From the IMG/VR virus record IMGVR_UViG_3300037400_004242: a DNA stretch of 64,000 nucleotides, one strand, 5' to 3'. The notes under the pieces are model-generated. The model searched no databases, was not told the origin of the DNA, and saw only the letters and a list, made by a program, of their open reading frames with translations. How positions within the stretch are numbered: the first letter of the stretch is position 1; the number at the start of each line of letters is the position of its first letter. Position numbers and translations under genes: made by a program. Below, one piece after another: positions 1 to 64,000 of the stretch. This DNA comes from a virus. Lineage: Duplodnaviria; Caudoviricetes.

Positions 1-672
1 TATTCAGCGGCAAATGTTGGCGCAGAAGCATTAGCAAGAAGGTATATGGCATATCGTTTGCGGTTGGAATCTTGGATTCGTAATAAAGTATATAAACCAA
101 TTGCAGAAACGCAAGGATTTTATAAACCTATTAATGGTACAATTGCTCGTCGTTATATGTCTCCAAAAGAATTAAAACGTTCTGCGGCAAATAAAGAAAT
201 GGAATTAGTGGTTCCGAAAATTCTTTGGCAACATCAAGATTTGACATCAAATCAGACTATTATGTCTTTTATTCAGAGTTTAAGAGATAAAGGATTAGTA
301 TCTATGACTACGGTTCTTCCGTTGTTAGGATTGGATGCAGAGACTGAAAAACGCAATCTAGAAAGAGAACGTGGTAGCGTATTCGATGAAAATGCTCCTA
401 AGACAGGTCCACTTCCAAATGAAGGTAAACCTATTATGAATGAATATGAGACAGGCGAAACAATTCGCGAGAATAAACCTTCTAAAGATGAAGAAGAAAG
501 TGGATATTCAAGCCGTCCTGTTTCTCCAATGTCAAATGAAGCTCCTAGTGTAGGGAATAATCCTGAAGACTTCGGATTGGAAACACATCGTAATGTTCAA
601 ACATCATTAGATTTAAATAAATATTTTAATCGTCGCGGTTCAAATATTGAAACAAAAAGGATTAAAAAGTGA
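1..672 (+). CDS. Portal protein, C-terminal part (frame open from position 1)
   Basis: Frame 1 is open from the window start (YSAANVGAEALARRYMAYRLRLESWI...). It has a portal-like C-terminal segment (VSMTTVLPLLGLDAETEKRNLE) and a disordered tail, and lies upstream of the protease and capsid genes. Confidence 0.6.
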   Translation, partial: YSAANVGAEALARRYMAYRLRLESWIRNKVYKPIAETQGFYKPINGTIARRYMSPKELKRSAANKEMELVVPKILWQHQDLTSNQTIMSFIQSLRDKGLVSMTTVLPLLGLDAETEKRNLERERGSVFDENAPKTGPLPNEGKPIMNEYETGETIRENKPSKDEEESGYSSRPVSPMSNEAPSVGNNPEDFGLETHRNVQTSLDLNKYFNRRGSNIETKRIKK

Positions 673-1337
673 AGCAAAGACTTTATAATATTTACAAAGG
701 AATGAAGCGACGCTGTTATAATAAAAACTATGAAGAATACCATAATTATGGCGGTCGTGGAATAAAAATTTGTAAAGAATGGTTAGATAATTTTCAAAAT
801 TTTTATCGATGGTCTATTCAAAATGGTTACCAGGATAATTTAACGATAGATAGAATAAATGTTGATGGAAATTATGAACCTAAAAATTGCAGATGGGTTG
901 TAATGAAAGTTCAGCAGAATAATCGTAGAAATAATCATTATGTAATAGACCCATATACAAATGAGAAAATGTCTTTGGCTGAAATATGTGATAAATATCA
1001 TATGCCATATAATTTAGTAAATAATCGTCTTTGGAAAATGCATTGGGATTTAAAACGTGCATTAGAAGAACCTGCTCACAAAAAACACGAATATGTAAAT
1101 GAAAAATTATATAGGATGTATAAAAGAAAAGTTAAAAAGAATTGTTGTGAAGAATGGAAAGATTATTTTATTTTTAAAAAATGGTGTATAGGGCATCATT
1201 ATTGCGAAGAAACTAAAAATCTTTGGAAGAATAATAATGATGTGTACAATCCGAAGAACTGTGAATTCATTTCAGATAAAGAAATGCATATTCGAGCAGG
1301 GAAATTAAGTGCAATTAAAAGGAAGGTAACTACTTAA
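669..1337 (+). CDS. HNH-type homing endonuclease
   Basis: RLYNIYKGMKRRCYN..YHNYGGRGIKIC.EW and LTIDRINVDGNYEPKNCRW motifs, with a degenerate second copy of the domain at the C-terminus. Confidence 0.75.
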   Translation: MKQRLYNIYKGMKRRCYNKNYEEYHNYGGRGIKICKEWLDNFQNFYRWSIQNGYQDNLTIDRINVDGNYEPKNCRWVVMKVQQNNRRNNHYVIDPYTNEKMSLAEICDKYHMPYNLVNNRLWKMHWDLKRALEEPAHKKHEYVNEKLYRMYKRKVKKNCCEEWKDYFIFKKWCIGHHYCEETKNLWKNNNDVYNPKNCEFISDKEMHIRAGKLSAIKRKVTT

Positions 1338-2356
1338 TGGAACATTCTGTAAGAAGTATTTCAAAAGAATTGCAAATACAAATTGAAAATATTTTGAATA
1401 ATAGTTACATTGATGCTCCGTTGTTTGAAAAAGCAGAATCCATTAAAAATGCTTTGTTAAATTGTGTTTCTAGTATAAGTAATTCTGCAAAACAATCTAT
1501 GGATGAAACATATCAAGAATCGAAAGAATATCGTCAATTTATTGATACATATTGTGATTCTCTTGTAGATTGGAAAATGCAGGTATATGTTGTATTAGAA
1601 AAGATAAATAATGAATATCATTCATTTAATAGGAATTTTATTCAAGAATTTATGCAGATTTGTAATCAAGAAATTCAATTTGTGTTTAAAAATTTACAAT
1701 ATATTATTATTCAAGAAAAACAAATACCTGCTAAATTTATATCGCATCATTCAGCTTGTGAAGTCTGTAAGTTTGCAGAACAAAATGAATTTGTAAATAA
1801 AGATTTTTTGTCTTATGATACATGTGATTCTTATTTTGTAAAACAAACGGATATGTTAGAAACAGATAATCTTATATCTAATGATATTCGTATGTATAAT
1901 GTTCCAAAGAAGTTTAAGAAACAAATTGCATCTTTTTATAAGATAGTACATTTAAAATACAAAGATTATATTAAAAATAATGTAAAAATAAAATTTGTAC
2001 AAGAATTTGATTTTGGAGAAAAATATAAAAATATTATAGATTGTATGCAATTCTGTTATGATAGTGAAACGGAAACGAATTACATAAAATTTGAGCCTAA
2101 TAGTTTTCAATATTACATCTTAAAATCTATTTTAAAAACAGGAAATAATTACGACGAAGTAAAAGAAATCTATTATTCTAAAACAAGCAAAGACGTGATT
2201 TTATCAGATGTGAAATTTATTAATTTTTTAGCAGGACAAAGTGCAGAAGATTATTACTATGAAACATTAATCTCATATATTTTGAATCCTGAAAAATTGG
2301 AATCTATAGATAAAGAGATTTATAATTTTTGGTATACAGAAATTGAGAGGGTATAA
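1337..2356 (+). CDS. Hypothetical protein, possibly a minor head (MuF-like) protein
   Basis: Position after the portal; CEVC motif; C-terminal EDYYYETLISYILNPEKL resembles a degenerate zincin-like tail. Confidence 0.3.
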   Translation: MEHSVRSISKELQIQIENILNNSYIDAPLFEKAESIKNALLNCVSSISNSAKQSMDETYQESKEYRQFIDTYCDSLVDWKMQVYVVLEKINNEYHSFNRNFIQEFMQICNQEIQFVFKNLQYIIIQEKQIPAKFISHHSACEVCKFAEQNEFVNKDFLSYDTCDSYFVKQTDMLETDNLISNDIRMYNVPKKFKKQIASFYKIVHLKYKDYIKNNVKIKFVQEFDFGEKYKNIIDCMQFCYDSETETNYIKFEPNSFQYYILKSILKTGNNYDEVKEIYYSKTSKDVILSDVKFINFLAGQSAEDYYYETLISYILNPEKLESIDKEIYNFWYTEIERV

Positions 2357-2358
2357 TC

Positions 2359-2673
2359 TTGTATAGCTTTATGATAAAAAAAGATGAAACTGTTTTAGCA
2401 AAAGTTGCTGTTGATGAAAAAACAGATAATATTGGATTCATTGGTAAAACAGATAATAGTTTAAATAAAATATTGAATATGTTAGTAGACATGCCATATT
2501 TGATAGTTACGACCGGAGATAAGATTCATTCATCATATGTACAAATGCATGAAAAAATATCGGTCAAAGATAAAAGATTTTATCAGGTTTTAAAATCACA
2601 ATTAGTACAATATGATTTTACAGAGCCAAAAACATATGATGAACAATATACATTACAAGATATTTTGAATTAA
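2359..2673 (+). CDS. Hypothetical protein
   Basis: ORF packed tightly in the operon, with a GAGAGGG RBS. Confidence 0.5.
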   Translation: MYSFMIKKDETVLAKVAVDEKTDNIGFIGKTDNSLNKILNMLVDMPYLIVTTGDKIHSSYVQMHEKISVKDKRFYQVLKSQLVQYDFTEPKTYDEQYTLQDILN

Positions 2674-2704
2674 AATCTCCGTTTATATAAAGGAGAGAAA
2701 ATTT

Positions 2705-3004
2705 ATGTTTAAACGATTGAGTAATCATGTATCTCCATATACGCATAATGTTGTTACTTCTTTGGTAGATAAACAAGCAACAAGAAAAATGCAAGCAAAT
2801 GATGCGTTATTGCTTGCGAAACAAATTCTTGCAGATTTGCCATTAGTTCCAACAGGTGGATTGACATATAATTTAGCACAGTCTATTCAGTTTGGATTAT
2901 TAGATGAAGTATGCCCAATTGAAGATGCTCATAAACATTGGCAAGATTGCTTAGATGTTGCAGAGAGATATTTAAAAGAAATGAAAATTTGGGAGACATT
3001 TTAA
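2705..3004 (+). CDS. Hypothetical head-module protein (N-terminal KRL motif)
   Basis: AAGGAG RBS; begins MFKRLS. Confidence 0.55.
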   Translation: MFKRLSNHVSPYTHNVVTSLVDKQATRKMQANDALLLAKQILADLPLVPTGGLTYNLAQSIQFGLLDEVCPIEDAHKHWQDCLDVAERYLKEMKIWETF

Positions 3005-3027
3005 GTGTATATGGAGTTGACATATAA

Positions 3028-3936
3028 ATGTTAGTAATAAATAATACAAAAGGAAGAATTGAAGATTTTACAGAATTAAAGAATGGATTGATAACATTTT
3101 ATGGCAATTCAAAAGTAGATACTTCCTTATTGAAAGATAGTAAAACATTAGAATCTATTAATCCAAGAACAAAAACAGCAAAAGTTGTCAAGATTGTTCC
3201 TCGTGAAAAAGATTTTATATATATTCGTAATCGTGCAGTATCAGCAGGAAACGTTATAGAACATAAAAGCGGGGAAGTAGAGCTTGTTCCTATTGATGAA
3301 TATTATAATAACTTCCCAAAGTATTCTCAGGTTTGTAGAAATGCAAATTTAAATGGCGATTTTTTTGCTCATGAAGAACTTTTAAAAACATATAAAACAT
3401 TTATTGGTAAGTCTGTTTTTGTTGACCATGTAGATGAAAATGTAGAAGATGCTCGTGGAATTATTTTAGATGCTATTTATAATACAAATGGATATTTCGT
3501 TGAATTATTAGAAGCTATTGATAAAAAGGCTTTTCCACAGCTTGCTTCAGGAATTGAAAAACGTTATATTACAGATACATCTATGGGTTGTCATTGTGAA
3601 TATGCAATTTGTTCCATTTGTGGACATAAAGCATATAGTGACGTAGATATTTGTGAACATGTTTTAAACTACAAAGGTTTAACTTATAATGGTTTGCCAG
3701 TTTTTGAAGATAATCGAGGGGTAGAATTCTTTGAAGATAGTTTGGTTAGTGAAGGTGCAGATGCAGATGCAAAAATTCTTGAACGAGTTGCAGGTAAACA
3801 AAATCGTTCTAATGTGTTTGTTCCTAAATATTATCATAAGCATGAAAATAAATATGTAAATGAAAAAAATCAAAGAACTTTTGATGGAAGAGTTCAATCA
3901 TTAAGCGACCAATTAAAAAATTTACCGTGGTCATAA
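3028..3936 (+). CDS. Prohead (capsid maturation) protease
   Basis: NLNGDFF..EEL..YKTFIGKSVFVDH, ARGIILDA and TSMGC..A.CSICG...C.H motifs typical of large-phage head proteases; lies between portal and capsid. Confidence 0.7.
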   Translation: MLVINNTKGRIEDFTELKNGLITFYGNSKVDTSLLKDSKTLESINPRTKTAKVVKIVPREKDFIYIRNRAVSAGNVIEHKSGEVELVPIDEYYNNFPKYSQVCRNANLNGDFFAHEELLKTYKTFIGKSVFVDHVDENVEDARGIILDAIYNTNGYFVELLEAIDKKAFPQLASGIEKRYITDTSMGCHCEYAICSICGHKAYSDVDICEHVLNYKGLTYNGLPVFEDNRGVEFFEDSLVSEGADADAKILERVAGKQNRSNVFVPKYYHKHENKYVNEKNQRTFDGRVQSLSDQLKNLPWS

Positions 3937-3942
3937 TATAAT

Positions 3943-3974
3943 AAAAGAGTATCAATTATTGATACTCTTTTTTT
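3943..3974 (+). terminator. Intrinsic terminator
   Basis: AAAAGAGTATCAA-tta-TTGATACTCTTTT followed by a T-run after the protease gene. Confidence 0.75.
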
Positions 3975-5433
3975 GTATGGGAGATATTATATGGTAAAAA
4001 TATATCAAATTATAGATGTAAACACAAATGAAGTAATTTATGTTGGACAAACAGTACAGACGTTGCAACATAGATTTTCTAGTCACATGAAATACAATAA
4101 AGAACTAATTGAGTATGTTCAAAGAACAAAACATGAAATAAAAATAGAATTAATAAAAGAAGTAAATGATGAAGAGAAATTTATTGAAGAAACACGCTAT
4201 ACAATAGAAGCATATAAAAAGAATAAAAATTTGTTAAATTTAAGATTTGGTCAATTTAGTAAAGAAAAAATACAAAATTATTTAAATTTATCTACAGATG
4301 AAATTTTAAATAGTTTATATCAAATAAAAATGAAATCTTCAAGAAAAGTTAATAAGGAAAAACAATCATTTATATATGTAATATTTGATTGTCCGATTAA
4401 AAAGTATTTGGTTGATAATATTGATAATTTAAATAACCATCAATTGCAAAATATATTTTTATCTTTAATAAAAAAGATTCCAAAAAATATAAATGTCTAT
4501 ATTGGATTTTGTACATGCGATGGAAAGATTTTTGATTCATCTAGTAGTAAAAAGACATATCAAGATAAATTATTACATTCTGATATGATATTAAAAATAT
4601 ATTATAATACATGGAATAACGTTAGAGATATGGCGTTTATTTATGGATTAATTTTATATCAACAAGGCTTTAATTATATTAATACGATGATGGGAAAATA
4701 TCACATAAAATATATTCAGCAAATGATAGATATATTAAAATATCCATCATTGAAAAATTTAATTAAAGATGTTTGTTTTGAAAAAAATAAGAAGTATAGA
4801 ATTGCTATTGCTGAGAATGTTTTAACTAAAGAAAAATATATTTTTAAAACGAAAAACTCCATTGTAAAATCTACAATTCGGTCTTTAGATAATACAGATA
4901 ATATGGATATTCGTAAAAGATATGAGTTATTTAAAACATATGAAATATGTATTTGTAATAATAAAAAAGATGCTATTGAGAAACATTGTTCTATTGTTAA
5001 AGAATATTTAGATAAAGGAGAAAAATTGTATAATAAAAGAATTGGTAACAAATTAACAAAAGAACAAAATGAAAAATTAAATCAATATAGACATGCATCA
5101 TATGAAGCATGGAACAAAGGAAAAAGTTGGTCTGAAGAACATAAAAGAAAATTATCTATATCACATAAAGACCAGAAACCAACAAGAAAATGTATTCAAC
5201 GTTCTATAGAGTGTCATAAAGGAAAAAAGCAAAGTCAAGATACAATTCAAAAAAGAATACAAAGTTTACATAAAAAAGTAAAGTGCATCCCATTAAATAT
5301 GATTTTTGATAGTGCAAGAGAAGCTGGACAAAAATTTGGATTAAAAACGAAAACAATTCAACAAGCAATAAAGCGTGGAACATATTGTGGAGAATATAAT
5401 AATATTAAGTTGAAATGGGAATATGTGAAATGA
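3973..5433 (+). CDS. GIY-YIG homing endonuclease with NUMOD3-type DNA-binding repeats (start probably 3991)
   Basis: KIYQI...IYVGQT...RFSSH N-terminus; AWNKGKSWSEEHKRKLSISH repeats; C-terminal HTH (FDSAREA). Confidence 0.75.
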   Translation: MYGRYYMVKIYQIIDVNTNEVIYVGQTVQTLQHRFSSHMKYNKELIEYVQRTKHEIKIELIKEVNDEEKFIEETRYTIEAYKKNKNLLNLRFGQFSKEKIQNYLNLSTDEILNSLYQIKMKSSRKVNKEKQSFIYVIFDCPIKKYLVDNIDNLNNHQLQNIFLSLIKKIPKNINVYIGFCTCDGKIFDSSSSKKTYQDKLLHSDMILKIYYNTWNNVRDMAFIYGLILYQQGFNYINTMMGKYHIKYIQQMIDILKYPSLKNLIKDVCFEKNKKYRIAIAENVLTKEKYIFKTKNSIVKSTIRSLDNTDNMDIRKRYELFKTYEICICNNKKDAIEKHCSIVKEYLDKGEKLYNKRIGNKLTKEQNEKLNQYRHASYEAWNKGKSWSEEHKRKLSISHKDQKPTRKCIQRSIECHKGKKQSQDTIQKRIQSLHKKVKCIPLNMIFDSAREAGQKFGLKTKTIQQAIKRGTYCGEYNNIKLKWEYVK

Positions 5434-5479
5434 TTGTTGCTATATTTATTTTAGATGATAAAATTTTGATATAAAAGAG

Positions 5480-5983
5480 TTGATATATATGAAAAAACGC
5501 TTAATTCGTGCAGACGCAACACAATCTATTGAAACAATTATTAAAGATGTTGCTTCTGATGGTAGAGACATTTTGAAGCAATTGGAAAATTTTAAATTTA
5601 AAATGGCTCAATGTGCAAAAATTTCTGTAAATGAAGAAATTAATGATAAAATTAATCAGCAATATGACATGATTGACAAAATTATGGATGGATTATTTGC
5701 TGTGTGTTATGATTTAGAAAATGTTAATTTGGTCCCACAATATAATAATGACCAAATTGATATGAGTAATCAAGATGCTCCTGACTCTGATAATAATTAT
5801 TATGATTTGAATGATGAAATGCCTGCTGATACAACTCCTGATGAAGAAGAGCAACCAGCGGAAGAAGAATCTTCTGAAGAAGAAAACGGAGAAGAAATGG
5901 GTATGAATGAAGAATCAGAAAATAATGAGGAAGAAAATTCTTCAGAGGAAGAAAATACTGAAGAAAGTAATAATAACGAGTAA
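5480..5983 (+). CDS. Acidic-tailed head-associated protein
   Basis: KKRLIRA N-terminus, helical core and Glu/Asn-rich C-terminus; in the head module. Confidence 0.5.
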   Translation: MIYMKKRLIRADATQSIETIIKDVASDGRDILKQLENFKFKMAQCAKISVNEEINDKINQQYDMIDKIMDGLFAVCYDLENVNLVPQYNNDQIDMSNQDAPDSDNNYYDLNDEMPADTTPDEEEQPAEEESSEEENGEEMGMNEESENNEEENSSEEENTEESNNNE

Positions 5984-6003
5984 ACAGGAAAGGGAAATTC
6001 AAA

Positions 6004-6696
6004 TTGAAACTTAAAATTGTAAAACCAAAACCAAAGTTTTATAGAATTTCTTATGCTATGTTGAAAAATGTTACGCAGAAAAAAGTTCAACCAGCAGAAG
6101 TTCAAAAAAATAATGTAACTGTAAAACAAACGGCAAAATTTGCAGATAAATATGATAAAATTGTTGATGAAGCAGTTCGTAAACATTTAATTGATGAATC
6201 AGATAGAGAAACTAAATTGTTAGAATTAAAATCTTTATCTGATGAAGAATTTAAACAGTATGAACAACAAGTAAATCAAGAAGAAAATATAAATGTTGAT
6301 AATATTGCTGAAAAAGAGCAAGAACAAGATAATATGACAGAAGCAGAAAAAGCTCTTGCTCGTATTCGTAAATCAGGTCCTATTATTGGAGATTTTTCTG
6401 ATGAATCAAATGTCACAGTTGCTAGTACAGGATTTAGTTCATCAGAGAATCGTTCTTTAGCAGATATAAAAGCAAAAAGACAATTAGATGTAAATTCATT
6501 TAATGAAGAAAATTTAATGGATGATGCATTAATGCATTTGGGACAAAAATTACAAAAAAAAGAACAAACCGCGAATGTTAAACCTATGGGGAATTTAAAA
6601 GGTTTGACAAAACCAATTGTTCATGAAAATCAACAATTTAAAAATAATATTTCTGATATATTTAGTAATTTAAATTGGACAATGGGAAGCAGGTAA
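6004..6696 (+). CDS. Putative scaffold / head assembly protein
   Basis: Charged helical protein between the protease and capsid genes; function inferred from position. Confidence 0.4.
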   Translation: MKLKIVKPKPKFYRISYAMLKNVTQKKVQPAEVQKNNVTVKQTAKFADKYDKIVDEAVRKHLIDESDRETKLLELKSLSDEEFKQYEQQVNQEENINVDNIAEKEQEQDNMTEAEKALARIRKSGPIIGDFSDESNVTVASTGFSSSENRSLADIKAKRQLDVNSFNEENLMDDALMHLGQKLQKKEQTANVKPMGNLKGLTKPIVHENQQFKNNISDIFSNLNWTMGSR

Positions 6697-6699
6697 CAT

Positions 6700-8379
6700 A
6701 TGTTAAAATATCTAGATAATTATCAAGGTATAGATTCTTTAAAAAATATGTCATTTGATGATTTGAATGGGTTAATTAAAGATATAGAAATATTAATATT
6801 AAAAAGATGCGAAACAATTGGAGGGCATTTAGCAACTAATATTAGTAATGTAGAAAGTGTTGTAATGTTATATCGCCATTTTAATCCTAAGAATGGATAT
6901 ATTGTGTATGATACTGCCCATGAAGGTTATACACATAAGATTTTAACCGATAGAAAAGATGTTTTTTTAAACAAATTAAAAGTTGGAACGTTAACAACAC
7001 CAAGAGAATCAAAATATGATTGTGTTGGATGTTCACATGGTGGAGTTGGTGCTTCATATTTATGTGGATTTGCTAAAGCAACAGATAAGCCATGCGTACT
7101 ATATGTTGGTGATGGCACGTTAACAAATGGCACAGAATTGGAAGGGCTAAATCAAATTGCTATGTTAAAAAGAAATGTTGTTATTGTGGTTAATGATAAC
7201 AGAATAACAATTATGTCTAGTTCTGGTGGAGTTTATAAACATTTAAATCAAGATTTTTTTAATTCTTTTGGTTTAGATTATATTGAAGTAAAAAATGGAT
7301 ATAACTTAAAAGAATTAGATAAAGCATATGATAAAGCATTTTCTGTTAATCATCCAATTGTTGTGCATGTACATACTGTAAAAGGTAAAGGTTATATTTA
7401 TTCAGAAAAGAATCCTACAAAATGGCATTTTTGTGATGAAGGTTTTAATGTATTAAAGGGAGACAATCATTATGCCGAAGGCGAATTACTAGATTTGTTA
7501 GATGATGTTATATCTGATATAATGAAAAAGAAACAAAATGTATATGCAGTTTCAACTTCGATGCCAGATTTGGGATTTGGGGAAAAAGTACAATCTTTTA
7601 AAAATAGATATTATGATGTTGGTATGGCAGAAGAACACGCATTTGTAGAATCTTGTGGTATTTCTCTTGCTGGTGGATATGCAATATTAGGAACATATTC
7701 AACATTTTCTCAAAGAATGTATGATATGATAATGACTTGTGGTACATTTGATAATATTAATATGACAATTCTTTTGCATGAAAGTGGTGTGAAGGAGAAT
7801 AATATATTTCAAAATGGGATGTATGATATATCAATGTTTAATCAGTCTCCGTATATTACAGAATTGTGCCCAGTAACAATGAATGATATTATATCAATGT
7901 TATATTATACAACATCTCAAAAAGGTATTTATGTTATTCGTATTCCAAATGGAATAGATGAAATAAATAATGAAAAATTGTATTTTGATAAAAATAGTTC
8001 TATGCAAATTCTTTCGTCAAATAACACAGATTTGATTTTTATAGGAATAGGAAAATCTATTTATGAAGCTAAGAAATATTCAGAGAAATATCCGTCAACA
8101 TTAATTTGCAGTATATCTAATCAATTAAATACTGAAATTTTAGATAATTTTAAAAAATCAAAATTAATTGTTGTGTTTGAAGATGGAATAGTTAGTGGTG
8201 GATTTGGAGATAAAATTAATAGATATTTTGCTTTAGATGATGTTAAAGTTTTGCCTGTAGGAATATCAAATTATAATTATTTTGGCAATCCAAATGATAA
8301 GAATATAGAAGATATTTATAAAGAAAATGATATTGATTTTGACTCTATTTGTAAAAAAATTGATAGTGTGATAAAATGA
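6700..8379 (+). CDS. dxs: DXS (1-deoxy-D-xylulose-5-phosphate synthase)-like ThDP-dependent enzyme
   Basis: GGHLA, YDTAHEGYTHKILTDR, ThDP motif GDG...NDN, HVHTVKGKGY, DVGMAEEHA, YSTFSQR, GGFG. Confidence 0.85.
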   Translation: MLKYLDNYQGIDSLKNMSFDDLNGLIKDIEILILKRCETIGGHLATNISNVESVVMLYRHFNPKNGYIVYDTAHEGYTHKILTDRKDVFLNKLKVGTLTTPRESKYDCVGCSHGGVGASYLCGFAKATDKPCVLYVGDGTLTNGTELEGLNQIAMLKRNVVIVVNDNRITIMSSSGGVYKHLNQDFFNSFGLDYIEVKNGYNLKELDKAYDKAFSVNHPIVVHVHTVKGKGYIYSEKNPTKWHFCDEGFNVLKGDNHYAEGELLDLLDDVISDIMKKKQNVYAVSTSMPDLGFGEKVQSFKNRYYDVGMAEEHAFVESCGISLAGGYAILGTYSTFSQRMYDMIMTCGTFDNINMTILLHESGVKENNIFQNGMYDISMFNQSPYITELCPVTMNDIISMLYYTTSQKGIYVIRIPNGIDEINNEKLYFDKNSSMQILSSNNTDLIFIGIGKSIYEAKKYSEKYPSTLICSISNQLNTEILDNFKKSKLIVVFEDGIVSGGFGDKINRYFALDDVKVLPVGISNYNYFGNPNDKNIEDIYKENDIDFDSICKKIDSVIK

Positions 8380-9158
8380 AAATTCCTAAAATGACTTTTT
8401 ATATAAATTCTAATTGTAATTTAAATTGCAAAGGTTGTGCTCACTTTGCTCCATTAGCTAAACCTTGGAAAATAAAATTAGAAGATTTTGAAAATGAAGC
8501 TAATTTAATACATGATTTATGTGAACCAAAACAGATTTCAATACTAGGTGGGGAACCGTTATTACATGATGAATTGGACGAAATATTGAAATATGCAAGA
8601 AAAATATTTATAAAACAAAAAATTTCATTTGTAACGAATGGTGTATTGTTAAATAAACATTTTGATAAAGATTTGTTTAAATGTATTAAAGAAAATAATA
8701 TTAATATCCGATTTTCTGTATATCCTATTGATGTAAATTATAATTTGATTTTTAAAAAATTAGATTTATTAAAAATTTCGTATGATATGGAAAATGATTT
8801 TGTGAATAATAAAAACGAGCCGTGGTTTCATTATCATTATCATAATAAGAAAAATAAAACAGCTAGATATTGTTATATACGTGACGCTTTAGATAGTCCA
8901 CAAGTTTATAATTATAAAATTTTTGGATGTGCAACAACGGCATATATTTGTCATTTTAATCAATATTTTAATGAAAATTTTGAGTTAAAAGAAGATGATT
9001 ATTTAGACTTAAAAACATGTTCTATTGATGAATTTAATAAATTTATTCACAATTTGCATAAAAATGGAACATCATTTTGTCACAATTATTGTAGTTATGA
9101 CATTGATGATAAATGGAAATGGGGATTAACAGAAAGGAATAAAAAAGAATGGACATAA
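8376..9158 (+). CDS. Short radical SAM enzyme (HFAP group, copy 1)
   Basis: CNLNCKGCAHFAP (CxxxCxxC), GGEPLLH, TNG, and C-terminal Cys residues that could bind an auxiliary cluster. Confidence 0.85.
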   Translation: MKIPKMTFYINSNCNLNCKGCAHFAPLAKPWKIKLEDFENEANLIHDLCEPKQISILGGEPLLHDELDEILKYARKIFIKQKISFVTNGVLLNKHFDKDLFKCIKENNINIRFSVYPIDVNYNLIFKKLDLLKISYDMENDFVNNKNEPWFHYHYHNKKNKTARYCYIRDALDSPQVYNYKIFGCATTAYICHFNQYFNENFELKEDDYLDLKTCSIDEFNKFIHNLHKNGTSFCHNYCSYDIDDKWKWGLTERNKKEWT

Positions 9159-10132
9159 AGTTCTCAATTATTATACCTACTCATAATCGACCAAAATTAT
9201 TAAAAGAGAATTTATTATCAATATTAAGGCAATCATATAAAAATTTTGAAGCCATTGTTGTTGATGATAATTCATCAAATGATAATAAAAATAAAAATAA
9301 ACAAGTTATAAATAATTTAAATGATGATAGAATTAAATATTTTTATTTAAAGCAAAATGTGTTGGCTAGAAAAGCTAGAAATTATGGAATAAAAAAATCT
9401 AGTGGTAATTGGCTTCTTTATTTAGATGATGATAATCTTTTATTAGATAACGCTTTAGAAATTTTTGTTAAAAACATAAATACATTTAATAATATTAAAG
9501 TTTTTACAACAAGATATAAATTTTATGAAAATAACAAATGGTATGAAGAAGGAAATGATTTATCCTTATTAAAAAACCCATTTAATTTGTGGAATATTGA
9601 TACATGTTGTATTTTACATCATCGTGATTGTATCAAAAAATGCGATGTATGGAATGAAAATTATATTGTGTTAGACGATTTTGAATTTGTAATTAGATAT
9701 TATTTGGCATATCAAAATAATTATAAATTTATTAATTATGTTTGTATACAAAAAGAACCTGATACATATGCTAGTTCTAGAATATTTATAAATGATAAAT
9801 TAGAATGTTTTAAACGGTTTTATTATGATTATAATAGAAAATATGGATATGAACTGATGAAAATGTTAATTATAAGTGATGATGCCAATTGTTTAAATGA
9901 TATATTACCACATTTATTTTCTTTTTTTTATATTAATATTCAAAATAAATTAAAAAAGGATGATTTAAAAAAGTATGATGTTGTTTATCAATATAAAAAT
10001 GGTAGTTTATTAAATAATATTAATAATTTTTGCGAAGGACATAATAATGTGCCTTTAAATTTTTCATACAAAAATAATAATGAATGGATTTATATCAAGA
10101 AAAATAAATTTGTTGACAATTATGATATATAG
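9149..10132 (+). CDS. Glycosyltransferase family 2
   Basis: FSIIIPTHNR, VVDDNS, ARNYG, YLDDD. Confidence 0.9.
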   Translation: MDIKFSIIIPTHNRPKLLKENLLSILRQSYKNFEAIVVDDNSSNDNKNKNKQVINNLNDDRIKYFYLKQNVLARKARNYGIKKSSGNWLLYLDDDNLLLDNALEIFVKNINTFNNIKVFTTRYKFYENNKWYEEGNDLSLLKNPFNLWNIDTCCILHHRDCIKKCDVWNENYIVLDDFEFVIRYYLAYQNNYKFINYVCIQKEPDTYASSRIFINDKLECFKRFYYDYNRKYGYELMKMLIISDDANCLNDILPHLFSFFYINIQNKLKKDDLKKYDVVYQYKNGSLLNNINNFCEGHNNVPLNFSYKNNNEWIYIKKNKFVDNYDI

Positions 10133-10146
10133 AGGAAGGGAAAATT

Positions 10147-11265
10147 GTGATACCTAATTTTACTAATGCAATAGAATGGTTTTTGTTAAAAAATGATTTT
10201 GATAAATGTATTAATAAAGCCTTTCGTGATGAAATGATTATGGATATTGACAGGGAAACAGAAGAACCTGTTGAAATTATACAAAGAGATTTGTTAAATA
10301 TATTTAAAAATTTTATAAATGTTAAATATATGTATTTTTCAAAAACAGGTACGCAATCACTTTCTGTTGCATTAAAAAGCGTTGGTGTAAAAAAAGATGA
10401 TGAAGTAATTACAACTGTTTGGACTGGAATACCAACAATTAGTGCTATATATCAAATAAAAGCAAAACCTGTATTTGTAGACATAAAATCAGATACATGG
10501 AATATAGATGAAAATAAAATAGAGAAAAAGATTACTGATAAGACAAAAGCTATTGTAACGGTAGATTTGTTTGGAAATCCATGCAATTATGATAAAATAT
10601 TAGAAATTGCTAGAAAATATAATTTAAAAGTTATTGATGATATGTGTCAAGCTATGACCGCAGAATATCATGGTAAGAAACTAGGTAGTTTTTGTGATAT
10701 TGCTTGTGTTTCTTTTGGTAGTAGTAAATCTTTTGGTGGATTAGGACAAGGTGGAGCGATTTTAACAAACGATTTAAATTATTGTCAATTGTGTGATAGT
10801 ATTTTAAATCATGGTTCTAAATTGAATGAAAATAATTGTGTTCGTGTTGGAACGAATGGTTATTTAGATTATATGGAAATTATTTATTTGTATGTAAAAA
10901 CGAGAAAATTTTTAGATTCTAATTTGAATTTTAGAAATGAAATTGCTGATGTTTATAAACAAATGAAAGGGTTTACTTTTCAAAAACAAGAAAAAAATTG
11001 TAAGAGCGCATGGTATAAAATACAAGCATATACAACAAATCAAGATTGTTATAATTTAGCAAAAACCCTGTTTAATATAGATGATTTCTTTTCACAAGAT
11101 ATGTGTGATATGGATTTTGGAAAAGAATATAGAAATGAAAACAAGGTGTCAGAACAAATTTCTCATAATAGTATTAGTTTGCCAATGTACCCATTTATTA
11201 ATAAACAAGAGGTTGAAAAGTTGGTTGATAAATATAATAATTTAGCAAAGGAATATGTTCGATGA
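10147..11265 (+). CDS. DegT/DnrJ/EryC1/StrS PLP aminotransferase (copy 1)
   Basis: SKTGTQSL, PVFVDI, VDLFGNP, DDMCQA; SFGSSK retains the catalytic Lys. Confidence 0.9.
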   Translation: MIPNFTNAIEWFLLKNDFDKCINKAFRDEMIMDIDRETEEPVEIIQRDLLNIFKNFINVKYMYFSKTGTQSLSVALKSVGVKKDDEVITTVWTGIPTISAIYQIKAKPVFVDIKSDTWNIDENKIEKKITDKTKAIVTVDLFGNPCNYDKILEIARKYNLKVIDDMCQAMTAEYHGKKLGSFCDIACVSFGSSKSFGGLGQGGAILTNDLNYCQLCDSILNHGSKLNENNCVRVGTNGYLDYMEIIYLYVKTRKFLDSNLNFRNEIADVYKQMKGFTFQKQEKNCKSAWYKIQAYTTNQDCYNLAKTLFNIDDFFSQDMCDMDFGKEYRNENKVSEQISHNSISLPMYPFINKQEVEKLVDKYNNLAKEYVR

Positions 11266-12350
11266 TTAAAAATTTTGTTAGTACAATTGAATGGTTGAAA
11301 CATAAAAATTCATTCTATAAAAACATGGAAAGGTTTTATCGTGATGAATTAATTTCTAAAAATGATGTAGAACCAATATACGAGTGTGAAAAACAAATTG
11401 AAGAAGAATTTGCTAAACATGCAAATTCAAAATATTGTGTATTAATTTCTTGTGGTACAAAAGCTATAGAATTGGCATTAAAAAGTTTTGATATAAAAGA
11501 TGGAGACGAAGTAATTACAACTCCTTTGACATTTATTGCTACAGTCAATGCTATTCGATTAGTTGGTGCAAAGCCTGTATTTGTCGATGTAAAAAAAGAT
11601 ACATGGAATATAGACGAAAATAAAATAGCAGAAAAAATTACAGATAAAACAAAAGCGATTATACCTGTTGATATTTTTGGAAATCCATGCAACTACGATA
11701 AAATATTAGAAATTGCTAAAAAATATAATTTAAGAGTTATTAATGATTGTTGTCAATCGTTCCTTTCTAAATATAATAATAAGAATATTGGTGGTTTTGG
11801 TGATATTTCTTGCTTTTCTACAGGAGGTACAAAACCTTTTTGCGGAATTGGAGAAGGAGGATTTATAACCACTAATAATAAAGAAGTATATGAAAAAATA
11901 AAATCATATATTAATTATAATTATATTTATAATAATAAGTATGGTACAAATGGAACAAATGGTGAAATGGAATATTTGGAAATTGTGTATTTATATTCCA
12001 AATTAAATGAATTAGATAACATTTTATCTTGGAAAAATGAAATTGCAGATATTTATAAACAAATGAAAGGAATTATTTGGCAAAAACAAGAACCTAATGC
12101 TATTAGTGTTTGGTGTTATATGCAGGGTGTTTTTGAAAGCAACAATAATAGAAATTGTGCAAAAAAAATTTTTCAATTAGGAGATATATATAATAAAACA
12201 ATTTGTGATAATGATTTATATATAAAATATCAGAAGGAAGTTCCAATAGCAAGAAAAATAGCTTGTAATTCCATGAGCTTTCCAATATATCCTTATATGA
12301 ATAAAGATGTGTTAATAAAAGCGATTCAAGAATACAATTCTTTGTTATAA
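11262..12350 (+). CDS. DegT/DnrJ/EryC1/StrS PLP aminotransferase (copy 2)
   Basis: SCGTKAI, TFIATVNAI, DCCQS; STGGTK retains the catalytic Lys. Confidence 0.9.
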   Translation: MIKNFVSTIEWLKHKNSFYKNMERFYRDELISKNDVEPIYECEKQIEEEFAKHANSKYCVLISCGTKAIELALKSFDIKDGDEVITTPLTFIATVNAIRLVGAKPVFVDVKKDTWNIDENKIAEKITDKTKAIIPVDIFGNPCNYDKILEIAKKYNLRVINDCCQSFLSKYNNKNIGGFGDISCFSTGGTKPFCGIGEGGFITTNNKEVYEKIKSYINYNYIYNNKYGTNGTNGEMEYLEIVYLYSKLNELDNILSWKNEIADIYKQMKGIIWQKQEPNAISVWCYMQGVFESNNNRNCAKKIFQLGDIYNKTICDNDLYIKYQKEVPIARKIACNSMSFPIYPYMNKDVLIKAIQEYNSLL

Positions 12351-12369
12351 AAGTTAGGATGGAGTATAA

Positions 12370-13440
12370 ATGATAAAATATTTTTCAAATGAATTTGATT
12401 GGCTCATGACAAAACGTGAAGCATCTAAAATTATTGATGAACAAAGCAAAACTAGAGACTTTATTTGGGGAAAATCATTAGATAGTTTTAAAAATAAATT
12501 ACAAGATTTTTTAAATGTTAAATATGTTGTTTTATCTAAATCAGGAACACAAGCATTGGCAGTTGCATTGAAATGTTATGGAATTGGTGAAGGTGATAAA
12601 GTAATTACAACTCCTTTAACATTTATTGCTACGGTTAATGCAATTCGTTTAGTAGGAGCAGAACCAGTTTTTGTAGATGTAAAAAACGATACATGGAATA
12701 TAGATGAAAATAAAATAGAAGAAAAAATAGACGATACTGTAAAAGCTATTATACCTGTTGATATTTTTGGTAATCCATGTAACTATGAAAAGATTAATGA
12801 AATAGCAAAAAAATACAATATCCCTGTAATTGATGATATGTGTCAAGCGATGACATCAATGTATCATAATAAAAAACTTGGTAATATTTGTGATGTATCG
12901 TGTACTTCTTTTTATCCAACGAAGCCTTTTGGTGGTTTTGGTGAAGGTGGAGCTTTATTTACAAATGATGAAAATGTATATGAACTAGCAAAATCTATTT
13001 TAGACCATGGTTCCGATGATAATGATAATTGTATTAGAGTTGGAACTAATGGTGGATTTGATATGCTTCATGGTGTGTTTTTGGATGTAAAAGCAAAATA
13101 TTTGCCAACTATTTTAGAAAAACGAAACATAATTGCAAATATCTATAAACAAATGAAAAATGTTACTTGGCAACAACAAGAAACAAATGCTATAAGTGCA
13201 TGGGCAAGAATGCAAGGTATTGTAACAGATGAAAAATCAAAAGAAATTATTCATCAATTATTTGAAATAGATGATTTGTATTCTAAAGATGTATGTGATA
13301 ATACATTGTATCAGCAATATCGTAAAGATACTCCGAATTCTGAGTTTATTACACATAATTCTTTAAGTTTTCCAATGTATACATATATGAATATAAAAGA
13401 ATTACAAAATACAGTAAATGAGTATAATTCGTTAGCGTAA
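12370..13440 (+). CDS. DegT/DnrJ/EryC1/StrS PLP aminotransferase (copy 3)
   Basis: SGTQAL, TFIATVNAI, DDMCQA, canonical SFYPTKPFGGFGEGG. Confidence 0.92.
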   Translation: MIKYFSNEFDWLMTKREASKIIDEQSKTRDFIWGKSLDSFKNKLQDFLNVKYVVLSKSGTQALAVALKCYGIGEGDKVITTPLTFIATVNAIRLVGAEPVFVDVKNDTWNIDENKIEEKIDDTVKAIIPVDIFGNPCNYEKINEIAKKYNIPVIDDMCQAMTSMYHNKKLGNICDVSCTSFYPTKPFGGFGEGGALFTNDENVYELAKSILDHGSDDNDNCIRVGTNGGFDMLHGVFLDVKAKYLPTILEKRNIIANIYKQMKNVTWQQQETNAISAWARMQGIVTDEKSKEIIHQLFEIDDLYSKDVCDNTLYQQYRKDTPNSEFITHNSLSFPMYTYMNIKELQNTVNEYNSLA

Positions 13441-13617
13441 ATTTATATAATTTTTAGATAAATTAAAAAAAGGAAATAATATTATTGTTGCTAAAATGAA
13501 AAAAATGCAGAAGACGAAAAAGAAAAGTTTTCCTGATGCAGATGAACGTGATTTGTCATTAAAATATGTTGGAACTAAATAAATTTAACAAATAATAATA
13601 ATGTAAATATATATTTA

Positions 13618-13654
13618 ACAGGTAGTAAAACAAAAATACTATCTGTTATTTTTT
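13618..13654 (+). terminator. Probable intrinsic terminator after the sugar-modification cluster
   Basis: ACAGGTAGTA...TACTATCTGT hairpin followed by a T-run. Confidence 0.5.
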
Positions 13655-13726
13655 ATACAAATTTTTTAAATTATGGTTATAAAAAGAAATCAATGGTATA
13701 TTTTTAGTATGAATAAGTCGAAAAAA

Positions 13727-13842
13727 GAAGTGTGTCTGTGTCAGATAAAACAAACTTTTATATTTTTTCTCATTTTATGAGATATTTGATTACAGCAATT
13801 ATCACGTTTTATTGACAAAACACACTCTTATAATATTATAAT
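13727..13842 (+). promoter_or_regulatory. Structured leader / promoter region of the capsid operon
   Basis: Interrupted inverted repeat AGTGTGT..TGTCA.ATAAAAC / GTTTTAT TGACA..ACACACT; TTGACA at 13812 with TATAAT-like boxes downstream. Confidence 0.45.
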
Positions 13843-13873
13843 ATAATGACACATTATTGGAGGTGTTTCTTCA

Positions 13874-14392
13874 ATGGCAATGAATAATGCAGGTGGACAT
13901 TTTGTGTTTGGACCTACTTTTAACTCCACACAGTACGTCCGTGCGGCTATTGAGGGTGTTATCAACGGTTTCTATGACGTTGATGCAGAAAAGGCTAAGG
14001 CTGTTGACGGTAAGTTGGCAGGTCACTTTGCGGCTATTTCTACAGATGGTAAGGTTACTCTTGCAGGTGCAAAGGGTGAAGGTGCTGTAGGTCTTATCCG
14101 TGAAGATTTGAAGGATATGATTAATGCAAGCGGTAAGGCTTCATTCTATATGCTTGGCATGGGTGGCGAATATCACGTTGCTGAGGAACGTCTTGGCAAG
14201 CCAATTACAGATTTTGCAGTTGGTAAGGATATTACTACAGATGCTAATGGTGCTATCGTTCCTGCCGCCGCTGGTGATAAGGTTCTTGGCACAGTCGTTT
14301 CCGTTGGTGAGTTCCGTCAGGGCAACATGTATGAGTGGGCTGGTACAGCAGCTAACGGTGGTTTGTTCCTCGGTTTCATCATGCATAGCTAA
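13874..14392 (+). CDS. Capsid decoration / cement protein
   Basis: Gly/Ala-rich beta protein directly upstream of the MCP; GGAGG RBS; highly expressed-type codon bias. Confidence 0.65.
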   Translation: MAMNNAGGHFVFGPTFNSTQYVRAAIEGVINGFYDVDAEKAKAVDGKLAGHFAAISTDGKVTLAGAKGEGAVGLIREDLKDMINASGKASFYMLGMGGEYHVAEERLGKPITDFAVGKDITTDANGAIVPAAAGDKVLGTVVSVGEFRQGNMYEWAGTAANGGLFLGFIMHS

Positions 14393-14411
14393 TTTGGAGG
14401 TTTGAATAATT

Positions 14412-15251
14412 ATGACACAAGAAGAAAAAGAATATTTAATCTCCAATGCTCTTGAAACAAGTGAGGGACGTGCCGCACTTGCTAGTGCTATGGCAAACCC
14501 AATTCGTACATCCCTTGATTATCAGGGTATTGGACGTAAGTTACTCGTTGTTGACCCACTTCCACAGGGCGCACTTCCTGTCTACGACCGCGATGTTGAC
14601 GCTAAGGCGTTTGTCGTTTCTAAGCGTGGTCAGGCTCCAGACCAGCTCGTTGAGGGTGAACGTATCCAGGTTCCAACCTTCGAGGTTGTTGCATATCCAC
14701 AGGTTCGTTTCTCCCAGATTAAGGAACGTCGTTTCAACATCATCGACCGTGCTCAACAGCGTGCTAAGTCAGACATTATGGCTGTAGAAGATGAGACATG
14801 CTTCTCACTTCTTGATGCCGCCGCCGCTTCTGTCAACCCAGTAACGGTTTCTGCTGGCGGTCTTACTCGTGATGCTCTCGCAACGGCTTTCCGTGAGATT
14901 GAAAAGCATGACCTTGCTGTTACGAAGATTGTTATGAATGCACAGGCTTTCGCTGATATTCGTAAGTGGGGACAGAATGAGTTCGACCCAGTAACACAGC
15001 ACGAAGTTCTCCAGACGGGTACATTTGGTCATTTGTGGACTGCTGAGATTCTTATCTCCAAGAAGGTTCCACTCAATACAGTTTATGTACTTGCTGACCC
15101 AGAATTTGTTGGTGTTATGCCAATTCGTCAGGATATCCAAGTCATTCCAGCCGATATTCCTGAAAGACTTCGTATTGGTTGGGTTGTTTATGAAGAAATC
15201 GGTATGTCTGTTGTTAACGGTATGTCCGTTGCAAAGATTACGATTAACTAA
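14412..15251 (+). CDS. Major capsid protein (HK97 fold)
   Basis: GRAALASAMANPIRTSLDYQGIGRKLLVVDPLPQGALPVYDRD, typical of short MCPs of large myophage-like viruses; strongest codon bias in the window; followed by a terminator. Confidence 0.85.
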   Translation: MTQEEKEYLISNALETSEGRAALASAMANPIRTSLDYQGIGRKLLVVDPLPQGALPVYDRDVDAKAFVVSKRGQAPDQLVEGERIQVPTFEVVAYPQVRFSQIKERRFNIIDRAQQRAKSDIMAVEDETCFSLLDAAAASVNPVTVSAGGLTRDALATAFREIEKHDLAVTKIVMNAQAFADIRKWGQNEFDPVTQHEVLQTGTFGHLWTAEILISKKVPLNTVYVLADPEFVGVMPIRQDIQVIPADIPERLRIGWVVYEEIGMSVVNGMSVAKITIN

Positions 15252-15281
15252 TTTTAACAACTACTTAAATTTCGATATATT

Positions 15282-15314
15282 AAAAAAGAGACACTTGATT
15301 GTGTCTCTTTTTTT
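15282..15314 (+). terminator. Intrinsic terminator after the MCP gene
   Basis: AAAAAAGAGACAC-ttgatt-GTGTCTCTTTTTTT. Confidence 0.85.
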
Positions 15315-15338
15315 GTTTTATGGTATAATATATATTGG

Positions 15339-16205
15339 GTGATGAATATGTTTCTATCCAATACTGTACCTGTAAAATGGAATGGAAAAAATAAACAATA
15401 TTATATTTCTAAAGGTTATGTTTTTACAAAAATTGCAGATACTTTTCAATGTAAAATACAAGATTTATCAAAAGGAAGTCGCGCAATCGTTATATTAAAA
15501 TGCGATAACTGTGGGAAAGAATTTCAAAAACCTTATGGAAATTTAAGAGATAAAACAAAACATTATTGTAAAGAATGTAGGATTACAATGATGAAACGCA
15601 CTATTAAAGAAAAATATAATGTTTCGTGTGTATCAAAATTAAAAAGAGTTCAAGATAAAATAAAGAAAACAAATTTAGAAAGGTATGGCTGTGAACATCC
15701 TATGCAAAACAAAGATGTATTAAAGAAACAACAAATGACAAACAAAAAACGTTATGGGCATATCACTCCATTGTTAAACACACAAGTTAATCCACATATT
15801 TATCAAAAATTTTCATATATGCAAAAACATATTTGTGAATTAGTCTACGGAACGCTAAATTATTATGAACATGGATTTTATATTGATGTAGCTTTAGTAA
15901 AAGAACATATTGCTATTGAATATGATGGTGGTGGGCATGATTTATCTATAAAACTTCATGCTTGTACACCTGAGCAATTTCAAAAAAAAGAAATTCAAAG
16001 AACAGAAATATTGCAAAGAAGCGGGTGGAAACTTATTCGTATTATTAATAAAAAAGATTTGCAAATTGAAAACGCATTATTGCGTTTGTTTATTAATTAT
16101 TCTAAAATGTATTTAAATAAAGGCCATCATTGGATTCATGTAGATTTTGATAAGCATGAAGTTCGTACATCGCAATTTACAAAAAGTTTTGGGGAGTTGG
16201 AATGA
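15339..16205 (+). CDS. Putative homing endonuclease (Zn ribbon, TNLERYG repeats, PD-(D/E)XK/Vsr-like domain)
   Basis: CDNC/CKEC, KTNLERYG repeats, IDVA..IAIEYDGGGH, GWKLIRI. Confidence 0.7.
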   Translation: MMNMFLSNTVPVKWNGKNKQYYISKGYVFTKIADTFQCKIQDLSKGSRAIVILKCDNCGKEFQKPYGNLRDKTKHYCKECRITMMKRTIKEKYNVSCVSKLKRVQDKIKKTNLERYGCEHPMQNKDVLKKQQMTNKKRYGHITPLLNTQVNPHIYQKFSYMQKHICELVYGTLNYYEHGFYIDVALVKEHIAIEYDGGGHDLSIKLHACTPEQFQKKEIQRTEILQRSGWKLIRIINKKDLQIENALLRLFINYSKMYLNKGHHWIHVDFDKHEVRTSQFTKSFGELE

Positions 16206-17570
16206 TACTTACAAAATTTGTGAAATTGAAATGGAATAGGAATAATAAAAAATTTTATACTTTAAAAGGATATAAATTTACAAACTATGGAGATGAATTT
16301 TTAGTTCATATAAAAGATTTATCAAAAGGAAGTTCTGCAATTGTTCAAGTACAATGTGAATATTGTAAAAAGATATATGATGTAAAATATTGTAATTATC
16401 AAAAAGTAGAAAAATACTGTTGTCATCAATGTTCTAAGAAAAAAGAACAAGAGACAAATTTAAAAAAAATATCATTGTAAAAATCCAATGCAAAATGATA
16501 CAGTTAAACAGAAAATGTATCAAACAAATCTAAAAAAATATGGAAACAAATGTTCTTTACGAAATGAAAATGTTCAATTGAAAGTAAAACATTTAAAAGA
16601 ATGTCCATTATGTCATAAAACATATAAACTTTTATCTTTGCATATTAAAAATTCTCATAACGAATTTTATAAAGAACAAGTAGGACTAATTCAAAAACAA
16701 ATAAATAATTTAGACATAAATAAAAATACAGACTTAACAAAATATAACATTTATTTAAGTTATTGTGTTTGTTGTAGAATATGGAAAGAATTTGATAAAA
16801 CATTATATGATAAAAGAGTAAAGAACTTAACATCAAAAAACATTTCAAAAGCAAAAAAAGGAATGAAAATGTCAGATGAATGGAAACAACATCTATCTGA
16901 AGCACATAAAGGACAAAAAGCATGGAATTGCGGATTAGATATGTCTGATAAACGTGTATATGATAATATTATGAAACGAAATCATACAATTGCAGAACAA
17001 AATAAATTAAAATATAAAACTGGAGAAATGGTTGCTTGGAAAACAGGATTAACAAATGAAAATTCTGAAAAAGTAAGAAAAATATCAGAAAAAACATCGA
17101 AAACAATGGCACAAAAAGAACAATATAATAGTAGAGGAATTGCAGGAATACGACCCGATTTAGGTTTCTTTTGTGCATCAACATATGAAGCAAACATTTA
17201 TCGTATATATCAATATTACAATAAAAAAGATGGAATTGATTATAAAAGAGAATATAACAATATTTTTCCTGTTCATATTCAAGGACAAATACATTATTAT
17301 AGAATAGATATTCAAGATGCATGTGGGCTATTTGGAAACAAAAACCAATACATTGAAGTTAAAGGATATATGAACGAAGAATCAATTGAAAAAATTAATG
17401 CATTTCGTAAAGAATATCCAAATTATAAATTAATCGTTATTGGTGGTAAGGATACAAATCCTGATATTGATTATTTTCAGTTGCAAGAAAAATACCAACC
17501 TTTAATTCCATTGTGGGAAACAAAAAAGAAAAATATACGTGTAACTCCGTGGTTATACAACAAAATTTAA
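16202..17570 (+). pseudogene. Frameshifted putative homing endonuclease (ORFs 16202-16480 and 16488-17570)
   Basis: N-terminus paralogous to the 15339 ORF. Removing one A from the A8 run at about 16462-16469 gives ETNLKKYHCKNPMQN in frame. C-terminal YRIDI...YIEVKGYM nuclease motif. Confidence 0.65.
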
Positions 17571-17610
17571 TATATGTATTATATAATTAACCCTAGGGGG
17601 AGGAGTTTGT

Positions 17611-19296
17611 ATGTTAAAAAGACATGAAGTTAGCGGACAAAAACAATTAAATATGGATGTTTACCAAGCGTTTCAAAAACGTATGGATTTTGTCGTGAAA
17701 GAATTTGATGTCATTAGTATTTCATTTTCAGGTGGTAAAGATAGTGGTGTTCTTTTGAATTTGGTTATGGACTATTTAAAAGAGCATAATATTAATGATA
17801 AAAAAGTATGTATTTTCCATCAAGACATGGAATGTCAATATCAAGCGACTTCTGACTACGTAGAAGAAACGTTTAAAGAATTTGCAGATAAAGCAGAATG
17901 TTATTGGTTTTGTCAGCCGATTGAATCAAGAAATGCATTGAGTATGTTTCAACATTATTGGTATCCGTGGGATGACGAATGTCCTGAAAAATGGACTAGA
18001 CCAATGCCCAATTATCCATATGTATACACATTGAAAAATAATCCATTTTCTTTATATGAATATAAAATGGAATATCATGAACATGCAGAAAAATTTGAAA
18101 TTTGGTTAAAACAAAAATATGGTGGAAGAGTAATTTCTCTTACAGGTATGCGTGCAAGTGAATCCTTAAATCGTTATCGTGCAGTTATAAATAAAGTGTG
18201 TTGTTATAAAGGTAAAAAATGGACGAAAGAAATTGATAAGGACGTTTATGTAGCATATCCAATTTATGATTGGACAGTCAATGATATATGGATAGCAAAT
18301 GCTAAATTTGGATATAAATATAATCATTTATATGATTTGTTTTATAAAGCAGGAGTTCCATTAACACAGATGCGTGTTGCTTCTCCTTTTCATGATGATG
18401 CCAAAAATGATTTAAATATGTATCGTGTAATTGACCCACAAATTTGGTCAAAACTTCTTTGTCGTGTAGAAGGTGTTAACTTCGCGGCAATTTATGGAAG
18501 AACAAAAGCGATGGGATGGAATAAAGTTACCATGCCAAAAGGTAAAACGTGGAAAGAATATAATAAATTTATTATTTTAACATTACCTGCGGAAACACGT
18601 CAAAATTATGTAGATAAATTTAATTTTTCTATTCAATTTTGGTTAACAAAAGGCTCAGGATTAAGTCAAGATATTATTCAAAAATTATATGATACTACTT
18701 GTTTGATAACAAATACATCATTTATGAATAAAGACGAAATTAATAATATAGACTATAGCATCACGAAAAATGAAAATGGAGAATATACTTTAAATTTCCC
18801 AAGTAATTTTAAAGATAATATTTTTCATTATACGTTCTTTGATAACGTAAAAGTAAGGGCAAAAGGAATTTTAAAAGATTTAAAAGGGGAACCGATTCAT
18901 CGTATTAATGCATTAGGAGAAGAAATAGAGGACGAATATCTTCCAGATATTTATGGAGAATACGAATATGTGTTAGATAAAAATAGCAGAATTTATACTG
19001 TGGAACAAGGAATTAAAGATTCAAAAACAGAAGAAGAAAAAGCGTTATATGATGAAAAAAACAAAGATGATGTTTGCCCAAAAATTTCACATTTTGGAAA
19101 ACATATGAACTTCCAGGTTATTTGTTCTATGATTGCTGATGAAACAGATGTATTGCAGGAGACACAAGCAGTAGCTTCATGGAAACGAATGACAATTTGT
19201 TTGCTAAAAAACGATTATCTTTGCAAATACATGGGTTTTGGATTAACAAAAGAACAACAGAAAAAAGTTAATTATATTAAAAATATGAGTAAATAA
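17611..19296 (+). CDS. PAPS reductase-family / DUF3440 protein (IbrA/YbdN-like)
   Basis: ISFSGGKDSG PP-loop, GMRASESLNRY, YPIYDW, MRVASPFH, RVEGVNF, SWKRM..CLLKNDYLCKYMGFG. Confidence 0.85.
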   Translation: MLKRHEVSGQKQLNMDVYQAFQKRMDFVVKEFDVISISFSGGKDSGVLLNLVMDYLKEHNINDKKVCIFHQDMECQYQATSDYVEETFKEFADKAECYWFCQPIESRNALSMFQHYWYPWDDECPEKWTRPMPNYPYVYTLKNNPFSLYEYKMEYHEHAEKFEIWLKQKYGGRVISLTGMRASESLNRYRAVINKVCCYKGKKWTKEIDKDVYVAYPIYDWTVNDIWIANAKFGYKYNHLYDLFYKAGVPLTQMRVASPFHDDAKNDLNMYRVIDPQIWSKLLCRVEGVNFAAIYGRTKAMGWNKVTMPKGKTWKEYNKFIILTLPAETRQNYVDKFNFSIQFWLTKGSGLSQDIIQKLYDTTCLITNTSFMNKDEINNIDYSITKNENGEYTLNFPSNFKDNIFHYTFFDNVKVRAKGILKDLKGEPIHRINALGEEIEDEYLPDIYGEYEYVLDKNSRIYTVEQGIKDSKTEEEKALYDEKNKDDVCPKISHFGKHMNFQVICSMIADETDVLQETQAVASWKRMTICLLKNDYLCKYMGFGLTKEQQKKVNYIKNMSK

Positions 19297-19333
19297 AAAA
19301 AGATACGTACACAAAAATGTACGTATCTTTTTT
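19295..19333. terminator. Bidirectional intrinsic terminator
   Basis: AAAAAAGATACGTACA-caaaaa-TGTACGTATCTTTTTT. Confidence 0.8.
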
Positions 19334-19341
19334 ATGCAAGC

Positions 19342-19536
19342 AAAAAGAGCAACATCAAACGGAAGAAAAATGTTGCTCTTGCAGAGAAAAGGAGAAATAA
19401 GCGAGTATGCCAAGAATCACTACTGGAAGAACGCTTTTTTATGAGAGATATGAACAGGAGGAATTATGATGAGAAAGCAAATATTTTTAGGAATATTTGT
19501 GTTTGAAAACTGTTTAAATCTCTCTATCTCGCTTAC
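19342..19536 (-). ncRNA. Candidate structured antisense small RNA (~195 nt)
   Basis: Perfect minus-strand promoter upstream; closing stem GTAAGCGAG/CTCGCTTAT and internal stems; CU-rich anti-SD segments; own terminator AAGAGCAACAT/ATGTTGCTCTT plus T-run. Confidence 0.6.
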
Positions 19537-19585
19537 ATGTTTATTATACTATGTAGTGGTAATTTTGTCAATCACTTTTTATTGA
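19466..19585 (+). CDS. Possible 39-aa hydrophobic peptide, antisense to the candidate sRNA
   Basis: AGGAGG RBS followed by MMRKQIFLGIFVFENCLNLSISLTCLLYYVVVILSITFY; may be non-coding. Confidence 0.25.
   Translation: MMRKQIFLGIFVFENCLNLSISLTCLLYYVVVILSITFY
19543..19571 (-). promoter_or_regulatory. Consensus sigmaA/sigma70 promoter
   Basis: Minus strand reads TTGACA-17 nt-TATAAT. Confidence 0.8.
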
Positions 19586-19607
19586 AAAATTTGATATATG
19601 ATATAAT

Positions 19608-20123
19608 ATGTGTGGTGAGAGAAAAATGTTAAAACAGATTCCAAATACAAAACATATATATTATGCAGATAAAAATGGAAATATTTACAATAATAAAAAA
19701 GAAAAGAAAAAATGTCATTTAGATAAAGATGGATATTTAATTACTTCTATTGATGGAAAAAGTAAAAAAGTACATCGTTTAATTTTGGGAACTTTTGTTA
19801 TAAATAAAAATAATTATCCAATGGTAAATCATATTAATGGAGTTAAAAATGATAATCGACTTTGTAATTTAGAATGGGTATCATCTTCTCAAAATGTATA
19901 TAAGGCACATCATGAAACAAAAACTAGAATTGCAGGTATTAATACAGGAATGAAAGCTGTTCCTGTGATTTGTATTGAAATTTTAACAAATGCCATGTAT
20001 AATTATAATAGTATTTCAGAAGCAAGTAGAGCCTTGAAAATACCTGAATATATGATAAGTCGTTGTGTAAATGGAAAACGTAAATCAGCGAAAGGTTTTA
20101 TGTTTAAAAAAAAGGAGAATTAA
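19608..20123 (+). CDS. HNH homing endonuclease with C-terminal NUMOD1-like HTH
   Basis: VHRLI...VNHINGVKNDNRLCNLEWV; YNSISEASRAL. Confidence 0.85.
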   Translation: MCGERKMLKQIPNTKHIYYADKNGNIYNNKKEKKKCHLDKDGYLITSIDGKSKKVHRLILGTFVINKNNYPMVNHINGVKNDNRLCNLEWVSSSQNVYKAHHETKTRIAGINTGMKAVPVICIEILTNAMYNYNSISEASRALKIPEYMISRCVNGKRKSAKGFMFKKKEN

Positions 20124-20125
20124 TT

Positions 20126-20701
20126 ATGGAAAAGAAAAATGAAACTGAAGAGCAAGAATTTGTTTCACCTGTCTATCATGTTCGCTGTGTACCTGTTGAA
20201 AAATTAGTTGCAAATGAATATAATCCTAACCACGTAGCTCCCGAAGAATTTAAGCTTCTGTACGATTCAATTAAATGTGATGGTTATACTATGCCAATTG
20301 TTACATATTATCGTAAAGAAGACGATATGTACGAAATTGTTGATGGTTTTCATAGATATTCTATTATGAAAAGATATGATGATATTCGAGAACGTGAACA
20401 TGGATGTTTGCCTGTTGTTGTAATTGATAAGCCTTTGGAAGAACGCATGGCATCAACTGTAAGGCATAATCGAGCTAGGGGCACGCATGATGTAGACCTT
20501 ATGAGTAATATTGTTGGAGAACTTCATAAACTTGGTCGTGAAGATGCTTGGATTGAAAAGCATTTAGGCATGTCAGAAGATGAAGTACTTCGTTTAAAAC
20601 AGATTACAGGACTTGCAGAATTGTTTAGAGATAAAGAATTTTCTCAGGCGTGGACAACAGAAGATAATATCTCTGTAAATGGGGAGGAAGTTGAAGAATG
20701 A
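20126..20701 (+). CDS. ParB/Srx-like protein (IbrB/YbdM-like)
   Basis: ANEYNPNHVAPEEFKLLYDSIKCDGYTMPIV, IVDGFHRY, RMASTVRHNRARGTH. Confidence 0.85.
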   Translation: MEKKNETEEQEFVSPVYHVRCVPVEKLVANEYNPNHVAPEEFKLLYDSIKCDGYTMPIVTYYRKEDDMYEIVDGFHRYSIMKRYDDIREREHGCLPVVVIDKPLEERMASTVRHNRARGTHDVDLMSNIVGELHKLGREDAWIEKHLGMSEDEVLRLKQITGLAELFRDKEFSQAWTTEDNISVNGEEVEE

Positions 20702-21873
20702 AAATCTTTACAGATGATATGAAAATAGATGATGAAGAATGGAAAGATATTGATGAAACATATAAAATTAGTAATTTTGGAAGAGTAATATTTTTTAGAA
20801 ATAAAAAATGGTATTTATCGAATGTAAAGAATGATAGAGTATCTATTCATGCAAAAAAAATGCAGGTGAGCACTTTAGTATTAAAAACATTTAAAAATAT
20901 TGAATTAACAAGTAAAGAATATATTAAACACTTAGATGGGAATGAAGAAAATAATTGTATAGAAAATTTAATTGTTGATACAAAATCAAATAGGTATAAA
21001 CAGCTTGCAAAAGAAGGTAAGTTTGATAATTTTATTCATTCTACAACAAAGAACAATGTATTGATAGAACCATATGAATATACAGATGAAAACAATGTTA
21101 AATGGAAGTCGATTCATGGATATGAAGGATTGTATGAAATAGGAACAAATGGACATATTAAATATTTAACAAAAGATGGTTCAAAACATAATATGTCTAT
21201 CAATAACAATGGTAAAAAAGGATATTTAATTGTTCAATTAAGAAAAAATGGGCAACGTTCAAGTGAACTTGTACATCGCTTAGTTATGGAAAATTTTCAT
21301 CCACTTGAAAATATGAATGATTTGCAAGTAAATCATATTGATGGAAATAATAAAAATAATGATATTTCTAATTTAGAGTGGGTAACTGCAAAAGAAAATA
21401 TGAAACATGCAAATGATAACGGATTAGTTAATAACCAATCTGTATTTTTTAAATATAAGGGGAAAGAATATTTTCATATTCATGAGATAATGAAAGAATA
21501 TGATTTATCCGTTCAGGAAGCACAAAATGTTGTAGAACGAGTTCCAATTCGTGAAGCTGTATATGTAAAACGATGGAAAATTGAGAATGATTTACCAAAT
21601 GAAAAATGGGAAATTGTAGAAGGGTATAATTGCGAAATATCTAATTATGGAAGATGTTTGACTTATGTTGATAACCATCGCTTTAAATGTACATTAAAAC
21701 AGATTAGAAAAGATAAATATTATAATTTAACAGATATGTATGGACATCGTAAAGATTATATGATTGCAAAATTAGTACTTCATGCGTTTACAGATTATCA
21801 AGATGAAAAGATTCAATATAAAGATGGTAACGAATTAAATTTTAAATTAGAGAATTTAATATGGAAAAAATAA
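20698..21873 (+). CDS. NUMOD4/HNH homing endonuclease with three tandem NUMOD4-HNH units
   Basis: Three WK.I..Y.ISN.GR-type repeats; central VHRLV...VNHIDGNNKNNDISNLEW intact, flanking copies degenerate. Confidence 0.8.
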   Translation: MKIFTDDMKIDDEEWKDIDETYKISNFGRVIFFRNKKWYLSNVKNDRVSIHAKKMQVSTLVLKTFKNIELTSKEYIKHLDGNEENNCIENLIVDTKSNRYKQLAKEGKFDNFIHSTTKNNVLIEPYEYTDENNVKWKSIHGYEGLYEIGTNGHIKYLTKDGSKHNMSINNNGKKGYLIVQLRKNGQRSSELVHRLVMENFHPLENMNDLQVNHIDGNNKNNDISNLEWVTAKENMKHANDNGLVNNQSVFFKYKGKEYFHIHEIMKEYDLSVQEAQNVVERVPIREAVYVKRWKIENDLPNEKWEIVEGYNCEISNYGRCLTYVDNHRFKCTLKQIRKDKYYNLTDMYGHRKDYMIAKLVLHAFTDYQDEKIQYKDGNELNFKLENLIWKK

Positions 21874-22628
21874 TATGCGAAGAATTTGATTTGAATTTTA
21901 TAGAAGCAAAAAATAAATATAATTGTTGTTTTACGGAAAAAGATTTTCAAACGGGGAAATATGATTTTTACTATATTTTGCAAAAAGATGACAAGAATCA
22001 TAAGATGTACAACGAATTATTAGTAAAATATAATTCTGTACAAGTTTTAACAAAAGGTTTTTTAGTATCGAATCAATATTCTTTAATCAATTTTAAAAAA
22101 ATAAAAATATATCCTACAAGTCAAGGGATGAATAATCGAAAAAAAGTATTAACAAATACATATGCTATTCGATTTATGAAAAAATATCAAAGAGATTTCA
22201 TATTTCAAAATATGGAATATTTAAAATCTCACAAATTAGAAAAATATCTCCCAAAAATCTTGTATTTTGGGAGATACATTTTAATTGAGGAAAGAATTAA
22301 AACAAATTGGATAAATAAAATAAATTTGTTAAAGTTCTTATTTGTAATGTATTTAATCATATTTAAGCAAATAAGATTGATGGATTTAACACAAACGAAT
22401 ATCTTGTTTTATCATGGTTTTAAAATTATAGATATAGATTTTAATGTAAAAATTCCATCAAAATATTTAATTATTTATTATATTAACGAGTATTTTTTTA
22501 AGTGCTGTGGATTCTTATATGATAATATTGGATGTAGAATAGACAATTGGTTAATCAAAATTGTAAATGATAAAATTTTAAAAAATAACAAAACGTATAA
22601 GTTGTGGGGTAAATATTTTGATAGTTGA
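21861..22628 (+). CDS. Divergent kinase-like protein (copy 1)
   Basis: LPKILY..ILIEERI followed by MDLTQTNIL..FKIIDID, resembling the D-x4-N catalytic loop and metal-binding Asp of the protein kinase-like fold. Confidence 0.5.
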   Translation: MEKIICEEFDLNFIEAKNKYNCCFTEKDFQTGKYDFYYILQKDDKNHKMYNELLVKYNSVQVLTKGFLVSNQYSLINFKKIKIYPTSQGMNNRKKVLTNTYAIRFMKKYQRDFIFQNMEYLKSHKLEKYLPKILYFGRYILIEERIKTNWINKINLLKFLFVMYLIIFKQIRLMDLTQTNILFYHGFKIIDIDFNVKIPSKYLIIYYINEYFFKCCGFLYDNIGCRIDNWLIKIVNDKILKNNKTYKLWGKYFDS

Positions 22629-23355
22629 ATATTTTAAAATAGATTTCTTAGAAGCAAGAAATAAATATAATTGTTGCTTTACAGAAAAAGATTTCAAAAC
22701 AGGAAAATATGATTTTTGGTATTCTTTGATAGATTCAAAAAGGAATCTAAATAGATATGAAGAATTATTAAAAAAGTATAATTGTATTCAAATTTTATTG
22801 AATGGTTTTTTAATTTCAAACAAATACATGATGATAGACTATAAAAAAGTACCTATTACTCCTGTAAATCGTACTTATGGAAGGAGTAAGGTGCTAACTG
22901 ATATATATGCTATTCGATTTATGAAAAGATTTCAAAAAAAGTTTATACATAATAATTTAAAATATTATAATGATAAACATATAGATAAATATTTGCCAAC
23001 AATTCGATATATTAGTAACAATATTTTAATAGAAGATAGAATTTTTCATGATAAACAATTTCAATATCATTATAGAAAACTGTTTTTTGTTTTTTATCTC
23101 ATATTCGTAAAACATATTAATTTGATGGATTTGGTTGAATCTAATATCTTATATACAAAAGATGGAAAATTTAAAATTATAGATATAGATTGTTCTGTTA
23201 AAATACCAAAAAAATTACTAGTTCCATATTATTTAAATGAATATATTTTTCGTAACATTAGTTTTAAATATAGTAAAAAATTTAATGATTTTTTAATTAA
23301 ACAAATTAATAAAATATTTACTGTAGAAGATAAGAGCTTATGGTGGGATTTTTGA
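22618..23355 (+). CDS. Divergent kinase-like protein (copy 2)
   Basis: Paralog of the previous ORF (NKYNCCFTEKDF..GKYDF); MDLVESNIL..FKIIDID. Confidence 0.5.
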   Translation: MIVEYFKIDFLEARNKYNCCFTEKDFKTGKYDFWYSLIDSKRNLNRYEELLKKYNCIQILLNGFLISNKYMMIDYKKVPITPVNRTYGRSKVLTDIYAIRFMKRFQKKFIHNNLKYYNDKHIDKYLPTIRYISNNILIEDRIFHDKQFQYHYRKLFFVFYLIFVKHINLMDLVESNILYTKDGKFKIIDIDCSVKIPKKLLVPYYLNEYIFRNISFKYSKKFNDFLIKQINKIFTVEDKSLWWDF

Positions 23356-24059
23356 TGAATAAAATAATAATAGAGAATTTTAAAATTCCATTTAAAAAAA
23401 TAGTTGAAAGTGGTTATACAATTTGTTTCACGGAAGAACAATTTCAAAAAACGGATATGATTTTTTATATTTGAAAAAATATAAAATTACACATTTATAT
23501 AATGATTTAAAAAAATATAATGTGATTCAAAAAGTAAATGATGGTGTTCTAATTTCAAATAAATATATCATTATAAATAATAAAATATATAAAATTACTT
23601 TATTAAATCAAATAAATCATTCAAAAATACAAGCAAATGATTATATGATTCGATTTTTTACAAAAGGAATAAAATCGAAAATATTATACAATATTAATTT
23701 AATTAAAAATAAATTGGGCATTAAATATCTTCCAAAAAATTTTTTATTTCGGAGATTCCATTTTAGTAGAAGAAAAAATAGTTCCTCATAAAATATTTAA
23801 TCATTTTTATATTATGAAATTTATTTTTATGATGTATTTAACATTATTTAAAAATATAAAAATATTTGATTTAGATGAATATAATATTATTATTGATAAA
23901 AATCTATGTTTTAAAATAATAGATTTAGATAAAACATGTGATTTCTCAAAAATAAAAATTATTATATATTACATATATGATTATTTTATATATAAATATT
24001 TTACGTGGAATATGCAACAAAAAATAGATAATTATTTCTTTCCAGAAGAAAGGGGATAA
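23355..24059 (+). pseudogene. Kinase-like copy 3, broken by two homopolymer frameshifts
   Basis: ATG at 23355 (MNKIIIENF..CFTEEQF) continues into ORF 23423-23791 and then 23814-24059 (FDLDEYNII..FKIIDLD) through indels in A6 runs near 23446 and 23734. Confidence 0.55.
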
Positions 24060-24065
24060 AGTTAC

Positions 24066-25385
24066 ATGGAACCAAAAATTTGCATTGTTGGTTTAGGATA
24101 TGTAGGAATACAATTAGCATGTGAATTTGTTCAGCATGGAATTGTATATGGATATGATATAAATGAACAAAAAATATATGAATATAAACATCATATAGAT
24201 AAAACAAATTCTGTAGATATTGATTACTTAGATGACATTCATTATATTACAGATATTTATGAGTTGTTTAAATTTGATGAAAATATGCGTCCAAATACAT
24301 ATATTGTATGTGTACCAACACCTGTAGATGACAAACATCAACCAGACTTAACTCCTTTAAAAAGCGCGATAGAAGATATTTCAAAAGTTATGGTACAAGA
24401 TTCTACTGTTATTTTTGAATCAACAGTTGCACCAAAAACAACAAGAGAAATATGTATTCCTTTATTAGAGAAATTGACAAAATTAAAATGTGATAAAGAT
24501 TTTTATGTAGGTTTTTCCCCAGAACGTTTACAACCAGGTAGAAATGGAAAACAAATTAAAGAAATTATAAAATTGATTTCTGGTAGTAGTGATGAAGCAT
24601 TAAATAGAGTATATGATATTTATCATTTAATTTTATCTGATGAAAAAATTCATAAATGTTCTTCATTGGAAGTTGCGGAAACATCAAAAATTATGGAGAA
24701 TGTGAAACGTGATGTAAATATTGCATTAATGAACGAATTTCAAATGATTTGTTCTATGAGTAATATTGATTTTGATGATGTATTAGCTTCTGCTAGAACA
24801 AAATTTAATTTTGATAAAGCATCTTACAACCCAGGTATGGTAGGAGGACATTGTATTGGTGTTGACCCGTATTATTTCATTGAATTTGAAAAAAATTATG
24901 TAAAAGATTTATGCGGCGTTGTAAAATCTGCTAGGACATTAAATGAAAATATTCCATTCTTTTTAGCAAATATGATTTTAGATGGTATTCCAAAAGAAGA
25001 AAAAGAAAAAAACGTTTTGATTTTAGGATACACATTTAAAGAAAATTGCAATGATATAAGAAATACGAAAGTAAAAGATTTACGTAATATATTAGCAAAT
25101 GCTGAAGTAAATGTATTTGTTTGCGATAATAAATTACCGTATAATTATATAGATGGATTTGATATGTATAGTAACATATCAAATTTTAAAGATAAAACAT
25201 TTGATTGCATTTTTATTGCTTTGAATGAGCCATCATTAATTGATGGTGATATATTTTCAAAATTAAAAGATACAGGTTTTGTCTTTGATTATAAGGGCGT
25301 ATTTAAGAATTATGTAGATGATATATATAAATGTGGATTTTTGGATAAAAATAATATCCCATTCGATAAAATTGTAACACTATAA
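24066..25385 (+). CDS. Nucleotide-sugar 6-dehydrogenase (UDP-GlcNAc/UDP-glucose/GDP-mannose family, WbpA/TviB-like)
   Basis: IVGLGYVG, CVPTP, FESTV, FSPER, GGHCIGVDPY, LGYTFKENCNDIRN. Confidence 0.92.
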   Translation: MEPKICIVGLGYVGIQLACEFVQHGIVYGYDINEQKIYEYKHHIDKTNSVDIDYLDDIHYITDIYELFKFDENMRPNTYIVCVPTPVDDKHQPDLTPLKSAIEDISKVMVQDSTVIFESTVAPKTTREICIPLLEKLTKLKCDKDFYVGFSPERLQPGRNGKQIKEIIKLISGSSDEALNRVYDIYHLILSDEKIHKCSSLEVAETSKIMENVKRDVNIALMNEFQMICSMSNIDFDDVLASARTKFNFDKASYNPGMVGGHCIGVDPYYFIEFEKNYVKDLCGVVKSARTLNENIPFFLANMILDGIPKEEKEKNVLILGYTFKENCNDIRNTKVKDLRNILANAEVNVFVCDNKLPYNYIDGFDMYSNISNFKDKTFDCIFIALNEPSLIDGDIFSKLKDTGFVFDYKGVFKNYVDDIYKCGFLDKNNIPFDKIVTL

Positions 25386-25453
25386 AATTATTATAGGCAT
25401 ATATTTTTAATCTATTTTATTTAGAGAAGATTCTAATAAGGTGGTGAAAATAT

Positions 25454-25993
25454 ATGCCAATTATTTTACAATCATCTGATGATAATTCAATTTCTCCATT
25501 AACAGACAGAGAAAGAGATTTAGTACATAAATTACGTGCGATGTTGAAAGATATACCAGATGAGCAATTTCGTAGTTTAAATACATTGGTGGAAAAACAA
25601 AGAGGACAAAGATGGTCAGATGAACTTTTGTTGACATATTTACAAATAGCGATGTCTGATATTAATTCAGAACCTCCACTTACACTTTTTACATTATATG
25701 ATGTCCCTATTAGTTGGGATGGATGCATACTTATAGGTGCATTTATCCTGGCTCTCCTTGGGGAAGCAATTGTACAGAATGGTGAAGCATTTAGTTATTC
25801 AGATAATGGTATTTCTTTAAATATTAATCAGGCGGCAGGGTATCAATCTGTTGCACAAGCGATGCAAGGTGCATATCAACAGCAGAAACAGAATTTGAAA
25901 AAGTCTTTAAGACCTTCTGCAAGAGCGATTAAGAGCAACCCAGCTCCCGTCAGGATTCGCTCATATGCTCAAAGGATGTGGACGTATCGTTGA
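25454..25993 (+). CDS. Putative neck / head-tail adaptor protein
   Basis: LRAMLKD...RWSDELLLTYL..AMSDINSEPP.T.FTL and FSYSDNGISL; helical adaptor-like protein near the head genes. Confidence 0.6.
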   Translation: MPIILQSSDDNSISPLTDRERDLVHKLRAMLKDIPDEQFRSLNTLVEKQRGQRWSDELLLTYLQIAMSDINSEPPLTLFTLYDVPISWDGCILIGAFILALLGEAIVQNGEAFSYSDNGISLNINQAAGYQSVAQAMQGAYQQQKQNLKKSLRPSARAIKSNPAPVRIRSYAQRMWTYR

Positions 25994-25999
25994 CAATAA

Positions 26000-27922
26000 T
26001 TGTTTAGAGATTTAGTACAAGCTAAATCTCTTTTTTATATAATAAAACAATATAAAGAATGGAGGTATATATTGTTGAAAGATTCATTTTACAAAATGGC
26101 AATCAAAAGGAATCAATCAAAAGAAGCAAATGAATTACGAAAATATGCAAAACGAGAAATTCCGAAAATATTGATTGAAAAAGATGGAGTATATGCAAGG
26201 GATGAATCTTATTTTAATAATCCATTATATCATCAAACAAAATGCATTGAATGTCATAAAACGTTTTTATATAAGTATAAAAATGGAAAAGAACCTCCAA
26301 AATTTTGTTCAACAAATTGTAGACATAAACATAATCGAAAAAAAGTAATAAAAAAATGTATAGTTTGCGGAAATGAATATATAACAGATAGTTGTGACGA
26401 AAAATATGCTCAATTTTGTTCTGAAAAATGTTATCAAGAAGGATTAAAGAAAGCAAAAATTAATAGAACACCAATTTTAACATGCGTTAATTGTGGTAAA
26501 GAATATCCTTTATATACGAATACGAGTGGATTTTATGATTCATATCAATGTGAATGTGAAATGGAAATAAAACGCAATCAAAAAATCCATACTTGTTATT
26601 ATTGTGGGAAAGAATATTATACTAGTTCTAAGAAATCTAAATTTTGTTCTTTTCGTTGTTCATCGAAGCAAATGCGAAAAGATGTTATGTGGAAAAATTT
26701 AAATGAACATAAAAAAGAATATGAAAAATTTGCGAAAAGAAAATTACCATTAAATAACGAAGATGATTTTGAATGGATAGAAAAAAATGGTATATATGGA
26801 AAATCAGAAGAAGACTTTGATTATTTAAGTTACAATCCAAATGCTTTAAAAACTTGTAAACAATGTGGAAGAAAATATATATCGTCGAATAATGAAGATG
26901 GATATTGCAGTAGAAAATGTTTTTATGAATCAAAAAAATCTTATACTATTAAAAAATGTTTAAATTGCGATAAAGAATATTCTATAAACATTACAGATGA
27001 ACCATATTCACAATTTTGTTCTGATGAATGCGAGCAAGATTATTATGAACATATAAAAGAAAAATGTAAAGTCTATGATAGATTGCATAAATGTACATGT
27101 ATAAATTGTGGAAAAGTGTTTTATGATATAACAAATACAAGTGTAGAGTTTTGTTCTTATCAATGTTCTATTGATTTTAATCATAAACAAAAATTAATAA
27201 CTAAAAAATGTAAACAATGTGGTAAAGAATTTCAAACATATAATAATAGCGATTTTTGTTCTACTAGTTGTTCTTCAAAATATCATATAAAACATGGAAA
27301 ACGACCGCCAAAACAACATCATGCTTGGAATAAAGGATTAACTTCCGAAAATTGCAAAATTATTAAACATAATACAAAAAAGCAATCTATTTCTATGAAA
27401 AAAGGGATTGCTTCAGGAAAAATTAAAATGTATTTTAAAGGGAAACATTTGACAGAAGAACATAAAAAACATTGTTCAATTGGAGTCGCAAAAGCAATTC
27501 GAGAAGGTAGAAAACCCGCATTACCAAGATATATTAGTGGATTTTTTAAAGATATAGGACATTATGTTCGCAGTGGATGGGAATATAACTTTGCAAAAAT
27601 ATTAATTTATTTAAATCGTAATTATGAATATGAACCAAGAACGTTTTTAATAGATGGTGGAGAACAAACATATACTCCTGATTTTTATGATAAAGACAGA
27701 AATTTGTATTATGAGGTAAAAGGTTGGTTTCCAAAAGATGAACAAGAAAAATTTAAAAAATTTCGTGAACAATATCCAGATATAAAAATTCATCTATTAA
27801 AAGCTAACAAATTTAAAAAAATCTATTTTTCTTTTAAAGATAAAATCAAGATGTTGCCACTTTTTAATGTCAAAACAACAAAAATCGGAATCTTAAAAAG
27901 AAAAGATTTACAAAGAATTTAA
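26000..27922 (+). CDS. Multi-zinc-finger putative homing endonuclease (PD-(D/E)XK); true start probably about 26074-26096
   Basis: About 8 CxxC..FCSxxC repeats, AWNKGLT motif, RSGWE...YTPDF..YYEVKGW; a terminator-like hairpin overlaps the first annotated codons. Confidence 0.75.
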   Translation: MFRDLVQAKSLFYIIKQYKEWRYILLKDSFYKMAIKRNQSKEANELRKYAKREIPKILIEKDGVYARDESYFNNPLYHQTKCIECHKTFLYKYKNGKEPPKFCSTNCRHKHNRKKVIKKCIVCGNEYITDSCDEKYAQFCSEKCYQEGLKKAKINRTPILTCVNCGKEYPLYTNTSGFYDSYQCECEMEIKRNQKIHTCYYCGKEYYTSSKKSKFCSFRCSSKQMRKDVMWKNLNEHKKEYEKFAKRKLPLNNEDDFEWIEKNGIYGKSEEDFDYLSYNPNALKTCKQCGRKYISSNNEDGYCSRKCFYESKKSYTIKKCLNCDKEYSINITDEPYSQFCSDECEQDYYEHIKEKCKVYDRLHKCTCINCGKVFYDITNTSVEFCSYQCSIDFNHKQKLITKKCKQCGKEFQTYNNSDFCSTSCSSKYHIKHGKRPPKQHHAWNKGLTSENCKIIKHNTKKQSISMKKGIASGKIKMYFKGKHLTEEHKKHCSIGVAKAIREGRKPALPRYISGFFKDIGHYVRSGWEYNFAKILIYLNRNYEYEPRTFLIDGGEQTYTPDFYDKDRNLYYEVKGWFPKDEQEKFKKFREQYPDIKIHLLKANKFKKIYFSFKDKIKMLPLFNVKTTKIGILKRKDLQRI

Positions 27923-27948
27923 ATAAAAAGCAAAGGCATCTATTACCT

Positions 27949-29328
27949 TTGCTTTTGTTTTTAGAATGGAGCTTCTATATGATAGACATTTTAATATATT
28001 ATCCATATTTGGATGGGACAACAATTTCTTTAATAGATACCTATTATAATTTACGAAATCATCTATCATCTTGTAAGTTCATAAATCCCCTCCAAAACAA
28101 CTTTAAAGATAATCTACATAATAAATCTAATGAAAAAACTGATTACTTGATAAATCCCCATGATAACAATGTATCTAATCGAGATAACAATGTATGTTGT
28201 AACATTGTAGTAGATAGCAAAGACATCAAAACGAATGTAGAATATTTTCTTGCATTAAAAAGAAGTCTACCAAAGGATTTTCAATATACAGTTATTCCAC
28301 TAGAAAAACTATATGAGAAGAAATTTGATAAACTCATTATGTCATTTGGATTTTTTCGTTTTTTAGATACCTATCCACATAAAATAAAACAATTATATTT
28401 ATTAGATGCAGGAAGAATCATTCATGATTATTACGTAGAGCATGGAGAACACATAAAGTATGTGATACATGAATATTCAGAAGTTTACAATTTTCTATAT
28501 ATATTATCCTATGTACATTTTCATCAAACGAGCAATAAAAGATTATTACCGATTTCAAGAATAGAAAAAGAAAGAAATTTATATTTAAAAATTTTGCATC
28601 AAAAAATAAAGAAAGAAGACATTTTTGATATATTTTATCAATATAATTTTCATGAAATTTACGAAACCGTTTTTAAGGGGTCTAGTTTTCGTTCTAAGCA
28701 TGGTCTAGATGAAACAGGTATAGTTAGTCTTAAAGACATTGAAACGCTCTCAGAATCAATCCTAGGAGGGCAGGAAGGCATATCTGAATTAGAAAGTATG
28801 TATCAATATCTTTACAAGTTTATTTATATTCAACATAGAGGGGTAAAGAAAGAGAAATATTGTATATACGGAAATGAAGCGAACGAGAAACTAATACGTA
28901 AAGTAGAACGATATACAGAGTATAAAAGATACTATCATACATTTAGTAAAGAAAGATTTCAGAAACTAAAAGAACTAAATACAACATCAGAGGTAGTACA
29001 AGTAAAAGATAGGGAAAAGACGGGGAATATTAAATTTCAACATTTATTAGCAAAAGAATTAAAATATCATAGATGGAGGAAAGTAATAGAAGGAGTATAT
29101 GCAGAAAATATAGGAAAAATGATATTTGAATTTTCGGCATTAGGGAAAAGAGTATATTATAGCAGAGAAAATAAAACACAAGATGATGGGTTAACAGAAT
29201 ATTTAAAGTTATTTGGAATTGATGATAATATAGACCAAGAAATAAAAATAAGTGAAGAGGAATTATTTGACAAGTTAGGAATGAAAGATGATGATATATT
29301 ATTAATAGATTTATTAAAAGAAAGGTGA
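27949..29328 (+). CDS. Divergent GT-B-like glycosyltransferase with insertions (start probably 27979)
   Basis: Paralog of 56274-57206; ENIGKMIFE is an EX7E motif; DDGLTEY. Confidence 0.45.
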   Translation: MLLFLEWSFYMIDILIYYPYLDGTTISLIDTYYNLRNHLSSCKFINPLQNNFKDNLHNKSNEKTDYLINPHDNNVSNRDNNVCCNIVVDSKDIKTNVEYFLALKRSLPKDFQYTVIPLEKLYEKKFDKLIMSFGFFRFLDTYPHKIKQLYLLDAGRIIHDYYVEHGEHIKYVIHEYSEVYNFLYILSYVHFHQTSNKRLLPISRIEKERNLYLKILHQKIKKEDIFDIFYQYNFHEIYETVFKGSSFRSKHGLDETGIVSLKDIETLSESILGGQEGISELESMYQYLYKFIYIQHRGVKKEKYCIYGNEANEKLIRKVERYTEYKRYYHTFSKERFQKLKELNTTSEVVQVKDREKTGNIKFQHLLAKELKYHRWRKVIEGVYAENIGKMIFEFSALGKRVYYSRENKTQDDGLTEYLKLFGIDDNIDQEIKISEEELFDKLGMKDDDILLIDLLKER

Positions 29329-29339
29329 TTAACGAATGA

Positions 29340-30119
29340 GTCAGTCACCCGACCTCGGCAAAAAGGAAAATTCCCGTCTTTGACGGAGTTGGCAGAGATG
29401 CCCGTGGAATACCGCCCTCTTTTGGGGGCGGGGTGTTCCATGTACTTGTTAGTTGAAACGTGCTTTAGATGCACTTTTAAGTATATTTGTCTATGTTTTT
29501 AGAAGGAGATTTTTCTGTGGAAATAAATGACAAAAATTTTATTAAAAGGAATATGAAAAAAAACGAAACTGATGAATGGCTAACACCAGAATCAGCAGTT
29601 AGCCCTTTAGTTGAACAACTAAGAAATAAATGCTTTAAAACGATTTGGTGTCCGTTTGATTTAGATGATTCTAACTATGTAAAAGTGCTAAAAGAAAATG
29701 GATTCACAGTTATAAATAGTCATTTAGAAAATGGTCAGGACTTTTTTAGTTATGAACCATCTATTCATTATGATGCAATTGTCAGCAATCCACCTTATAC
29801 ATTAAGAAACGAAGTATTAAAAAGAATTTTTGAATTAAATAAACCGTTTGCTTTGCTACTAAATTATAATGGACTTTTTGATAATCAAAAGCGTTTCAAC
29901 CTCTTTAAAGAAAATGGAATAGAGCTTTTTGTATTAAAAGGAAGAACAGGATTTATTAGACGGTCTAATGGTTTTTGTGCAAAACCTTTGTTTCAGTCAA
30001 TCTATCTTTGTCATAATATTTTTGATGAAAAGATTGTATATCAAGATTAATTTTGTCAAACGGTTAAAGTTTTGTTTAGCCCCACGGCTAAAGGCATGGG
30101 CTTTCGTGCCGCAGAGATA
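29340..30119 (+). mobile_element. Non-autonomous IS200/IS605 (IscB-type ends) element carrying a methyltransferase gene
   Basis: Starts GTCAGTCACCC (compare TTCAGTAACCC at 52411); GC-rich hairpins; ends with CCCACGGCTAAAGGCATGGG hairpin; removal restores an in-frame ORF. Confidence 0.65.
29487..30050 (+). CDS. N6-adenine DNA methyltransferase-like protein (start possibly GTG 29517)
   Basis: DEWLTP, IWCPFD, GQDFF, IVSNPPY catalytic motif. Confidence 0.75.
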   Translation: MSMFLEGDFSVEINDKNFIKRNMKKNETDEWLTPESAVSPLVEQLRNKCFKTIWCPFDLDDSNYVKVLKENGFTVINSHLENGQDFFSYEPSIHYDAIVSNPPYTLRNEVLKRIFELNKPFALLLNYNGLFDNQKRFNLFKENGIELFVLKGRTGFIRRSNGFCAKPLFQSIYLCHNIFDEKIVYQD

Positions 30120-30243
30120 GTGAAAATTCCATTGTAAAACGTTTAGCAAAAAATTTTATAAAATAAGAAAAAAAGACAAGTTATTTTTAAACTTGTCTTA
30201 TTTCTTTTATGTAAGTATATTTTAATAAAGAGGAAGTGGAAAT

Positions 30244-30699
30244 ATGGTAGATAACGTAAAAGTCATGAATCAAACGAAATTAGTTATGGATGCACTATTT
30301 CGATATATAGATGTTAATGATATAACATTTTTTGTATATCGAGTAAAAGATTTTCCTTTAATGAAAACAATAACGGAAAAAATCGTAGGAGATTTCAATA
30401 CATATTCAAATAGGAAAACATATTATGTAGGGTATCTAAAAGGATATAAACGAAACACAAAACTAATTATGTTTACATTATTATTAAATGACAGGAATGT
30501 TTGCGATATAACATATCAGTATGATAGAATCAATAATTTTGTAAAAAATAATTTAAAAGATACAGATATTTTTATGATTAAATTGAACACACAATATACA
30601 GATTATCATGAATTTGTTCGAGACTTTCAAAATAGTGTTCAAGCATATTTATCAGATAGATTTAAAAACAAATTAGAAAGGGAAGATTCTAATGAGTGA
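30244..30699 (+). CDS. Hypothetical protein
   Basis: ORF with RBS; no recognised motif. Confidence 0.55.
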   Translation: MVDNVKVMNQTKLVMDALFRYIDVNDITFFVYRVKDFPLMKTITEKIVGDFNTYSNRKTYYVGYLKGYKRNTKLIMFTLLLNDRNVCDITYQYDRINNFVKNNLKDTDIFMIKLNTQYTDYHEFVRDFQNSVQAYLSDRFKNKLEREDSNE

Positions 30700-30856
30700 A
30701 GTATTAGTATTGCTTGTGATAGCATATTTAATGAATATCATTGTAAATTTTATGACAGATGCAATATGGTTTGTTATATTAACATGTATGTTTTTATGGT
30801 CAATTAATGGGGAATTTACGTTAAGATATTTTTTTGAATATTTAAGAAGTAGGTGA
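30692..30856 (+). CDS. Small membrane protein (54 aa, not in the ORF track)
   Basis: GGGAAG RBS; MSEVLVLLVIAYLMNIIVNFMTDAIWFVILTCMFLW...; overlaps the upstream stop and fills the operon gap. Confidence 0.55.
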   Translation: MSEVLVLLVIAYLMNIIVNFMTDAIWFVILTCMFLWSINGEFTLRYFFEYLRSR

Positions 30857-30862
30857 ATAGAC

Positions 30863-32695
30863 GTGGAATTTAATTCCGTAGAGCAAGTAAAGAAATATTT
30901 AAAAGAAAAAGATTTAGATTTTAATGATTTTAAATATGCAACAGATTTTTATTTTGATGAAGATGGAGCAGAATATAATCGTTTTTTTGAAGCTGTTTAT
31001 CCAATGGAATTTATTGATTTCGATAAGAATGAACAAATTTTAAAAGATATTGAAAAAAGCACAATAGATGATTTAGTAGATTATGAAATAAAGAGAAATA
31101 AAGATAAATTTCAAAATGAATATTCTGCATGGATACAAAATGAAGCGAATGTAAATGAAAAATTTACTTTTTCAGATGACTGTCTAAAAGAAATTGTAAA
31201 AGGTTATATTCATGATAGTGCATTTACCAATGGATTTAAGCAAGAAAAGAAAAAATATTATGATTATTTTGAAGCTGAAATTGGAAATGATGACTATAAA
31301 TATGTAGATGAAGAAAAAACAGATAAAACATATCAAAGTGCATCTGCATTGGATGAAGCAGATGATTCTATTGGAGATACCCATAAAATAGATTTTGGAT
31401 TTGATGTACAAGATAGAGATTATGCTTTCATTTATTTAGATGGAGATATAATTAAAGGAAAATTAAATCAAACACATGCGCAGATTTTAAAAGATTATTT
31501 AAAAAACAATGATAAAGAAGATTTAATTCCTGAAGACTTAAAAGATGGTGGAGATGTAGGAGATAGTAGACCGAGCATGAAACGTATGCAACGATTAACA
31601 GGGGAAGAAAATGTTGCATTTGGTAATGTTATTGGGAAAGTTGCTTTTATTGAAGTCGTAAATGGAATAGATGAAAATGAAGTAGCAAAAGAATGTATGA
31701 ATCAGTTGAATATTGATAAAGTATATTTTGCAAGTCATGCGAACAAAATGGTAAAACGTTTGGCAAAATGGGCAGTTGCAAGTAATATAAAATTTTCAAA
31801 TATAAATGATTTAAAAGATTACTTGGGTGCTGATTATAAAACATTCTTGAACGCACCTGCATGTATTCATAAAGACGGAATTATACAAGTTTTTGATATG
31901 TTATTCCCGACATCGAAGCGTAATAAAGATAGAAGTTTGAATGATAATGCATATCAAGGTGTAAATGAATTTGAACAAGGGCAATATATTCAAGGCATTT
32001 TTAAAAACAACATGTTGTTGAATCAATACAATGCATGGCTAAAAAAATACAATAGTTCTGATAATCTTTCGATTGATGAAAATTGTTTGGATGAAGTTAC
32101 AGATGATATGGTAGAAAATACCAATTTTGAAAATGAATTTAAAAGTGCAAAAAAAACATTTATTGTTGACCATGAGCAAGGATACCCAGGGTTTGGAGAA
32201 AATGGGTATAAAGGTATCAATGAAGATAAAGACAATGAAGTAGAAAAATTTAAAGATGTTCCAACCTTAGATGATAAAGTTGGAGATGTAACATATGTTA
32301 CAAAAGATTATGAACTTGATGTTGGAACACGAGATGGAGCATTTTTATATATTGATGGACAAATTTTGAAAGGTGGGAAAAATGAAACACACGCACAGCT
32401 ACTACAGAAATATATGGAAGAGGAAGGGAAAAAAGACGAAATCCCTGAAGACTTGGTACAAAATAATCAAGAAAATAGCAGACCGAGCGAAATCCGAATG
32501 AAACGTTTAACAGAAACTGAAGATGTTGCATTTGGAAGTCTTTTGAAGAATATTGCATTTATTGAAGTGTTTGAAAATGGTGCAGATGAAAATACTGTTG
32601 CTCAGGCTTGCATGAAAGAATTAGGCGTAAAAAAAGTATACTTCTTAGATGATAAGAATGTGCTGAAACGTCTTGCAAAATGGAATTGCTATTAA
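30863..32695 (+). CDS. Acidic tandem-duplicated protein (two ~300-aa units, each ending KRLAKW)
   Basis: Repeated RD.AF.Y.DG.I.KG...THAQ.L...RPS..RM.RLT..E.VAFG...AFIEV...KVYF...KRLAKW. Confidence 0.7.
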   Translation: MEFNSVEQVKKYLKEKDLDFNDFKYATDFYFDEDGAEYNRFFEAVYPMEFIDFDKNEQILKDIEKSTIDDLVDYEIKRNKDKFQNEYSAWIQNEANVNEKFTFSDDCLKEIVKGYIHDSAFTNGFKQEKKKYYDYFEAEIGNDDYKYVDEEKTDKTYQSASALDEADDSIGDTHKIDFGFDVQDRDYAFIYLDGDIIKGKLNQTHAQILKDYLKNNDKEDLIPEDLKDGGDVGDSRPSMKRMQRLTGEENVAFGNVIGKVAFIEVVNGIDENEVAKECMNQLNIDKVYFASHANKMVKRLAKWAVASNIKFSNINDLKDYLGADYKTFLNAPACIHKDGIIQVFDMLFPTSKRNKDRSLNDNAYQGVNEFEQGQYIQGIFKNNMLLNQYNAWLKKYNSSDNLSIDENCLDEVTDDMVENTNFENEFKSAKKTFIVDHEQGYPGFGENGYKGINEDKDNEVEKFKDVPTLDDKVGDVTYVTKDYELDVGTRDGAFLYIDGQILKGGKNETHAQLLQKYMEEEGKKDEIPEDLVQNNQENSRPSEIRMKRLTETEDVAFGSLLKNIAFIEVFENGADENTVAQACMKELGVKKVYFLDDKNVLKRLAKWNCY

Positions 32696-32704
32696 TATAA
32701 TATA

Positions 32705-32733
32705 AAGATAGGTTGTAGATAGCCTATCTTTTT
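32705..32733 (+). terminator. Intrinsic terminator
   Basis: AAAGATAGGTT-gtaga-TAGCCTATCTTTTT. Confidence 0.6.
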
Positions 32734-32765
32734 CTATTTTGTTTATAGAAATATTTTAGAAGGAC

Positions 32766-33563
32766 GTGAATAAAATGGAAGATATTTACATTATGGATAT
32801 AGATGAATTAAAAGAATTGTTAAAAAATAATTATAACCAATGTTTAAAAAATATTGATAAAAATTCTAATATGAAAAAATATTTTAGTGAAGATTATTTG
32901 AAAAATTATTTTTCAAAAGTGGATAAAGAAAATCCTGATGGAGATATAGATTTATATGTTTATAATTTAATGGATGAATTGGATTTTAGATATACATGTG
33001 AAGATAACATAGGTGCGTATATAGATGATGAATTTGAAATGGCAGATGATTTACCTGATGATATACTAGCAGAATTATCAGATGAATATGGATATTATCA
33101 AAATTATTTAAAATGTAAAGATAAATATTTCCCCGATACAATAGAATATATGGAGGATTTGAAGAATAAAAAAGATAATATTGGAGAAAGTACTTTTTTA
33201 ACATATAAAATTGATTATGGAAATCGAGAATATCCATTTGTTTATGTAGATGGAAAAATATACAAAGGTAAATCTATGGAGACTCATACACAATTAGTTG
33301 AACGTGTGTTTTTAAAGCAAAAACCAAATGATGATGACATAACACGTTTGGATAATAATGAAATGGAAAAAGATGTAGGTTCGGATGTATTTGCTTTTGG
33401 TCATATATGTCAAGAGATGGCATTTATAGATAATAATTTATCAAATTGTACAAAAGAAGAAGTAGCAGATGCATTAAAATCACAGACAAATGTAAATAAA
33501 GTGTATTATTATGATTATAGTGATAAACAAGTAACGCGACTTGCTAAATTAAAAACTGTATGA
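32766..33563 (+). CDS. Third copy of the same acidic domain (ends TRLAKLKTV)
   Basis: REYPFVYVDGKIYKG..ETHTQL...FAFGH...AFID...KVYY...RLAK. Confidence 0.7.
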   Translation: MNKMEDIYIMDIDELKELLKNNYNQCLKNIDKNSNMKKYFSEDYLKNYFSKVDKENPDGDIDLYVYNLMDELDFRYTCEDNIGAYIDDEFEMADDLPDDILAELSDEYGYYQNYLKCKDKYFPDTIEYMEDLKNKKDNIGESTFLTYKIDYGNREYPFVYVDGKIYKGKSMETHTQLVERVFLKQKPNDDDITRLDNNEMEKDVGSDVFAFGHICQEMAFIDNNLSNCTKEEVADALKSQTNVNKVYYYDYSDKQVTRLAKLKTV

Positions 33564-33576
33564 AAGGAAAGATTTA

Positions 33577-34755
33577 ATGAAGCGTTTAGGAATGAATAAA
33601 ATGACAGTTGTGTATTCACAAGAGCCTTTTCCAAAAGATGAAATGAAATCTATATTTTTAGCTGGTCCAGTACCTAGAAAAGAATATGAATTATCATGGA
33701 AAAATGAAGCATTAGAAATTTTGGATTCAATGGGATATAATGGCGTTGTATATATTCCTGAAAATAGAAATCCTGAACAAAAAGAAGGGAACTTTGATTT
33801 GCAAGCGCAATTAGATTGGGAATATACTTGTATGTGTGCTTGTGATGCTATTGTATTTTGGATTCCTAGAGAAATGCGTTCGGATTTTGAAATGATTGGA
33901 TTAACAACAAATGTAGAATTTGGTCGTTTTCTTAATTCAAATAAACTGTTTTGTGGTTGTCCTGATGAAGCACCAAGAATGGAATATTTGAAATTAATTT
34001 CAAGAGATAAGTATGAGTGGCATAATACACTTGAAGATACTTTGAAATCTGTGGTACAATATTTAGGTAGAGGAATGTATCGAGAAGATGAAGAAATAAA
34101 AATTCCTTTGCATATATACAAATCAAAACAATTTCAGAATTGGTATAAACAACAATTAAATGTAGGAAATTATTTAACTGGTTTTAATATGGAATATGAA
34201 TTTGTTATGCCAAAAGCAAAACAAATGTTTTTAGAGATTTTTCATCCATCGGTTTATATAGCAAAAGAAGATAGAGTAAAAGATAATGAATTTGTAGTGG
34301 CAAGAACGGATATGAGTTATATTCTTGCTTATTATAAGAAAGAAGATATAATGGATTCAGAAATTGTTTTATGTGAAGAATTTCGTAGTCCGATAAACAA
34401 CAATGAAGAAATGGTTTTTGAATTACCAGGTGGTAGTTCTCTTAATCCAAACGATGATGTTCTTTCGACTGCTTCTAAAGAATTAGAAGAAGAAACAGGG
34501 TTAAAATTAGATAAAAATCGTTTTGAACAAGTAGCATTAAAACAAAGCGCTGCTACATTGTGTTCTCATAAGATAGCTTTATTTAGAGTGGAATTAACAG
34601 AAGAAGAAATCAATTCGCTTAAAAAAGATAATAGTATTCATGGCGTAATCGAAGATACAGAACGAATTCATTTACACGTAATGAAGGTATCTGAAGCATT
34701 GGATATGGTAGATTGGACAAATACAGGTATGATATTAAATGGAATAAAGGAATGA
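33577..34755 (+). CDS. Nucleoside 2-deoxyribosyltransferase-like domain fused to a NUDIX hydrolase
   Basis: SIFLAGP...Q.DWE...DAIVFWIPR..TTNVEFG; NUDIX box ELPGG...A.KELEEETG. Confidence 0.8.
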   Translation: MKRLGMNKMTVVYSQEPFPKDEMKSIFLAGPVPRKEYELSWKNEALEILDSMGYNGVVYIPENRNPEQKEGNFDLQAQLDWEYTCMCACDAIVFWIPREMRSDFEMIGLTTNVEFGRFLNSNKLFCGCPDEAPRMEYLKLISRDKYEWHNTLEDTLKSVVQYLGRGMYREDEEIKIPLHIYKSKQFQNWYKQQLNVGNYLTGFNMEYEFVMPKAKQMFLEIFHPSVYIAKEDRVKDNEFVVARTDMSYILAYYKKEDIMDSEIVLCEEFRSPINNNEEMVFELPGGSSLNPNDDVLSTASKELEEETGLKLDKNRFEQVALKQSAATLCSHKIALFRVELTEEEINSLKKDNSIHGVIEDTERIHLHVMKVSEALDMVDWTNTGMILNGIKE

Positions 34756-34759
34756 AATT

Positions 34760-35875
34760 ATGTTAAAACATTTAAATTTTCATATTAATCAGATTTATTT
34801 AATGATGGGGTATCAATGTAATTTAAAATGTAAATATTGTATTGAACATAATGTAGTAAATCATGCGATGCCAAAGGAAATTAATCCACAGATTGTTGAT
34901 TGGATGATAGATATTGCTCAAAATATAGGTGGTTTTAATGTATTATTTTGGGGTGGTGAACCACTTGTATATTTTGATACTATGAAAAAAGTTGTTGAAA
35001 TGATAAAAGAAAAAGATATAAATCATAATATTTCTTTTTCGATGGTAACAAATGGAAAATTGCTAAATGATAAGACGATTCCGTGGATAAAAGAAAATTT
35101 AAAAGGTTTTGGTTTGTCGTGGGATGGAAGGAATACAGAAAGAACTCGTGGATATGATGTTATCAAGGAGAATAAAGAAAATTTATTTAAATTAGATGAT
35201 TGGGGATTTACAGGAGTTCTTTCTTCTTTTAATTATCCAAAAGATTACTTAGATGACTGTTATGAAATTGAGAAAGAATATGGAAAAGAAATCCATGTAA
35301 ATATAGACAATCTTATGCAATATGAAGATTTACCTGATGCAGAATTAAAAAAGTTTGATGAAAGTAAGTTTTATGGTCAAATGCGAGATATTTGCGATGC
35401 GTATATTGATTACTATATGAATGGTACAGAAATAAATCCAAATTATATACGTTGGATAGAAGAAGAATTTCAACGTATTGCAGAAGGAAAAAAAATAACG
35501 CGCTTGTATTGTGGAAACGGTGGAGAAAATATTAATTTAGATTTACAGGGAAATCTTTATTGCTGTCATGGTGATATAGACCCTGTTGGAACGATTAATG
35601 ATAATTATTTTGATGTGTTAAAGAACATTAATGATAAAGATAATACAATTCAACATGGTATAGATGGATGTAATGAATGTCCTGTACAAGTAATGTGTAG
35701 AAATGGATGCCCAAAAGTTCCGCAACATTCTAGGGATGAATTTTACTGTACAATGAATAATTTAAGATTTTATCCAATTTTAGAAACATATTATGAAATT
35801 GAGCGACTAAAAGGAGAAGAATTTTTTCAGAAGTTACAAGAGAGCAAGAAATTTATGGAGAGAGAAATTAAATGA
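34760..35875 (+). CDS. Radical SAM/SPASM enzyme (locus I, A)
   Basis: CNLKCKYC, FWGGEP, TNG, SWDG; SPASM CGNG..DLQGNLYCCH...CNECPVQVMCRNGCP..C. Confidence 0.9.
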   Translation: MLKHLNFHINQIYLMMGYQCNLKCKYCIEHNVVNHAMPKEINPQIVDWMIDIAQNIGGFNVLFWGGEPLVYFDTMKKVVEMIKEKDINHNISFSMVTNGKLLNDKTIPWIKENLKGFGLSWDGRNTERTRGYDVIKENKENLFKLDDWGFTGVLSSFNYPKDYLDDCYEIEKEYGKEIHVNIDNLMQYEDLPDAELKKFDESKFYGQMRDICDAYIDYYMNGTEINPNYIRWIEEEFQRIAEGKKITRLYCGNGGENINLDLQGNLYCCHGDIDPVGTINDNYFDVLKNINDKDNTIQHGIDGCNECPVQVMCRNGCPKVPQHSRDEFYCTMNNLRFYPILETYYEIERLKGEEFFQKLQESKKFMEREIK

Positions 35876-36963
35876 GAAATTTTCTTAAATCAAATATATC
35901 TAATATCTTTATTATGCTTGGACATGAGTGCAATTTACAATGTAAATATTGCTTACAACATGACGTAGTAAATGTTGCTCTAGATAAAAAAATTAATCCT
36001 GATATTTATTATTTTATTAATGATGTTGCTCGTAGTCAAGAAAATAGAGTTGGTTTACAATTCTATGGTGGTGAACCGCTTGTATTTTTTGATAAAATAA
36101 AAGAATTTGTGAATGGTTTACAAGAACATAATGTTCCTAATAATGTTTACTGCACGATGATTACGAATGGTAAATTATTAGATGAGGAAAAAGTAAAATA
36201 TATTAATCAGAATTTTTCTCATGTTACTATTAGTTGGGATGGAAGAAATTCTATTAAAACTCGTGGATATGATGTTATTAAAGAAAACAAAGAAAACATT
36301 TTTAAATTAAAGAGTTTCAATTTTTCAGGTGTACTTTCTTCATATAATTACATTAAAGACTATTTAGAAGATTGTGAACAAGTAAATCGTGATTATGTAG
36401 AAAATTATTATGGAAGAACATTGTACTTTAATGTTGATGATTTACTTGATGTAAATATGCAAAATCAAGATTTAAAAAATATTGATTTAGACATGGCGGC
36501 AATACAGATGAATGAATTGTGTGAAGAATATTATAATTTTGTCACGCAACATCAACCGATTAGTGTGATTCGTAAGCGATATATTGAGGAAAAAATAAAT
36601 TTCTTGCGTTCAAGTGTAAAGTCAAAACAATATCAGCCAATTCGTGATAGATGCGGAAATGGTTGTGAAGTTTTGAATATGGATTTAAGTGGTAATCTTT
36701 ATAAGTGTCATAATACAGATGATAAATTGGGAACAATTTATGACAATTATTTTGATTATATGAAAAAAGTTTTTGAATTGGATAAGGTAAATGAAAACTC
36801 AAAACGTTGTAATGAATGTCCTGTACAATTGATGTGTAGAAATGGATGCCCTCTTGTTGGAAAAGAAGCAAGAGAAGGATATTATTGTAACATGATTGTT
36901 TTTATGAATTACCCAATCATAAAACTTGTAGAAAAATTGGGTGGTGAAATAGATGTCAATTGA
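35872..36963 (+). CDS. Radical SAM/SPASM enzyme (locus I, B; paralog of A)
   Basis: CNLQCKYC, FYGGEP, SWDG; CGNG..DLSGNLYKCH...CNECPVQLMCRNGCP. Confidence 0.9.
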   Translation: MRNFLKSNISNIFIMLGHECNLQCKYCLQHDVVNVALDKKINPDIYYFINDVARSQENRVGLQFYGGEPLVFFDKIKEFVNGLQEHNVPNNVYCTMITNGKLLDEEKVKYINQNFSHVTISWDGRNSIKTRGYDVIKENKENIFKLKSFNFSGVLSSYNYIKDYLEDCEQVNRDYVENYYGRTLYFNVDDLLDVNMQNQDLKNIDLDMAAIQMNELCEEYYNFVTQHQPISVIRKRYIEEKINFLRSSVKSKQYQPIRDRCGNGCEVLNMDLSGNLYKCHNTDDKLGTIYDNYFDYMKKVFELDKVNENSKRCNECPVQLMCRNGCPLVGKEAREGYYCNMIVFMNYPIIKLVEKLGGEIDVN

Positions 36964-37687
36964 ATATACTGCGCCAATATCGAATAAAGAAAATCCTGCT
37001 TTAAAAGTAACAAAGTTTGAACCAATGATAGGTTGGGACCCAAGTACACGAATTGTTAATAAAGTAGATTTAAATGCGATTGACCAAGCAATTACAAGAT
37101 TGGAGAAAATTAAGTCTCATGTACAGAATTGTGATTGCTTTGATGTTGTTACTTGTCAAACAATTTCTTGTCAGGAATGGACAAAGGGAACAGGAAACTG
37201 TAATTGGCAAAAATGTCAATCTGCAAAAGAATGTATAGATTATATTGAATTTGGTACATATGCAGGAACAGATATGGATAAGCCTATTTCTGCACCAGGC
37301 AAGTGGACACCAACAACTGCAAAAGGTGGTACAAGTCCAAAACCTGAGTATGAAATTAGTAAAACTCCAACAGGTTCTTCTACTCCTTTTCGTAGAAAAG
37401 CATATACATGTCAGGAAATGTCTTGCCAATTTATAACTTGTCAAACAATTATTTGTCAAAGTGGTTTACTTTGTCAGACTTGCCAATCTTGTGAAAGATG
37501 TCAAGTTTGTGAAAGTTGTGAATCTGAATGTTTATGTCAAACTTGTCAGATATGTCAAGATAAAACAATTCCACATAATGACTGTCAAAAGAAATATTGT
37601 CAAGATTGTCAGACGTGTCAAAATTTGATTTGTGAAAATGTAAAGTGCCAAGCGTATTTTACGGATGGTAAAGATTTACCAAATTAA
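36953..37687 (+). CDS. Cys-rich C(Q/E)-repeat protein, putative radical SAM substrate
   Basis: About 27 Cys, most followed by Gln or Glu (CQTCQSCERCQVCESC); overlaps the stop of the upstream SPASM gene. Confidence 0.7.
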   Translation: MSIEYTAPISNKENPALKVTKFEPMIGWDPSTRIVNKVDLNAIDQAITRLEKIKSHVQNCDCFDVVTCQTISCQEWTKGTGNCNWQKCQSAKECIDYIEFGTYAGTDMDKPISAPGKWTPTTAKGGTSPKPEYEISKTPTGSSTPFRRKAYTCQEMSCQFITCQTIICQSGLLCQTCQSCERCQVCESCESECLCQTCQICQDKTIPHNDCQKKYCQDCQTCQNLICENVKCQAYFTDGKDLPN

Positions 37688-37729
37688 AAAACTTATACTT
37701 CATATTTAAAAATTAGAGATAAATATGAG

Positions 37730-38086
37730 GTGATTTTAATGGAAGAACAGTCTACACAACCAGTACAACAACAACCTGTTCAAGCTCCGATGCAATCAAA
37801 GTTTTCAAATTTTTTTCATAGTATTATGTCTGTGGATGAAACACGAGTATCTGTATTGATGATAGGATTTATGTTATCATTATTTTTTGGTGGATATATG
37901 TATTTGTCAACGGGTGCATTAAGTCAAGTTTGGGCAGATATTGTTGAAACATTGATTTTTGCAGTTGCAGGTATCAATGCTGTTAATAGTGTCGTTGGTG
38001 GGAATAATAAAATTGGTCAGATATTGAGGGGAGCAACAAATAATCCACCTCCACCACCAATGCCACCAAGAGAGGAAAGAAAGTAA
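37730..38086 (+). CDS. Two-TM membrane protein (holin-like)
   Basis: Two hydrophobic helices and a Pro-rich, charged C-terminus. Confidence 0.4.
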   Translation: MILMEEQSTQPVQQQPVQAPMQSKFSNFFHSIMSVDETRVSVLMIGFMLSLFFGGYMYLSTGALSQVWADIVETLIFAVAGINAVNSVVGGNNKIGQILRGATNNPPPPPMPPREERK

Positions 38087-38156
38087 GGTTATGTATTTTT
38101 TAGGGAATTTTTAATAAATTCCCTTTTTATTTATGTTTAAAAGAAGGTTCTAGAAT

Positions 38157-38954
38157 ATGAAGAATACAAAATGTCCATATCTTGAAATTCAATGTGAAAA
38201 TTTAGTTTGTGATTGTCCGAAATATAAAGCATATGTGGATGCGAAAGACCCAGTTATTTTTCAACAAGTAATGGACGAAAATCATTTTGATACATCGTTA
38301 TTAGATTTTGATTTAATTATGCAGATGCAAAAGTCTTTTGCTAGTCGTATGAGAAAAATGGATGGATTGACAAAGCGTGAAATTGATAAATGGGTAGATA
38401 AATATCTTGTATGTATTGAAGATGAAATTCGAGAAGTACGAGAACACTTGGATTTATATGGAGAAGAAAAAAAATATGATTCTGAAGTTGATAAAGTTTT
38501 AGAATTAAAAAAAGAAGTTATTGATATTCTTCATTTTATGATGGAACTTTTTATTATCGGAAATGCAGATAAGAATGTAATTAAAAAATATTATTGTAAT
38601 TTTTATCAAGCAGATGCTTCTAATGGAGATTTAATTGATGAAGCATATAAAAAACAAAAAAATACAATTAAAAAATATTTGAACACAAAGAATGATGCAT
38701 CGTTAGATATTACGGTATTAAAAGCTAGTTGTCGTTTATCAGATGCTTGTGCATTAGTACGTCAGCAAATCTCTTGGAAACATTGGAAAAAACCAAGTAA
38801 ATTTATTGATTACGATAAATTATATCATGCATATGCAGTTGTATTCCATGAATTTATTAATTTGTGTATTTTAACTATGAAAGAGAATGAAATTAAAGAT
38901 ATTTATGTAAAGAAAAATGTAGAGAATATTCTTCGTCAGAAATATGGATATTAA
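38157..38954 (+). CDS. Dimeric (all-alpha) dUTPase-like pyrophosphatase
   Basis: Q..F..R, EDEIRE, ELKKEVIDILHF, WKHWKK, Y..KN.EN..RQ.YGY. Confidence 0.75.
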   Translation: MKNTKCPYLEIQCENLVCDCPKYKAYVDAKDPVIFQQVMDENHFDTSLLDFDLIMQMQKSFASRMRKMDGLTKREIDKWVDKYLVCIEDEIREVREHLDLYGEEKKYDSEVDKVLELKKEVIDILHFMMELFIIGNADKNVIKKYYCNFYQADASNGDLIDEAYKKQKNTIKKYLNTKNDASLDITVLKASCRLSDACALVRQQISWKHWKKPSKFIDYDKLYHAYAVVFHEFINLCILTMKENEIKDIYVKKNVENILRQKYGY

Positions 38955-38965
38955 TAAAAAGAAGA

Positions 38966-38995
38966 TTGACAAGCATTTTTGTATTGATGTATAAT
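38966..38995 (+). promoter_or_regulatory. sigmaA-type promoter for the helicase gene
   Basis: TTGACA-18 nt-TATAAT. Confidence 0.65.
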
Positions 38996-39035
38996 ATAGA
39001 TAAGAGAATCAACGGAGATAAAAGGAGATATAAAA

Positions 39036-40727
39036 ATGCAAAGCAACATCAAAATGGAAGATTGCTTTCCATATTCAAAGGCTAGACCAGCACAAGAAGA
39101 TATTTTAAAGTCATTAGACAAAATTTATTCATATGATGATAAATATCGTTATATTGTAATTGAAGCTGGTACAGGAATTGGAAAATCTGCAATTGCTAAG
39201 TCAATTTCAAAGAAAGAAAAGACTTGCTATCTTTTGACAGCAACAAAACAGTTGCAAGACCAATATATTCATGATTTTGGGAATATGGGGGCAAGTGCTG
39301 TCAAAGGTTCTGTAAATTACGAATGTGCAGTTGATGATACGCTTGATTGTTCCAATGGAGCGTGTAAACTTTCCTTGGATGGTATGCGTTCACGTTGCTA
39401 TGCAGATAAGGCTTGTCCATATCAAAACGCAAAGCAAAAAGCGGATGCATCAGAAATGTTTGTTACATCTTATGCATATTTTCTTCGTGTTAGTCGAGGA
39501 AATAATACATCATTCAAATCTAGGAATGTTATTATTGTTGACGAATGTCATATGCTAGAAGACCAGCTTATTAATTGCGCTGGTTTTACTTTGAATCCTG
39601 AAAAAATGAATCATAGGTATCAAATTCATCATGGAATGGATTTCAAAACAATGGTGCTATATAAGCATATGCCAAATCCTGATGATGAACAGCAAATGAT
39701 TCAATGGATTTTCTTAGTTAAAAAATTAATTGCAAAACGCATGGAAATTTTTCAAAAATCTATATTCGCAGCTCGTTATGGTGACAGAAGTCAAATGACT
39801 GCGGATGAACTAAGTGATGTAGAAGATTTGGACATCAAAGATACATCACAAAAACTTGAAGAATTAAAGCGTTTATATGAAAAAATTATTAAATTTTTAA
39901 ATGAAGAAGATAAAAGTAATTGGGTAATGTCTGTAAAAGATAAACAGATTTCTGTAAAACCAATTAATGTAGATGGTTTGTTTAAACAACTAATTGATAA
40001 ATTTGCAATCCATAAAGTTGTTTTTATGTCTGCAACGATTCTTGATAAAGTTGGATTTTGTAATGATATGGGAATTGAAGCAGATAAAACTTGTTTTGTT
40101 ACTAGAGACGGTGTTTTCTCTGCGAAACGTTCACCGATTGTATATGACCCTGTAGGTTCTATGAGTTACAAAAACATTAATTTCACAATGCCATATGTAA
40201 TTGATGAAATTAAACGTATTATGGAACTGTATCCGAACGAAAAAGGAATTATTCATACAGCTACATATAATATTGCGCAACAAATTACAGAAGCTATTAA
40301 AAGTGATAGATTTGTAGTAAGAGAGCATGATGAATCAAATGAAGATTTGTTTCAATATCATGCGCAATCTGATAAACCTACAATTTTAGTTAGTCCATCG
40401 CTGATGGCAGGTGTGGATTTACATGATGATTTAAGTAGATTTCAGATTGTAGTAAAACTTCCTTATATTTCTCTTGCAGATGAAAGAGTAAAACGTAAAA
40501 TGCAAAAGAATCAAAAATGGTATACATGCAAGATGTTGCGTAATTTAGTTCAGGAATGTGGTAGAAGTACAAGAAACGAAAAAGATTGGTCAGTTACTTA
40601 TATTTTAGATAATGCTTTTGAAAAAACAGTTTATTTTAATAAAAAAATGCTGTCACCACATTTTTTGAATCGTATTGTGAATGTTAATAATTTTAAGGTT
40701 CAAGAGTATCGTAATTTGGTGAAATAA
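39036..40727 (+). CDS. DinG/Rad3-family SF2 helicase with Fe-S cluster
   Basis: RPAQ, EAGTGIGKS, 4-Cys cluster region, DECH, MSAT, GVDLHDD, KLPY, QECGRSTR. Confidence 0.9.
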   Translation: MQSNIKMEDCFPYSKARPAQEDILKSLDKIYSYDDKYRYIVIEAGTGIGKSAIAKSISKKEKTCYLLTATKQLQDQYIHDFGNMGASAVKGSVNYECAVDDTLDCSNGACKLSLDGMRSRCYADKACPYQNAKQKADASEMFVTSYAYFLRVSRGNNTSFKSRNVIIVDECHMLEDQLINCAGFTLNPEKMNHRYQIHHGMDFKTMVLYKHMPNPDDEQQMIQWIFLVKKLIAKRMEIFQKSIFAARYGDRSQMTADELSDVEDLDIKDTSQKLEELKRLYEKIIKFLNEEDKSNWVMSVKDKQISVKPINVDGLFKQLIDKFAIHKVVFMSATILDKVGFCNDMGIEADKTCFVTRDGVFSAKRSPIVYDPVGSMSYKNINFTMPYVIDEIKRIMELYPNEKGIIHTATYNIAQQITEAIKSDRFVVREHDESNEDLFQYHAQSDKPTILVSPSLMAGVDLHDDLSRFQIVVKLPYISLADERVKRKMQKNQKWYTCKMLRNLVQECGRSTRNEKDWSVTYILDNAFEKTVYFNKKMLSPHFLNRIVNVNNFKVQEYRNLVK

Positions 40728-40748
40728 AGGAGGTACGCTGGATGTAAT

Positions 40749-41015
40749 ATGAATAAGATTTTTATATGTTCTATTACAAAGATATACGATAAACAATATA
40801 CATTAAATATGATAGCTTTTTATTGTGCTAAAAATGGATTTGATTATTCTCAAAGAATAATGTTTGATAAGATAGATTTAAATGAAGATTTATCTTGGGA
40901 GAAAAATCAATTAGAACATTATTTTGAATATGAAACAAAAACTCCACATATTTTATGTAATAATCATATTGTGTTAAAGAAACTTTTTAAGAGATATAAA
41001 AAAATATTTATTTAA
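40749..41015 (+). CDS. Hypothetical protein
   Basis: ORF between the helicase gene and a terminator-like hairpin. Confidence 0.45.
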   Translation: MNKIFICSITKIYDKQYTLNMIAFYCAKNGFDYSQRIMFDKIDLNEDLSWEKNQLEHYFEYETKTPHILCNNHIVLKKLFKRYKKIFI

Positions 41016-41108
41016 TAGAAAACAGGCATACTTTCAAAGTATGCCTGTATTTTTAATGTAGAGAATTTTGTAAATTTTAAATTTTATATAAAAAGGATTG
41101 ATGCTATA

Positions 41109-42431
41109 GTGAATATCGTATTAGCAAAACTTCGTCGCCTAATTCGTAAAGCACTAGAAACAGGGCAAAAAGTTAGTGTCCCTGGTGAGCCTGTACAAAA
41201 AGATGCTGTAAATTCAGTTAATAATATGGGTAATTTAGGTTTTACGCAAATTGAAGGTAGTAGAGAAGCAAAGTATGTTGCTAAACTTCCATTTGAACAA
41301 GGAAGAATGGATATTAAGGATTTACCAAGCTATGATGAAATTGAATCTTTTTCATCAGAAAATATTAAGAGTGTAAAATCTTTAACAAAACATATTTGTG
41401 ACCAAATTTTTCCATTTACGAACAAGAGCGGGCGTAATGAAGGTGTTGAATGGGTAGCAAAAGAATCTAGACCAAAACTGTATAAAGTAGATAAAAATAC
41501 AGGTGATAAAGATGGCGTTGCTATTTATGTAAAACCAAAGAACTCGCAAGATGCAAGTCGTTCTAATGGCTATGTTATTGTAACAGGTAGCGTTGCATAT
41601 GCTAAATTCCAAGTATATGAACAAAATGATGATGGAACATTTTCACCAACAAATGACGTATTAGTATATGTAAACAATTCTAGTTTCCAAAAAAGCCAAG
41701 TTAATTTAAGTATTGATAACGTGAATAATCATTCAGATATGAATGAAGAAGGAGACGTTTCAAGAGAATATTGTGAAGGTATATTTACAACACAAAACAT
41801 TGGCGTTTCTAGTAGTGCAAATTATTTTGCAGGAGCTTCAGGAAAGATTGAAAGAGCCTTTGCAGAGTATAAGTTCTTAAAAGGAAAAGCAAAAGATTTT
41901 GTTAAATTTTTGAATGATGACCAAGTAGATATTTCATTGACAAAAACAAGATTTAAGATTAAACAAAATCTTGAACTTGAATTGTCAAATTTCTTGGTTG
42001 AACAAGGAATGACATTACAAGAAGTTAATGCACAAAAAGATGCAGTACATGACGTAATTACATCATGCACTAATGCTTTGGCGGCAGAATGTGTTGCAGA
42101 AGCACATGGTATGACTGGTGAAGAAGTTACACATCAAGCCGCACAGAAAGTTGATAAACTTAGTCAATATGCAGATGCTATTGATGAAAAGATTGATAAC
42201 GGTAAAAACTTCGATGACATTATCAGTCAGTATGTTATTCCATTCTCTCGTGTTAATCGACAGAATGGTAAAAACAAGACGCAGACAAGAGGTACGTCTA
42301 AACCATCTTTCAATCAGTTGATTGCTTACTTCTCAGGTGTTATGAATCCAGAAGATATAAAAATTAGTGGAGTTAACTTTACAGTTGATGAGCTTGAATC
42401 TGCTTTACAGAAAGCTGCTTCAGAGAAATAA
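41109..42431 (+). CDS. Hypothetical protein, possible internal head protein (N-terminal RRLIRKA)
   Basis: Long ORF preceded by TATT-N7-TAGA and followed by a terminator. Confidence 0.55.
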   Translation: MNIVLAKLRRLIRKALETGQKVSVPGEPVQKDAVNSVNNMGNLGFTQIEGSREAKYVAKLPFEQGRMDIKDLPSYDEIESFSSENIKSVKSLTKHICDQIFPFTNKSGRNEGVEWVAKESRPKLYKVDKNTGDKDGVAIYVKPKNSQDASRSNGYVIVTGSVAYAKFQVYEQNDDGTFSPTNDVLVYVNNSSFQKSQVNLSIDNVNNHSDMNEEGDVSREYCEGIFTTQNIGVSSSANYFAGASGKIERAFAEYKFLKGKAKDFVKFLNDDQVDISLTKTRFKIKQNLELELSNFLVEQGMTLQEVNAQKDAVHDVITSCTNALAAECVAEAHGMTGEEVTHQAAQKVDKLSQYADAIDEKIDNGKNFDDIISQYVIPFSRVNRQNGKNKTQTRGTSKPSFNQLIAYFSGVMNPEDIKISGVNFTVDELESALQKAASEK

Positions 42432-42432
42432 T

Positions 42433-42462
42433 AAAAGGAGAGGATTAATCCTCTCCTTTTTT
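42433..42462. terminator. Bidirectional terminator between convergent genes
   Basis: AAAAGGAGAGGA-ttaa-TCCTCTCCTTTT. Confidence 0.8.
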
Positions 42463-43179
42463 ATCTAAAATTTTATCATAAATTTTTTGTGTATTTTCAG
42501 CTTTAAAATAAATAAGATGCCATAATAGCGTTTTTTTGTCTCTTACAGACATAATCTCATCAGTATCATAATTAAAATTATATTTTTTATCTTCTTGTAA
42601 TCTATCTACGATTTCATCTATTGCTTCACCATAATCTTGTTGCAAATATTGCATTTGTTGTGTAGCATATATGAATTTTTTATCTAATTTTTCTTTTCGA
42701 TTAATTAAACGATTTACAGTAATTTTTTGTTTTGGATTAATTTTTATTTCAAAAATAGGTTCTTTTAATTCTTTTTTCAAAAAAGCAACCATATTGTTGT
42801 ATTCATTATCATCAGATTTGGTAGTTGAAGAAAAATCTAAAATATCTTCTGTATCACTATTAAAATCTTCATCAAATGTATCTTTGTCTTCTTGCGTTGC
42901 ATCATATTTTGCTTGCGCAATTTTCATTTCTTTTGTATTATAAAAGAGTAAATCGTTTTTATCTATCATAAAAATATGTTTTTTGTATGAATAGTCTTCC
43001 CAAAATTCATTCCGAAAATATAAAGATATTTGATTTAATTTTATTTTTAGTTCCTTGCTTAATTCTTTGCTTTTTTGTTGCAATTTATTATGTTGTTTCG
43101 TAATCATGGCGATTTCTTTTGCCATATCATCATAGGAAGAATCTAATTGAATATACTCTTTATCATTTGCATTATCCAT
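42445..43179 (-). CDS. Hypothetical coiled-coil protein (only convincing minus-strand gene)
   Basis: 244 aa, GAAAGGG RBS, local strand composition inverted. Confidence 0.7.
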   Translation of the reverse strand: MDNANDKEYIQLDSSYDDMAKEIAMITKQHNKLQQKSKELSKELKIKLNQISLYFRNEFWEDYSYKKHIFMIDKNDLLFYNTKEMKIAQAKYDATQEDKDTFDEDFNSDTEDILDFSSTTKSDDNEYNNMVAFLKKELKEPIFEIKINPKQKITVNRLINRKEKLDKKFIYATQQMQYLQQDYGEAIDEIVDRLQEDKKYNFNYDTDEIMSVRDKKTLLWHLIYFKAENTQKIYDKILDKKGED

Positions 43180-43329
43180 AGGCGTACCCTTTCCGTTACA
43201 AATTTCAAAAATATTATATGAAAAGTATTATTATATATTACAAGTAATTATTTTGCAACTTTTTGTACAAATATATCATAAAGTGTTTAATTTGACATAT
43301 ATTTAATACAGGATGGAGGTGAAATAATA

Positions 43330-44637
43330 TTGAAACTTAGTTCAAATACAAAGAAGAAAACTATTTCATTTTACTCATATCATTTAAATCATGAGAAATA
43401 TGAACAGATTGAAAATTTAGCAAAACAAATTCAAGCATATCAAAATTTCATTTCTGAGATTTACTACAACACTTATTTTCAGAAACAAAAGATTTCTTGT
43501 GGTAAATTCATCACAGAAATGAAAATATATCGTGATAAGGAATTTTCCTCTTCATTTTTTCAACAGATATGTAAACAAGTATATGAAAAATATGAAAAGA
43601 AAAAACCTCCAAAACAGCAAGTGGTTTTCAAGAAATTATCCTTTGTTGGTATCAATCTAATGACAAAACCTTTTATTGAAGAAAGCAACAACAAATATAC
43701 AAACGGAATTATCAATTTTAATATACCTAAACAAGGAGTAATTTGTATTCCATTTAGATATTCAAAAAAGTATCATGGTGATTTGTCAGATATTACTTAT
43801 TCCATGACAGGTGCAAACAAATCTCAATTTCAAAAACTGTATACTTGTACATTGTTAGGTAAAGATAAACTAAAAATTACTATTGTCGAGGATGATAACA
43901 GAACATATACTACATCAATCAATCACATCGAAGGTATAGATGTAAATGTAAAACATAACCTTTTACAATGTTCTGATGGATTTTCTGTAGATTATGATAG
44001 AAAATTTGTTACTAAAATTATTAAACAAAGAAAAAAGTATGATAGAATTGTATCTACCAAAATGAAAAGAAACATTGACCATACAATGACTGAAAAACAA
44101 TATCATTTAAGTAAGAAAAATTCACGAAGAAGTATTTCTATGGTGGAACAATGTTTGGTAAAATTATTTAAGCATTGTAATAAAAATGGTATTGACCATT
44201 TAGTTTTTGAAGATTTAGGTAAGTTTACAGGTAGACTAAAAATTACCAACAAAGAATTTGATGTTAACTATAAACGACTAATGTACGCAGTTAAACTTGT
44301 AGATATTAAAAACATTGCAGAACGAATTGGAAAGAAATATGGAATCACAATATCTTTAACCAATCCTGAATATACAAGTCAAGAATGCAGTTGTTGTCAT
44401 CATATTTCTAAAAAGAATAGGCAAACGCAAGAATTGTTTAAATGTGAAAATTGTGGATTTGAATTAAATGCAGACTTAAATGCATCCATCAATATAAAAA
44501 ACAGGATTCTCTCAAACGTTTTGAGAGAATCCTGTCATCAGGAAATTGAACCAAATAAATTCATTCCAATTTACAAGAACTACGAAGAATTTAAAACAGC
44601 ATACATAGAATTAATTAAACAAAATACCGTATCTTGA
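43330..44637 (+). CDS. tnpB: TnpB RNA-guided endonuclease (IS200/IS605 or IS607 type), no adjacent transposase
   Basis: RuvC-I GIDVN, RuvC-II VFEDL, Zn finger TSQECSCC..FKCENCG, RuvC-III NADLNASINI. Confidence 0.9.
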   Translation: MKLSSNTKKKTISFYSYHLNHEKYEQIENLAKQIQAYQNFISEIYYNTYFQKQKISCGKFITEMKIYRDKEFSSSFFQQICKQVYEKYEKKKPPKQQVVFKKLSFVGINLMTKPFIEESNNKYTNGIINFNIPKQGVICIPFRYSKKYHGDLSDITYSMTGANKSQFQKLYTCTLLGKDKLKITIVEDDNRTYTTSINHIEGIDVNVKHNLLQCSDGFSVDYDRKFVTKIIKQRKKYDRIVSTKMKRNIDHTMTEKQYHLSKKNSRRSISMVEQCLVKLFKHCNKNGIDHLVFEDLGKFTGRLKITNKEFDVNYKRLMYAVKLVDIKNIAERIGKKYGITISLTNPEYTSQECSCCHHISKKNRQTQELFKCENCGFELNADLNASINIKNRILSNVLRESCHQEIEPNKFIPIYKNYEEFKTAYIELIKQNTVS

Positions 44638-44700
44638 AAAAAAAAGATTAAGGTGAGCATAGTAACAATGCTTTGAATTTGGAATTCTAAACAAAATTAT
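44501..44700 (+). ncRNA. Probable TnpB omegaRNA (reRNA) overlapping the tnpB 3' end; boundaries approximate
   Basis: Perfect 16-bp hairpin ACAGGATTCTCTCAAA-cgt-TTTGAGAGAATCCTGT (44501-44535) right after RuvC-III, with small hairpins after the stop. Confidence 0.4.
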
Positions 44701-44775
44701 ACATATTTATTCTTATTTATATGTAATTTTGACGTTATTTAAAATAGTAATTTTTGAAGAAAGGGTTGTTTTTCG

Positions 44776-45333
44776 TTGAAATATTTAGAAAACGTAAATC
44801 ATTTATTAGATTTATTGGAAGAAAAAAACCCAAATATATATAAGCATTCGGAACGTGTAGCTATGATGTGTTATGCGTTTGGAAAACGTTTTGATTTAGA
44901 TGGAAAAGAACGTGAGAAATTATATTTGGCAGGGTTTCTTCATGAAATTGGAAAAATTAATTTTGATGATGAAATTACAATTGAAAAAAAGAAAATGAAA
45001 TTAGATGATATTTATCCATTGTTTTCAAAAGCAGTTGTTTCTAGTTTGGGAGATTATGGGAAAATATCAGAAATTGTAAGTCAGCATTTAGAAAATATTG
45101 ATGGCTCAGGTCATCCATGCGGATTAAATGCAGAACAAATACATTTGTATGCTACTATGGTACATATGTGCGACTATTATGACACTTGTCGTATGGAAGG
45201 TAATACACATAGTGCGGCAACGGCAAAACTTCGTAAATTAGTAGATGTTGCTTTTCCAAAGAAAATGATTACTCCATTTATTAAAATGTTAATTAGTGGA
45301 GAAGTTGAACTTTGGGACGGGAAAAATATATGA
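44776..45333 (+). CDS. HD-GYP-like protein with degenerate motifs
   Basis: HSERVA, AGFLHEIGK (HD to HE), QHLENIDGSGHPCGL (GYP to GHP), CDYYD. Confidence 0.75.
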   Translation: MKYLENVNHLLDLLEEKNPNIYKHSERVAMMCYAFGKRFDLDGKEREKLYLAGFLHEIGKINFDDEITIEKKKMKLDDIYPLFSKAVVSSLGDYGKISEIVSQHLENIDGSGHPCGLNAEQIHLYATMVHMCDYYDTCRMEGNTHSAATAKLRKLVDVAFPKKMITPFIKMLISGEVELWDGKNI

Positions 45334-45563
45334 CAAATGAAATTATTAAGCATTTTATAAAATTAGGATATAAATATCATAAAGACCCATTAGGACATTA
45401 TTTTGATAAAGGCGATACTAGGTTATCAGTTATGATGTCTGGACCAGTATGGAATTGCTATTGTAATAAATGGATAAATGGTCAATTTCAATTAAAAGAC
45501 AAACAAATAAATTTATTAAACGATGATTTTGTTTTTCGTTGGTTATTACTTCATGTAAATTAA
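45312..45563 (+). CDS. Hypothetical protein (start probably 45330)
   Basis: Overlapping stop/start with the previous gene. Confidence 0.5.
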   Translation: MGREKYMTNEIIKHFIKLGYKYHKDPLGHYFDKGDTRLSVMMSGPVWNCYCNKWINGQFQLKDKQINLLNDDFVFRWLLLHVN

Positions 45564-45627
45564 TTTATATGAGAGGTGCATAGTTTTATTGTACCTCTCA
45601 TATTTTGTATATAGGATGTGATTCTCA

Positions 45628-45921
45628 ATGCTTATTGATTTTAAAATACAAGAGGATGATTATGGTTACTATGTTCTTGCTTATCGAATTGTAGGCGGTG
45701 TAGAAATACAATTTGATACATTAAGAACCTTGGCAACGACGTTAAATTTATCTCATGAAAATATGAAATATTATATTAGTCATGAGTTTAATTCAGATGA
45801 ACAGCCCAAAAATGATAGATTACATTTTGTTAATTATGATGATGCAATCGAATGTAGAGAAGGATTGCGTGCTTTAATACCTAAAGCAATTGAAACGGGA
45901 AATTTATATTTAGCAGAATGA
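45628..45921 (+). CDS. Hypothetical protein
   Basis: ORF with RBS. Confidence 0.5.
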   Translation: MLIDFKIQEDDYGYYVLAYRIVGGVEIQFDTLRTLATTLNLSHENMKYYISHEFNSDEQPKNDRLHFVNYDDAIECREGLRALIPKAIETGNLYLAE

Positions 45922-45934
45922 GAAAGGAGAAAAT

Positions 45935-48643
45935 ATGTTAAATAAAGATATAACATTTTCATTAGATAGTTACGATAAGAAAAAATTCAAGCATGAAGTA
46001 TATGACCACAAGGATGTTTTCTATAGTAGAGAATATATTTATAATTTTAAATTTACAGTAAATATAGATAAAAATGAAATGCCAATTAATCATTTAATTA
46101 TTTATCGTAATGGTGAACCATATAACAATTGTAAGATTATACAAGTTGGGAATAAATCTTATGAGGTTAAAGATGATGTATGGATTCGTTATGGAAACAC
46201 ATGTTATGGTGTAGATGTCGTTCTTGAAGGTGGAAAAACATATCATAATTATTTCTATTTGAAAATTTTACAATCATATCAGCCAAATGATATTCGTTTT
46301 ATAAGTTTTGCAACGTATGGATTACATGAAAATTATTCTATGTTGGATGTAATTGCAAACATTCAGACAAAATATCAAATTGATAGAGTTTTATTATATG
46401 AACATATTTGTCCATTGACAGAGATAGATGAAAAAAGTCGTATATCTAAAATAAGTGAAATGAATGAAAGATATGATTCCAAAGAAATTAAATGGAATTA
46501 TTTGGGAAAAATGGATTTAATAAATCATCAATATCGTTTTCGTTATATGTTGTTTGATACGTCATTAACTGAGAATCGTACAGTATTATATAAGGCTGTA
46601 GTCGTAACAACAAATGAAGTTCGTAGAAGTGCAATTATGTCTACCATTATTAAACCTAATACAATGTCTGTTAATATATTTACATATATGAATACAGAAA
46701 CAAAAGAAAGATACGATATATATGGTGGATGTGTAGGACGTATTGATGCAAAAATTGATGAATACGACAATCCTGAATATAATGGCAAGATTTTTCAACT
46801 TTTAATAGATAAAAGAGACGATGAACAAAATTATTTAAAGTTGCTTGTCGGCGATGATTATAAATTTGAAGCAGATAATTATCATGTTGAATATAAAAGA
46901 AAGAAATTTAATCGTGTACAAACAAATCGTGACCCTAATATTTTTGAAATTTATGGTGATGGATTGGCTACAAAAGTTATTAATGAGGAAAGAGATTTAT
47001 ATCGTAGAGATAATTGTAGATTTTTAGTAACTTTATATTGCGGTGAAGATACTTTTGTTTCATTTAAAATTACTCCATTAAATGATAATAATTTGGCTGT
47101 TAACACGAATAAGACAGAAAATAATATTGTAAAATATTCTTATAATGGTGAATCCAAGATTATGGATAAACAATATTTGGATAAGACTGTAGATGTAAAT
47201 GCAATTCAAGGATATTATACATATAATAGAAAAACAGAAAATCTAATTTTTACAAATATTGATACAAAGGAACAACATATTACAATTATTCCTGATAAGC
47301 CAAAAGAATTATTGTTTCAGGAATTTGATTACATTACATATAACGATAAATATTTTTTCTTTGTCAACTTAGATAATAAAGGAATCCATATTACACGTTA
47401 TGATGGCGTTAATATTGATAAAATTGAATATTTTACAGAGATTATTAAGAGTTCATTAGATTGGATAAAGTCTCAGCAAATATTAAGTTTTGATAAAAAT
47501 AATAATTTAAATTTGAAATTTATATCTTCTAATGGCAGTAATTTTTTAAAGAAAATTGTTGTAGAAAATAATGATTTATCAGTTATTGATTATAGTGATA
47601 TGTTAGTAAATGTATTTAATGATATTCGTAAGCAGATGTTAAATTATGTTGATAATTTAAATTCTGTGACCGTTGGAAAAGTCGAATATATTATTAAAGC
47701 ATCAAATGTTTATGATACATTAGAGCATAAATTTGAGGATATGGGATATACGGATTTTAATTTGAAATTTACGACGCAATATTTTACATATCAAATCAAA
47801 TTCCCAATAGATGTTAAATTTTTAAACAAGACAACAAATGTTTATGTTCGTTTTCAAACGTCTATGACTGTTACTTGTAGAGAAGATGTTATTTTTTATG
47901 AGACGAATTATAGCTTAGGAAATCCAAGATTCGATATTGATATTGATAGTATTAATTTAACATATCATTATACAGATAATGGGAAAAATTTAATTCCTCA
48001 AGTTGGGTATGAAAAATTAAATCAAAAATATTTCTTGAAATTTAGTCAACCTGTAAACACATATACAAAAGAAGATTATGCAATTTTTAAACGTTGCGAT
48101 ATATATAATGGTGGAGCTAGTCTTTATAAGATAAATCCCGAAGATGTATATGGAAATGGGACAAAAGAAAAAACATTTAGGTATTCAGATTTATGTAGAC
48201 TACGTATTTTTATGCTAAATTATAAAGAGTACATGATTATGCGTTTTATGGGTGATAAATGCATGATGACAGTTGTTAATGTAGAATTGAAAGAGCAAAT
48301 ATCACAAGAAACTATTACAACAGATATGTATTTCGATAGTTTGTTCTATTTTACGAAAGAACAGCTTGTATCATTAGATGATTTGTTAAGTAGTGCATAT
48401 TTATATGATTCTGTAAAACGAAAAATGTATATTTGTGCATTGAGTGATTGTTATGTATTAGCTGTTGGTGGAACATATGATACATCATTTCATAATATGG
48501 AGAAATCGACTAGTTTAAGTGGTATTCCGTTAGATAATATGAAAACATATTTGTCTGAATATGAATTTAGTTATCCATTAAACATTAAAAATCGTAATCA
48601 TTATTTAAATGATATAGTCTTTAGTGAAGGGGTATATTCATGA
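45935..48643 (+). CDS. Large beta-rich hypothetical protein, possibly structural
   Basis: 902 aa, Tyr/Asn-rich; GAAAGGAG RBS; coupled to rSAM locus II by ATGA overlap. Confidence 0.6.
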   Translation: MLNKDITFSLDSYDKKKFKHEVYDHKDVFYSREYIYNFKFTVNIDKNEMPINHLIIYRNGEPYNNCKIIQVGNKSYEVKDDVWIRYGNTCYGVDVVLEGGKTYHNYFYLKILQSYQPNDIRFISFATYGLHENYSMLDVIANIQTKYQIDRVLLYEHICPLTEIDEKSRISKISEMNERYDSKEIKWNYLGKMDLINHQYRFRYMLFDTSLTENRTVLYKAVVVTTNEVRRSAIMSTIIKPNTMSVNIFTYMNTETKERYDIYGGCVGRIDAKIDEYDNPEYNGKIFQLLIDKRDDEQNYLKLLVGDDYKFEADNYHVEYKRKKFNRVQTNRDPNIFEIYGDGLATKVINEERDLYRRDNCRFLVTLYCGEDTFVSFKITPLNDNNLAVNTNKTENNIVKYSYNGESKIMDKQYLDKTVDVNAIQGYYTYNRKTENLIFTNIDTKEQHITIIPDKPKELLFQEFDYITYNDKYFFFVNLDNKGIHITRYDGVNIDKIEYFTEIIKSSLDWIKSQQILSFDKNNNLNLKFISSNGSNFLKKIVVENNDLSVIDYSDMLVNVFNDIRKQMLNYVDNLNSVTVGKVEYIIKASNVYDTLEHKFEDMGYTDFNLKFTTQYFTYQIKFPIDVKFLNKTTNVYVRFQTSMTVTCREDVIFYETNYSLGNPRFDIDIDSINLTYHYTDNGKNLIPQVGYEKLNQKYFLKFSQPVNTYTKEDYAIFKRCDIYNGGASLYKINPEDVYGNGTKEKTFRYSDLCRLRIFMLNYKEYMIMRFMGDKCMMTVVNVELKEQISQETITTDMYFDSLFYFTKEQLVSLDDLLSSAYLYDSVKRKMYICALSDCYVLAVGGTYDTSFHNMEKSTSLSGIPLDNMKTYLSEYEFSYPLNIKNRNHYLNDIVFSEGVYS

Positions 48644-49692
48644 GCCATGTTTTACAAATTCAAATGACAAATCAATGTAATTTAAAATGTGAATATTGTT
48701 ATATTCATCAAAATAATGATAAAATGTCGTTTGAAATGTTAAAACAACAAATTAAATATGTAAAACAATTATCAAACAGAATAGACGATGATTTTGATGG
48801 AAAATATGATGTTACATATTTTGGTGGGGAGCCGTTAATTGAATATCAAAATATATTAAAATTTGATGAATATTTAAAACAATCATTAAATGTGCAACAT
48901 TCTTTCATTCAAACAAATGGTATTTTGTTAGATAAAGAAAAAATTAAACAATTAAGAAAAAAGAATATTTATATTGGAATTAGTTGTGATGGTTGTAATG
49001 ATAAGAATCATATATATATTGAAAAAATTTTTCAAAATAAATGGTTGCCTGTAGAAGCAAAAATGATGATAAATAAGTATAACGTTTTTGACTTAATGAA
49101 AAATGTTATATATTTTTATCGTCAAGCGATGAAAGTTAATTGTGGAAATTTATATATAGATGTTTCTTTTGTAAAGGACAATACATGGGATAAACATTCT
49201 ATTATAGAATTAAGACAACAATTAAAAAATTTGTATGATTTTATGATGATGAATTATAGAGATTATCATCGTTGGATTGATATTGGATTTGTTAATAGAA
49301 TTTGCGCAAATATTTTGAACAAAAAACGAAATTATATTTGTTTTGCAGGAGTGAATGGATATAATTTAACTCCGGATGGAATTATTTATCCATGTGCTAG
49401 ATTTTATACAAATCATAAATATCCATTGTTTGATTCAAATAGTTATAAATTTTATGATAAAAATATAGATATAATAAAGCATTGGAATCGGACAAAAAAT
49501 GATAAATGTATGAATTGTGTATTGAATCAATTTTGTAATCAAGGATGCTTATATTCTCAAATTAATAACAATGGAATTATTGATATGTATTGTGATGTAT
49601 TAAAGTCATGCTATCATATGGTAACAACTTTGTATAAAACGATGAAAAATGAATATAATGTGAATATATTAAAGAAAGTTGGTAAGATTTAA
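48640..49692 (+). CDS. Radical SAM/SPASM enzyme (locus II, A)
   Basis: CNLKCEYC, YFGGEP, QTNG; CFAG..TPDGIIYPC...CMNC..NQFCNQGC..C. Confidence 0.9.
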   Translation: MSHVLQIQMTNQCNLKCEYCYIHQNNDKMSFEMLKQQIKYVKQLSNRIDDDFDGKYDVTYFGGEPLIEYQNILKFDEYLKQSLNVQHSFIQTNGILLDKEKIKQLRKKNIYIGISCDGCNDKNHIYIEKIFQNKWLPVEAKMMINKYNVFDLMKNVIYFYRQAMKVNCGNLYIDVSFVKDNTWDKHSIIELRQQLKNLYDFMMMNYRDYHRWIDIGFVNRICANILNKKRNYICFAGVNGYNLTPDGIIYPCARFYTNHKYPLFDSNSYKFYDKNIDIIKHWNRTKNDKCMNCVLNQFCNQGCLYSQINNNGIIDMYCDVLKSCYHMVTTLYKTMKNEYNVNILKKVGKI

Positions 49693-50757
49693 ATGGAAAA
49701 ACCACCTATTAGTGTTTCAATAAATATGGGAAGTGCTTGTAACTTTCGCTGTAAATATTGTTTTGAGGTAAAGAATGGTGCAGTTAATGATTCTAAAAGA
49801 CTTCAACAAAAAGTGAAAGAACGAGTTATTGATGTTATTAAATTATTGACTGAAACAAATAAAGTTCGTATTGAATTTTGGGGTGGTGAGCCGACAGTAT
49901 ATTTTGATGACATTTATGAAATTATTGAAGCAACGAAAGCATATGAAGAAGTAACCTATTTTATGTATACAAATGGTTCTTTGGTTGAAAAATATAGTAA
50001 AGAATTGCTTCAAATAAAAAATGATGTTGGGCATCGTTTTCAAGTACAAGTTTCTTATGACTATCATGATTTAAAAAATAATCAACGCATTCAATTGAAT
50101 AAGACAGTTGAAGAAACTGAAAAAATGGTATTAGATGCGATTCATTTTTTTGATGATAATGATTTTTTCTTCGGAACAAAAACAACTTGTACAATGCATG
50201 ATTTAGAAGAGAATTTATTTCATCAATATATGAATTTTGAAAATTTAAATAAAACATTAAAACATAAAGTAAATTTTAATCCAACACCTGATACATTAGG
50301 TGTTGGAAATGTTAATTATAATAAAATAGAAAAACAATTTATTCAATTGTTAAAATATTTTGTTAAAAATAAAAAGTTTGGGAAAACAGGATTCATGTGG
50401 TTTGATATGCCATCTAATGCAGATTGTACAGGTGGAATACATTCGTTTCAAATAGATGTTGACGGCAGAGTTACATATTGCCATGGATGTTTATATAGTA
50501 AGAAAGATTTGTTTTACACTTCTGTATTTGATGATAATTTTCTTCATAAAGTAGATTATAATTATCTTGCAGTATATAGAAAATACAAGAAAAATAGTCA
50601 ATGTTCAGATTGCAATTCACAATTCTGTTTCAGATGTAACGCAATTAATAGTGATGGAAACATAGAAGATTGGGATAAATCAAATATTCCTGATGTTTGT
50701 AAATTATATAATAAAATTTCAGATTATATCCGCGCCTATTACAAAATAACTCATTAA
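49693..50757 (+). CDS. Radical SAM/SPASM enzyme (locus II, B)
   Basis: CNFRCKYC, FWGGEP, YTNG; CTGG..DVDGRVTYCHGC...CSDCNSQFCFRCNA..C. Confidence 0.9.
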   Translation: MEKPPISVSINMGSACNFRCKYCFEVKNGAVNDSKRLQQKVKERVIDVIKLLTETNKVRIEFWGGEPTVYFDDIYEIIEATKAYEEVTYFMYTNGSLVEKYSKELLQIKNDVGHRFQVQVSYDYHDLKNNQRIQLNKTVEETEKMVLDAIHFFDDNDFFFGTKTTCTMHDLEENLFHQYMNFENLNKTLKHKVNFNPTPDTLGVGNVNYNKIEKQFIQLLKYFVKNKKFGKTGFMWFDMPSNADCTGGIHSFQIDVDGRVTYCHGCLYSKKDLFYTSVFDDNFLHKVDYNYLAVYRKYKKNSQCSDCNSQFCFRCNAINSDGNIEDWDKSNIPDVCKLYNKISDYIRAYYKITH

Positions 50758-50819
50758 TTTTACGATGTATTTTATTTTTCTAATAGAATAGGTATTGAAA
50801 AATTTGGAGTTGATAATAT

Positions 50820-52397
50820 ATGGCGATATGTACGGACACAAAATATGTAGAGGGATTTTATCAAATTGTAGAACCTCCACAATTTTTAAAAGACATGTTT
50901 CCAATTTGTAGACCTTTTGGTGACCCCGGTGATGACAAAAGTTATGAATTCGGGAGTAGTTATTGGAGCGGGTTCGATTCTACTTCTCGTGATGAAGCAT
51001 CAAGTCGTGGATTAAGTAATCGTAAAGGTCGTTTAAAAGATTCTTTTAGTGTTACAGATAAAGTTACGAATAAAGATTGGAACTGTGCAATTGTAAAATT
51101 GAAACAAGAATTTGCTATTCGTTGCGGTTTTAAGCATAATTGGATTCCATTTGTAGAACAAACGGGAGATTTTGGATTATCCAATCATTTAGGATATTTC
51201 CGTGATGGTATTAAAGGCGGAAGTGATGGTGATAGTGACCCAACGCAAGGCGAAAAAACGGATATTGTATATCGTAGAGATATGCAAAAAATATACTTAG
51301 ATATTATTCGTTTGCTAGACTATGAAGTTCCAATGTATTCCGTAGAAGATGGAAGCAAAAATCCTCGTTTCCCAGAGTTTAGAGGTATTTTTTCTAATGA
51401 TTATGGTAAAGTTGGGGACTACAATTCTATTTTAAAAGAAATTGTTGATATTGATGATGCTGATAAATTTTTAAAACAAGGGAATAATGTGTTTTTACCT
51501 CCTGATAATAAAGCATCTGAGAAAAAATGGAAATATTTTCATTTAAATGATAATGTTATTGGCTATCCTGGTGAACCAGCTTCTTCTTGTGCAAAATATG
51601 AAGGAAAATTAGAGAGTTTTGGTGATAACTATCCACCTGGTGGTTCAATTAACATTGACCAGCTAAACGATTGGGAAAGTCGTTATACATTAGGTACTGA
51701 TGCATATGATTTTAAAAAAATGACCAAGAAACGTATTTTGCAATTCATTGGTGCGTCTCAACCTTGGTATCGTAAGTCCGATTCATTATTGGATTGGGAC
51801 GATGGTATTTTTATTGATTATTGGCAACCAAAAAGAGATACTGATGATTTCGCATACGCTCAAGAAATAGTTCCTAATACATATTATCCATATGGAAATA
51901 AGGATTATACAGAAGATGGTGGAGCAGGTGGAAAAGAACCAAAGCCATCAGCATTATATAAAGCTGTACAAGAATTTAGAAAGAAATTTATAAATCCTGC
52001 AAAAGAAACTACAGATAATGATTTATTAGTTTCTGCCAAAATTTCAAAAACAGCTACAGTTGATAGAGATTTATATGGTAATCCAATTACACAAACTGTA
52101 GAAGAAGATGCATCATTTTCAGTAGCATATGTTATGAGACATGCTTATACAGAGTTTCAAACGGTAGATAAATATGGCGATGATGGAAAACTAATTAGTA
52201 GAATGACAATCGGCGGTGATAAAATTATCGTTGATGCTAACTCTGTCGCAAATGTGTTTATGAAAACAATAAATAAAATTTCAGATATTTGCGTTTGTAA
52301 CTGCAATTATTGTTCTTGCTTTGGTAATGAAGTTACATGCTTATGCTATGTTGTTAAGGTAACAGGTTGGTGCTATTCATACATGTATGTATATTAA
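50820..52397 (+). CDS. Protein with Cys-rich C-terminus, putative structural protein and rSAM substrate
   Basis: Ends ICVCNCNYCSCFGNEVTCLCYVVKVTGWCYSYMYVY (8 Cys); follows the SPASM pair; Gly/Asp-rich body. Confidence 0.6.
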   Translation: MAICTDTKYVEGFYQIVEPPQFLKDMFPICRPFGDPGDDKSYEFGSSYWSGFDSTSRDEASSRGLSNRKGRLKDSFSVTDKVTNKDWNCAIVKLKQEFAIRCGFKHNWIPFVEQTGDFGLSNHLGYFRDGIKGGSDGDSDPTQGEKTDIVYRRDMQKIYLDIIRLLDYEVPMYSVEDGSKNPRFPEFRGIFSNDYGKVGDYNSILKEIVDIDDADKFLKQGNNVFLPPDNKASEKKWKYFHLNDNVIGYPGEPASSCAKYEGKLESFGDNYPPGGSINIDQLNDWESRYTLGTDAYDFKKMTKKRILQFIGASQPWYRKSDSLLDWDDGIFIDYWQPKRDTDDFAYAQEIVPNTYYPYGNKDYTEDGGAGGKEPKPSALYKAVQEFRKKFINPAKETTDNDLLVSAKISKTATVDRDLYGNPITQTVEEDASFSVAYVMRHAYTEFQTVDKYGDDGKLISRMTIGGDKIIVDANSVANVFMKTINKISDICVCNCNYCSCFGNEVTCLCYVVKVTGWCYSYMYVY

Positions 52398-52410
52398 TAC
52401 AGAAAGGAAT

Positions 52411-52670
52411 TTCAGTAACCCACGAATAAATTCGTGGGATTGTGGTAGAAATATCACAATCCTTTGCTGAATAGCCTAAGTCTTAACTGACTACGTTGTT
52501 ATCGTTATCACACCCTAGTGCGTATGCTTTAACGCTAGGCTCTGTAAAAGTTCTAAGAGGTAGGAACAGTCAACCAGACGTAGACCGATTACGGCAAGCG
52601 ATTATAACATTGGCTAAGAGTAACCAACTCAAGAATAAAGTTATTTATAACTTTAGGAAGGAGGTAGACT
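52411..52670 (+). ncRNA. IscB omegaRNA (HEARO-like)
   Basis: TTCAGTAA pairs with TTGCTGAA; CCCACGAA/TTCGTGGG hairpin; characteristic AGCCTAAGTCTTAACTGACTACGTT and AACATTGGC segments directly upstream of iscB. Confidence 0.8.
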
Positions 52671-52674
52671 TGTT

Positions 52675-53013
52675 ATGTTAGTCTACGTATTAAATAAAAA
52701 TGAAAAACCTTTAATGCCTTGCAGTCCCAGAAAAGCTAGGATACTTCTTAAAGAAGGTAAGGCAAAAGTAATTAGACGAGAACCTTTTACTATACAATTA
52801 CTCTATGGTTCTAGTGGATACAAACAGAAAGTAAATCTCGGCGTAGATGCTGGCAGTAAACATATAGGTTTATCTGCGACTACCGAGAAGAAAGAACTTT
52901 TCGCCAGCGAAGTTAAATTAAGAACTGACATCGTAGATTTATTGTCTACGAGACTTCAGTATAGAAGAAGTAGAAGAAATAGAACTACTATAAGAAGGGG
53001 AGACTTAATATGA
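52675..53013 (+). pseudogene. iscB: Truncated IscB (PLMP domain, RuvC-I, start of bridge helix)
   Basis: MLVYVLNK..KPLMPC.P.KARILLK.GKA, LGVDAGSKHIG, RRSRRNR, then a stop; HNH and RuvC-II/III are absent. Confidence 0.85.
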
Positions 53014-53324
53014 CAATGTATGCAATTATTATAACTTTAGACGCTGATACATTATCTAAAGTATACACAGGAAATAGTATAGCAAGTGCTTATACAGATA
53101 TTGAGGAAATACTAAGAAGTTATGGATTTTCTCATAAACAAGGAAGTGTATATTTTGGAGATGAGGGAATAGACGCTGTTCATACAGTTATTGCAGTACA
53201 GAAACTATCAAAAAAATATGATTGGTTTGTACCAAGCGTACAAGATGTGCGAATGATTAGAATAGAGGAAGATAGTGATTTGATGGTGGCGATTAGATTT
53301 GCATATTTGGAATCCAATAAGTGA
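53010..53324 (+). CDS. vapD: VapD-family (Cas2-like fold) protein
   Basis: MYAI..LD...AY.DI...L..YGF...QGSVYFG...WF..SV.DVRMIRIEE.SDL. Confidence 0.85.
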   Translation: MTMYAIIITLDADTLSKVYTGNSIASAYTDIEEILRSYGFSHKQGSVYFGDEGIDAVHTVIAVQKLSKKYDWFVPSVQDVRMIRIEEDSDLMVAIRFAYLESNK

Positions 53325-53448
53325 ACAATATATGTATTCTAAGCCTGTAAAAGTATTAGTAAAAAAATATAAAATGGTTAATAGAAAGGAGGAGCGTTGT
53401 TTCCTCCCATGGTTAAAACCATGGGAGGAAACAACGCAAAATATATGA

Positions 53449-53715
53449 ATGGAGAATAAAACTTTAACAGAAGAAGAAAAAAAAGATTTTATGGAAAAAA
53501 TGGCGAATATAATTAATTATATGGAAGCCACAAGAAATATTATTTATCCTATGGATAAGATATTGTATCAAACAATTAATAATATTTTATCAATGTATAT
53601 GATTAGTTTAGGAAGAAAAGTTGGTATGGAATATGAAGAACTAGAAAAAAAGTATTCCAAAGATGAATCTGAAGTTGATGATATTATTGATAAAATTAGT
53701 AAGGAGACAGAATAA
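53449..53715 (+). CDS. Hypothetical protein (continuation of the rSAM locus II operon)
   Basis: Its apparent original RBS (AGAAAGGA, 52401) lies on the other side of the IscB element. Confidence 0.55.
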   Translation: MENKTLTEEEKKDFMEKMANIINYMEATRNIIYPMDKILYQTINNILSMYMISLGRKVGMEYEELEKKYSKDESEVDDIIDKISKETE

Positions 53716-54353
53716 TGGGAAAACAAATGTTATTTTTTTGCGGAATAATAACAATTAATAATGTTAATTTTTTGGTAAATCCTTTTACAAAAATTGAGGG
53801 TGAACCTGTTCTTCTGAGCAGAGATGCATATGTTCAGCTAACTGCTGAAGCATATGATTTCGTCACAAATGTTTTAGATTTATCACATAGAGAACCACAA
53901 TGCAAAGTTTATATTGAATGTTCTCCAACAGAAAAAGAAATTTTTGACAGAGACGATTTGAAAATTAATGAAGAGTTAAATAATGAGTCTCCTGAAGATA
54001 AACTTGATGCATATAAAGAAAAATGTATTCGTTTGATGAATGAAATGATTTCAAATCAACTTATGATTTCTAATTTTGAATTATATCATTTCTTTAAATT
54101 GAATCATTATCTTGAATCTAAAGGTTTCTTTATTACAGATGAAAATCGTGAAGAAAAGTATTTGGAAGTTATTAATAGTGGTGATGCAGAAGCACTTGAG
54201 AAACTTTCTGAATATTTGGATTCATTAGATGAATTTAATGCGATTGATGATATTTATATGCGTTATAAGGAATTTAAAGACAAGGTTAAGGTTGCTAAGA
54301 ATGAACAAGAAATTAAAGATGCATACATCGCCATGTCAAAAGCAACATTTTAA
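53715..54353 (+). CDS. Hypothetical acidic helical protein (possible fibre assembly chaperone)
   Basis: Translationally coupled ORF; function guessed from position only. Confidence 0.45.
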   Translation: MGKQMLFFCGIITINNVNFLVNPFTKIEGEPVLLSRDAYVQLTAEAYDFVTNVLDLSHREPQCKVYIECSPTEKEIFDRDDLKINEELNNESPEDKLDAYKEKCIRLMNEMISNQLMISNFELYHFFKLNHYLESKGFFITDENREEKYLEVINSGDAEALEKLSEYLDSLDEFNAIDDIYMRYKEFKDKVKVAKNEQEIKDAYIAMSKATF

Positions 54354-55149
54354 TATTGTTTATATGACTAATGAATCATATTTGTTTCAAACATATGTTT
54401 CTATTAGTTCATTGAAGATGAATAAACATCATAACATCAGTTATGATGTTTATTTGTTATGTATTGAAATGCAAGATATTGGAGATATAAAAAAATTAAA
54501 TGATGAGGATTTTTGTATTCATTCAATTTATATTGAACGTAATATTTATAGATATGATGCTAATGCAGGTGTTGTATATTATAAAATGATTTTACACGAA
54601 TTATTGGATGTGGATACAGTATTTCATATTGATTCAGATACAGTTGTTATTGATGATGTTTCAAGTATTTTTGATTATAATTTAACCGATTATTTTTGTG
54701 GTGGTGTAAAAGATAAAATTAAAGGATTGAAATACTTTAATGCAGGAAATGTGTTGTTAAATTTAAAAAAAATACGAGAAACATTATATGATAATGAATA
54801 TACAATGTATGATTATTTTTGGCAATTAGATAAAGAATTAAGAGATAAAAAAGGATTCCTTTGGGAACAAGATGTTTTTAATAAGGCTTTTGAAAATAAG
54901 ATTTTATATATTAATTATGGCTATAATTTTTTGGTGAATACTTATAGCCAATATAAGTTTAATGATTTAAGTAGAATTTATGGAGAAAAAGTAGATTATA
55001 AAAAAATTAAAATATTACATTTTGCAAGTCATCCAAAACCGTGGATAAAAACAAATTTATTTGGTGAAATTTGGAAAATGTATGCAGAAAATAAAGTAAA
55101 TAAAGAATTAGAACAGAAAATATTGAGGGTGGCGTGTCGTGAGTATTGA
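54229..55149 (+). CDS. Glycosyltransferase family 8 (start probably 54319)
   Basis: HIDSDTVV (DxD), YFNAGNVLLNL, EQDVFN, ILHFASHPKPW. Confidence 0.9.
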   Translation: MNLMRLMIFICVIRNLKTRLRLLRMNKKLKMHTSPCQKQHFNIVYMTNESYLFQTYVSISSLKMNKHHNISYDVYLLCIEMQDIGDIKKLNDEDFCIHSIYIERNIYRYDANAGVVYYKMILHELLDVDTVFHIDSDTVVIDDVSSIFDYNLTDYFCGGVKDKIKGLKYFNAGNVLLNLKKIRETLYDNEYTMYDYFWQLDKELRDKKGFLWEQDVFNKAFENKILYINYGYNFLVNTYSQYKFNDLSRIYGEKVDYKKIKILHFASHPKPWIKTNLFGEIWKMYAENKVNKELEQKILRVACREY

Positions 55150-56293
55150 TAGAAAACAAGCATTATTAATGCAATTTATGTTAGGTTCAAATTTAAAAGT
55201 AAAAAAAAGAGATAAAGATAAAATATTAGTTACTTGTAATATAGCTACCCGTCAAGGACACCAATATTTATGGGGAGCAGAAAAATATTGTATGAAAATT
55301 TGTCATCAGTTGGCAAAAAAATATGAAGTACATTTGTTTCAACAAGCAGAAAATTTTTTAAATTGTAATGATATTATTGTGCATCCACATATTTATAATT
55401 TTTTTTCTCGTTCAAAATTATTAGAAGTTGCTTTTAAGGCTTCTATGGTACAACCAAGATGCATTTTATGTAATGCAGGAACAGGTTCACAAGCGTTATT
55501 TTGGACAATTGTAGCAAAAATTATTGATGTTCCAATTATTATGTTTTTACATAATGAACCAACTTTTATAAAAGATACAATTTCTCCTGAATGGGGTATG
55601 TATTATGTTCGTGGTCAAACAATTATGAAAGATAAAGATATGCTGTATGATTTCGTCTTAGATTATTGTGATGAATTAGCATTTTTATTACCGCAATATA
55701 TAGATAGTAAATATAAAGATAAAACTTATGTGTATCTTAATTGTATTGATATTCCTAACAATGTAGATGTTGAATCAGATAGAAAAAATTTGTTGTATGT
55801 TGGTAGAATTAATACCGATGTTAAACGTACACAAATATTGTTAGATTGGGTTAAAAATACAGAATATGCTTGTAAAGTATGTGGCTATAATTATCAAGAA
55901 GATGGGTATCTTGATATGAATCAATATCAAAAATATAAAAATATAAATTTTTTAGGATACCATAAAAATATGGATAACATTTATCGTGAATCTAACGTAT
56001 TAGTTATTCCATCTTTATATGAAGGACTTCCAACAGTTGCATTAGAAGCATTATCTTATGGTATACCAATTGTTGGATTTAAAGAATGTAAATCTATGAA
56101 TGATATTATTCAGGATGGATATAATGGATGGCTAGTAGATAATAACTTTTCAGATGTTATGGAAAAAGTAATGTCTATAAAAGATATGAGACAAATTCGT
56201 AAGAATTGCTTAAATGAATCGAAAAAATATGATATAAATAATATTATGAAAACAATTTTTAAATCAATAGAGGATGTTAAATGTGAAGATTAA
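55139..56293 (+). CDS. Glycosyltransferase family 4 (GT-B)
   Basis: GAEK, LYVGRI, VIPSLYEGLPTVALEALSYGIP. Confidence 0.9.
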   Translation: MSIDRKQALLMQFMLGSNLKVKKRDKDKILVTCNIATRQGHQYLWGAEKYCMKICHQLAKKYEVHLFQQAENFLNCNDIIVHPHIYNFFSRSKLLEVAFKASMVQPRCILCNAGTGSQALFWTIVAKIIDVPIIMFLHNEPTFIKDTISPEWGMYYVRGQTIMKDKDMLYDFVLDYCDELAFLLPQYIDSKYKDKTYVYLNCIDIPNNVDVESDRKNLLYVGRINTDVKRTQILLDWVKNTEYACKVCGYNYQEDGYLDMNQYQKYKNINFLGYHKNMDNIYRESNVLVIPSLYEGLPTVALEALSYGIPIVGFKECKSMNDIIQDGYNGWLVDNNFSDVMEKVMSIKDMRQIRKNCLNESKKYDINNIMKTIFKSIEDVKCED

Positions 56294-57206
56294 TTTAATT
56301 TACTATTTATATGAAGTGAATGGTGCATTTACTTCATTTGAAGATACATTTTATAATTTAAGCAAGTTTACAAATCATAATGTTAATTTCTTTATTTTAT
56401 ATGAAGATAAATATATGTTAGCACAATTTAAAAAATATCTTCCAAAAGGCTCAGGAATTTGCTTATTAGAATTACCAAAAACTCCAGATAAAGGAACGAA
56501 TTTATATAAACGTGTTGCAGTTAGGGAAGTATATCATACAATGGTATATAATATAAAAGGTGACATTAATATTATTAGTTCTGAAGTTATTCGATTACAA
56601 AAAGCAAATAGAATTAAACAGAGTGCAAGTCAAGAAATGTTGTTATATCCTGCATTTATATATAAAGAACAAGGATTAGATAAAACTTTTTACAATGATG
56701 AACAAGAATATATTAAAAATAATGATGTACTTGTAATATGTAATAAATTTAATACAAAGTATGTTAATAATTCATTTGTTTGGTATATGCAATTTTCAAA
56801 AGAAAGAATTGAACAATTAAAAAAACTTGTTTCTAATGAAAATGATGTTTTATGTGCTGAAGAATATTATAAAAATAAAATGAATTGTAAAAATATTGAA
56901 CCGTTTTCATATAAGAAATATGAATATTATAGATATGATAAAAAAAATGAAACAAATTGTTATACAGATGATGGAGCAAGATATTATGAAAATATTGGAA
57001 AATTAATGTTTGAATTTGTTTTACTGGGAAAAGAATCATCATATTCTCCAAGAAATAAACAATTTGATGATGGATTGACAGAATTCATGAATTATTTGGG
57101 ATACGATGATAATCAATTATATTGGTGGAATCATAAGGATATTTCTTATTTAGAAAAAAGATTGTTTATGAACAAAGAAAATAAATTGTTATCTTTATTT
57201 AAATAA
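56274..57206 (+). CDS. Divergent GT-B-like protein (paralog of 27949-29328)
   Basis: NGAFTSFEDTFYNL; ENIGKLMFE (EX7E); DDGLTEF; located within the glycosyltransferase cluster. Confidence 0.45.
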   Translation: MLNVKINLIYYLYEVNGAFTSFEDTFYNLSKFTNHNVNFFILYEDKYMLAQFKKYLPKGSGICLLELPKTPDKGTNLYKRVAVREVYHTMVYNIKGDINIISSEVIRLQKANRIKQSASQEMLLYPAFIYKEQGLDKTFYNDEQEYIKNNDVLVICNKFNTKYVNNSFVWYMQFSKERIEQLKKLVSNENDVLCAEEYYKNKMNCKNIEPFSYKKYEYYRYDKKNETNCYTDDGARYYENIGKLMFEFVLLGKESSYSPRNKQFDDGLTEFMNYLGYDDNQLYWWNHKDISYLEKRLFMNKENKLLSLFK

Positions 57207-57208
57207 AA

Positions 57209-58816
57209 TTGGGAGAAGGTTCATCAATGAAAATTCTTGGAATACAATGTTATCAAGATTATAATGTAACATATTTTGATACAGTTACAAAAGATTTGAA
57301 ATATACAGAACTTGAAAAATTATTGAAGAAAAAACATTTTTCTTTTCATTCTGATAAAATAGATTATATGCCTGAAATTGATAGAATTTACGATGATAAT
57401 TTAAGAAATAATTTATATAAATGTCAGCGTATTATTCATGAAGAATTAGGTGTAAATAGATTTGATGTTGTTTGTTGGAATTACAAAACTTTTAAAGATG
57501 GATATTTAAAACAAGAATCTTATGATTTTGTAAAAATGTTAGAGCGTTGTGATGTTTTGAAATTTCATCATCAAGAGAATCATGTATTACCTACGATTTT
57601 TGAATATGATTTAAAAGATGCATTATGTTTTTCAATTGATGGAAAAGGTGACGGGAACCATGCTTTTTATCATTGGAAAGATAATAAATTAAATTTGTTG
57701 TTTCAGGAAAAAGCATTTTCTTATGGAATGTTTTATGAAGTCTTAGCATGTTATTTCTTAGATAAGAAGAATCAGTATGAACAAGGGTTAGAAGGAAAAT
57801 ATATGGCTTATGCAGGTTTGTCTAATAAATTCCTTGAACTTGAAAATATTGATGCTTTTATGAATGAAGTAAAAAAGACAAATTGGAATATATGGGAAGA
57901 TAAGATTGAAGTAGAAAAATTTATTTATAATTATTTAGATAAAATGTCAGAAAAATATGATAAATATGATTTGGCATATACTATGCAAAAATTATGGATA
58001 AATAATGTTATGGCTGATATAGCAAAGTATCGTCATGAAAGTGAAAATTTTGTAATTTCAGGTGGATGTGCATTAAATTGTATGTTAAATTATGAGATTA
58101 TAAAAACTGGATGGTTTAAAAATGTGTATTATACACCTATTGTTTCAGATGTTGGACAATCATATGGAGCAGTATTAAATTATTTATTGCATTATTCTCC
58201 TGAAAATTTAAAATTTGTAGATTCTGATGATTTTTCTATTACAGAAGGTATTCGAGATAAAAAATATTTTGATTCTATTTCTTCTAATTTTCATACATAT
58301 CAAATAGAAGAAATTTCATCAATATTAGAAAACGATGGAATTGTTGGAATATGTCGTGGAAATATAGAAATGGGACCTCGTGCATTAGGGAATCGTAGTA
58401 TATTGGCTTCACCTTTTCATAAAGAAATGCATGATAAATTAAATAAAATAAAAGGAAGAGAATGGTATCGTCCGTATGGAGTTATTGTTCCAAGAGAATA
58501 TTTATCACGTTATTTCGATATTGATGTTGATGTAAAATATATGAATATGTTAGCATATCCAAAAGACAAAGATGTACTTTTGGGAGCGCAACATACAGAT
58601 GGAACAATTCGTATTCAAACTGTTTCAGATGAAGATAATCGTTGGTTACATGATTTATTATTAACTTTTGGACAAAAAACAGGAGTTCCAATTTTAATTA
58701 ATACATCATTTAATGATGGTGGTATGCCAATTTTTAATTATATGAAAGACATGTATCGTATGTATAATGAAAAATTAAATGCTCTCGTTTATGAGAATAA
58801 GATGGTGTCAAAATGA
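57209..58816 (+). CDS. O-carbamoyltransferase (NodU/CmcH/TobZ family); start probably 57227
   Basis: HHQENH, DGKGD, EGKYMAYAG, SGGCALNC, EMGPRALGNRSILA, KGREWYRPY, HTDGTIRIQTV, LINTSFN. Confidence 0.92.
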   Translation: MGEGSSMKILGIQCYQDYNVTYFDTVTKDLKYTELEKLLKKKHFSFHSDKIDYMPEIDRIYDDNLRNNLYKCQRIIHEELGVNRFDVVCWNYKTFKDGYLKQESYDFVKMLERCDVLKFHHQENHVLPTIFEYDLKDALCFSIDGKGDGNHAFYHWKDNKLNLLFQEKAFSYGMFYEVLACYFLDKKNQYEQGLEGKYMAYAGLSNKFLELENIDAFMNEVKKTNWNIWEDKIEVEKFIYNYLDKMSEKYDKYDLAYTMQKLWINNVMADIAKYRHESENFVISGGCALNCMLNYEIIKTGWFKNVYYTPIVSDVGQSYGAVLNYLLHYSPENLKFVDSDDFSITEGIRDKKYFDSISSNFHTYQIEEISSILENDGIVGICRGNIEMGPRALGNRSILASPFHKEMHDKLNKIKGREWYRPYGVIVPREYLSRYFDIDVDVKYMNMLAYPKDKDVLLGAQHTDGTIRIQTVSDEDNRWLHDLLLTFGQKTGVPILINTSFNDGGMPIFNYMKDMYRMYNEKLNALVYENKMVSK

Positions 58817-59568
58817 AACATATACCGTTGATTGAATATCATTTGGTGAATCATTGCAATTTAAATTGTAAAGGCTGTGCTCATTTTGCACCATTAGCAA
58901 AGCCTTGGTTTGCAAATATAAATAAATTTGAAAAAGATTTAAAACAGTTGTCTTCTTTAGTGATTATTGATAAATTAACTTTATTCGGTGGAGAACCATT
59001 ATTGCATGATAACATTAATGATTTTTTAATAATTGCTAGAAAAATTCTTCCGAATACAGATATTAGTATTTTAACAAATGGGATTTTATTGTTGAAAAAA
59101 TTAGGTTCGCTTGCAAAAGTAATGAAAGAAAATAATATATATATGGATATTACTTGTTATCCTATTCCTGTTAAATATGAATTAGGGCTAAAAATGTTGA
59201 AAACGCTTAAAGTTCCATATCGTATATATAATGATATGGAACGTGTAAAAACATTAAGACATCATTTTCTTTCTCATAAAAAGGAAAAAAATAAATGGGA
59301 ATGTTTGATGATAAATTCAAATTCAGTTCAATTAAGAAATGGGAAATTATATATATGTCCTTTACAAGCATATATTGATATTTTTAATGAGTATTTTCAT
59401 GAGAATTTTAAAGTAGACAATAATGATATTTTAGATATTTATCATTGTACGGATGATGATATATTAAATATGTATCATAGGAAAAATGATTTTTGTGAAT
59501 ATTGTAGAGAACCAATAGAAGGGAATAAATATTCTACATCTAAAAAGGAGAAATCAGAATGGATGTAA
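58813..59568 (+). CDS. Short radical SAM enzyme (HFAP group, copy 2)
   Basis: CNLNCKGCAHFAPLAKPW, GGEPLLH, TNG, LYICP, FCEYC. Confidence 0.88.
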   Translation: MKHIPLIEYHLVNHCNLNCKGCAHFAPLAKPWFANINKFEKDLKQLSSLVIIDKLTLFGGEPLLHDNINDFLIIARKILPNTDISILTNGILLLKKLGSLAKVMKENNIYMDITCYPIPVKYELGLKMLKTLKVPYRIYNDMERVKTLRHHFLSHKKEKNKWECLMINSNSVQLRNGKLYICPLQAYIDIFNEYFHENFKVDNNDILDIYHCTDDDILNMYHRKNDFCEYCREPIEGNKYSTSKKEKSEWM

Positions 59569-60380
59569 AATATTGTTTAAAAACACAAATTGTAGATGAA
59601 TGTAATTTAAATTGTAAAGGTTGTGACCATTTTGCTCCATTAGCAAAACCTTGGCATCAATCTTTACCTGATTTTGTTGATATGATAAAAACGATTCGTA
59701 ATACAGTTGGAGATAACATAAAAGAAATTGAATTATATGGTGGGGAGCCATTATTACATCAACAATTATATGAAATGATTTTAGTTCTAAAAGTTTTATT
59801 TGGAAATAAAATTGTAATTTCAATTGAAACAAATGGAATTTTATTGGACAAATTTTTACAACATCATAAAGATTTAATAGATGATAACAAAATAGAATTT
59901 AAAATTACAGAATATAAAGCAACAAAAGGAATTATTGATAAATTAAAGAAAAAATATCTAAATAATGATATATATCAAGCGGCTATGTTAAAAAATGAAA
60001 TTAAACTAGCAGATGATATAACTTATAAAGAAAATATGTTTAATGTGAACATAAATAAAACAAAAGAAACAGACACAAATAAAATTTTAAATATATATAA
60101 AAATTGTTATTGCAAGAGTGAAGAAGAAGATTCTTTATGTTTGAGAAATTGGGTATTGTCTCCTTGTCCTATGACAATGTGTTTGAATATTTTTGATAAT
60201 TTTTTCAATGAACAATATGATTCTGAAAAAAATCATATAATAGTTACAAATAATTTATCTAAAAAAGATTTGGATAAAATGGCACATTATCCATGTGATT
60301 TTTGCAAAAGGTGTGGAAATGTTGTTTATGGAATACCATATGGCATTTCTAAAAAGGAAAGGGTAGAATGGCAGATATAA
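59559..60380 (+). CDS. Short radical SAM enzyme (HFAP group, copy 3)
   Basis: CNLNCKGCDHFAPLAKPW, GGEPLLH, ETNG, PCP, FCKRC. Confidence 0.88.
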   Translation: MDVKYCLKTQIVDECNLNCKGCDHFAPLAKPWHQSLPDFVDMIKTIRNTVGDNIKEIELYGGEPLLHQQLYEMILVLKVLFGNKIVISIETNGILLDKFLQHHKDLIDDNKIEFKITEYKATKGIIDKLKKKYLNNDIYQAAMLKNEIKLADDITYKENMFNVNINKTKETDTNKILNIYKNCYCKSEEEDSLCLRNWVLSPCPMTMCLNIFDNFFNEQYDSEKNHIIVTNNLSKKDLDKMAHYPCDFCKRCGNVVYGIPYGISKKERVEWQI

Positions 60381-61300
60381 AATTTTATATTATTATTCCA
60401 ACATATAATCGTTTCGAGAAAATAAAAAATGCAATACAAAGTGTATTGCGACAAACATATGATAATTATCATATCATTATAGTGGATGACCATTCAAATG
60501 AAGATAATTATATGAATTTAAAAAAGTATATTGATAATAATGATAAAATATCATATTATTATTTAACTAAAAATATGGGACATTGTTATGCTAGAAATTT
60601 TGCCTTGAAACAAATTATAAAATTAGATAGTTGGATAAAATATTTAGATGATGATGATGTAATATTACCAAATTGTTTACAAGATATATATGAATATATT
60701 AAAGAAAATAAAAATTTAAATGTTATCACGACAGATTATAATATTTTAGATGAGCATAATAATATTATTAAATGTATGCACCCAAATTATAATGTAGAAA
60801 GCGTATTTAACGGAAATCTAGATACATGTTGTATTTGTCATAAATATTCATTATATCAACAACTGGGTGGATGGGATACGAAATTGTTTCGTATGGCAGA
60901 TGATGATTTTTTCTTTAATTATATTTCTAATGGAAAATATGGATATTTAAACAAAATAACATCTGTATTTTATAGAACTAATGATAAGTCAAGAGTAACT
61001 AAGCAAGTATCTAATTTAAAATTTGTAAAATATATAGCTGATAAATATGCATATTTTAATAAAAAATGTTTGATTAAAACAGAAGAAAAATACATAGATA
61101 GTATTAATAATGCTGAATATAATATTGAATCGTTTATGAAATTTGATATTAATAAAAAATTAACAAATGATTATGATTTTATTATTATGATTAATGATAA
61201 TGATGTTATTAATGAAATTTTTCAACATTATTGGAAAACAAAGGAAAAACATTTTAAAATTAAAAATTCATTATTTATAGAAAATAAACTAAAAAAATGA
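60368..61300 (+). CDS. Glycosyltransferase family 2 (paralog of 9149-10132)
   Basis: IIIPTYNR, VDDHS, ARN, YLDDDD, shared DTCCI motif. Confidence 0.9.
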   Translation: MADIKFYIIIPTYNRFEKIKNAIQSVLRQTYDNYHIIIVDDHSNEDNYMNLKKYIDNNDKISYYYLTKNMGHCYARNFALKQIIKLDSWIKYLDDDDVILPNCLQDIYEYIKENKNLNVITTDYNILDEHNNIIKCMHPNYNVESVFNGNLDTCCICHKYSLYQQLGGWDTKLFRMADDDFFFNYISNGKYGYLNKITSVFYRTNDKSRVTKQVSNLKFVKYIADKYAYFNKKCLIKTEEKYIDSINNAEYNIESFMKFDINKKLTNDYDFIIMINDNDVINEIFQHYWKTKEKHFKIKNSLFIENKLKK

Positions 61301-61328
61301 TATAATACCTATATCTTGAATTTAGAAA

Positions 61329-61568
61329 GTGAGGAAGAATATTATGTCAGAAGAACTTAAAACAAATGAACAAGCAGTAGATTCTACAACAGCAGTTATG
61401 GATAATCGTCAATGGGAAAAATTTGCTAAAGGAGATTTAGTTAATTTTCTTGTTAGTCATGGATTGACTAAAATTACTGCTGATGATGGTGCTGGTAAGA
61501 AAGCTGTTGTAAAGTTTACGACAAAAGGAGAATATAACGTAAGCTATACAACAACAGAACTTCTATAA
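61329..61568 (+). CDS. Hypothetical protein
   Basis: GAGGAAG RBS; start probably 61344. Confidence 0.55.
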   Translation: MRKNIMSEELKTNEQAVDSTTAVMDNRQWEKFAKGDLVNFLVSHGLTKITADDGAGKKAVVKFTTKGEYNVSYTTTELL

Positions 61569-61571
61569 GAA

Positions 61572-61910
61572 GTGATTTTTATGGAAACATCTTTTGATAA
61601 ATATAATAACAATGATACGGATAAAAATACGCAACGATTACAATCTATTTTAGAAGGAATCGTTACTATTATGAAACAGAATGAATCTTTAAAACAACAA
61701 ATATCTGAACTATCTAATCGTGTATCTGTTATAGAACATAATGCACAAGTCCAATTGCGTTCAATTGGAGATACATTAGTTTTAACAAACAACATTACAA
61801 ATGATATTGATGATATAAAAGAAAAAATATCTTCTGTTTCTGATAAAGTTGATAATGTAGATTATGATATTAAAAATATTCGTATCTTTAAGTATTACAA
61901 TGGTGAATAA
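61572..61910 (+). CDS. Coiled-coil hypothetical protein
   Basis: Heptad-like sequence, followed by a terminator hairpin (about 61919-61954). Confidence 0.55.
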   Translation: MIFMETSFDKYNNNDTDKNTQRLQSILEGIVTIMKQNESLKQQISELSNRVSVIEHNAQVQLRSIGDTLVLTNNITNDIDDIKEKISSVSDKVDNVDYDIKNIRIFKYYNGE

Positions 61911-61966
61911 TTTATATAATAGCAGAGAAAGCCAATTTTCTCTGCTATTTTTTATGAGGTGAGAAC

Positions 61967-62407
61967 ATGGATGAAATAAATATCGGTTTTGTTGGATATA
62001 GTAATATGAATTTTGATATTGAAAAAGCAAAATCAATTATTTATGATATTTTTGATGTCATTGAAAACAAATATTGTAACGAAGAAAATTTAGAGACAAA
62101 AATAAATATCATTTCAGGCGCAACAGATATAGGAATACCGTCATTAGTATATAATGTTGCTGATAATGAGAATTTGAAATATGGAAAATGGTTTACATTG
62201 GTTGGAATTATGGCAAAAGAAGGATATAAATATCCATTATATCCTTGCGACAAAATATATGCTGTTGGAGAACATTTTGGAGAAGAAAGTGAATTTTTCT
62301 TAAATAAATTAAATGCTTTATATAAAATAGGTGGAGGAAAACAATCAGATAAAGAATCTGAACTTGCAAAAAGAAAAGGCATAGTAGTATATGAGTATTC
62401 TTTATAA
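61967..62407 (+). CDS. SLOG/LOG-like Rossmann-fold nucleotide-binding protein
   Basis: IGFVGYS, ISGAT..GI, GEES..F, IGGG.QS..E pattern. Confidence 0.45.
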   Translation: MDEINIGFVGYSNMNFDIEKAKSIIYDIFDVIENKYCNEENLETKINIISGATDIGIPSLVYNVADNENLKYGKWFTLVGIMAKEGYKYPLYPCDKIYAVGEHFGEESEFFLNKLNALYKIGGGKQSDKESELAKRKGIVVYEYSL

Positions 62408-62491
62408 AATTTTAAAAAATAACTGATAATTAAACTCTATTTATATATTTTCTCTTTAGATGAATAAAATTTTTTGAAAGGATGATATTCT

Positions 62492-63055
62492 TTGTATAAG
62501 GTTAAATTGACTGGCAATTATAATGTCTACGTACAAGACCTTAACTTTGAATTTACTCCGATTAGGCCAGAGAAGAATTTTTCTGATGAAGAATTTGAAA
62601 ACTCTGAAGATATAAAATCATTTTTAGGTAAGTATCTTGAAGCAACTAAAGGAGCAAAATCAAATGCAACAACTGTTGTTGTAACTAAAAAGGTTCATTC
62701 CGATGTACAAGAAGTTCCATCGAAGAAAGATAAATCAGAAGAAAAACCTGTAATAAATGCAACAAATGCTTCTAAAACTACTTCTGCTGATGTCAAAAAG
62801 AAAGAAAAGACTTTAGAGGAAGAGAAAAAAGGAAGCAAGGATGATACAATTGTTGATGCTACAAATGCTTCTTCTACAAATTCTTCTACAACAAAATCAG
62901 CCAATAAGAAAGATGAAAATCTAAAAGATGATAGCGTTGTAGTAGCTGATGGTGCTTCAAAGACAAGTGCTACTACTAAAAATACGTCTGCTACAAAGGC
63001 TAAAAAGCCAGCTAGTAAGACAACAAAAAAGACAACTACAAAATCTACGAAATAA
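62492..63055 (+). CDS. Protein with Ser/Thr/Lys-rich low-complexity tail
   Basis: Repeats VINATNASKTT / IVDATNASSTNSSTT / VVADGASKTSATT. Confidence 0.65.
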   Translation: MYKVKLTGNYNVYVQDLNFEFTPIRPEKNFSDEEFENSEDIKSFLGKYLEATKGAKSNATTVVVTKKVHSDVQEVPSKKDKSEEKPVINATNASKTTSADVKKKEKTLEEEKKGSKDDTIVDATNASSTNSSTTKSANKKDENLKDDSVVVADGASKTSATTKNTSATKAKKPASKTTKKTTTKSTK

Positions 63056-63074
63056 TTAAGGATGTGTGACATAA

Positions 63075-63902
63075 ATGAAGAAAATTTCTTGGTTGGAAAA
63101 TTTTGCTGAATCTCGTAAGAAAGCAGTCGAAAAGAAAAAGGCAGTAAAGGCTTCAAAGAAGAGTATCGCAAATGCTGATATGATTATTCTTTCTAAGTCC
63201 ATGCTTCCAAAGGCTGTAGAAGGTAATACAGTTAAATATAAGAATATTAAGTGGAAGGTTGTTAACGCTTCCTATAAGGATGCTAAAGGTTCTGGCGTTG
63301 TTCTAAAGAAGATTGCTGGTATTGATACAAAGCCACTTACGTCTCCTGAAACACGCGCTAGAAAAGACCCGGGCGATGTTTATGACTATAATGTTCGTGA
63401 AACATCAGAAATTCCTGATTTTGAGGAAGCCGCTCGTAATACAGAAGAGCAGATTGCGAAGGAAGATGCTGTTGACCATGATACAACACCAGCCGCTCGT
63501 TATCAGAATGATGTTCTAAAAGATGCTCCTGCTGTAGAAGCTCCGATTTCTGATGAAGAAGCTCCTGTTGTTGAGGATGAAGCTCCTGCTGAAGAAGATG
63601 TTCCTGTTGTTGAAGATGAAGCAACAGAAGAAACTCCTGTTGAAGATGCACCTGCTAATGAATCTCCTGCTGAGGAACCAGCCGCAGAAGATGCTCCTGC
63701 TGAAGAAGCAACAGAAGAAGTCGCTGAGGAAGCTCCTGCTGAGGAAGAAAAAGATGACTTTACATTTGATGATGTAGACGAAGAACCTCTTGACGAAGAA
63801 GCTCCTGCTGAAGATGACGAAGATGCTGATAAGAAGGAAGATAAAAAGGCTTCTGTAAAGCATCAGAACCGTATTCTTGCCGCTATGTTAAAACAGCTTT
63901 AA
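63075..63902 (+). CDS. Highly expressed acidic-repeat protein (EEAPAEE), likely head/core or scaffold-associated
   Basis: Basic N-terminus, EAP(A/V)EE repeats, capsid-like codon bias. Confidence 0.65.
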   Translation: MKKISWLENFAESRKKAVEKKKAVKASKKSIANADMIILSKSMLPKAVEGNTVKYKNIKWKVVNASYKDAKGSGVVLKKIAGIDTKPLTSPETRARKDPGDVYDYNVRETSEIPDFEEAARNTEEQIAKEDAVDHDTTPAARYQNDVLKDAPAVEAPISDEEAPVVEDEAPAEEDVPVVEDEATEETPVEDAPANESPAEEPAAEDAPAEEATEEVAEEAPAEEEKDDFTFDDVDEEPLDEEAPAEDDEDADKKEDKKASVKHQNRILAAMLKQL

Positions 63903-63928
63903 TTTTTGATAAACGAGGGGTTTTAAAT

Positions 63929-64000
63929 ATGTTAGATAAGAAGAAATTTCATGAAATTGTAAAGAAACATATGCAGGAAAAGACAGCTAAGGCTTCTGCT
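63929..64000 (+). CDS. Partial CDS running off the window end
   Basis: GAGGGG RBS; MLDKKKFHEIVKKHMQEKTAKASA... Confidence 0.55.
   Translation, partial: MLDKKKFHEIVKKHMQEKTAKASA

Follow-up and report, generated by a model that had tools for sequence, protein, structure and literature searches.

The window analysed here, i.e. the whole 64,000-nt stretch of phage DNA, is AT-rich (~27% GC) and almost all of its ORFs of at least 90 aa are encoded on the plus strand. Positions 19297-19607 form an intergenic gap of 311 nt; such a long non-coding gap is unusual, the phage being gene-dense. Upstream of the gap, on the plus strand, lies a gene encoding an IbrA-like protein (PAPS-reductase/DUF3440; 17611-19296). 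Downstream, also on the plus strand, follows a gene encoding an I-HmuI-like HNH endonuclease with a likely start at 19626 (mostly called as a protein of 165 aa in relatives) and, after it, a gene encoding a ParB-N (IbrB-like) protein of 191 aa in the window. Genes encoding IbrA-like and IbrB-like (ParB-N) proteins are usually adjacent, and here (17611-20701) they are split by the free-standing HNH homing-endonuclease gene, which has its own extended -10 promoter. This promoter (TGATATAAT) and the RBS GGTGAGAG are located at 19599-19625 on the plus strand and are divergent from the minus-strand promoter described below. A second HNH gene (20698-21873) is found after the ParB gene. In many strains (L015, L016, L021-L026, L028, L051, L057 and L068) HNH and ParB-N are called as a single fusion protein of 358 or 364 aa (I-HmuI_NUMOD-like plus ParB_N), equivalent to 19626-20701 of the window; the window itself has two ORFs instead, one of 165 and one of 191 aa.

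An IbrA protein identical to that of the window is recorded on a contig of 223.6 kb, and the nearest relative in IMG/VR is a contig of 174.5 kb (G001, the record of contig L001) that is rated 35% complete. Therefore, this is a large phage, one of gut or rumen, which seems to have its genes on one strand. The unit studied here, a predicted small RNA (sRNA) gene on the minus strand, sits inside the 311-nt gap.

The minus-strand RNA unit

An earlier note, made from the letters of the window, had placed a TTGACA-17-TATAAT promoter on the minus strand. It is indeed found at 19571-19543 and matches the sigma-70/sigma-A consensus in 12 of 12 positions; in its context it reads TTGACA(AAA)-17-TATAAT, with a predicted start at approximately 19536-19538. 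In the 64 kb of the window two perfect promoter sites were observed versus 0.33 expected, and a count of two was reached by 2 of 100 shuffles; the second site precedes the helicase gene at 39036. The minus-strand promoter is unchanged across the 41 copies of the gap that are described below. A search of the 174-kb relative with the pattern TTGACA-N16-18-TATAAT revealed eight perfect promoters in forward direction (6508, 6673, 16337, 79090, 98394, 151368, 151825 and 161579) and none in reverse direction, and the control pattern, which was read backwards, gave no match. The form TTGACAA, as present in the window unit, was found in six of the eight. Five of these promoters precede genes with an RBS, among them a gene encoding an HU-like protein, and the other three (6508, 6673 and 16337) are followed by no more than short stretches ending in a hairpin terminator, candidates for sRNA genes. 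Two of these three, at 6508 and 6673, are arranged in tandem and are near-identical. Since eight forward matches stand against no reverse and no control match, consensus host-type promoters are evidently in use in this phage group, short RNAs included. The perfect-promoter unit of the window alone points backwards, in contrast to all eight forward promoters of the relative. The minus-strand promoter is probably functional. Should the RNA be produced, small RNA genes would, besides early proteins, be served by the group's consensus host-type promoters.

The earlier note had described the stretch behind this promoter as a unit of about 195 nt with its own terminator, and this description held. 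No ORF led by a start codon is found on the minus strand from the predicted start at ~19537, and the predicted transcript of approximately 190 nt (19345-19537), whose structure was obtained by folding and by RNAalifold, ends with an intrinsic terminator. The nested stems were recovered as well: the closing stem P1 (GUAAGCGAG/CUCGCUUAU) pairs 19536-19528 with 19405-19397 and starts 1-2 nt from the 5' end, P2 (GAGAGAU/AUCUCUC) pairs 19524-19518 with 19449-19443, P3' (AACAG/CUGUU) is nested inside P1, and a hairpin of 8 bp (CAAAUAUU/AAUAUUUG) is formed by 19499-19492 with 19485-19478. Without the terminators, the body of the sRNA folds with -26 kcal/mol (z -2.6; 4 of 200 shuffles were equally good) and the plus strand of the same body gave a z of -2.46. 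Therefore, the structure is modest and not strand-specific, and folding energy neither proves the RNA nor distinguishes between the strands.

With both terminator hairpins included, the unit as a whole has a z of -8.35, most of which is due to these hairpins. The intrinsic terminator of the minus strand (19381-19345) consists of an 11-bp stem with a 14-nt loop, followed by UUUUUGCUU (-16.5 kcal/mol, z -5.4); it was missed by a simple terminator scan because of the 14-nt loop. On the plus strand this hairpin is followed by UGCAGAG and not by a U-tract, and since the U-tract is present on the minus strand only, the hairpin can serve only a minus-strand transcript. The other terminator (19333-19296) is bidirectional: its 17-bp stem lies between runs of A and T, and the z is -9.5 on each strand. 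For the plus strand it is the terminator of the IbrA-like gene, and for the minus strand it is a second stop behind the terminator of the sRNA. Its loop (19312-19317) reads CAAAAA in 35 copies and the reverse complement TTTTTG in six, a hairpin-loop flip polymorphism.

Two segments of the RNA, CAUAAUUCCUCCU and UUUCUCCUUUUCUC, had been described as anti-Shine-Dalgarno (anti-SD) sequences. Both were confirmed and are for the most part unpaired in the predicted structure, and they are the complements of the plus-strand sequences AGGAGG-N4-ATG (19456-19468) and GGAG-N12-ATG (19391-19410), respectively. The 20 nt located 3' of the 8-bp hairpin (CUUUCUCAUCAUAAUUCCUC, continuing into CU) are unpaired in the minimum-energy and in the centroid fold, and the segment CUUUCUCAUCAUAAUUCCUC is perfectly complementary to the SD and two AUGs of a plus-strand frame of 39 codons. 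UUUCUCCUUUUCUC (19396-19383) is single-stranded between the closing stem and the terminator hairpin. In view of the promoter quality, of a terminator specific to this strand, of the missing ORF and of similar units in the relative, we consider it likely that a minus-strand RNA is made from this unit. It would then be an example of RNA-level regulation in large uncultured gut or rumen phages, in which non-coding genes are almost unstudied.

Plus-strand frames and possible targets of the RNA

The AGGAGG and the small hydrophobic ORF that the earlier note had seen on the opposite strand are both present. The AGGAGG (19456-19461) is followed by AATT, ATGATG and a hydrophobic frame of 39 codons (ORF39, 19466-19585), and the whole element (19456-19585, plus strand) is the candidate cis target of the RNA, which is predicted to overlap codons 1-24, the SD and the leader. 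The peptide starts with MMRKQ followed by hydrophobic residues, and its charges are confined to the N-terminus. ORF39 has the sole AGGAGG-ATG in the 64 kb that opens a frame of at least 39 codons; the frame remained open in 4.6% of dinucleotide shuffles, and a full AGGAGG is used by only one of the 64 putative gene starts checked. Further, ORF39 was intact in 39 of 39 full copies. [quoted passage not shown]

This cis-antisense reading is weakened by the lack of a promoter, by the upstream terminator and by the non-coding codon usage of ORF39. ORF39 lies behind the strong terminator at 19296-19333, and no plus-strand promoter with at least 9 of 12 matches was found between terminator and ORF39 (19334-19455); the nearest plus-strand site of this quality (19441-19470) would start transcription past the ATG of ORF39. 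The candidate late motif TAT...TAGA is absent from the gap, which contains no TAGA. A codon log-odds model, for which 50 genes of the window served as training set, gave ORF39 a score of -0.26 per codon. This score lies at the 0.1 percentile of 39-codon windows from real genes and equals the median of spurious (out-of-frame and antisense) ORFs. An HMMER scan of 1.84 billion representative proteins revealed no homologue, and no family was matched in Pfam, PHROGs or NCBIfam at E<=1. The four variable sites of ORF39 comprise three amino-acid changes and one silent change and are too few to give dN/dS any power.

Alternatively, ORF39 could be an ordinary gene for a small membrane protein that shares a transcript with the HNH gene; in this case, the promoter on the minus strand would be incidental or inactive. 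It is oriented like nearly all genes of the window, has the strongest SD of the region at the correct spacing and is intact in all copies, and a gap of 311 nt without coding function is unusual in a gene-dense phage. However, an ordinary gene is hard to reconcile with a frame that has no promoter, lies behind a strong terminator, has a non-coding codon usage and is without homologues; moreover, the perfect promoter and the minus-strand-specific terminator would be left unexplained. We consider this explanation very improbable.

The "second RBS" of the earlier note turned out not to be a gene start. It consists of GGAG (19391-19394)-N12-ATG and a short frame from 19408 (19391-19470, plus strand), and this frame is not a conserved ORF: it is broken by a T-run (19435-19440) with four length alleles, of which those with 5, 6, 7 and 8 T give frames of 32, 20, 12 and 37 codons, respectively. 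This bears on the possibility that a genuine RNA is made whose action is in trans. AAUUCCUCCUG and UUUCUCCUUUUCUC would then pair with SD/start regions of host or phage mRNAs, and RBS and ORF on the plus strand would be the mirror image of the seed. The evidence from promoter and terminator is the same for both modes of action. The second SD-like motif precedes no conserved frame, so that at least one of the two motifs is better explained as a feature of the RNA, and ORF39, with its non-coding codon usage and neither promoter nor homologue, fits a mirror image; however, an open frame of 39 codons behind a mirror-image SD-AUG would be expected in only ~5-10% of cases.

Silencing of phage mRNAs, which the earlier note had proposed besides that of host mRNAs, was not borne out, since there was no target enrichment among phage start regions. 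Duplex energies of the whole RNA with the start regions of the window were those of shuffled RNAs, and for the first segment (seed 1) 48% of the shuffles did as well, which argues against trans action on phage genes. In favour of it, the second segment (seed 2) pairs at ~-20 kcal/mol with two start regions, those of the gene at 45935 and of the helicase gene at 39036, and is better than 96% of shuffled seeds, a marginal effect (p ~0.04 before correction). The phage genes use ordinary GGAG-type SDs, and the RNA could thus not tell host from phage; for the same reason, a host-selective "SD sponge" was ruled out. On balance, a trans-acting anti-SD sRNA is a tentative explanation and in our view nearly as likely as the cis-antisense reading.

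Distribution and variation of the cassette

Exact-protein look-ups of HNH and IbrA variants yielded 41 copies of the gap from many samples, the window counted. The cassette is present on every contig with an IbrA that is at least 97% identical. It is 99% identical throughout, and the aligned stretch of 355 nt (19271-19625) comprises 18 distinct sequences among the 41 copies. For the sRNA there are six distinct versions at 99% identity, and no stem position varies; since the copies are 99% identical, no covariation signal is obtainable from them. None of the variable sites in the body of the RNA (19360, 19429, the T-run, 19504 and 19516) falls within a stem, a promoter hexamer or an anti-SD segment: 19360 is in the terminator loop, 19429 in the body of the sRNA, and 19504 (silent in ORF39) and 19516 (L17F in ORF39) are unpaired in the RNA. 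The sites 19574 and 19575, which change ORF39 to T37A and T37I, lie just upstream of the -35 hexamer. The invariance of stems, hexamers and anti-SD bases is suggestive only, given the few changes in these sequences. Conservation of the cassette is no greater than that of adjacent 200-nt bins, and divergence is mosaic along the region. In the HNH promoter region, 16 of 39 copies, that of the window among them, have a 7-nt duplication (TGATATA; 19592-19598 of the window).

In the nearest sister lineage (IbrA 92%) the cassette is absent and the whole gap differs; there, a different terminator abuts TATATAATATATGTGGTGA, i.e. the -10 box and RBS of the HNH gene. The position 19598/19599 (GATATAA^TATGTG, in the HNH -10 box) is a recurrent insertion site for IS607/IS605-type elements in other strains. 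Among contigs of the sister lineage, L001 has at the HNH promoter site a GC-rich TnpB of the IS605 type (405 aa) along with a structured RNA region, and L013 and L014 have a remnant of 283 nt of an internally deleted IS607-type element, of which both ends are kept. The IS607-type inserts encode a MerR-HTH serine-recombinase TnpA of 208 aa and a TnpB and are in reverse orientation. Contigs with IS607-type junctions cover one side (L005, L008 and L010) or the other (L058, L060 and L061) of the insertion, with the cassette kept to the left. Alternative cassettes in other strains were ruled out, the contigs concerned being IS607-type or IS605-type insertion junctions at 19598/19599. Judged from these comparisons, the 260-bp block 19337-19598 is a lineage-specific accessory indel beside an insertion hot spot. 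A strain-variable cassette of antisense RNA and peptide in the neighbourhood of an IS hot spot and a homing endonuclease would lend itself, as a small natural system, to studies of the gain and loss of modules of this kind.

An origin of the block from a MITE, an IS or an omega-RNA remnant was rejected: BLAST revealed no similarity to the element at 43229-44745 of the window, to the TnpB element of L001 or to HEARO, and there is no target duplication. The element at 43229-44745 is an IS607-like element with TnpB only, which encodes a Cas12f1-like TNB/OrfB_IS605 protein of 435 aa (43330-44637). Its ends match the L013 remnant with 92-93% and the L060 insert with 82%, and its right end reads ...AATTTTGACG, followed after the boundary by TTATTT. 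The HEARO (IscB omega-RNA) match of the window, with 102 bits, is at 52411-52628 on the plus strand, directly after an ORF of 525 aa (50820-52397) without Pfam match.

A scan of the window against Rfam at gathering thresholds gave this HEARO match at 52411 only; at permissive E-values, the best matches in the region of the sRNA were to unrelated eukaryotic families, with 24.6 bits versus a threshold of 50. A tRNA/tmRNA scan of the region gave nothing, and a covariance model of the sRNA (R1) found nothing in the window or in the 174-kb relative, to which the cassette showed no similarity by BLAST either. Distant and near DNA searches of GenBank phages gave no match to the cassette. In IMG/VR, the exact promoter pattern and the two-seed pattern were found zero times. 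The two-seed pattern had five matches in 185,579 species genomes, all by chance, and the 20-mer had seven matches in metagenome contigs, all of them chance RBS-start contexts. Among the databases searched, the cassette is, as far as sequence similarity goes, without relatives outside its own phage lineage. The sequence signals of the unit are rare, invariant among the copies and restricted to one lineage.

Another possibility is that no dedicated RNA function exists. The strong backward promoter and the two terminators would then only separate the IbrA operon from the HNH gene with its own promoter, as a transcriptional insulator or roadblock, or the block would be neutral filler left by recombination at a busy insertion site. 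The block adjoins a site that is repeatedly hit by IS607/IS605-type elements, the sister lineage lacks it and has its terminator abutting the HNH promoter, and the block evolves no slower than its neighbours and has no homologues in the databases searched. On the other hand, filler is unlikely to combine a perfect SD-ATG-ORF with a 12/12 promoter and, at a sensible distance from it, a strand-specific terminator, and an insulator would not need a structured body of 150 nt. All signals are invariant in the 41 copies, though overall diversity is low. Taken together, we regard insulator or filler as rather unlikely.

Proposed mechanism and comparison with known antisense systems

According to the favoured cis-antisense reading, the RNA polymerase of the host with its housekeeping sigma factor would make the RNA of ~190 nt from the consensus promoter, against the direction of all neighbouring genes. 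The RNA would be stabilised by the terminator hairpin at its 3' end and by the 5' stem, which begins 1-2 nt from where transcription is predicted to start, and it would pair with any plus-strand transcript leaking past the upstream terminator. Pairing would mask the SD and AUG of ORF39, block ribosome entry and create a substrate for RNase III, and the small membrane-type peptide would stay silent while host-type transcription is active. Transcription of the RNA, translation of ORF39 and any effect of the pairing are inferred.

A further-reaching version of the cis-antisense reading, which we regard as distinctly unlikely, takes the virulent look of the large phage into account. The antisense RNA, driven by the host sigma factor, would be an early lock on a membrane-active peptide of 39 residues; the RNA would decay when host-type transcription is shut off, and late read-through would free the peptide. 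In this case, the peptide might be, for example, a factor for lysis timing or host killing, and the logic of type I TA systems would have been repurposed as an infection timer on a strain-variable cassette.

Judged from its sequence, the unit is a well-formed, lineage-restricted prediction of an sRNA gene of a known general kind; it resembles arrangements in other phages and is plausibly a fairly ordinary antisense regulator. Type I TA pairs of Bacillota include bsrG/SR4 of B. subtilis and fst/RNA II of E. faecalis. In the type I TA systems of Bacillus and Enterococcus the RNA covers the 3' end, whereas the RNA predicted here covers the 5' end and the RBS. Phage-borne type I TA systems have a small hydrophobic ORF whose ATG is preceded at a distance of a few nt by AGGAGG and which is opposed by a sigma-A-driven antisense RNA, and the type I toxins of C. 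difficile have a positively charged C-terminal tail (PMC7699646). The small hydrophobic ORF, the AGGAGG near the ATG and the strong sigma-A antisense promoter are shared with CD0977.1/RCd11 of C. difficile and its relatives (PMC7699646). Common to the window and to the type I TA systems of Bacillota prophages is further a dispensable, unannotated cassette on a mobile genome. However, the peptide of ORF39 lacks the charged (lysine-rich) C-terminal tail of the C. difficile toxins, and, unlike in Bacillota type I TA systems, no toxin promoter was found here. Of the type I TA-like pair proposed in the earlier note, the antisense RNA gene over a small hydrophobic ORF stood in silico, but toxin promoter and similarity to a toxin family, both of which were tested, were not found; ORF39 has no similarity to Hok, Fst/Ldr, TxpA/BsrG, Ibs, ShoB or the C. 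difficile toxins in Pfam, PHROGs and NCBIfam. Further, the cassette seems to be carried by a large phage whose genes lie on one strand rather than by a resident prophage, so that a "maintenance" function makes little sense.

Trans-acting sRNAs of the RsaE/RoxS type in Bacillota have C/U-rich seeds with repeated UCCC/CCCC loops. Like these, the predicted RNA has pyrimidine-rich, unpaired anti-SD motifs and a rho-independent terminator. In contrast, its motifs are CCUCC and CUCC in an A/U-rich context, and there is no Rfam match to this type at any threshold.

Among phage RNAs, sar has a size of ~70 nt and is made from a strong promoter that reads backwards into an operon. The sar RNA of P22 is the classic case of antisense control of antirepressor synthesis, and the c4 RNA of P1/P7 masks a ribosome-binding region by sequences in its loops (PMC12197685). 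Like these, the predicted RNA is a short phage RNA with complementary sequences in unpaired or loop regions. The sar and c4 RNAs are shorter, however, belong to temperate phages of enterobacteria and have a known target, ant, whereas the frame in the window is an orphan of doubtful coding status; homology in sequence or structure to sar or c4 was not found with Rfam. The OOP RNA of lambda is antisense to an operon, the sense transcript of which it presumably exposes to cleavage by RNase III (PMC12197685). OOP differs from the predicted RNA in that it overlaps the 3' end of cII and not an RBS, and it is conserved in lambdoid phages, whereas the window unit is found in one lineage; both are self-contained antisense units, from promoter to terminator, directed against an operon.

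Follow-up and report, generated by a model that had tools for sequence, protein, structure and literature searches.

A methyltransferase gene of a giant rumen phage lies within the probable relic of an IS200/IS605 element

The DNA analysed here, a stretch of 64,000 nucleotides that we call the window, comes from an AT-rich giant rumen phage with 27% G+C overall. About 915 bases separate the gene for a 459-residue protein (27949-29328) from the gene for a 151-residue protein (30244-30699). Within this interval, two G+C-rich non-coding blocks, at 29340-29445 and ~30065-30119, enclose an open reading frame (ORF) at 29517-30050; all features of the interval are given on the plus strand. The original prediction had viewed this arrangement as a cargo element with IS200/IS605-type ends, built around a DNA methyltransferase gene and set into a 16-codon mini-gene with a KRLAK motif. 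Megablast of window positions 28300-31300 against the INPHARED phages returned no match, and a distant blastn search with 29300-30200 matched nothing but methyltransferase coding sequence of a Flavobacterium phage. A tRNA search of the window found none. Other G+C-rich islands in the window were considered as related elements and rejected, as they correspond to highly expressed structural genes.

The enclosed ORF, of 177 codons with a GTG start, does encode a DNA methyltransferase: it matches PHROG 799 ('DNA methyltransferase') with an E value of 2e-31 and, weakly and over the NPPY region, the Pfam families Eco57I (25.2 bits, cut-off 25.3) and EcoRI_methylase. The SNPPY motif occupies residues 90-94, the WCPFD region, similar to motif I, shows no variation across the alignment of the family, and the order of motifs (TP..., WCPFD, NPPY; that is, X-I-IV) is that of the gamma-class N6-adenine enzymes. 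We collected 72 homologues, the best of them 91% identical; the closest (91-64% identical) come from Logan/ENA contigs. In an alignment with 14 homologues, the window's protein keeps every invariant column, and no target-recognition domain is evident in its 177 residues, which suggests that methylation may be non-specific. Judged from its sequence, the gene is intact and specifies an orphan gamma-class N6-adenine methyltransferase. Orphan DNA adenine methyltransferases of phages serve anti-restriction self-methylation, and by analogy the enzyme encoded here likely methylates the phage's own DNA against host restriction. Related methyltransferases are frequent in phages; in IMG/VR, tblastn confirmed more than 500 matches.

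The block on the 3' side of the gene (30065-30119) is an IS200/IS605 left end, present as the complementary strand of the IS and composed of an imperfect palindrome core (30081-30100) followed by 19 bases to the element's boundary. We compared the last 60 bases of several elements, ungapped and anchored on the pentamer that follows each element. In this register, the left end is identical at 33 of 60 positions to the end of the window's IscB/vapD element, at 32 of 60 to L016, the counterpart of the vapD element in the relative G001, and at 31 of 60 to L018, an intact HEARO+IscB element in the relative G002. Shuffled left ends gave 15.1 +/- 3.4 of 60, and 0 of 5000 reached the observed 31-33 (p<0.0002). 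All four elements have the conserved palindrome core, then exactly 19 bases, then ATGAA, or GTGAA in the case of the methyltransferase element; the motif of core, 19 bases and RTGAA occurs in the window only twice, at 30081 and 53406. As had been predicted, GTGA(A) at 30120-30124 takes the place that ATGA(A) has at 53445-53449 behind the vapD element, at an equal distance from the palindrome core. GTGAA is the complement of TTCAC, a target-adjacent motif (TAM), and TTCAT, the complement of ATGAA, has been published as the TAM of GstIscB/ISGst5 (Meers et al., bioRxiv 10.1101/2023.03.14.532601). The IscB omegaRNA, moreover, is known to abut the transposon right end (Meers et al. 2023, bioRxiv 10.1101/2023.03.14.532601). 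Together, the published TAM and omegaRNA position indicate that the boundaries of 29340-30119 are right and that the 3' block is genuinely the left end of an IS200/IS605 element. Both this end and its target motif are authentic IS200/IS605 features of the IscB/TnpB type.

The terminal hairpin of the original prediction exists as the palindrome at 30081-30100, but it is imperfect, with four pairs followed by mismatches and with outer arms that no longer pair. Two 7-pair hairpins beside it fold better than the palindrome itself, and the fold of 30040-30170 is no better than that of shuffled sequences (z -0.7). A match to the 19-base left-end spacing of IS608 was dropped from consideration, because the 19 bases here count from the conserved core only; in the IscB/TnpB-type end family, the foot of the full palindrome lies ~7 bases from the boundary.

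The same left-end motif was found in 14 IMG/VR stretches, mostly from jumbo phages (contigs of 90-330 kb). The family members carry ATGAA or GTGAA at the TAM position, where the search pattern demanded RTGAA, and begin with GTCAAYNACCC; some left ends have no recognisable right end in the sequence examined. Two members, L105 and L112, are 1.3-kb elements with a 336-residue RRXRR (IsrB-like) protein, on which Rfam HEARO scores below its gathering score. Their genes lie at L105:663-1673 (minus strand, 327-kb contig) and L112:5401-6411 (plus strand, 199-kb contig), and no HNH was seen; the stop codon of each is the TGA of the flanking ATGAA target motif, so that the ORF is completed by the flank. 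A third, from a 173-kb IMG/VR contig, holds a full-length TnpB of 384 residues (L102:5879-7033, plus strand) with a C-terminal CxxC...NADxNASxNI. With TnpB between IscB/IsrB-type ends, one end family evidently serves both nuclease types in jumbo phages, just as ISGst1-5 have ends common to IscB and TnpB elements (Meers et al. 2023, bioRxiv 10.1101/2023.03.14.532601). L100 and L104 contain further members that lack genes and retain both ends; they measure 340 and 432 bases. The 91-kb contig IMGVR_UViG_3300048502_000185 contains a 99-base, two-hairpin PATE on the minus strand (~6774-6872 oriented), which runs from right-end terminus and hairpin through a 31-base spacer to the left-end hairpin, 19 bases and ATGAA. 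The vapD shell of G001 is itself among the 14 stretches. In the window, the vapD element (52411-53444) is an IscB element that has been gutted and carries a vapD (Cas2-fold) gene, and its G001 counterpart is gutted to a different extent.

At the opposite boundary of the methyltransferase element, 29340-29350 corresponds to the outermost 11 bases of an IS200/IS605 right end, which are at the same time the first bases of the IscB omegaRNA (HEARO). Nine of these 11 bases are shared with the HEARO starts at 52411, in L014 and in L016; they fit the conserved GUCA....CCC of Rfam RF02033, and GTCAGTCACCC at 29340 matches the right-end terminus of the end family, GTCAAYNACCC or TTCAGTAACCC. The element had been predicted to start like the omegaRNA at 52411, and that HEARO start is indeed the only other match to GTCAGTCACCC within 2 mismatches in the window, where 2.4 would be expected by chance. 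As an 11-base match it is thus no rarer than chance, and what gives it weight is solely where it lies, at the boundary. In family members whose right end could be identified, a hairpin 8 bases in differs from the left-end hairpin of the same element by no more than 5 mismatches; between 28000 and 30060 of the window, no 20-mer lies within 7 mismatches of the left-end core. Of the right end, the outermost 11 bases alone survive. The assignment of IS200/IS605-type ends therefore holds unequally: the left end and TAM are statistically solid, but the right end has shrunk to its terminus and lacks its hairpin.

Behind this terminus follows a G+C-rich structured segment (29351-29445). The stretch 29340-29445 has 55-63% G+C and folds better than shuffled sequences (z -3.2), and the hairpins that had been noticed in the 5' part are found at 29375-29385, 29391-29402 and 29404-29441. 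The covariance-model search for HEARO/omegaRNA that had been proposed as a check gave no RF02033 match at E<=10, either in 29200-30300 or in the 196 bases of 29325-29520; at its gathering score, this model also fails to detect the IsrB-type IMG/VR members. Searching the element against all of Rfam, at gathering score or E<=10, returned nothing relevant. Alignments of the 5' segment with HEARO RNAs and with the RNA regions of five IMG/VR family members (L100, L102, L104, L105 and L112) stayed at the level of shuffles, and neither the 5' end nor the 5' hairpin region turned up in exact-pattern searches of IMG/VR. In sequencing run X2, positions 29357-29508 recur in a second context of higher depth; this copy has a 1-base deletion at 29428, other letters upstream and, downstream, a different gene whose product starts with MNKKRV... 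At least 29357-29508 is therefore a repeated module and not unique transposon sequence.

This module reaches into the leader and RBS of the methyltransferase gene (29446-29516). The RBS, GAAGGAG at 29502-29508, lies 8 bases 5' of the GTG start, and no sigma-70 consensus promoter was found before the gene. Positions 29452-29508, RBS included, share 77-81% identity with the leader of a small PC4-like gene, which stands at the head of replication genes in the relatives G001 (L007) and G002 (L008). This homology indicates that the expression signals of the methyltransferase gene are native to this phage group. Separately, we observed in G002 a G+C-rich structured insertion of ~240 bases (L008:1195-1432), flanked by a terminator and by the conserved leader of the replication genes. 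L007 of G001 lacks this insertion; the last hairpin of the insertion resembles the window hairpin at 29404-29441. Rfam searches of L007 and L008, including the insertion, gave no family matches.

Removal of 29340-30119 leaves, as predicted, a 16-codon frame behind an RBS that overlaps the stop codon of the upstream 459-residue gene. The origin of this frame is revealed by L006, a JGI metagenome contig that shares 96-98% identity with the window on either side of the element. In place of window positions 29331-30115, L006 has 881 other bases, which together with the shared flanks form an intact gene for 308 residues (L006:2997-3923) that starts with ATGAGT and ends with ...VKRLAKNFIK. About 870 bases of this gene are absent from the window. 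What remains on the left is its start-codon region, ATGA at 29336-29339 (ATGAGT is common to the intact gene of L006), and on the right its 3' tail, the last 15-16 codons (...VKRLAKNFIK) with the stop codon at 30116-30166. The tail is colinear with L006:3873-3923, with 2 mismatches among its first 15 bases, and its initial 4 bases coincide with the last 4 of the element. Given the intact gene in L006, the 16-codon frame consists of the start codon and the final 15-16 codons of a damaged gene, and is not the KRLAK mini-gene that had been proposed as the target; the allele of L006 also appears in runs X5 and X8. Relatives without the methyltransferase but with a different junction, or ends unlike IS200/IS605 termini, had been named as findings that would speak against the original prediction. 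The junction does differ in L006, but the ends match those of IS200/IS605. Downstream of the tail, the intrinsic terminator of the former gene (30173-30199; a 10-pair stem, then a T run) is present in L006 too and now stands 3' of the methyltransferase unit.

The 308-residue gene, the repeats of the downstream 610-residue ORF and homologues in L001 and L002 belong to one paralog family, whose members all end in VKRLAK and match nothing in Pfam or PHROG. Strains differ in how many of these ~300-residue paralogs they have and in whether the copies are fused: L006 has an extra copy upstream of the 151-residue gene, two copies are fused into the 610-residue ORF at 30863-32695 of the window, and those of L002 are split or interrupted. 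The distant L001 and L002 (41-64% protein identity) have neither the 308-residue paralog nor the element, and in both the stop codon of the 459-residue homologue overlaps the RBS of the 151-residue gene.

Since structured, G+C-rich RNA would flank the ORF on both sides, one might read the two blocks as halves of the RNA core of a self-splicing intron or ribozyme element, split by the ORF. We give this reading almost no credence: no Rfam intron or ribozyme family matches even at E<=10, the 3' half is a transposon end, and removal of the element leaves 16 codons without restoring the 308-residue gene, 870 bases of which are absent. Integron-cassette and riboswitch readings were also rejected, there being no model match and no host ORF restored.

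Metagenomic contigs from independent samples reveal several alleles of the site. In run X8, an 8.7-kb Logan contig has 881 letters between the flanks and hence the intact-gene allele, and in run X5 the loose end of a contig reads the start of the intact 308-residue gene. Run X2 has the methyltransferase allele. A third allele, in run X6, joins 29348 through one base to 30082, giving a stub of ~51 bases with both termini. The site is thus polymorphic in rumen samples, being occupied by the intact gene, the methyltransferase element or the ~51-base stub. A precise empty site, with flank and TAM and nothing missing, is absent from L006, L001 and L002, and the loaded unit was observed at just this locus and in a single phage lineage (the window and run X2).

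Taken together, these observations are probably explained by the unit being the relic of a non-autonomous IS200/IS605 element with a TTCAY target, whose interior holds an orphan methyltransferase gene with its phage leader. Peel-and-paste insertion leaves the target DNA undeleted, and at least two events are therefore needed to arrive at the present locus. In the neatest sequence of events, an element may first have inserted next to a TAM right behind the start codon of the paralog (ATGA | GTGA...), where the last four bases of the element and the flank would have made the sequence GATAGTGA. The 308-residue gene naturally contains GATAGTAA, 15 codons before its stop codon. Recombination between the 8-base repeats GATAGTGA and GATAGTAA could then have removed ~870 bases, and would yield exactly the junction of the window. 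Insertion followed by deletion would also account for the window matching L006 from GATAGT on, although the transposon boundary comes four bases later. The reverse order, in which a deletion came first and created the TAM, is equally possible. The nuclease and omegaRNA interior would have been replaced through recombination with phage DNA, which would have brought in the methyltransferase gene, its leader and its RBS; the vapD shell nearby would have exchanged its interior in a similar way. We infer the order of insertion, deletion and cargo capture from one strain comparison, in which no intermediate alleles were seen.

The junctions with L006 hold a further clue. All five bases of the spacer between RBS and ATG differ, AACGA at 29331-29335 of the window versus GCAAT at L006:2992-2996, in flanks that are otherwise near-identical. 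This 5-base block and the 2 differences on the right suggest that the event took place in a diverged allele, which later recombined into the present background. The same block and the same 2 of 15 bases would also fit a diverged donor, and with it a one-step gene swap ('moron') between phages, in which a methyltransferase cassette with its structured leader replaced the body of the paralog without any transposition at this site, the left-end-like sequence being a stray solo end or a donor remnant. Such a swap would account for the ~870 missing target bases, which peel-and-paste does not produce, and would agree with the second context of 29357-29508 in run X2 and with the left ends in IMG/VR that have no recognisable right end. 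We nonetheless consider a swap unlikely, because both boundaries fall exactly where the ends and TAM of the family predict, and because the GATAGTGA/GATAGTAA repeat explains a deletion following an ordinary insertion.

The relic reading also bears on whether the unit can still move. For TnpA to act, both hairpins must be present (He et al. 2011, PMC3201880; Meers et al., bioRxiv 10.1101/2023.03.14.532601), and with the right one absent the transposon ends are probably vestigial and inert; the unit is probably no longer excisable by TnpA. By tblastn, the 64-kb window has no TnpA. The 281-kb genome of G001 encodes a Y1 TnpA (L019:1462-1938, minus strand; 124 bits to PF01797) in an IS605-type element. 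A hairpin beside this tnpA has a CCCACGGG...CCCGTGGG stem, as in IscB-type end hairpins, and a long ORF follows the gene. One could accordingly propose a cargo transposon that is still mobile, transposase-less with the methyltransferase as passenger, and moved from one phage genome to another by a TnpA acting in trans, with insertion next to TTCAY. The authentic left end and TAM, the right-end terminus at its expected place and the second shell in the same window, with vapD, are all compatible with this proposal, and flexible boundary choice may permit the capture of extra sequence (Meers et al., bioRxiv 10.1101/2023.03.14.532601). We judge it improbable all the same. The right-end hairpin is missing, the unit has been seen at a single locus, the leader within it is native phage DNA, no relative has a precise empty site, and the TnpA of G001 belongs to a separate TnpA-TnpB element. 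Moreover, in the best 80 of the more than 500 methyltransferase loci in IMG/VR, neither similarity to the ends nor the left-end motif occurs within 1.5 kb. That transposition delivered the cargo, as originally envisaged, is thus disfavoured by the lack of a right-end hairpin and of an omegaRNA, by a window without TnpA and by the unit having been seen at a single locus.

Viewed as the relic of a non-autonomous element, the unit is a modest variation on known systems. It resembles the IscB/IsrB-omegaRNA (HEARO) and TnpB elements, such as ISGst1-5 of Geobacillus stearothermophilus, in its palindrome at a fixed distance from TTCAY, in its start resembling an omegaRNA or right end, and in being non-autonomous, without tnpA. 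Unlike them, it lacks a nuclease gene, a recognisable omegaRNA and a right-end hairpin, and holds instead a methyltransferase gene and a phage leader. PATEs and stand-alone omegaRNA elements are likewise transposase-less and nuclease-less with their IS ends kept, and the ~51-base stub allele resembles a one-hairpin PATE; unlike the gene-free PATEs, however, the unit carries a complete unrelated enzyme gene and is one hairpin short. Similar in plan are the vapD shell of the window and its G001 counterpart, which share the end family, the orientation of the cargo and the replacement of the nuclease by a small accessory gene. The vapD shell has kept its HEARO RNA (102 bits), right-end hairpin, IscB N-terminal fragment and perfect left-end palindrome, whereas the methyltransferase unit has lost all four. 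As an enzyme, the cargo is like other orphan phage methyltransferases of PHROG 799, small and stand-alone with NPPY and no partner restriction enzyme. The PHROG 799 loci that we examined have ordinary phage contexts, and only the window's copy lies between IS200/IS605 ends.

The usual view is that IS200/IS605 elements have no cargo beyond tnpA and/or an RNA-guided nuclease. The phage genome studied here holds two shells of one end family with unrelated accessory genes, vapD and the methyltransferase gene, and across jumbo-phage contigs this end family occurs as IsrB, TnpB, gene-less and 99-base forms. A bolder conjecture, to which we assign a low probability, is that IS200/IS605 shells are reusable gene cassettes in rumen jumbo phages, which gain small defence or counter-defence genes after loss of the nuclease and are moved or copied between co-infecting phages by TnpA in trans or by end-guided recombination. 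If true, single-strand transposons would include a class with cargo that has yet to be described. With a single capture at a single locus and ends that are apparently dead, the practical importance of the unit is modest. The site does show rapid turnover in a wild phage population, near-identical genomes alternating between gene, unit and scar. Giant phages thus offer a place to study how such elements decay, and whether their ends aid the swapping of small defence-related genes.

Follow-up and report, generated by a model that had tools for sequence, protein, structure and literature searches.

A radical SAM/SPASM enzyme pair beside a cysteine-glutamine repeat protein in large phages, and its candidate role in appendage maturation

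Several described systems resemble the locus studied here, two radical SAM/SPASM enzyme genes followed by the gene of a cysteine-rich protein in a 64,000-nucleotide stretch of phage DNA (the window; IMG/VR record IMGVR_UViG_3300037400_004242). In Methanococcus voltae, the seven-Cys SPASM enzyme CrpC (TIGR04463) is likewise encoded beside a repeat-built, protein-sized substrate that is Cys-rich at its C-terminus, CrpA, and a second related protein, CrpB, has a counterpart in the protein called B below. Ranthionine links have been demonstrated in CrpC/CrpA, in a paper that is silent on phages (PMC13692751). However, CrpC has an RRE and belongs to an archaeal, cellular system, CrpA has a 17-residue repeat with links in ACAGM, CAVD, PCAGD and CPLVL motifs, and TIGR04463 is absent from the best 25 NCBIfam matches of the phage enzymes. 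The CteB/SCIFF and PapB/freyrasin systems share with the phage enzymes the auxiliary-cluster ligands and a His after the second SPASM Cys, and the CX3Q/E spacing yielded by the period-3 blocks of the phage protein is that of PapB's CX3D. In CteB and PapB, the substrate Cys binds cluster I (PMC10177961). Yet the phage enzymes, which lack an RRE, reach only a quarter to a third of the cut-off, and the CteB/PapB substrates are 45-aa peptides with Thr or Asp as acceptor, whereas the phage homologues range from 85 to 530 aa with 10-32 Cys, many having just 85-135 aa.

Protein-sized substrates have precedent in both CrpC/CrpA and QhpD (PMC13692751). In QhpD/QhpC, a system that the earlier note had named among SPASM thioether enzymes, the thioethers are retained within a folded protein subunit. 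QhpD uses an RRE and makes three links to Asp/Glu, whereas the presumed partner residue in the phage protein is mostly Gln; among solved structures CteB, with its 3+4 Cys ligation, is the closest. No dehydrogenase subunit genes of the QHNDH type were found near the window locus. The streptococcal NxxcB/NxxcA system, compared by description only, sets an example of a thioether accepted by a carboxamide side chain, at Asn C-beta, of which Gln C-gamma would be the next homologue, but NxxcA is a short peptide with a single link. Bioinformatically defined radical SAM enzymes also stand beside periodic-Cys targets in the CXXX-repeat (TIGR04115/TIGR04114) and Cys-every-fifth (CefB, NF038107) systems, from which the phage proteins differ by their periods of 3 and 5 with an invariant Gln. 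Among viruses, the Campylobacter phages CP220 and CPt10 are similarly large phages of the gut, and their 11-12 radical SAM genes were read as metabolic helpers with no discussion of a Cys-rich substrate (PMC2853527). In the literature that we searched, which covered few subscription journals, no paper describes a virion protein as the target of a phage-encoded SPASM enzyme.

The enzyme pair and its cysteine-rich neighbour

The features of the locus are as follows.

32735..32749, +, candidate phage promoter motif TATTT-N6-TAGA, just 3' of a terminator-like hairpin (32704-32731)
34760..35875, +, radical SAM/SPASM enzyme 1, 371 aa, lineage-specific paralogue without RRE (CxxxCxxC at residues 20-27, seven SPASM Cys)
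35872..36963, +, radical SAM/SPASM enzyme 2, 363 aa, family-typical copy directly 5' of the CQ gene (from homologue alignment and linkage)
36953..37687, +, type A CQ-repeat protein, 244 aa, 27 Cys (18 CQ + 4 CE), presumed substrate
36953..37129, +, its Cys-free N-terminal unit, aa 1-59, helix at 37-54 (from homology to prophage type A N-termini)
37130..37240, +, its first Cys block, aa 60-96, 7 Cys
37241..37408, +, its Cys-free Thr/Pro/Gly/Lys-rich insert, aa 97-152
37409..37654, +, its main CQ ladder, aa 153-234, 20 Cys, Q/E after 19 of them, period 5 first and period 3 next
37730..38086, +, two-helix membrane protein, possibly holin-like; separate promoter-motif copy at 37703, terminator-like hairpin at 38102-38124

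The earlier note had described the three genes as translationally coupled, and their ORF coordinates agree: all lie on the plus strand, with overlaps of 4 nt between the enzyme genes and of 11 nt between enzyme 2 and the CQ gene. The motif at 32735 is the probable start of a transcript that runs through a 265-aa ORF, an NDT/Nudix gene and the two enzyme genes to the CQ gene. Comparison of related loci led us to reject the NDT/Nudix gene as an essential part of the system. The two-helix membrane protein gene is a conserved neighbour, but it is probably not part of the enzyme/CQ system because L003 retains it while lacking the CQ gene. Family-model scans of the neighbours gave no match to peptidases or transporters, in line with the earlier note. 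The locus sits among nucleotide-metabolism genes, with no tail genes there. Elsewhere in the window, a suspected likeness between a 212-aa ORF at 53715 and a protein of L251 was unsupported.

The two enzymes are 42% identical and both carry CxxxCxxC at residues 20-27 and a full SPASM set in its seven-Cys form (251/269/304/307/313/317/330 in enzyme 1; 261/279/313/316/322/326/339 in enzyme 2), in keeping with the paralogous pair described before, and these seven Cys are invariant in an alignment of 84 homologues. Matches to general families pass the cut-offs, with 51.6 and 36.1 bits for PF04055 (radical SAM; cut-off 29.5) and 33.9 bits for TIGR04085 (SPASM; cut-off 27) in enzyme 2, whereas both enzymes fall far under every cut-off of the NCBIfam maturase-family models: 107.9/95.8 bits against 340 for PapB (NF047865), the best family match, 81.6/78.2 against 425 for the SCIFF maturase (TIGR03974), 74.7/69.2 against 453 for QhpD (TIGR03906), 61.7/58.3 against 349 for anSME and 41.5 against 350 for the CXXX-repeat maturase (TIGR04115). 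The family search proposed earlier thus places the enzymes in the superfamily but in none of the maturase families. An N-terminal RRE has little room, as 80 of the 84 enzymes have just 10-29 residues ahead of CxxxCxxC, and no PqqD/RRE family matched the scanned neighbours, a search that a remote or divergent trans-RRE could escape.

The best solved-structure match is CteB (PDB 5WGG, E 1.6e-31), followed by TigE. On sequence alone, C261/C279/C326 of enzyme 2 align with C344/C362/C413 of CteB, the three-Cys auxiliary cluster I, and C313/C316/C322/C339 with C400/C403/C409/C432, the four-Cys cluster II; by this alignment the seven-Cys form is that of an enzyme whose auxiliary cluster I has an open site. 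Residues in catalytic proximity read I-W-V-S-H-G in enzyme 1 and L-Y-I-S-H-N in enzyme 2, against F, F, T, S, H, Q in CteB, two of six being identical. The nearest profile is CteB for enzyme 2 (score 14; 11 for enzyme 1) and TigE for enzyme 1 (14), while anSME scores -4 and StsB 1 and -1. The GYW motif, a mark of cyclopropyl synthases that ligates auxiliary cluster I, occurs in 0 of 84 enzymes. Since the scores are low (96-108 bits against 340 for PapB) and an RRE is lacking, the reaction type is extrapolated from about 25% identity.

The composition of the CQ protein is as described earlier and can be made exact: the residue after its 27 Cys is Gln 18 times and Glu four times, and nine gaps are CxxC and eight Cx4C. 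Shuffling the residues 20,000 times gave a mean of 4.0 C-Q/E pairs and a maximum of 11, against the 22 observed. Relative to its homologue in L165, all 27 Cys and 18 of 18 Gln are kept while nine Gln codons changed silently (uncorrected pN/pS 0.49). Conservation of Cys and Gln through synonymous changes argues for selection on the protein and not for a DNA repeat, an artefact that the shuffles and the silent changes rule out. Among type A proteins CxxC is the commonest spacing (222 gaps). In the presumed substrates, Q/E follows Cys in 85-86% of cases at spacing 3 or 5, N/D does so in 88 of 118 at spacing 2, and +1 is the only offset common to period-3 and period-5 blocks. The insert at 97-152 is missing in the closest relatives, some of which hold different inserts at a nearby position. 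CQ proteins have no family in Pfam, NCBIfam, PHROGs or ESM Atlas, NCBIfam target models, including the TIGR04114 type, match none of 30 type A proteins, and no double-glycine site occurs in 54 homologues.

AlphaFold2 predicts one confident helix in the CQ protein, at 37-54, which bears out the helical segment noted ahead of the Cys ladder; the remainder is of low confidence (mean pLDDT 47.6). Type A proteins have one such helical unit and type B proteins two, and the unit is homologous to a Cys-free triple repeat (97.6% for A; 95.9% and 91.9% for the halves of B) that ends viral Ig/Fn3 proteins and is predicted to fold as three helices (pLDDT 89). Compared directly with the triple repeat, the N-terminus of the window protein reaches just 37% probability. 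Judged by these comparisons, the window unit is related to the triple repeat transitively, via prophage type A N-termini; we claim no more because an HMM built from the Cys-free repeats alone leaves the window protein undetected. One Cys-free carrier occupies the equivalent genomic slot, with no radical SAM gene there. Fold searches with the triple-repeat model gave no clear match among solved structures or in BFVD, the best (VIA, Z 8.8) being a designed helical filament, a hit that carries no information when the query is a helical bundle, and a homotrimer prediction of the N-terminal 73 residues (score 0.06) has no bearing either way.

Linkage across phages and tail context

A single CQ sequence used as direct query found almost no matches, and relatives were reached via the enzyme alignment. 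Of 91 close enzyme loci, 76 have a CQ-repeat gene at most 2.5 kb away, and of 123 distant loci two do, so the Cys-rich neighbour is a regular companion of the close homologues, as the earlier note would have it. The two locus sets give 7/8 and 69/83 for close loci versus 1/26 and 1/97 for distant ones, counts in which loci are related and hence not independent events. These counts take in genes lying under shadow ORFs, and no CQ gene within 2.5 kb is on the strand opposite to the enzyme. With enzyme identities of 33-73%, the linkage is seen in 24-kb prophage contigs as well as in jumbo phages, and it is lost beyond the clade. Many close loci without a CQ gene hold a CxCxC-tailed protein in its place, and the regular expression for such tails undercounts them (L005, L032 and L099 do carry them). 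One 500-kb phage (L003/L004) has retained the enzyme, and there no CQ gene was found up to 8 kb away. INPHARED isolated phages contain neither a close enzyme nor a CQ protein. The idea of a conserved or essential three-gene unit had to be given up: four close loci of jumbo phages carry a single enzyme of this type and the pair falls within a single clade of the enzyme tree, from which we read it as a lineage duplication and not a conserved unit.

Outside the jumbo-phage lineage of the window, tail genes are found in 68 of 70 loci and two CQ proteins, A and B, in 60 of 70. A 347,833-bp phage contig, 98% identical to the window, contains the enzyme/A locus and also, some 195 kb from it, the gene of a 219-aa type B protein, which adjoins a fibre-like gene (weak tail-fibre match) and has no SPASM enzyme adjacent. 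The substrate proposed earlier, A, is linked to the enzymes as expected, but a second presumed substrate is encoded far off. In some homologues, domains stand N-terminal to the helix: type A proteins with LamG lectin domains occur, and in L251, beside a same-clade enzyme, a type B protein carries a domain that resembles a long-tail-fibre connector. Because relatives place CQ proteins among tail-fibre genes, the enzymes probably cross-link a virus appendage. The fibre or appendage reading of the earlier note accordingly gains from the tail modules and lectin fusions of relatives, although the window locus itself lies in no tail module.

Possible chemistry and alternative readings

The best explanation builds on the linkage, the sequence anatomy and the homologies above, from which we infer the chemistry, the acceptor residue and the virion location of A and B. 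The enzymes would be RRE-less maturases of the CteB/PapB kind for paired virion fibre or appendage subunits, A and B, and we regard it as an even call that they install Cys-carbon thioethers in these subunits. The one unit of A and the two of B would join via their N-termini into the three-helix module of the Ig/Fn3 triple repeat. With a substrate Cys bound at the open iron of this enzyme's auxiliary cluster I, hydrogen abstraction from a nearby side chain by the 5'-deoxyadenosyl radical would lead to a sulfur-carbon bond of the ranthionine type, which is non-reducible, and the ladder would acquire many such bonds. As acceptor we favour the carbon adjoining the side-chain carbonyl of Gln/Glu, or of Asn/Asp in the related CxC tails, and the alternative acceptor would be Ser/Thr at +2, as in CteA. 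The stapled tail may stiffen or protect the appendage in the anaerobic gut, where disulfides form poorly. Speculatively, one paralogue might handle A and the other B, or one the period-3 and the other the period-5 blocks. A narrower version, in which phages of gut anaerobes build a two-subunit appendage by splitting the three-repeat anchor 1+2 and RRE-less enzymes then link Cys to Gln C-gamma by ladders of thioethers, which may run between chains or between adjacent residues, seems doubtful to us; we know of no characterised radical-SAM Cys-Gln thioether.

The same virion proteins could be modified otherwise, by conversion of Cys to an aldehyde as in anSME, by a C-C bond or intra-residue ring, or by a change of Gln. 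The combination of a protein substrate with no RRE, as in anSME, the distance from every family cut-off, and TigE, a cyclopropyl synthase on repeats that is the second-best solved match and fits the profile of enzyme 1, all suit this reading, which we still hold unlikely given the profile score against anSME, the lack of GYW in all 84 enzymes, and the good fit of thioether chemistry to the seven-Cys set, the open site of cluster I and the strict conservation of the substrate Cys. CxxC ladders are classic metal-binding motifs, and phage tail tips and fibres can bind metals. That the Cys ladders are metal or Fe-S arrays (Zn/Fe clamps or an Fe-S store), which the enzymes load or sulfurate, or else that the enzymes act on another tail protein, would fit the prevalence of CxxC in type A and the further candidate targets in every cassette, such as CxCxC-tailed fibres and accessory ORFs; it leaves unexplained the near-invariant amide or acid after Cys, its switch from Q/E to N/D with spacing and the tight link to one maturase-like clade, and we think it improbable.

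Alternatively, A and B may be RiPP-like precursors, with the helix as leader and a cross-linked, non-virion core freed at lysis for host takeover, superinfection exclusion or signalling. The leader-plus-core layout, the many short homologues, Hint domains found C-terminally or in an adjoining gene in some homologues, the place of the window locus among nucleotide-metabolism genes, and a core that we take to resemble that of SCIFF speak for it. The tail-module position of nearly all non-jumbo loci, the lectin and fibre-connector fusions ahead of the helix, a helix that is homologous to a folded domain lacking Cys, and a 244-aa substrate with no protease, exporter or double-glycine site make it, in our view, quite improbable. 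As such phages have many radical SAM proteins (10 matches in G001) and glycosylation clusters, and as L003/L004 have no CQ neighbour, the enzymes could also serve glycan, cofactor or nucleotide pathways and merely travel in one cassette with the CQ gene, but given overlapping genes and a linkage that spans prophages to jumbo phages and is gone outside the clade, we consider this very improbable.

If thioether stapling of an appendage is true, radical-SAM peptide-maturation chemistry would belong to virus morphogenesis, and phages would gain a disulfide substitute that can form in an anaerobic cytoplasm. It would also give a function to some unexplained radical SAM genes of large gut phages such as CP220/CPt10 (PMC2853527), and add RRE-less enzymes stitching many thioethers, perhaps Cys-Gln links, into long proteins. 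The Cys-Gln ladder, if real, would be a new cross-link in the first enzyme-stapled virion protein of such kind. Cultured strains of Megasphaera and Acidaminococcus have small versions of the system, with proteins of 99 and 134 aa and one main enzyme, in regions that look like prophages, which makes the stapling idea directly testable.

The CQ cassette in jumbo phages and prophages

The window is part of a jumbo phage: it is AT-rich, its genes lie nearly all on the + strand, and it encodes a major head protein (14412-15251). The region 34760-37687 is filled by three overlapping ORFs:

34760-35875 (+), enzyme 1, radical SAM protein
35872-36963 (+), enzyme 2, radical SAM protein
36953-37687 (+), CQ protein of type A (one helical unit), 244 aa, rich in Cys-Gln repeats and the presumed substrate

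The earlier description of two paralogous radical SAM enzymes with SPASM cysteines beside a C(Q/E) protein holds: the enzymes share 42% identity and carry seven SPASM Cys each, invariant across 84 homologues. Likewise, the estimates of about 27 Cys and about 22 Cys-Gln/Glu pairs prove exact, with 27 Cys, of which 18 precede Gln and 4 precede Glu. Shuffling the protein gave a mean of 4 such pairs and a maximum of 11, against 22 in the real sequence. From N to C, the protein runs from a Cys-free unit through a block with 7 Cys and an insert lacking Cys to a ladder of 20 Cys, and its relatives preserve Cys and Gln despite synonymous change. The motif TATTT-N6-TAGA, a candidate phage promoter, occurs 9 times on the + strand and twice on the - strand; 6 copies are intergenic and 8 lie within ~105 bp upstream of a start (copies at 30646, 32735, 37703, 41005, 41048, 50773, 57140 and 62446). 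Together with a terminator-like hairpin, this recurring motif suggests a single transcript that begins at 32766 and extends across the CQ gene.

The phage cassette is real and widespread. We surveyed about 240 loci, counting CQ-rich ORFs at most 2.5 kb from the enzyme; the loci are related to one another, so the counts are not independent. Such an ORF accompanied 7/8 enzymes scoring at least 300 bits, 69/83 at 190-300 bits, 1/26 at 110-190 bits and 1/97 below 110 bits, and it was never on the opposite strand. Many close loci without a CQ ORF have a protein with a CNCDC-type tail. A 500-kb phage (L003:7241-9571) is the clear exception: it keeps the enzyme and a membrane-protein gene, with no CQ gene between them or nearby. 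Conservation does not extend to the enzyme pair as such: four loci (L002, L007, L165, L166) have a single copy, and one jumbo-phage clade holds both paralogues (SH-aLRT 98, quick midpoint-rooted tree). Of the three-gene unit whose co-occurrence was to be checked, the tie between the CQ gene and close enzymes stands, but the pairing of enzymes does not.

Two loci differ in composition. A Sporomusaceae locus (L005:8865-11074) has a clade enzyme outside a tail context, preceded by a 161-aa CNCDC-tailed protein that also bears a long Gly-Asp repeat. In L042:4077-4896, adjoining four SPASM genes, CQ proteins have several Cys swapped for Asn (NQS repeats) with Gln preserved, hinting that the Gln ladder serves a structural purpose.

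The enzymes and their possible chemistry

The enzymes are likely to modify the CQ proteins covalently, and we lean towards a Cys thioether as the modification. In the family search PapB ranked first for both, but every model scored far below its cut-off. The best solved-structure match was CteB; the Cys align to its cluster I (three ligands) and cluster II (four ligands). A substrate Cys occupies the open iron site of this cluster I in PapB and Tte1186 (PMC10177961). The enzymes have no room for an RRE, and by score and RRE they fall outside each named family. At the six catalytic-proximity positions defined in PMC10288494, enzyme 2 (L-Y-I-S-H-N) is closest to CteB and enzyme 1 (I-W-V-S-H-G) slightly closer to TigE; both differ from anSME and the sactisynthase StsB. 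The GYW motif that marks cyclopropyl synthases is absent from both.

In the presumed substrates, what follows a Cys depends on the distance to the next one: at spacings of 3 or 5 it is Gln/Glu 85-86% of the time, at a spacing of 2 it is Asn/Asp in 88/118. Known ranthionine acceptors are Asn, Thr, Asp and Glu, at carbons adjacent to an amide, hydroxyl or acid group (PMC8326336). Period-3 blocks yield CX3Q, the PapB spacing, and the only Cys-Gln offset common to periods 3 and 5 is +1. A bond at this offset would mean a small ring or a link between chains; alternatively, Gln would be a recognition or packing residue and Ser/Thr at +2 would accept the bond.

In its action the phage cassette would resemble CrpC/CrpA (PMC13692751) and QhpD/QhpC, which set thioethers into proteins. 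Our literature search found no account of a phage SPASM enzyme modifying a virion protein.

Tail modules and the helical unit

The relatives come mostly from regions resembling prophages in Acidaminococcus, Megasphaera, Succiniclasticum and related gut Bacillota. In L096, tape measure, distal tail, further tail genes and tail fibre precede the enzyme, CQ A, CQ B (type B has two helical units), a Hint-like ORF, a second enzyme and putative holin and lysin genes. Of 70 non-jumbo loci, 68 have tail genes and 60 have a pair of CQ genes. The five jumbo-lineage loci, including the window, have no tail match and one CQ gene each, of type A. A type B profile search found the missing partner at a distance in the closest viral genome. 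On a contig of 347,833 bp that matches the window at 98% identity across the region, the locus lies near 118 kb and a type B gene (219 aa, 26 Cys, 19 CQ/CE) near 313 kb, with no SPASM enzyme found within 8 kb of the latter. The orthologue of the gene preceding this type B gene is a weak tail-fibre match. Type B genes without an adjacent enzyme are conserved in the jumbo lineage (L255:8001-8660, ERZ28436045 NODE_1; L247:4741-5415; L250 and L262, where type B is again remote), with a fibre-like gene on one side and a gene for an NrdG-like activase on the other.

Searching with a profile built from type A N-termini gave 305 representatives. Among the best 149, 66 were CQ proteins and 63 had the motif in tandem, Cys-poor copies, exactly three in 57/63 and mostly C-terminal. 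The triple repeat is predicted to form three helices (pLDDT 89), with no clear match among solved folds. It ends viral Ig and Fn3 proteins; a siphophage without a radical SAM gene encodes one such protein between its tail and lysis genes. A single repeat unit is matched by prophage type A (97.6%) and by each half of type B (95.9% and 91.9%). The jumbo forms of A and B resemble the respective prophage forms (98.0%, 96.6%) but match the repeat itself only weakly (37%, 34%). As one plus two units make three, we infer that A and B may form a three-helix bundle. The type A unit with its CQ tail is also found behind LamG lectin domains. The B protein of L251, encoded beside a same-clade enzyme, starts with a domain that resembles a long-tail-fibre connector. 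A cleavable leader is hard to reconcile with a helix internal to the protein, behind a lectin head; the helix may be an enzyme-binding site. The substrate is probably a virion appendage; that it is one, and that the modification is both covalent and a thioether, we consider evenly balanced as a joint claim.

Accompanying and neighbouring features

In 46/70 loci the CQ genes are succeeded by a Hint-like domain (for example L096:9813-10208, L178:7448-8353, P0133, P0150, P0158, P0209), which in several is fused onto the CQ tail; this suggests self-processing or ligation at the C-terminus. The prophage cassette also has a second, distinct SPASM enzyme and two accessory genes (59/70 and 57/70 loci; L097:10151-10936 and 11964-12626), without detected homologues in the window. 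The apparently unnamed ~110-aa triple-repeat domain ends phage Ig/Fn3 and bacterial surface-type proteins (P0178, P0183, P0194 and 54 further profile matches; L263:9165-11096). None of four carriers scanned had a Pfam match, and it is a candidate anchoring domain.

A second SPASM pair (48640-49692 and 49693-50757, +, within 45935-52397) has long branches far from the locus clade and PapB as best family, again below cut-off. It is flanked by a 902-aa ORF and a 525-aa ORF with a terminal CxCxCxxC cluster, and probably represents a separate system built on similar logic.

Other features of the window
6700-13440 and 54229-61300, two clusters that combine glycosyltransferase-like genes with short radical SAM genes (CNLNCKGC at 8376, 58813, 59559), from sequence only
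15339-17570 and 26000-27922, several probable homing endonucleases, the last with HNH matches
24066, probable nucleotide-sugar dehydrogenase, from sequence only
30863-33563, acidic paralogous repeats (a two-copy ORF of 610 aa and an ORF of 265 aa, which L001 has as separate genes)
33577-34755, nucleoside 2-deoxyribosyltransferase-like/Nudix fusion, deleted from the 98%-identical relative L258
43330-44637, TnpB/IS605-like ORF, by eye
52675-53013, RRXRR-like short fragment, by eye

Follow-up and report, generated by a model that had tools for sequence, protein, structure and literature searches.

In a 64,000 nt-long stretch of DNA (the window) from a phage G-related jumbo phage, two genes for radical-SAM/SPASM enzymes, here called E1 and E2, precede the gene of a large protein that ends in a run of cysteines (locus II). 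On what do these enzymes act, by which chemistry, and what would a phage gain from it? We tentatively favour the reading that E1 and E2 install Cys-Asn thioethers, perhaps together with an aromatic link, in a fibre-type protein of the virion.

Organization and conservation of locus II

The set of open reading frames listed in the first-pass annotation (902, 350, 354, 525, 88 and 212 aa at 45935-54353, all on the plus strand) was borne out. The genes of E1 (350 aa, 48640-49692) and E2 (354 aa, 49693-50757) are followed by that of the 525-aa protein (50820-52397) and by those of an acidic 88-aa protein conserved in the clade (53449-53715) and a 212-aa protein of phrog_25260 (53715-54353). The last two had been described as following the 525-aa gene; both are present, but they are separated from it by an IS200/605-type insertion of 1,032 bp (52411-53442, plus strand), which holds a HEARO RNA (52411-52628; Rfam RF02033, 102 bits), an N-terminal fragment of IscB (52675-53013; PF14239) and a VapD-like gene (53010-53324; NF041506, E 1e-14, under the cut-off). 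The insertion separates the ribosome binding site of the 88-aa gene from its ATG and is absent from the near-identical phage L015; it is recent and no part of the module.

Conservation of gene order had been named as a check on the grouping, and the order of locus II is kept in seven relatives. In another relative, L146, locus II and a second enzyme locus of the window (locus I) are each missing as a whole unit from the usual position, with the enzymes, substrate and partners of locus II jointly absent. The 902-aa ORF (45935-48643) had been counted as part of the module; since L146 keeps a homologue (32% identical, with sugar genes directly after it, without enzymes or substrate) but neither locus, this ORF is probably a clade-specific neighbour outside the module. 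Its homologues are confined to close relatives, and searches of Pfam, PHROG, PDB and Atlas gave no assignment and no cultured-phage match. Locus II is surrounded by sugar-modifying genes, not by a tail operon, and no peptidase, protease or exporter was found among its neighbours.

The candidate late-promoter motif pointed out earlier for the 525-aa gene was confirmed as TATT-N7-TAGA (50773-50787, plus strand), 47 nt 5′ of the start codon. The window contains 19 matches versus 8.2 ± 3.2 expected. Among 7 distinct lineages, 6 have TAT-N8-TAG(A/T) no more than 70 nt from the start codon of the orthologue (each with a chance of about 0.075), compared with only 2 of 26 control upstream regions, suggesting a candidate phage late promoter of the substrate gene. 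Scans for Sigma-70 promoters and terminators gave matches at chance level.

A near-invariant Cys tail on a variable protein

Eight of the 13 Cys of the 525-aa protein fall within residues 491-518, and in an alignment of 13 homologues (255-525 aa) all eight (Cys 491, 493, 495, 498, 500, 507, 509 and 518) are invariant, as are Asn 494, Asn 496 and Tyr 497, which substantiates the Cys tail noted in the first-pass annotation. This presumed modified core (codons 491-518; 52290-52373, plus strand) comprises one CxCNCNY heptad, a CxC, and then CxC plus WC, so spaced that Cys-to-Asn distances are i+1 and i+3 and the Asn-to-Cys distance is i+4. Identity is 97% over residues 491-500, 69% over 501-521 and 10-48% elsewhere. 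Because the Cys are invariant and the 31-codon tail has 7-12 synonymous codon changes per pair, the tail is under selection and not conserved by chance.

Three helical segments are conserved in the otherwise variable body, which leads into a helix that had been proposed to precede the Cys run and that AlphaFold2 places directly adjoining it (residues 473-489, pLDDT about 77-84). The monomer model of the whole protein is poor (pLDDT 51.7), and Foldseek found no match to it in BFVD or PDB at E ≤ 0.001. Residues 475-512 weakly match phrog_26958, and the relation of the body to the broad family is weak (E 0.003 for the profile, 0.06 for the window protein on its own).

Two radical-SAM enzymes of fixed clades

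By their sequences, E1 and E2 are both intact radical-SAM enzymes of the SPASM type, and each belongs to a fixed clade of its own. Both match PF04055 above the Pfam cut-off (E 7.9e-15 and 4.9e-13, respectively) and have the CxxxCxxC radical-SAM Cys (13/17/20 in E1, 16/20/23 in E2). The SPASM Cys 234, 252, 290, 293, 299, 303 and 318 of E1 are invariant across 26 clade A members, and Cys 245, 263, 304, 307, 312, 315 and 336 of E2 across 27 clade B members; the match of E2 to PF13186 (SPASM) is weak (E 0.038). In a FastTree phylogeny with SH-like support only, clade A (98) unites E1 with gp023 of Campylobacter phage CP220 and clade B (96) unites E2 with CP220 gp136. As had been stated, the enzymes are unlike the locus I pair, with which they share only 26-34% local identity.

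The best PDB relative of the enzymes is CteB and the best NCBIfam model is PapB, with all family-model scores far under cut-off (NF047865 for PapB, 110 and 68 bits versus 340; TIGR03974, 67 bits versus 425). E1 also matches DynA over residues 7-329 (E 6.5e-20) and anSME structures, both outranked by PapB and CteB. With residues placed by motif landmarks, the active-site profiles read Y-F-Q-S-A-R in E1 and F-W-Y-S-H-G in E2, compared with the catalytic-proximity residues F-F-T-S-H-Q of CteB (PMC10288494). Neither profile is identical to that of CteB, but E2 has three of the six residues in common with it (F, S and H) and appears nearer than E1 to a ranthisynthase active site. The second AuxI Cys is followed by Ala-Arg in E1 and by His-Gly in E2, and His264 of E2 is kept in 26 of the 27 clade B members. 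Since neither enzyme has an Asp after this Cys, anSME-type activity was rejected as the main reading; at residue 30 of the 525-aa protein a CxP(Y/F) is conserved, but the Arg of the CxPxR/CxAxR substrates of anSME is missing from it.

N-terminal of the radical-SAM motif there is no room for an RRE fused to E1 or E2, and elsewhere in locus II no PqqD-type match was found and the model of the 212-aa protein gave no RRE fold.

A cassette shared by many phages

A motif scan identified locus II as a diverged version of a cassette that is widespread among phages and comprises enzymes of clades A and B, a helix-plus-CxCxCxY protein and a counterpart of the 212-aa ORF (phrog_26958, phrog_25260 and phrog_1802). 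A survey of Cys-tailed proteins next to radical-SAM genes, as suggested in the first-pass annotation, placed an enzyme of clade A, B or C ≤5 kb upstream at 25 of 30 distinct assessable motif loci, with both clades A and B at 15 of 21 motif loci. Of 27 assessable loci, 17 encode a homologue of the 212-aa protein downstream of the gene for the Cys protein. Synteny in seven relatives, joint absence in L146 and the joint occurrence of these enzyme clades and this Cys motif across dozens of unrelated phages support the dedicated enzyme-substrate pairing proposed earlier, and the 525-aa protein is very probably the substrate. As the same kit recurs in so many unrelated phages, it is probably a protein of their own particle that these phages cross-link.

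Of 257 repeats outside the search pattern, 245 have Asn, Asp, Gln or Glu at heptad position 4 and 241 have Tyr, His or Phe at position 7. Phage CP220 has homologues of E1 (gp023), E2 (gp136), the Cys tail (gp140, with seven heptads) and the 212-aa protein (gp015). The four homologues lie scattered over two places in Firehammervirus. Achromobacter phage JWF carries a related CxC tail on a tail-module gene beside a radical-SAM gene, and beside three radical-SAM genes of Ralstonia phage RP12 there is a comparable helix-repeat protein with an HxH end. The short clade C enzyme of many cassette members was not found within the window. With one heptad, two enzymes and no S74 domain, locus II is a minimal version of the cassette and thus convenient for assigning the chemistry of each enzyme.

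Predicted chemistry and comparison with known maturases

The arrangement resembles that of CrpC and CrpA of Methanococcus voltae (TIGR04463), for which ranthionine links were shown by MS (PMC13692751): a seven-Cys SPASM enzyme adjoins a large protein with C-terminal Cys motifs. In CrpC three of the seven SPASM Cys ligate AuxI, leaving an open site, and the seven Cys of E1 and E2 likewise suggest, by analogy, an open substrate-binding iron. This archaeal system has a single, RRE-bearing enzyme and 17-residue repeats, whereas in locus II enzymes of two clades, both without an RRE, accompany a CxCxCxY heptad in a fibre-type setting; among the best 25 models listed for E1 or E2, TIGR04463 was absent, and the CrpC/CrpA paper does not mention phages (PMC13692751). 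QhpD, which installs Cys-Asp/Glu thioethers in the structural protein subunit QhpC (summarized in PMC13692751), depends on an RRE and a leader, and its model TIGR03906 gives 67 and 36 bits versus a cut-off of 453. CteB, PapB and NxxcB, which include the best PDB and NCBIfam relatives, use Asn, Asp or Gln acceptors, and the acceptor tolerance of NxxcB agrees with the residues at heptad position 4 (PMC9389541); unlike locus II, they act on short precursors with leader, protease and exporter, and the CxxxD spacing of PapB differs from the i+1/i+3 and i+4 spacings of the 525-aa tail.

Thioethers are likely, on these analogies, to be among the products, and the following course can be envisaged. 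The 525-aa protein would be made late in infection from its own promoter and recognized without an RRE, probably via the pre-tail helix or small partner proteins. Auxiliary cluster I would hold a tail Cys at its open iron, and abstraction of H from the beta carbon of Asn494 or Asn496 would let the Cys-Asn thioethers close. E2 would be the likelier thioether former, and E1, with its different fixed active site, may work in another register or link the conserved Tyr. The stapled tail would form a redox-independent rigid end.

The main chemistry on the tail of the virion protein could instead be non-thioether, with links from Tyr, His or Phe to the Asn beta carbon (dynobactin/cyclophane type) or Cys oxidation (formylglycine type). 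The aromatic residues at heptad position 7 would fit such links, as would enzymes that are RRE-less and about 350 aa long, the matches of E1 to DynA and anSME structures and the missing His after its second AuxI Cys. We nevertheless regard this as unlikely, given the suggested open iron, the lack of the anSME Asp, the higher ranks of PapB and CteB, and a Cys ladder that it leaves unexplained.

Quite unlikely, in our assessment, is a Cys tail that serves, covalently unchanged, as the metal, Fe-S or disulfide core of a trimeric fibre, with enzymes that help to load the cluster or act elsewhere, for example on a glycan of the adjacent cluster. T4 gp37 has His-x-His iron sites, and both the CxC spacing and the HxH-ending protein of RP12 beside its radical-SAM genes are compatible with metal binding. 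Moreover, locus II is followed by a glycosyltransferase cluster, one gene of which has a homologue after the cassette in five distant loci. But L146 retains sugar genes and small radical-SAM genes without E1, E2 and the Cys protein, and neither the strict Asn/Asp/Gln/Glu and aromatic heptad positions nor the constant proximity (≤5 kb) of peptide-maturase-type enzymes to the motif would be explained.

A probable role in the virion

In the thioether reading, the product would be a fibre- or appendage-type virion protein with its variable body directed toward the host or environment. In distant homologues, Peptidase_S74 follows the heptads directly and scores above the cut-off; this domain was not found in the 525-aa protein, and three related genomes are without any S74. 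The IBB_35 counterpart, gene 3-9, is in the virion protein list of this Campylobacter phage (PMC3322345), detected weakly by MS (2.6% coverage), and carry-over is possible because the list also holds an ExsB homologue. The S74 chaperones and this weak signal make a structural-protein substrate, as the first-pass annotation had it, probable, and there is good reason to expect the product in the virion.

The conserved 212-aa partner, with a beta N-domain and a helical C-domain (AlphaFold2 pLDDT 91.7), is a candidate fibre-assembly chaperone, which would aid folding or attachment of the modified product; its place downstream of the Cys protein fits such a role. By TM its best Atlas shape match is DUF4376, a weak one (0.41/0.56), and feature matches to Tfa/DUF4376 clusters (0.77-0.79) are a lead only; no Pfam match, including PF14301, was found in 33 family members, and VIA-align and BFVD searches with the model gave generic helical matches only. 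DUF4376 proteins are fibre chaperones in Alteromonas phages (PMC10579305). The cassette resembles Peptidase_S74/DUF4376-type fibres in the S74 of its substrate relatives and, weakly, in the shape of this partner. The 88-aa protein sits in the slot used by a free S74 chaperone gene in distant modules, and comparison with the free S74 genes and small ORFs of those modules detected no homology. We know of no enzymatic maturation of Peptidase_S74/DUF4376-type fibres.

Following RiPP logic, the tail might be cross-linked and then released or used in the infected cell (as toxin, anti-defence or metal-scavenging agent). Compatible with this are a C-terminal core that hardly varies, preceded by a long variable region, and the S74 and Hint domains of relatives, which could act as self-cleaving modules. 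Such domains remove the part after the Cys run, however, and the run stays on the body; the conservation pattern is opposite to that of leader and core; the substrates have 255-525 aa with a variable N-part, and there is no protease or exporter nearby. Considering also the IBB_35 virion detection and the JWF tail-module gene, we hold this very unlikely. Chance adjacency of unrelated accessory genes, to which the scattered Firehammervirus homologues might point, was rejected as contradicted by the enzyme-motif co-occurrence counts, the synteny and the joint absence in L146, and has a negligible probability.

Implications for cultured phages

To our knowledge, radical-SAM cross-linking of full-size proteins is limited to few cases (QhpC, CrpA). 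Literature searches found no such cross-linking for a virus particle and nothing relevant on phage radical-SAM maturation of virion proteins, and radical SAM is absent from the text of a jumbo-phage review (PMC7824862). Cultured Campylobacter phages have 11-12 radical SAM genes, unexplained since 2010 (PMC2853527); in the group II phages CP220, CPt10 and IBB_35 these were read as metabolic or DNA-protecting, with no link to the Cys-repeat protein (PMC2853527, PMC3322345), and the genes homologous to locus II are dispersed rather than clustered. The cassette names a candidate substrate there, gp140 or gene 3-9. It is possible, if doubtful, that in many phages a pair of cooperating RRE-less radical-SAM enzymes completes a fibre of the virion by two kinds of cross-link, Cys-Asn thioethers and an aromatic link. 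This would be a RiPP-style step of maturation during virion assembly and would explain part of the excess of radical-SAM genes in Campylobacter group II phages.

Comparison with locus I

Locus I (34760-37687, plus strand) had been thought to have the same architecture, but the likeness is on the surface only, and on sequence grounds it is a different system: its two SPASM enzymes are paralogues from a recent duplication, 42% identical and sister to each other, and belong to neither clade A nor clade B; they lie next to a 244-aa Cys-Gln repeat protein, without an adjoining 212-aa partner. The tree places these enzymes near those of JWF and RP12, on long branches, and this position is not relied on. 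Direct genome searches found locus I in three relatives, one of them with a single enzyme.

Enzymes and tail of the locus II Cys protein

Locus II (45935-54353) is a real, conserved and undescribed variant of protein-directed radical-SAM maturation, the chemistry of which is putative. Its two SPASM enzymes, E1 (48640-49692) and E2 (49693-50757), both score above the Pfam radical SAM cut-off and carry seven invariant SPASM Cys; the CxxxCxxC motif begins at residue 13 (E1) or 16 (E2), so neither enzyme has a fused RRE. The closest relatives are PapB among the NCBIfam models and CteB among the solved structures, with scores far under membership level. E1 and E2 share just 28% identity across 110 residues, compared with 42% over the whole length between the two locus I enzymes. 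In a FastTree tree, E1 belongs to a 29-member clade (clade A) with gp023 of Campylobacter phage CP220 (support 98) and E2 to a 31-member clade (clade B) with CP220 gp136 (support 96); the locus I pair falls outside both. The earlier view of locus II as independent was borne out. Between the window phage and the near-identical phage L015 (L015:5821-6873), 24 residues of E1 are different (93% identity), every one inside 7-291, in a region otherwise 98-100% identical, which suggests a recent allele exchange.

In seven-Cys SPASM enzymes, AuxI keeps an open iron able to bind a substrate thiol (PMC13692751), and NxxcB forms a bond between Cys and the Asn beta carbon, with Asp and Gln also accepted (PMC9389541). 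In the reading that we favour, with a chance somewhat short of even, Cys-Asn thioethers would be formed in the tail of the 525-aa Cys protein (50820-52397), possibly alongside another link that involves Tyr, and the modified protein would then be assembled, with chaperone help, into a fibre-type appendage. At six catalytic-proximity positions taken from PMC10288494, E2 has F-W-Y-S-H-G and E1 Y-F-Q-S-A-R, each mostly fixed within its own clade, versus F-F-T-S-H-Q in CteB; we infer from these residues that the two enzymes probably catalyse different reactions, E2 being closer to thioether formation. That other chemistry acts on the same Cys protein has a small but real chance.

The Cys protein contains 13 Cys, eight of them within residues 491-518. 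These eight, together with Asn494, Asn496 and Tyr497, show no variation in an alignment of 13 homologues (255-525 aa); in one further copy (from relative L005), Tyr497 is replaced by Phe. Mean identity is 97% at residues 491-500 and 69% at 501-521 versus 10-48% in body segments, the tail codons carry numerous synonymous changes among homologues and, judged from these alignments, the tail is under selection. An unmodified metal or disulfide core in this Cys-rich tail is unlikely. The comparisons demonstrate intact enzymes, selection on the tail and co-inheritance. The helix ahead of the Cys run was recovered in the predicted model (473-489). Close to the N-terminus (window 50820-50920), a conserved FPICxP(Y/F)G motif is retained even in 255-aa relatives and may be a site of attachment or recognition.

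Candidate fibre-type partners of the Cys protein

Peptidase_S74 is a self-cleaving chaperone of trimeric fibres. In seven relatives tested, this domain scores above cut-off right behind the Cys heptads; eight Cys proteins carry the full fused domain and 16 a stub. In the split form, the Cys protein keeps the first dozen domain residues and the remainder is a separate downstream ORF (L064:9640-10518, L070:2636-3456, L043:4685-7548; also L114, L060, L054, L073 and L074), the free ORF scoring above cut-off in L064 and L070; in L043, there is one free chaperone gene for four paralogous Cys proteins. Speaking against a virion role, the window Cys protein has no S74 domain, which seems to be missing throughout its clade, and a search for structural matches returned none. 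The 212-aa partner (53715-54353) has a confident predicted fold with DUF4376/Tfa fibre chaperones among its best shape and feature matches, a resemblance that we treat as a lead. The virion protein list of phage IBB_35 includes gene 3-9, the orthologue of CP220 gp140, at 2.6% coverage (PMC3322345), a faint hint of a Cys-repeat protein in that virion. The candidate late promoter noticed 5′ of the 525-aa gene lies ≤70 nt ahead of it in six of seven lineages, the seventh having a TAGT variant ~72 nt upstream. A RiPP-like product outside the virion is distinctly improbable. Locus II follows the same logic as CrpC/CrpA and QhpD/QhpC, but the ranthisynthase, RiPP cluster and anSME membership tests either failed or gave an equivocal outcome; no phage system of this kind was found described in the literature searched, mostly outside subscription journals.

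Sugar-modification clusters (GT8, GT4, carbamoyltransferase, short rSAMs, GT2) occupy 54229-61300 and 6700-13440. In five distant loci too, the cassette is followed by a homologue of 56274-57206, a hint that glycosylation may be coupled to it.

Conservation and spread of the cassette

All six ORFs listed in the first-pass annotation, which asked for the gene order to be kept in related phages, are present, and the order 902-aa ORF, E1, E2, Cys protein, 88-aa ORF (53449-53715), 212-aa ORF, glycosyltransferases recurs in seven relatives (L001, L002, L003, L005, L019, L020, L023), with extra genes inserted here and there and the 212-aa gene of L019, masked by the overlap filter, left out of the count. 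In one lineage, E2 is separated from the Cys protein by one or two inserted genes for DNA methyltransferases (L002:5080-6282, L003:8092-9294, L144:1186-3407). A further relative, L146, retains the flanking genes and a 902-aa homologue, and at the usual positions, those examined, it lacks locus I, E1, E2, the Cys protein and the 88-aa and 212-aa genes; enzymes and substrate were thus gained or lost together, and the 902-aa protein, formerly counted in the module, is probably independent of them.

A DNA scan of viral sequences for CxC(D/N)CNYCxC gave 71 stretches, 61 with the motif inside an ORF of ≥100 aa and 42 distinct after duplicate removal. The suggested survey for such proteins near rSAM genes was made on the loci with enough flank, which are partly phylogenetically dependent: 25 of 30 have an enzyme from clade A, B or C upstream, in the same orientation and ≤5 kb away, 15 of 21 have both A and B, and a 212-aa homologue lies downstream in 17 of 27. 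Adjacency of enzymes and Cys protein by chance is therefore barely credible. Common to the motif proteins is a helix with CxCxCxY heptads after it. Of 257 heptads not matched by the scan motif, 245 have Asn, Asp, Gln or Glu at position 4 and 241 have Tyr, His or Phe at position 7. With the Cys repeats cut out, the bodies still weakly match the local family (profile E 0.003; best member E 1.2e-5).

Among cultured phages, clade A was found in Firehammerviruses only, and each of the four core genes has a homologue in CP220, where they are spread over two places. In Campylobacter phage CP21 (L148:6846-8016), the annotation divides the clade B enzyme into two ORFs; the adjacent RNA ligase is likewise split, so a sequencing error is possible. 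In Achromobacter phage JWF gp028 (tail module) and a metagenomic protein (L012:7503-11024, L085:7132-9430), a CxC run leads straight into a Hint domain and a single rSAM lies downstream, putatively a second self-cleaving variant. In Ralstonia phage RP12 (L011:4428-11153), a helix-repeat protein of 125 aa, in which HxH motifs replace CxC, is encoded with virion genes on one side and three radical SAM genes on the other.

Locus I and genomic setting

The proposal that loci I (34760-37687) and II repeat one architecture did not hold. The locus I enzymes stem from a lineage-specific duplication (single copy in the related sequence G003), their substrate has 27-31 Cys in Cys-Gln rhythms across most of its length, and within the window a 212-aa homologue occurs at locus II alone. 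Of the helix said to precede the Cys run in both, the helix is real and the profile match slight (3.9 bits).

The first-pass annotation passed over an IS200/605-type insertion (52411-53442) that comprises a HEARO RNA and the N-terminal fragment of IscB, the nuclease part being replaced by a VapD-like gene. Absent from L015, it has cut off the 88-aa gene from its RBS, having landed just between the RBS and the start codon, which may lower expression of this gene in this strain. A TnpB-like transposon gene (43330-44637) lies 5′ of locus II, and a relative of it adjoins the locus in L019.

The window sequence is AT-rich and of phage origin, and its relatives are contigs of 150-320 kb. No locus II gene matched any cultured phage G-group record; the major capsid protein (14412-15251) shares 79.6% identity with its Bacillus phage G counterpart. 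In L146, a gene 24% identical to this capsid protein (L146:220-1113) immediately follows another capsid-family gene.

Follow-up and report, generated by a model that had tools for sequence, protein, structure and literature searches.

A degenerate IscB element in a large phage appears, on comparative evidence, to have been hollowed out and loaded with a vapD-family gene while both of its ends were kept. This reading of the structure is supported because it is matched by an empty site, a second allele at the same site, a near-identical relative that fixes the left junction and donor contigs that account for the inserted cassette. Its history is probably that of a decaying IscB element that took up a passenger vapD by illegitimate recombination, as a one-off event. 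All positions are those of the window, by which we mean the whole 64,000-nucleotide (64-kb) stretch of DNA that was analyzed, and the features are collected in Table 1.

Table 1. Features of the vapD-loaded IscB element and its surroundings in the window
Feature	Position	Strand	Basis
Outside flank, would-be omegaRNA guide, 16 nt	52395..52410	+	Read from sequence
Whole element, degenerate IscB/omegaRNA insertion sequence with vapD	52411..53444	+	1034 bp; empty site in L114
omegaRNA (HEARO) scaffold	52411..52628	+	Rfam RF02033
Truncated iscB ORF, 112 aa	52675..53013	+	Pfam RRXRR, NCBIfam IscB
Foreign cassette, 387 bp	52989..53375	+	Nucleotide identity to donor contigs
vapD-family gene, 104 aa, Cas2-like fold	53010..53324	+	NCBIfam VapD, solved VapD structures
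Authentic element 3' end	53376..53444	+	L111 tail; L097, L119 and L120 architecture
ATGA, target/transposon-adjacent motif, outside the element	53445..53448	+	Four related elements
88-aa phage gene downstream of the element	53449..53715	+	ORF list

An empty site and a second allele define the element

The element lies between a 525-aa gene and an 88-aa gene, in the same orientation as the upstream gene. Within the 16-nt outside flank, the 525-aa gene ends with its stop codon and the 88-aa gene has its RBS, which the element separates from the start codon that it serves. The sequence-only reading had proposed that removing the element would join the flank to ATGA and restore the RBS of the downstream gene, and had suggested looking for such an empty site in related phages. 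A 38-kb JGI contig, L114, carries this joint naturally. Its letters run without a break from ...AGAAAGGAAT through ATGA into the ATG of the 88-aa gene, so the same 16 nt followed by ATGA make up the empty site and the distance from the RBS to the ATG is 8 nt. L114 is 100% identical to positions 52290 to 52410 of the window and picks up again at 53445.

A 74-kb ENA contig, L111, has a differently deleted copy at the same site. This allele keeps ~130 nt from the start of the omegaRNA, followed by ~70 genuine codons of the IscB C terminus and the same end hairpin, and it carries no vapD. The flanks of L111 and L114 are 96.5 to 100% identical to those of the window; together with the empty site of L114, this makes the boundaries exact, and the elements in L097, L119 and L111 begin at the matching base. 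The second internal deletion, in L111, indicates that the element is decaying in this phage lineage. The ~70 authentic codons show that a full-length IscB element was once present here and that the tail seen in the window is a real iscB 3' end.

The loaded arrangement was found at this one site only, with the 525-aa and 88-aa neighbors, in one phage lineage. It is present in two assemblies, a 223.6-kb JGI contig and a 26.6-kb Logan contig (SRR12668996), with identical neighbors and, in the Logan contig, the same gene lengths and spacing as in the window. The search for further loci with an omegaRNA, a truncated iscB and vapD, which had been suggested from the sequence, thus returned one site in two assemblies. 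How common the vapD allele is, and whether it occurs elsewhere, are poorly sampled, since alleles at the site were read from two sister contigs and the flanking genes are recorded on ~60 to 80 contigs.

The phage is large, with the same genes on contigs of up to 348 kb, and its PHROG matches include a phage DNA helicase, endonucleases and auxiliary metabolic genes. A blastn comparison of positions 50800 to 55200 with phage GenBank records gave no match. In IMG/VR, the 525-aa neighbor had distant relatives only (at most 57% identity over 44 residues), the protein scan found no relative of the window VapD, and scans for the perfect hairpin and for the right junction of the cassette found neither. 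The phage lineage of the window is therefore absent from that collection. A scan of JGI metagenomes with the 21-nt left flank returned, beyond L114, six chance or unrelated matches (L112, L113 and L115 to L118).

The omegaRNA and the iscB stump

The omegaRNA had been described as intact looking. It does match RF02033 over the whole model (positions 1 to 211 of 211; 102.3 bits versus a gathering score of 83), but it lacks 12 nt near position 52545, the 5' strand of a stem, that are present in four relatives (L119, L120, L001 and L011). Its score is 9 to 31 bits below the scores of these four and about the same as that of the omegaRNA of L097, a full-length element. Most helices are kept, with covariation in 25 of the 57 predicted pairs among six relatives. 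Rfam found no other HEARO in the 64-kb window; at 29335 to 30125, matches with E values of up to 10 included no HEARO and no other credible RNA.

The iscB ORF begins 46 bases past the end of the omegaRNA. The 112-aa product matches positions 1 to 108 of 174 of Pfam RRXRR (E value of 6e-37) and positions 1 to 107 of 314 of the NCBIfam IscB model. Codons 1 to 104 are iscB, covering the PLMP motif, RuvC-I and the start of the Arg-rich helix, and the last eight codons come from the foreign cassette. The earlier description of about 105 iscB codons followed by vapD with its own RBS is borne out. With 13 codons at the C terminus, the iscB remnant amounts to 104 plus 13 codons, and ~900 bp, or ~300 central codons, are gone: the rest of the bridge helix, RuvC-II, HNH, RuvC-III and the TAM-reading domain. 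HNH is absent, and a complete IscB is not present in the element, all 1034 bp of which are taken up by other parts. The 64-kb window has no intact IscB and no TnpA.

The nearest relative of the element, L119, is 92.7% identical over positions 52411 to 52988 and differs in only 2 of 312 nt in the retained iscB coding sequence (99.4% identity). Its own iscB is interrupted by a 1.09-kb insert with a LAGLIDADG ORF, with both iscB halves kept. L120 is a further member of the same IscB family at another site, and L097 is a full-length element, encoding a 416-aa IscB, at yet another site. The near-identity of the stump to L119 implies that the truncation is recent, so that an open reading frame and a good omegaRNA are expected even without selection. 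With a stump this close to that of a relative at another site, a cognate IscB could also exist in trans and move the element. The L119 iscB resembles the window copy in being interrupted by another gene, as with nested selfish elements (homing endonucleases or introns) in phage nuclease genes. Unlike the L119 case, the window copy has lost 900 bp of iscB, and its insert is not a selfish gene.

The 3' end of the element and its target motif

Past the cassette come the final 13 codons of iscB (from 53375), whose stop codon lies in the loop of a hairpin (53394 to 53437), and 7 nt after the hairpin complete the element. The tail before and inside the hairpin reads WLIERRSVVSSHG in one frame, previously recognized as the last iscB codons (IERRSVVSSHG). 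The L111 allele at the same site confirms this identification: it reads ...FRKTWLIERRSVVSSHG, closing its ~70 IscB codons with the same WLIERRSVVSSHG tail, and the tail of the window is identical to it except in a 5-nt internal loop. The related elements L097, L119 and L120 end in the same way, with ...ERR plus six or seven residues and the stop codon in the hairpin loop. In their hairpins, a 4-5 × 5 internal loop separates an outer from an inner stem, and 7 to 9 nt and then ATGA follow. The stems vary among related elements but remain paired through compensatory changes.

The perfect 21-bp palindrome that had been reported is present (53394 to 53414 and 53417 to 53437), starting 70 bases after the vapD ORF. 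It is unique in the window, and none of 100 shuffled sequences contained one. It is perfect only in the window and imperfect in L111, L097 and L119 because the 5 × 5 internal loop kept in those three elements became fully paired in the window by a change of TTTCC to AGGAA in the 3' arm. The perfect palindrome is therefore a derived state.

These alleles bear on whether vapD belongs to the element at all. An IscB element could have inserted upstream of a resident vapD and later suffered a deletion from iscB to the vapD RBS, leaving vapD outside the element. That history would need one insertion and one deletion, and vapD is resident in other phages. However, vapD is absent from the empty site of L114, where the 525-aa gene is followed by the 88-aa gene; L111 carries the element at this site but no vapD; and in the window, vapD is followed by genuine iscB 3' codons and the end hairpin. 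We consider a resident vapD very improbable.

Immediately outside the hairpin end lies ATGA, which had been proposed to occupy the position of an IscB TAM. The motif stands 7 to 9 nt past the hairpin at four different sites (the window, L097, L119 and L120). It is also found at both empty sites, L114 for the window and L081/L088 for L097, where the L097 element inserted directly 5' of ATGA. In the window the motif reads ATGAA, the reverse complement of the published GstIscB TAM, TTCAT (Meers et al. 2023). Identification of ATGA as the TAM is supported by these four close relatives, the two empty sites and the literature; a broader count of ATGA after the IscB stop codon gave 29 of 58 distinct IscB tails versus 21 of 56 control windows, in a sample where end geometry differs between clades.

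In IscB elements, the omegaRNA scaffold lies at the transposon's right end, the guide outside it and the TAM by the left end (Meers et al. 2023). By this layout, and in the convention used for IS605, the hairpin marks the left end of the window element and the omegaRNA the right. The window element is like the Geobacillus stearothermophilus IscB element (Meers et al. 2023) in having an omegaRNA scaffold at one end with a guide from the outside flank, a subterminal hairpin at the other end, insertion exactly next to a 4- to 5-nt motif (ATGA[A] here, which is TTCAT on the other strand), an orientation that matches the upstream gene, and empty sites that would be targets of the RNP. It differs in that the nuclease gene is cut to its two terminal remnants with a foreign gene in the gap, in the loss of the hairpin internal loop and of 12 nt of omegaRNA, and in its host, a giant phage with no TnpA nearby.

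vapD arrived in a cassette from another phage lineage

The cassette begins 21 nt before the vapD ATG and takes in vapD with its RBS and, beyond the gene, 51 nt of native 3' flank. Its DNA is 87 to 93% identical to a set of metagenomic donor contigs (L081 to L083, L088 and L090 to L100) and 97% identical to L089, and nothing else in the 64-kb window resembles the donor contigs. The context of vapD is conserved among the donors, with genes of 56 aa and 150 aa, vapD, and genes of 45/57 aa, 95 aa and 81 aa. The donor contigs are phage-like, with PhoH, RNA ligase, DUF3310 and exonuclease genes. In the ~20 contigs that we read (five clusters, with vapD relatives 83 to 94% identical), vapD is resident and has no adjacent iscB. 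Three contigs of the donor type, L096 to L098, have a full-length IscB of their own 3.7 kb from vapD, a distant relative of the IscB of the window. A tblastn search with VapD against 80 IscB loci from IMG/VR gave no match, and none of those elements carries vapD.

The two junctions of the cassette were placed to the base. The left junction is blunt: homology to L119 ends at 52988 and homology to the donors starts at 52989. At the right junction, between 53375 and 53376, the vapD 3' flank and the iscB tail share a 2-nt AT microhomology, and past it the tail homology to L111 and L120 takes over. Both breakpoints leave a complete gene with its RBS between them, which hints at selection for a working vapD in the element.

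One further contig has part of this arrangement. L089, a 1.2-kb Logan contig that ends inside the palindrome, has a left context of the donor type (the 150-aa gene, then vapD) and a right junction of the window type. All 10 of its mismatches to the window fall in the first 300 nt, and its last 160 nt are identical to the window. L089 is either a true recombinant of two vapD copies or a chimeric unitig; its junction is shared with the window by descent and does not mark a second event.

The mosaic look of L089, donor on one side and window-type vapD on the other up to the palindrome, could suggest that the loaded element itself is an assembly chimera of two phages sharing sequence, an outcome that the sequence-only reading had named as one that would refute it. 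Against this, both junctions lie in unique sequence, and no repeat common to the two phages is found there. The same arrangement stands in the 223.6-kb JGI contig and in the 26.6-kb Logan contig, and because the second assembly (SRR12668996) carries it, we give a chimera very little credence.

The product is a VapD without the canonical aspartate

The vapD product matches the NCBIfam VapD model NF041506 (E value of 1e-14) with 54.7 bits, below the equivalog cutoff of 100. A profile of its clade has 1,150 relatives in a library of 1.84 billion proteins and matches six solved VapD sequences with E values of 1e-14 to 6e-09, among them 6ZI0 (E value of 1e-14) and 6ZI1 from Haemophilus influenzae, 3UI3 from Helicobacter pylori (HP0315) and 9KAN from Campylobacter jejuni. 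The AF2 model has a pLDDT of 86.9; its best nine Foldseek matches are VapD chains (TM scores of 0.73 to 0.77), and Cas2 chains come next. Membership of the VapD family is confirmed by these matches, and the predicted structure confirms a Cas2-like ferredoxin fold. Pfam CRISPR_Cas2 (PF09827) scored 23.3 bits, under its gathering score of 23.8, and there is no cas1 or array beside vapD in the window or in the donors.

Residues D7, L13, S43 and D76 are important for the RNase activity of HP0315 (PMC3351183). The proposal that the first catalytic Asp is replaced was correct: Thr9 of the window protein aligns with the canonical Asp7 (HP0315 and HiVapD numbering). Of 24 close phage homologues, 23 have Thr or Val at this position, so the loss is a clade trait older than the capture and not the element's own. 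Among the 150 nearest cluster representatives, 109 have Asp there, and an FDLD motif is usual. Asp11, two residues further on in the same strand, is invariant, and the equivalents of L13, S43 and D76 of HP0315 are retained. Pairwise dN/dS between the window and the donors is 0.2 to 0.8.

No called neighbor of vapD, in the window or in the donors, has a family match suggesting an antitoxin; in the window, the junction cuts through the small ORF that lies downstream of vapD in the donors. The protein therefore shares its family, its fold and the L13, S43 and D76 equivalents with the VapD toxins (HiVapD of VapXD, HP0315 and C. jejuni VapD of VapD-VapW) but differs from them in having Thr for Asp7, in being phage-borne and in having no VapX-like or VapW-like partner that we could see.

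The sequence-only reading had also raised an RNA-binding mini-IscB coupled to VapD. On such a scheme the stump would bind the omegaRNA and act with VapD, for instance as an RNA-guided RNase or as a decoy. The reading frame of the stump is open and nearly identical to those of functional relatives, it is coupled in translation to vapD through the ATGA in which its TGA overlaps the vapD ATG, and the fold of VapD is like that of Cas2. However, the stump is without most of the RuvC fold, the HNH domain and the TAM-reading domain, and the Asp7 of VapD is missing clade-wide. The recent truncation, as shown by the near-identity to L119, makes the open frame uninformative on selection. The pairing was found nowhere else. 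The idea is without comparative support because the nearest vapD relatives, on the ~20 contigs, are resident and iscB-free. From the sequences compared, a two-protein system of this kind seems highly unlikely.

Discussion

Our favored explanation is a decaying IscB element (IS200/IS605 superfamily, HEARO/OMEGA type) with a passenger vapD, and we infer the following order of events for it. A full-length element would first have inserted where the guide-matching flank meets ATGA. Later, ~300 central iscB codons would have been swapped for the 387-bp piece of another phage lineage. The one blunt junction and the one 2-nt microhomology are what illegitimate recombination may leave, and co-infection is the presumed setting. 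The nuclease would be dead in the window copy, which would leave the element unable to cut empty sites or to home alone. The vapD gene would now be transcribed with the upstream phage genes, and its translation may be coupled to the 112-aa stump. By analogy with the donor lineage, vapD probably serves the phage as an accessory gene of an ordinary kind. Stump and omegaRNA are most likely relics of recent date rather than parts of a new machine, and the element shows wear, with a hairpin that has lost its conserved internal loop and an omegaRNA that has lost 12 nt. Several observations count against this explanation. The cassette breakpoints enclose a complete gene with its RBS, both ends and nearly all of the omegaRNA survive, the near-identity of the stump to that of L119 means that a cognate IscB could act in trans, alleles at the locus are thinly sampled, and L089 has the right junction in a different left context.

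The main alternative is that the unit still moves. As a non-autonomous cargo element, it would be mobilized by an IscB, a Y1 TnpA or both acting in trans from elsewhere in the phage, from a co-infecting phage or from the host, and vapD would spread into empty sites by RNA-guided cutting and repair. Such movement is possible by analogy with PATEs (palindrome-associated transposable elements), the gene-less derivatives of IS200/IS605 elements, which are known to be mobilized in trans in the IS605 group (Meers et al. 2023). The ends of the window element are precise and an empty site exists. A guide and a target motif are present, the omegaRNA stands above the Rfam gathering score at about the level of the full-length L097 element, and the cassette is a neat gene-sized unit. 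Members of the same IscB family exist elsewhere (L119, with a 99.4% identical 5' part of iscB, and L120), and L096 to L098 have an IscB of their own. On the other hand, the loaded unit is known from one site only, the 64-kb window has no intact IscB or TnpA, the omegaRNA lacks one strand of a stem, and the end hairpin has lost the internal loop conserved in L111, L097 and L119. We regard mobility in trans as unlikely. A more specific form of it, in which a nuclease-less guide-RNA cassette borrows the IscB of a related element in its own or a co-infecting phage and drives vapD into the empty sites of competing phages, is in our view decidedly doubtful.

Comparison with PATEs shows where the window element stands. 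Like them, it has both ends, has no working transposase or nuclease and could move only in trans, and the L111 allele is close to the PATE state. Unlike PATEs, the window element holds an entire passenger ORF together with a nearly complete omegaRNA and the stump of iscB, and it is single copy as far as we could see. IscB elements and the logic of their TAMs are already known, as are gene-less PATE derivatives. A full-text literature search found no IscB shell with a foreign ORF or passenger gene.

The series of alleles at this one phage locus (empty, internally deleted and cargo-substituted) shows the decay of an OMEGA element, and it indicates that OMEGA shells can take up foreign genes. In this case a gene passed between two otherwise unrelated phage lineages, and it belongs to a clade of phage VapD proteins that lack the canonical catalytic Asp. 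If the shell were still mobile in trans, it would be the first natural omegaRNA element with a passenger gene found in the literature that we searched and would offer a model for RNA-guided spread of cargo among phages. If the cassette does borrow an IscB, it would amount to a natural RNA-guided gene drive of a passenger gene.

Interrupted and split iscB genes in related elements

The iscB gene of contig L119, which belongs to the same family as that of the window, was broken after about codon 194 by a 1.09-kb insert that encodes a 370-amino-acid LAGLIDADG open reading frame (ORF), and both halves of iscB were retained. We found no match to a group I intron in this interrupted gene at the Rfam gathering threshold. 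On contig L120, iscB was in two pieces (166 and 212 amino acids) within an element that lies immediately 3' of a TnpB gene, and a RAGATH-18 RNA was present at this locus. The IscB genes of L048, L057, and L059 aligned over their full length with the IscB of contig L097, yet each contained an in-frame stop; these stops may reflect phage stop-codon recoding, or the genes may be pseudogenes. A Pistol ribozyme on contig L001 was 3.3 kb from an IscB element.

IscB-end remnants

Contigs from IMG/VR, 198 and 327 kb in length (L101 to L105), contained several copies of an IscB-end-type hairpin that lacked a long upstream ORF. These copies look like gene-less remnants, similar to palindrome-associated transposable elements, that are dispersed across giant phage contigs. 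An orphan IscB 3' end was found on contig L106.

Other features of the window

The 525-amino-acid protein encoded directly upstream of the IscB element has a strongly Cys-rich segment in its final ~35 residues (...CVCNCNYCSCFGNEVTCLCYVV...). Together with the preceding radical-SAM pair, it could form a phage peptide-modification module. A small methyltransferase-like ORF was bordered by GC-rich hairpin islands, and a search of this region against Rfam (E values up to 10) gave neither a HEARO match nor another credible RNA match. The TnpB-like gene is a second OMEGA-type element within the window. Selfish nucleases abound in the region of the large HNH / endonuclease I and homing-endonuclease ORFs.

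Locations of features in the window and on other contigs
Feature	Location	Strand	Remarks
Interrupted iscB	L119:4001-6387
Split-iscB element	L120:253-3149
RAGATH-18 RNA	L120:1423-1483
Pistol ribozyme	L001:1379-1454	-	65.6 bits vs gathering score 34.5
Orphan IscB 3' end (...FYIERRIRGSSHD, stop) plus hairpin	L106:2977-3120	-	Adjoins start of TnpB-like ORF
Two neighboring radical-SAM genes, then 525-aa protein	window 48640-52397	+	350 and 354 aa
Methyltransferase-like ORF with bordering GC-rich hairpin islands	window 29335-30125
TnpB-like gene	window 43330-44637	+	435 aa; Pfam Cas12f1-like TNB domain; PHROG 'transposase'
Large ORFs	window 26000-27922 and 3973-5433	+	HNH / endonuclease I and homing-endonuclease PHROG matches
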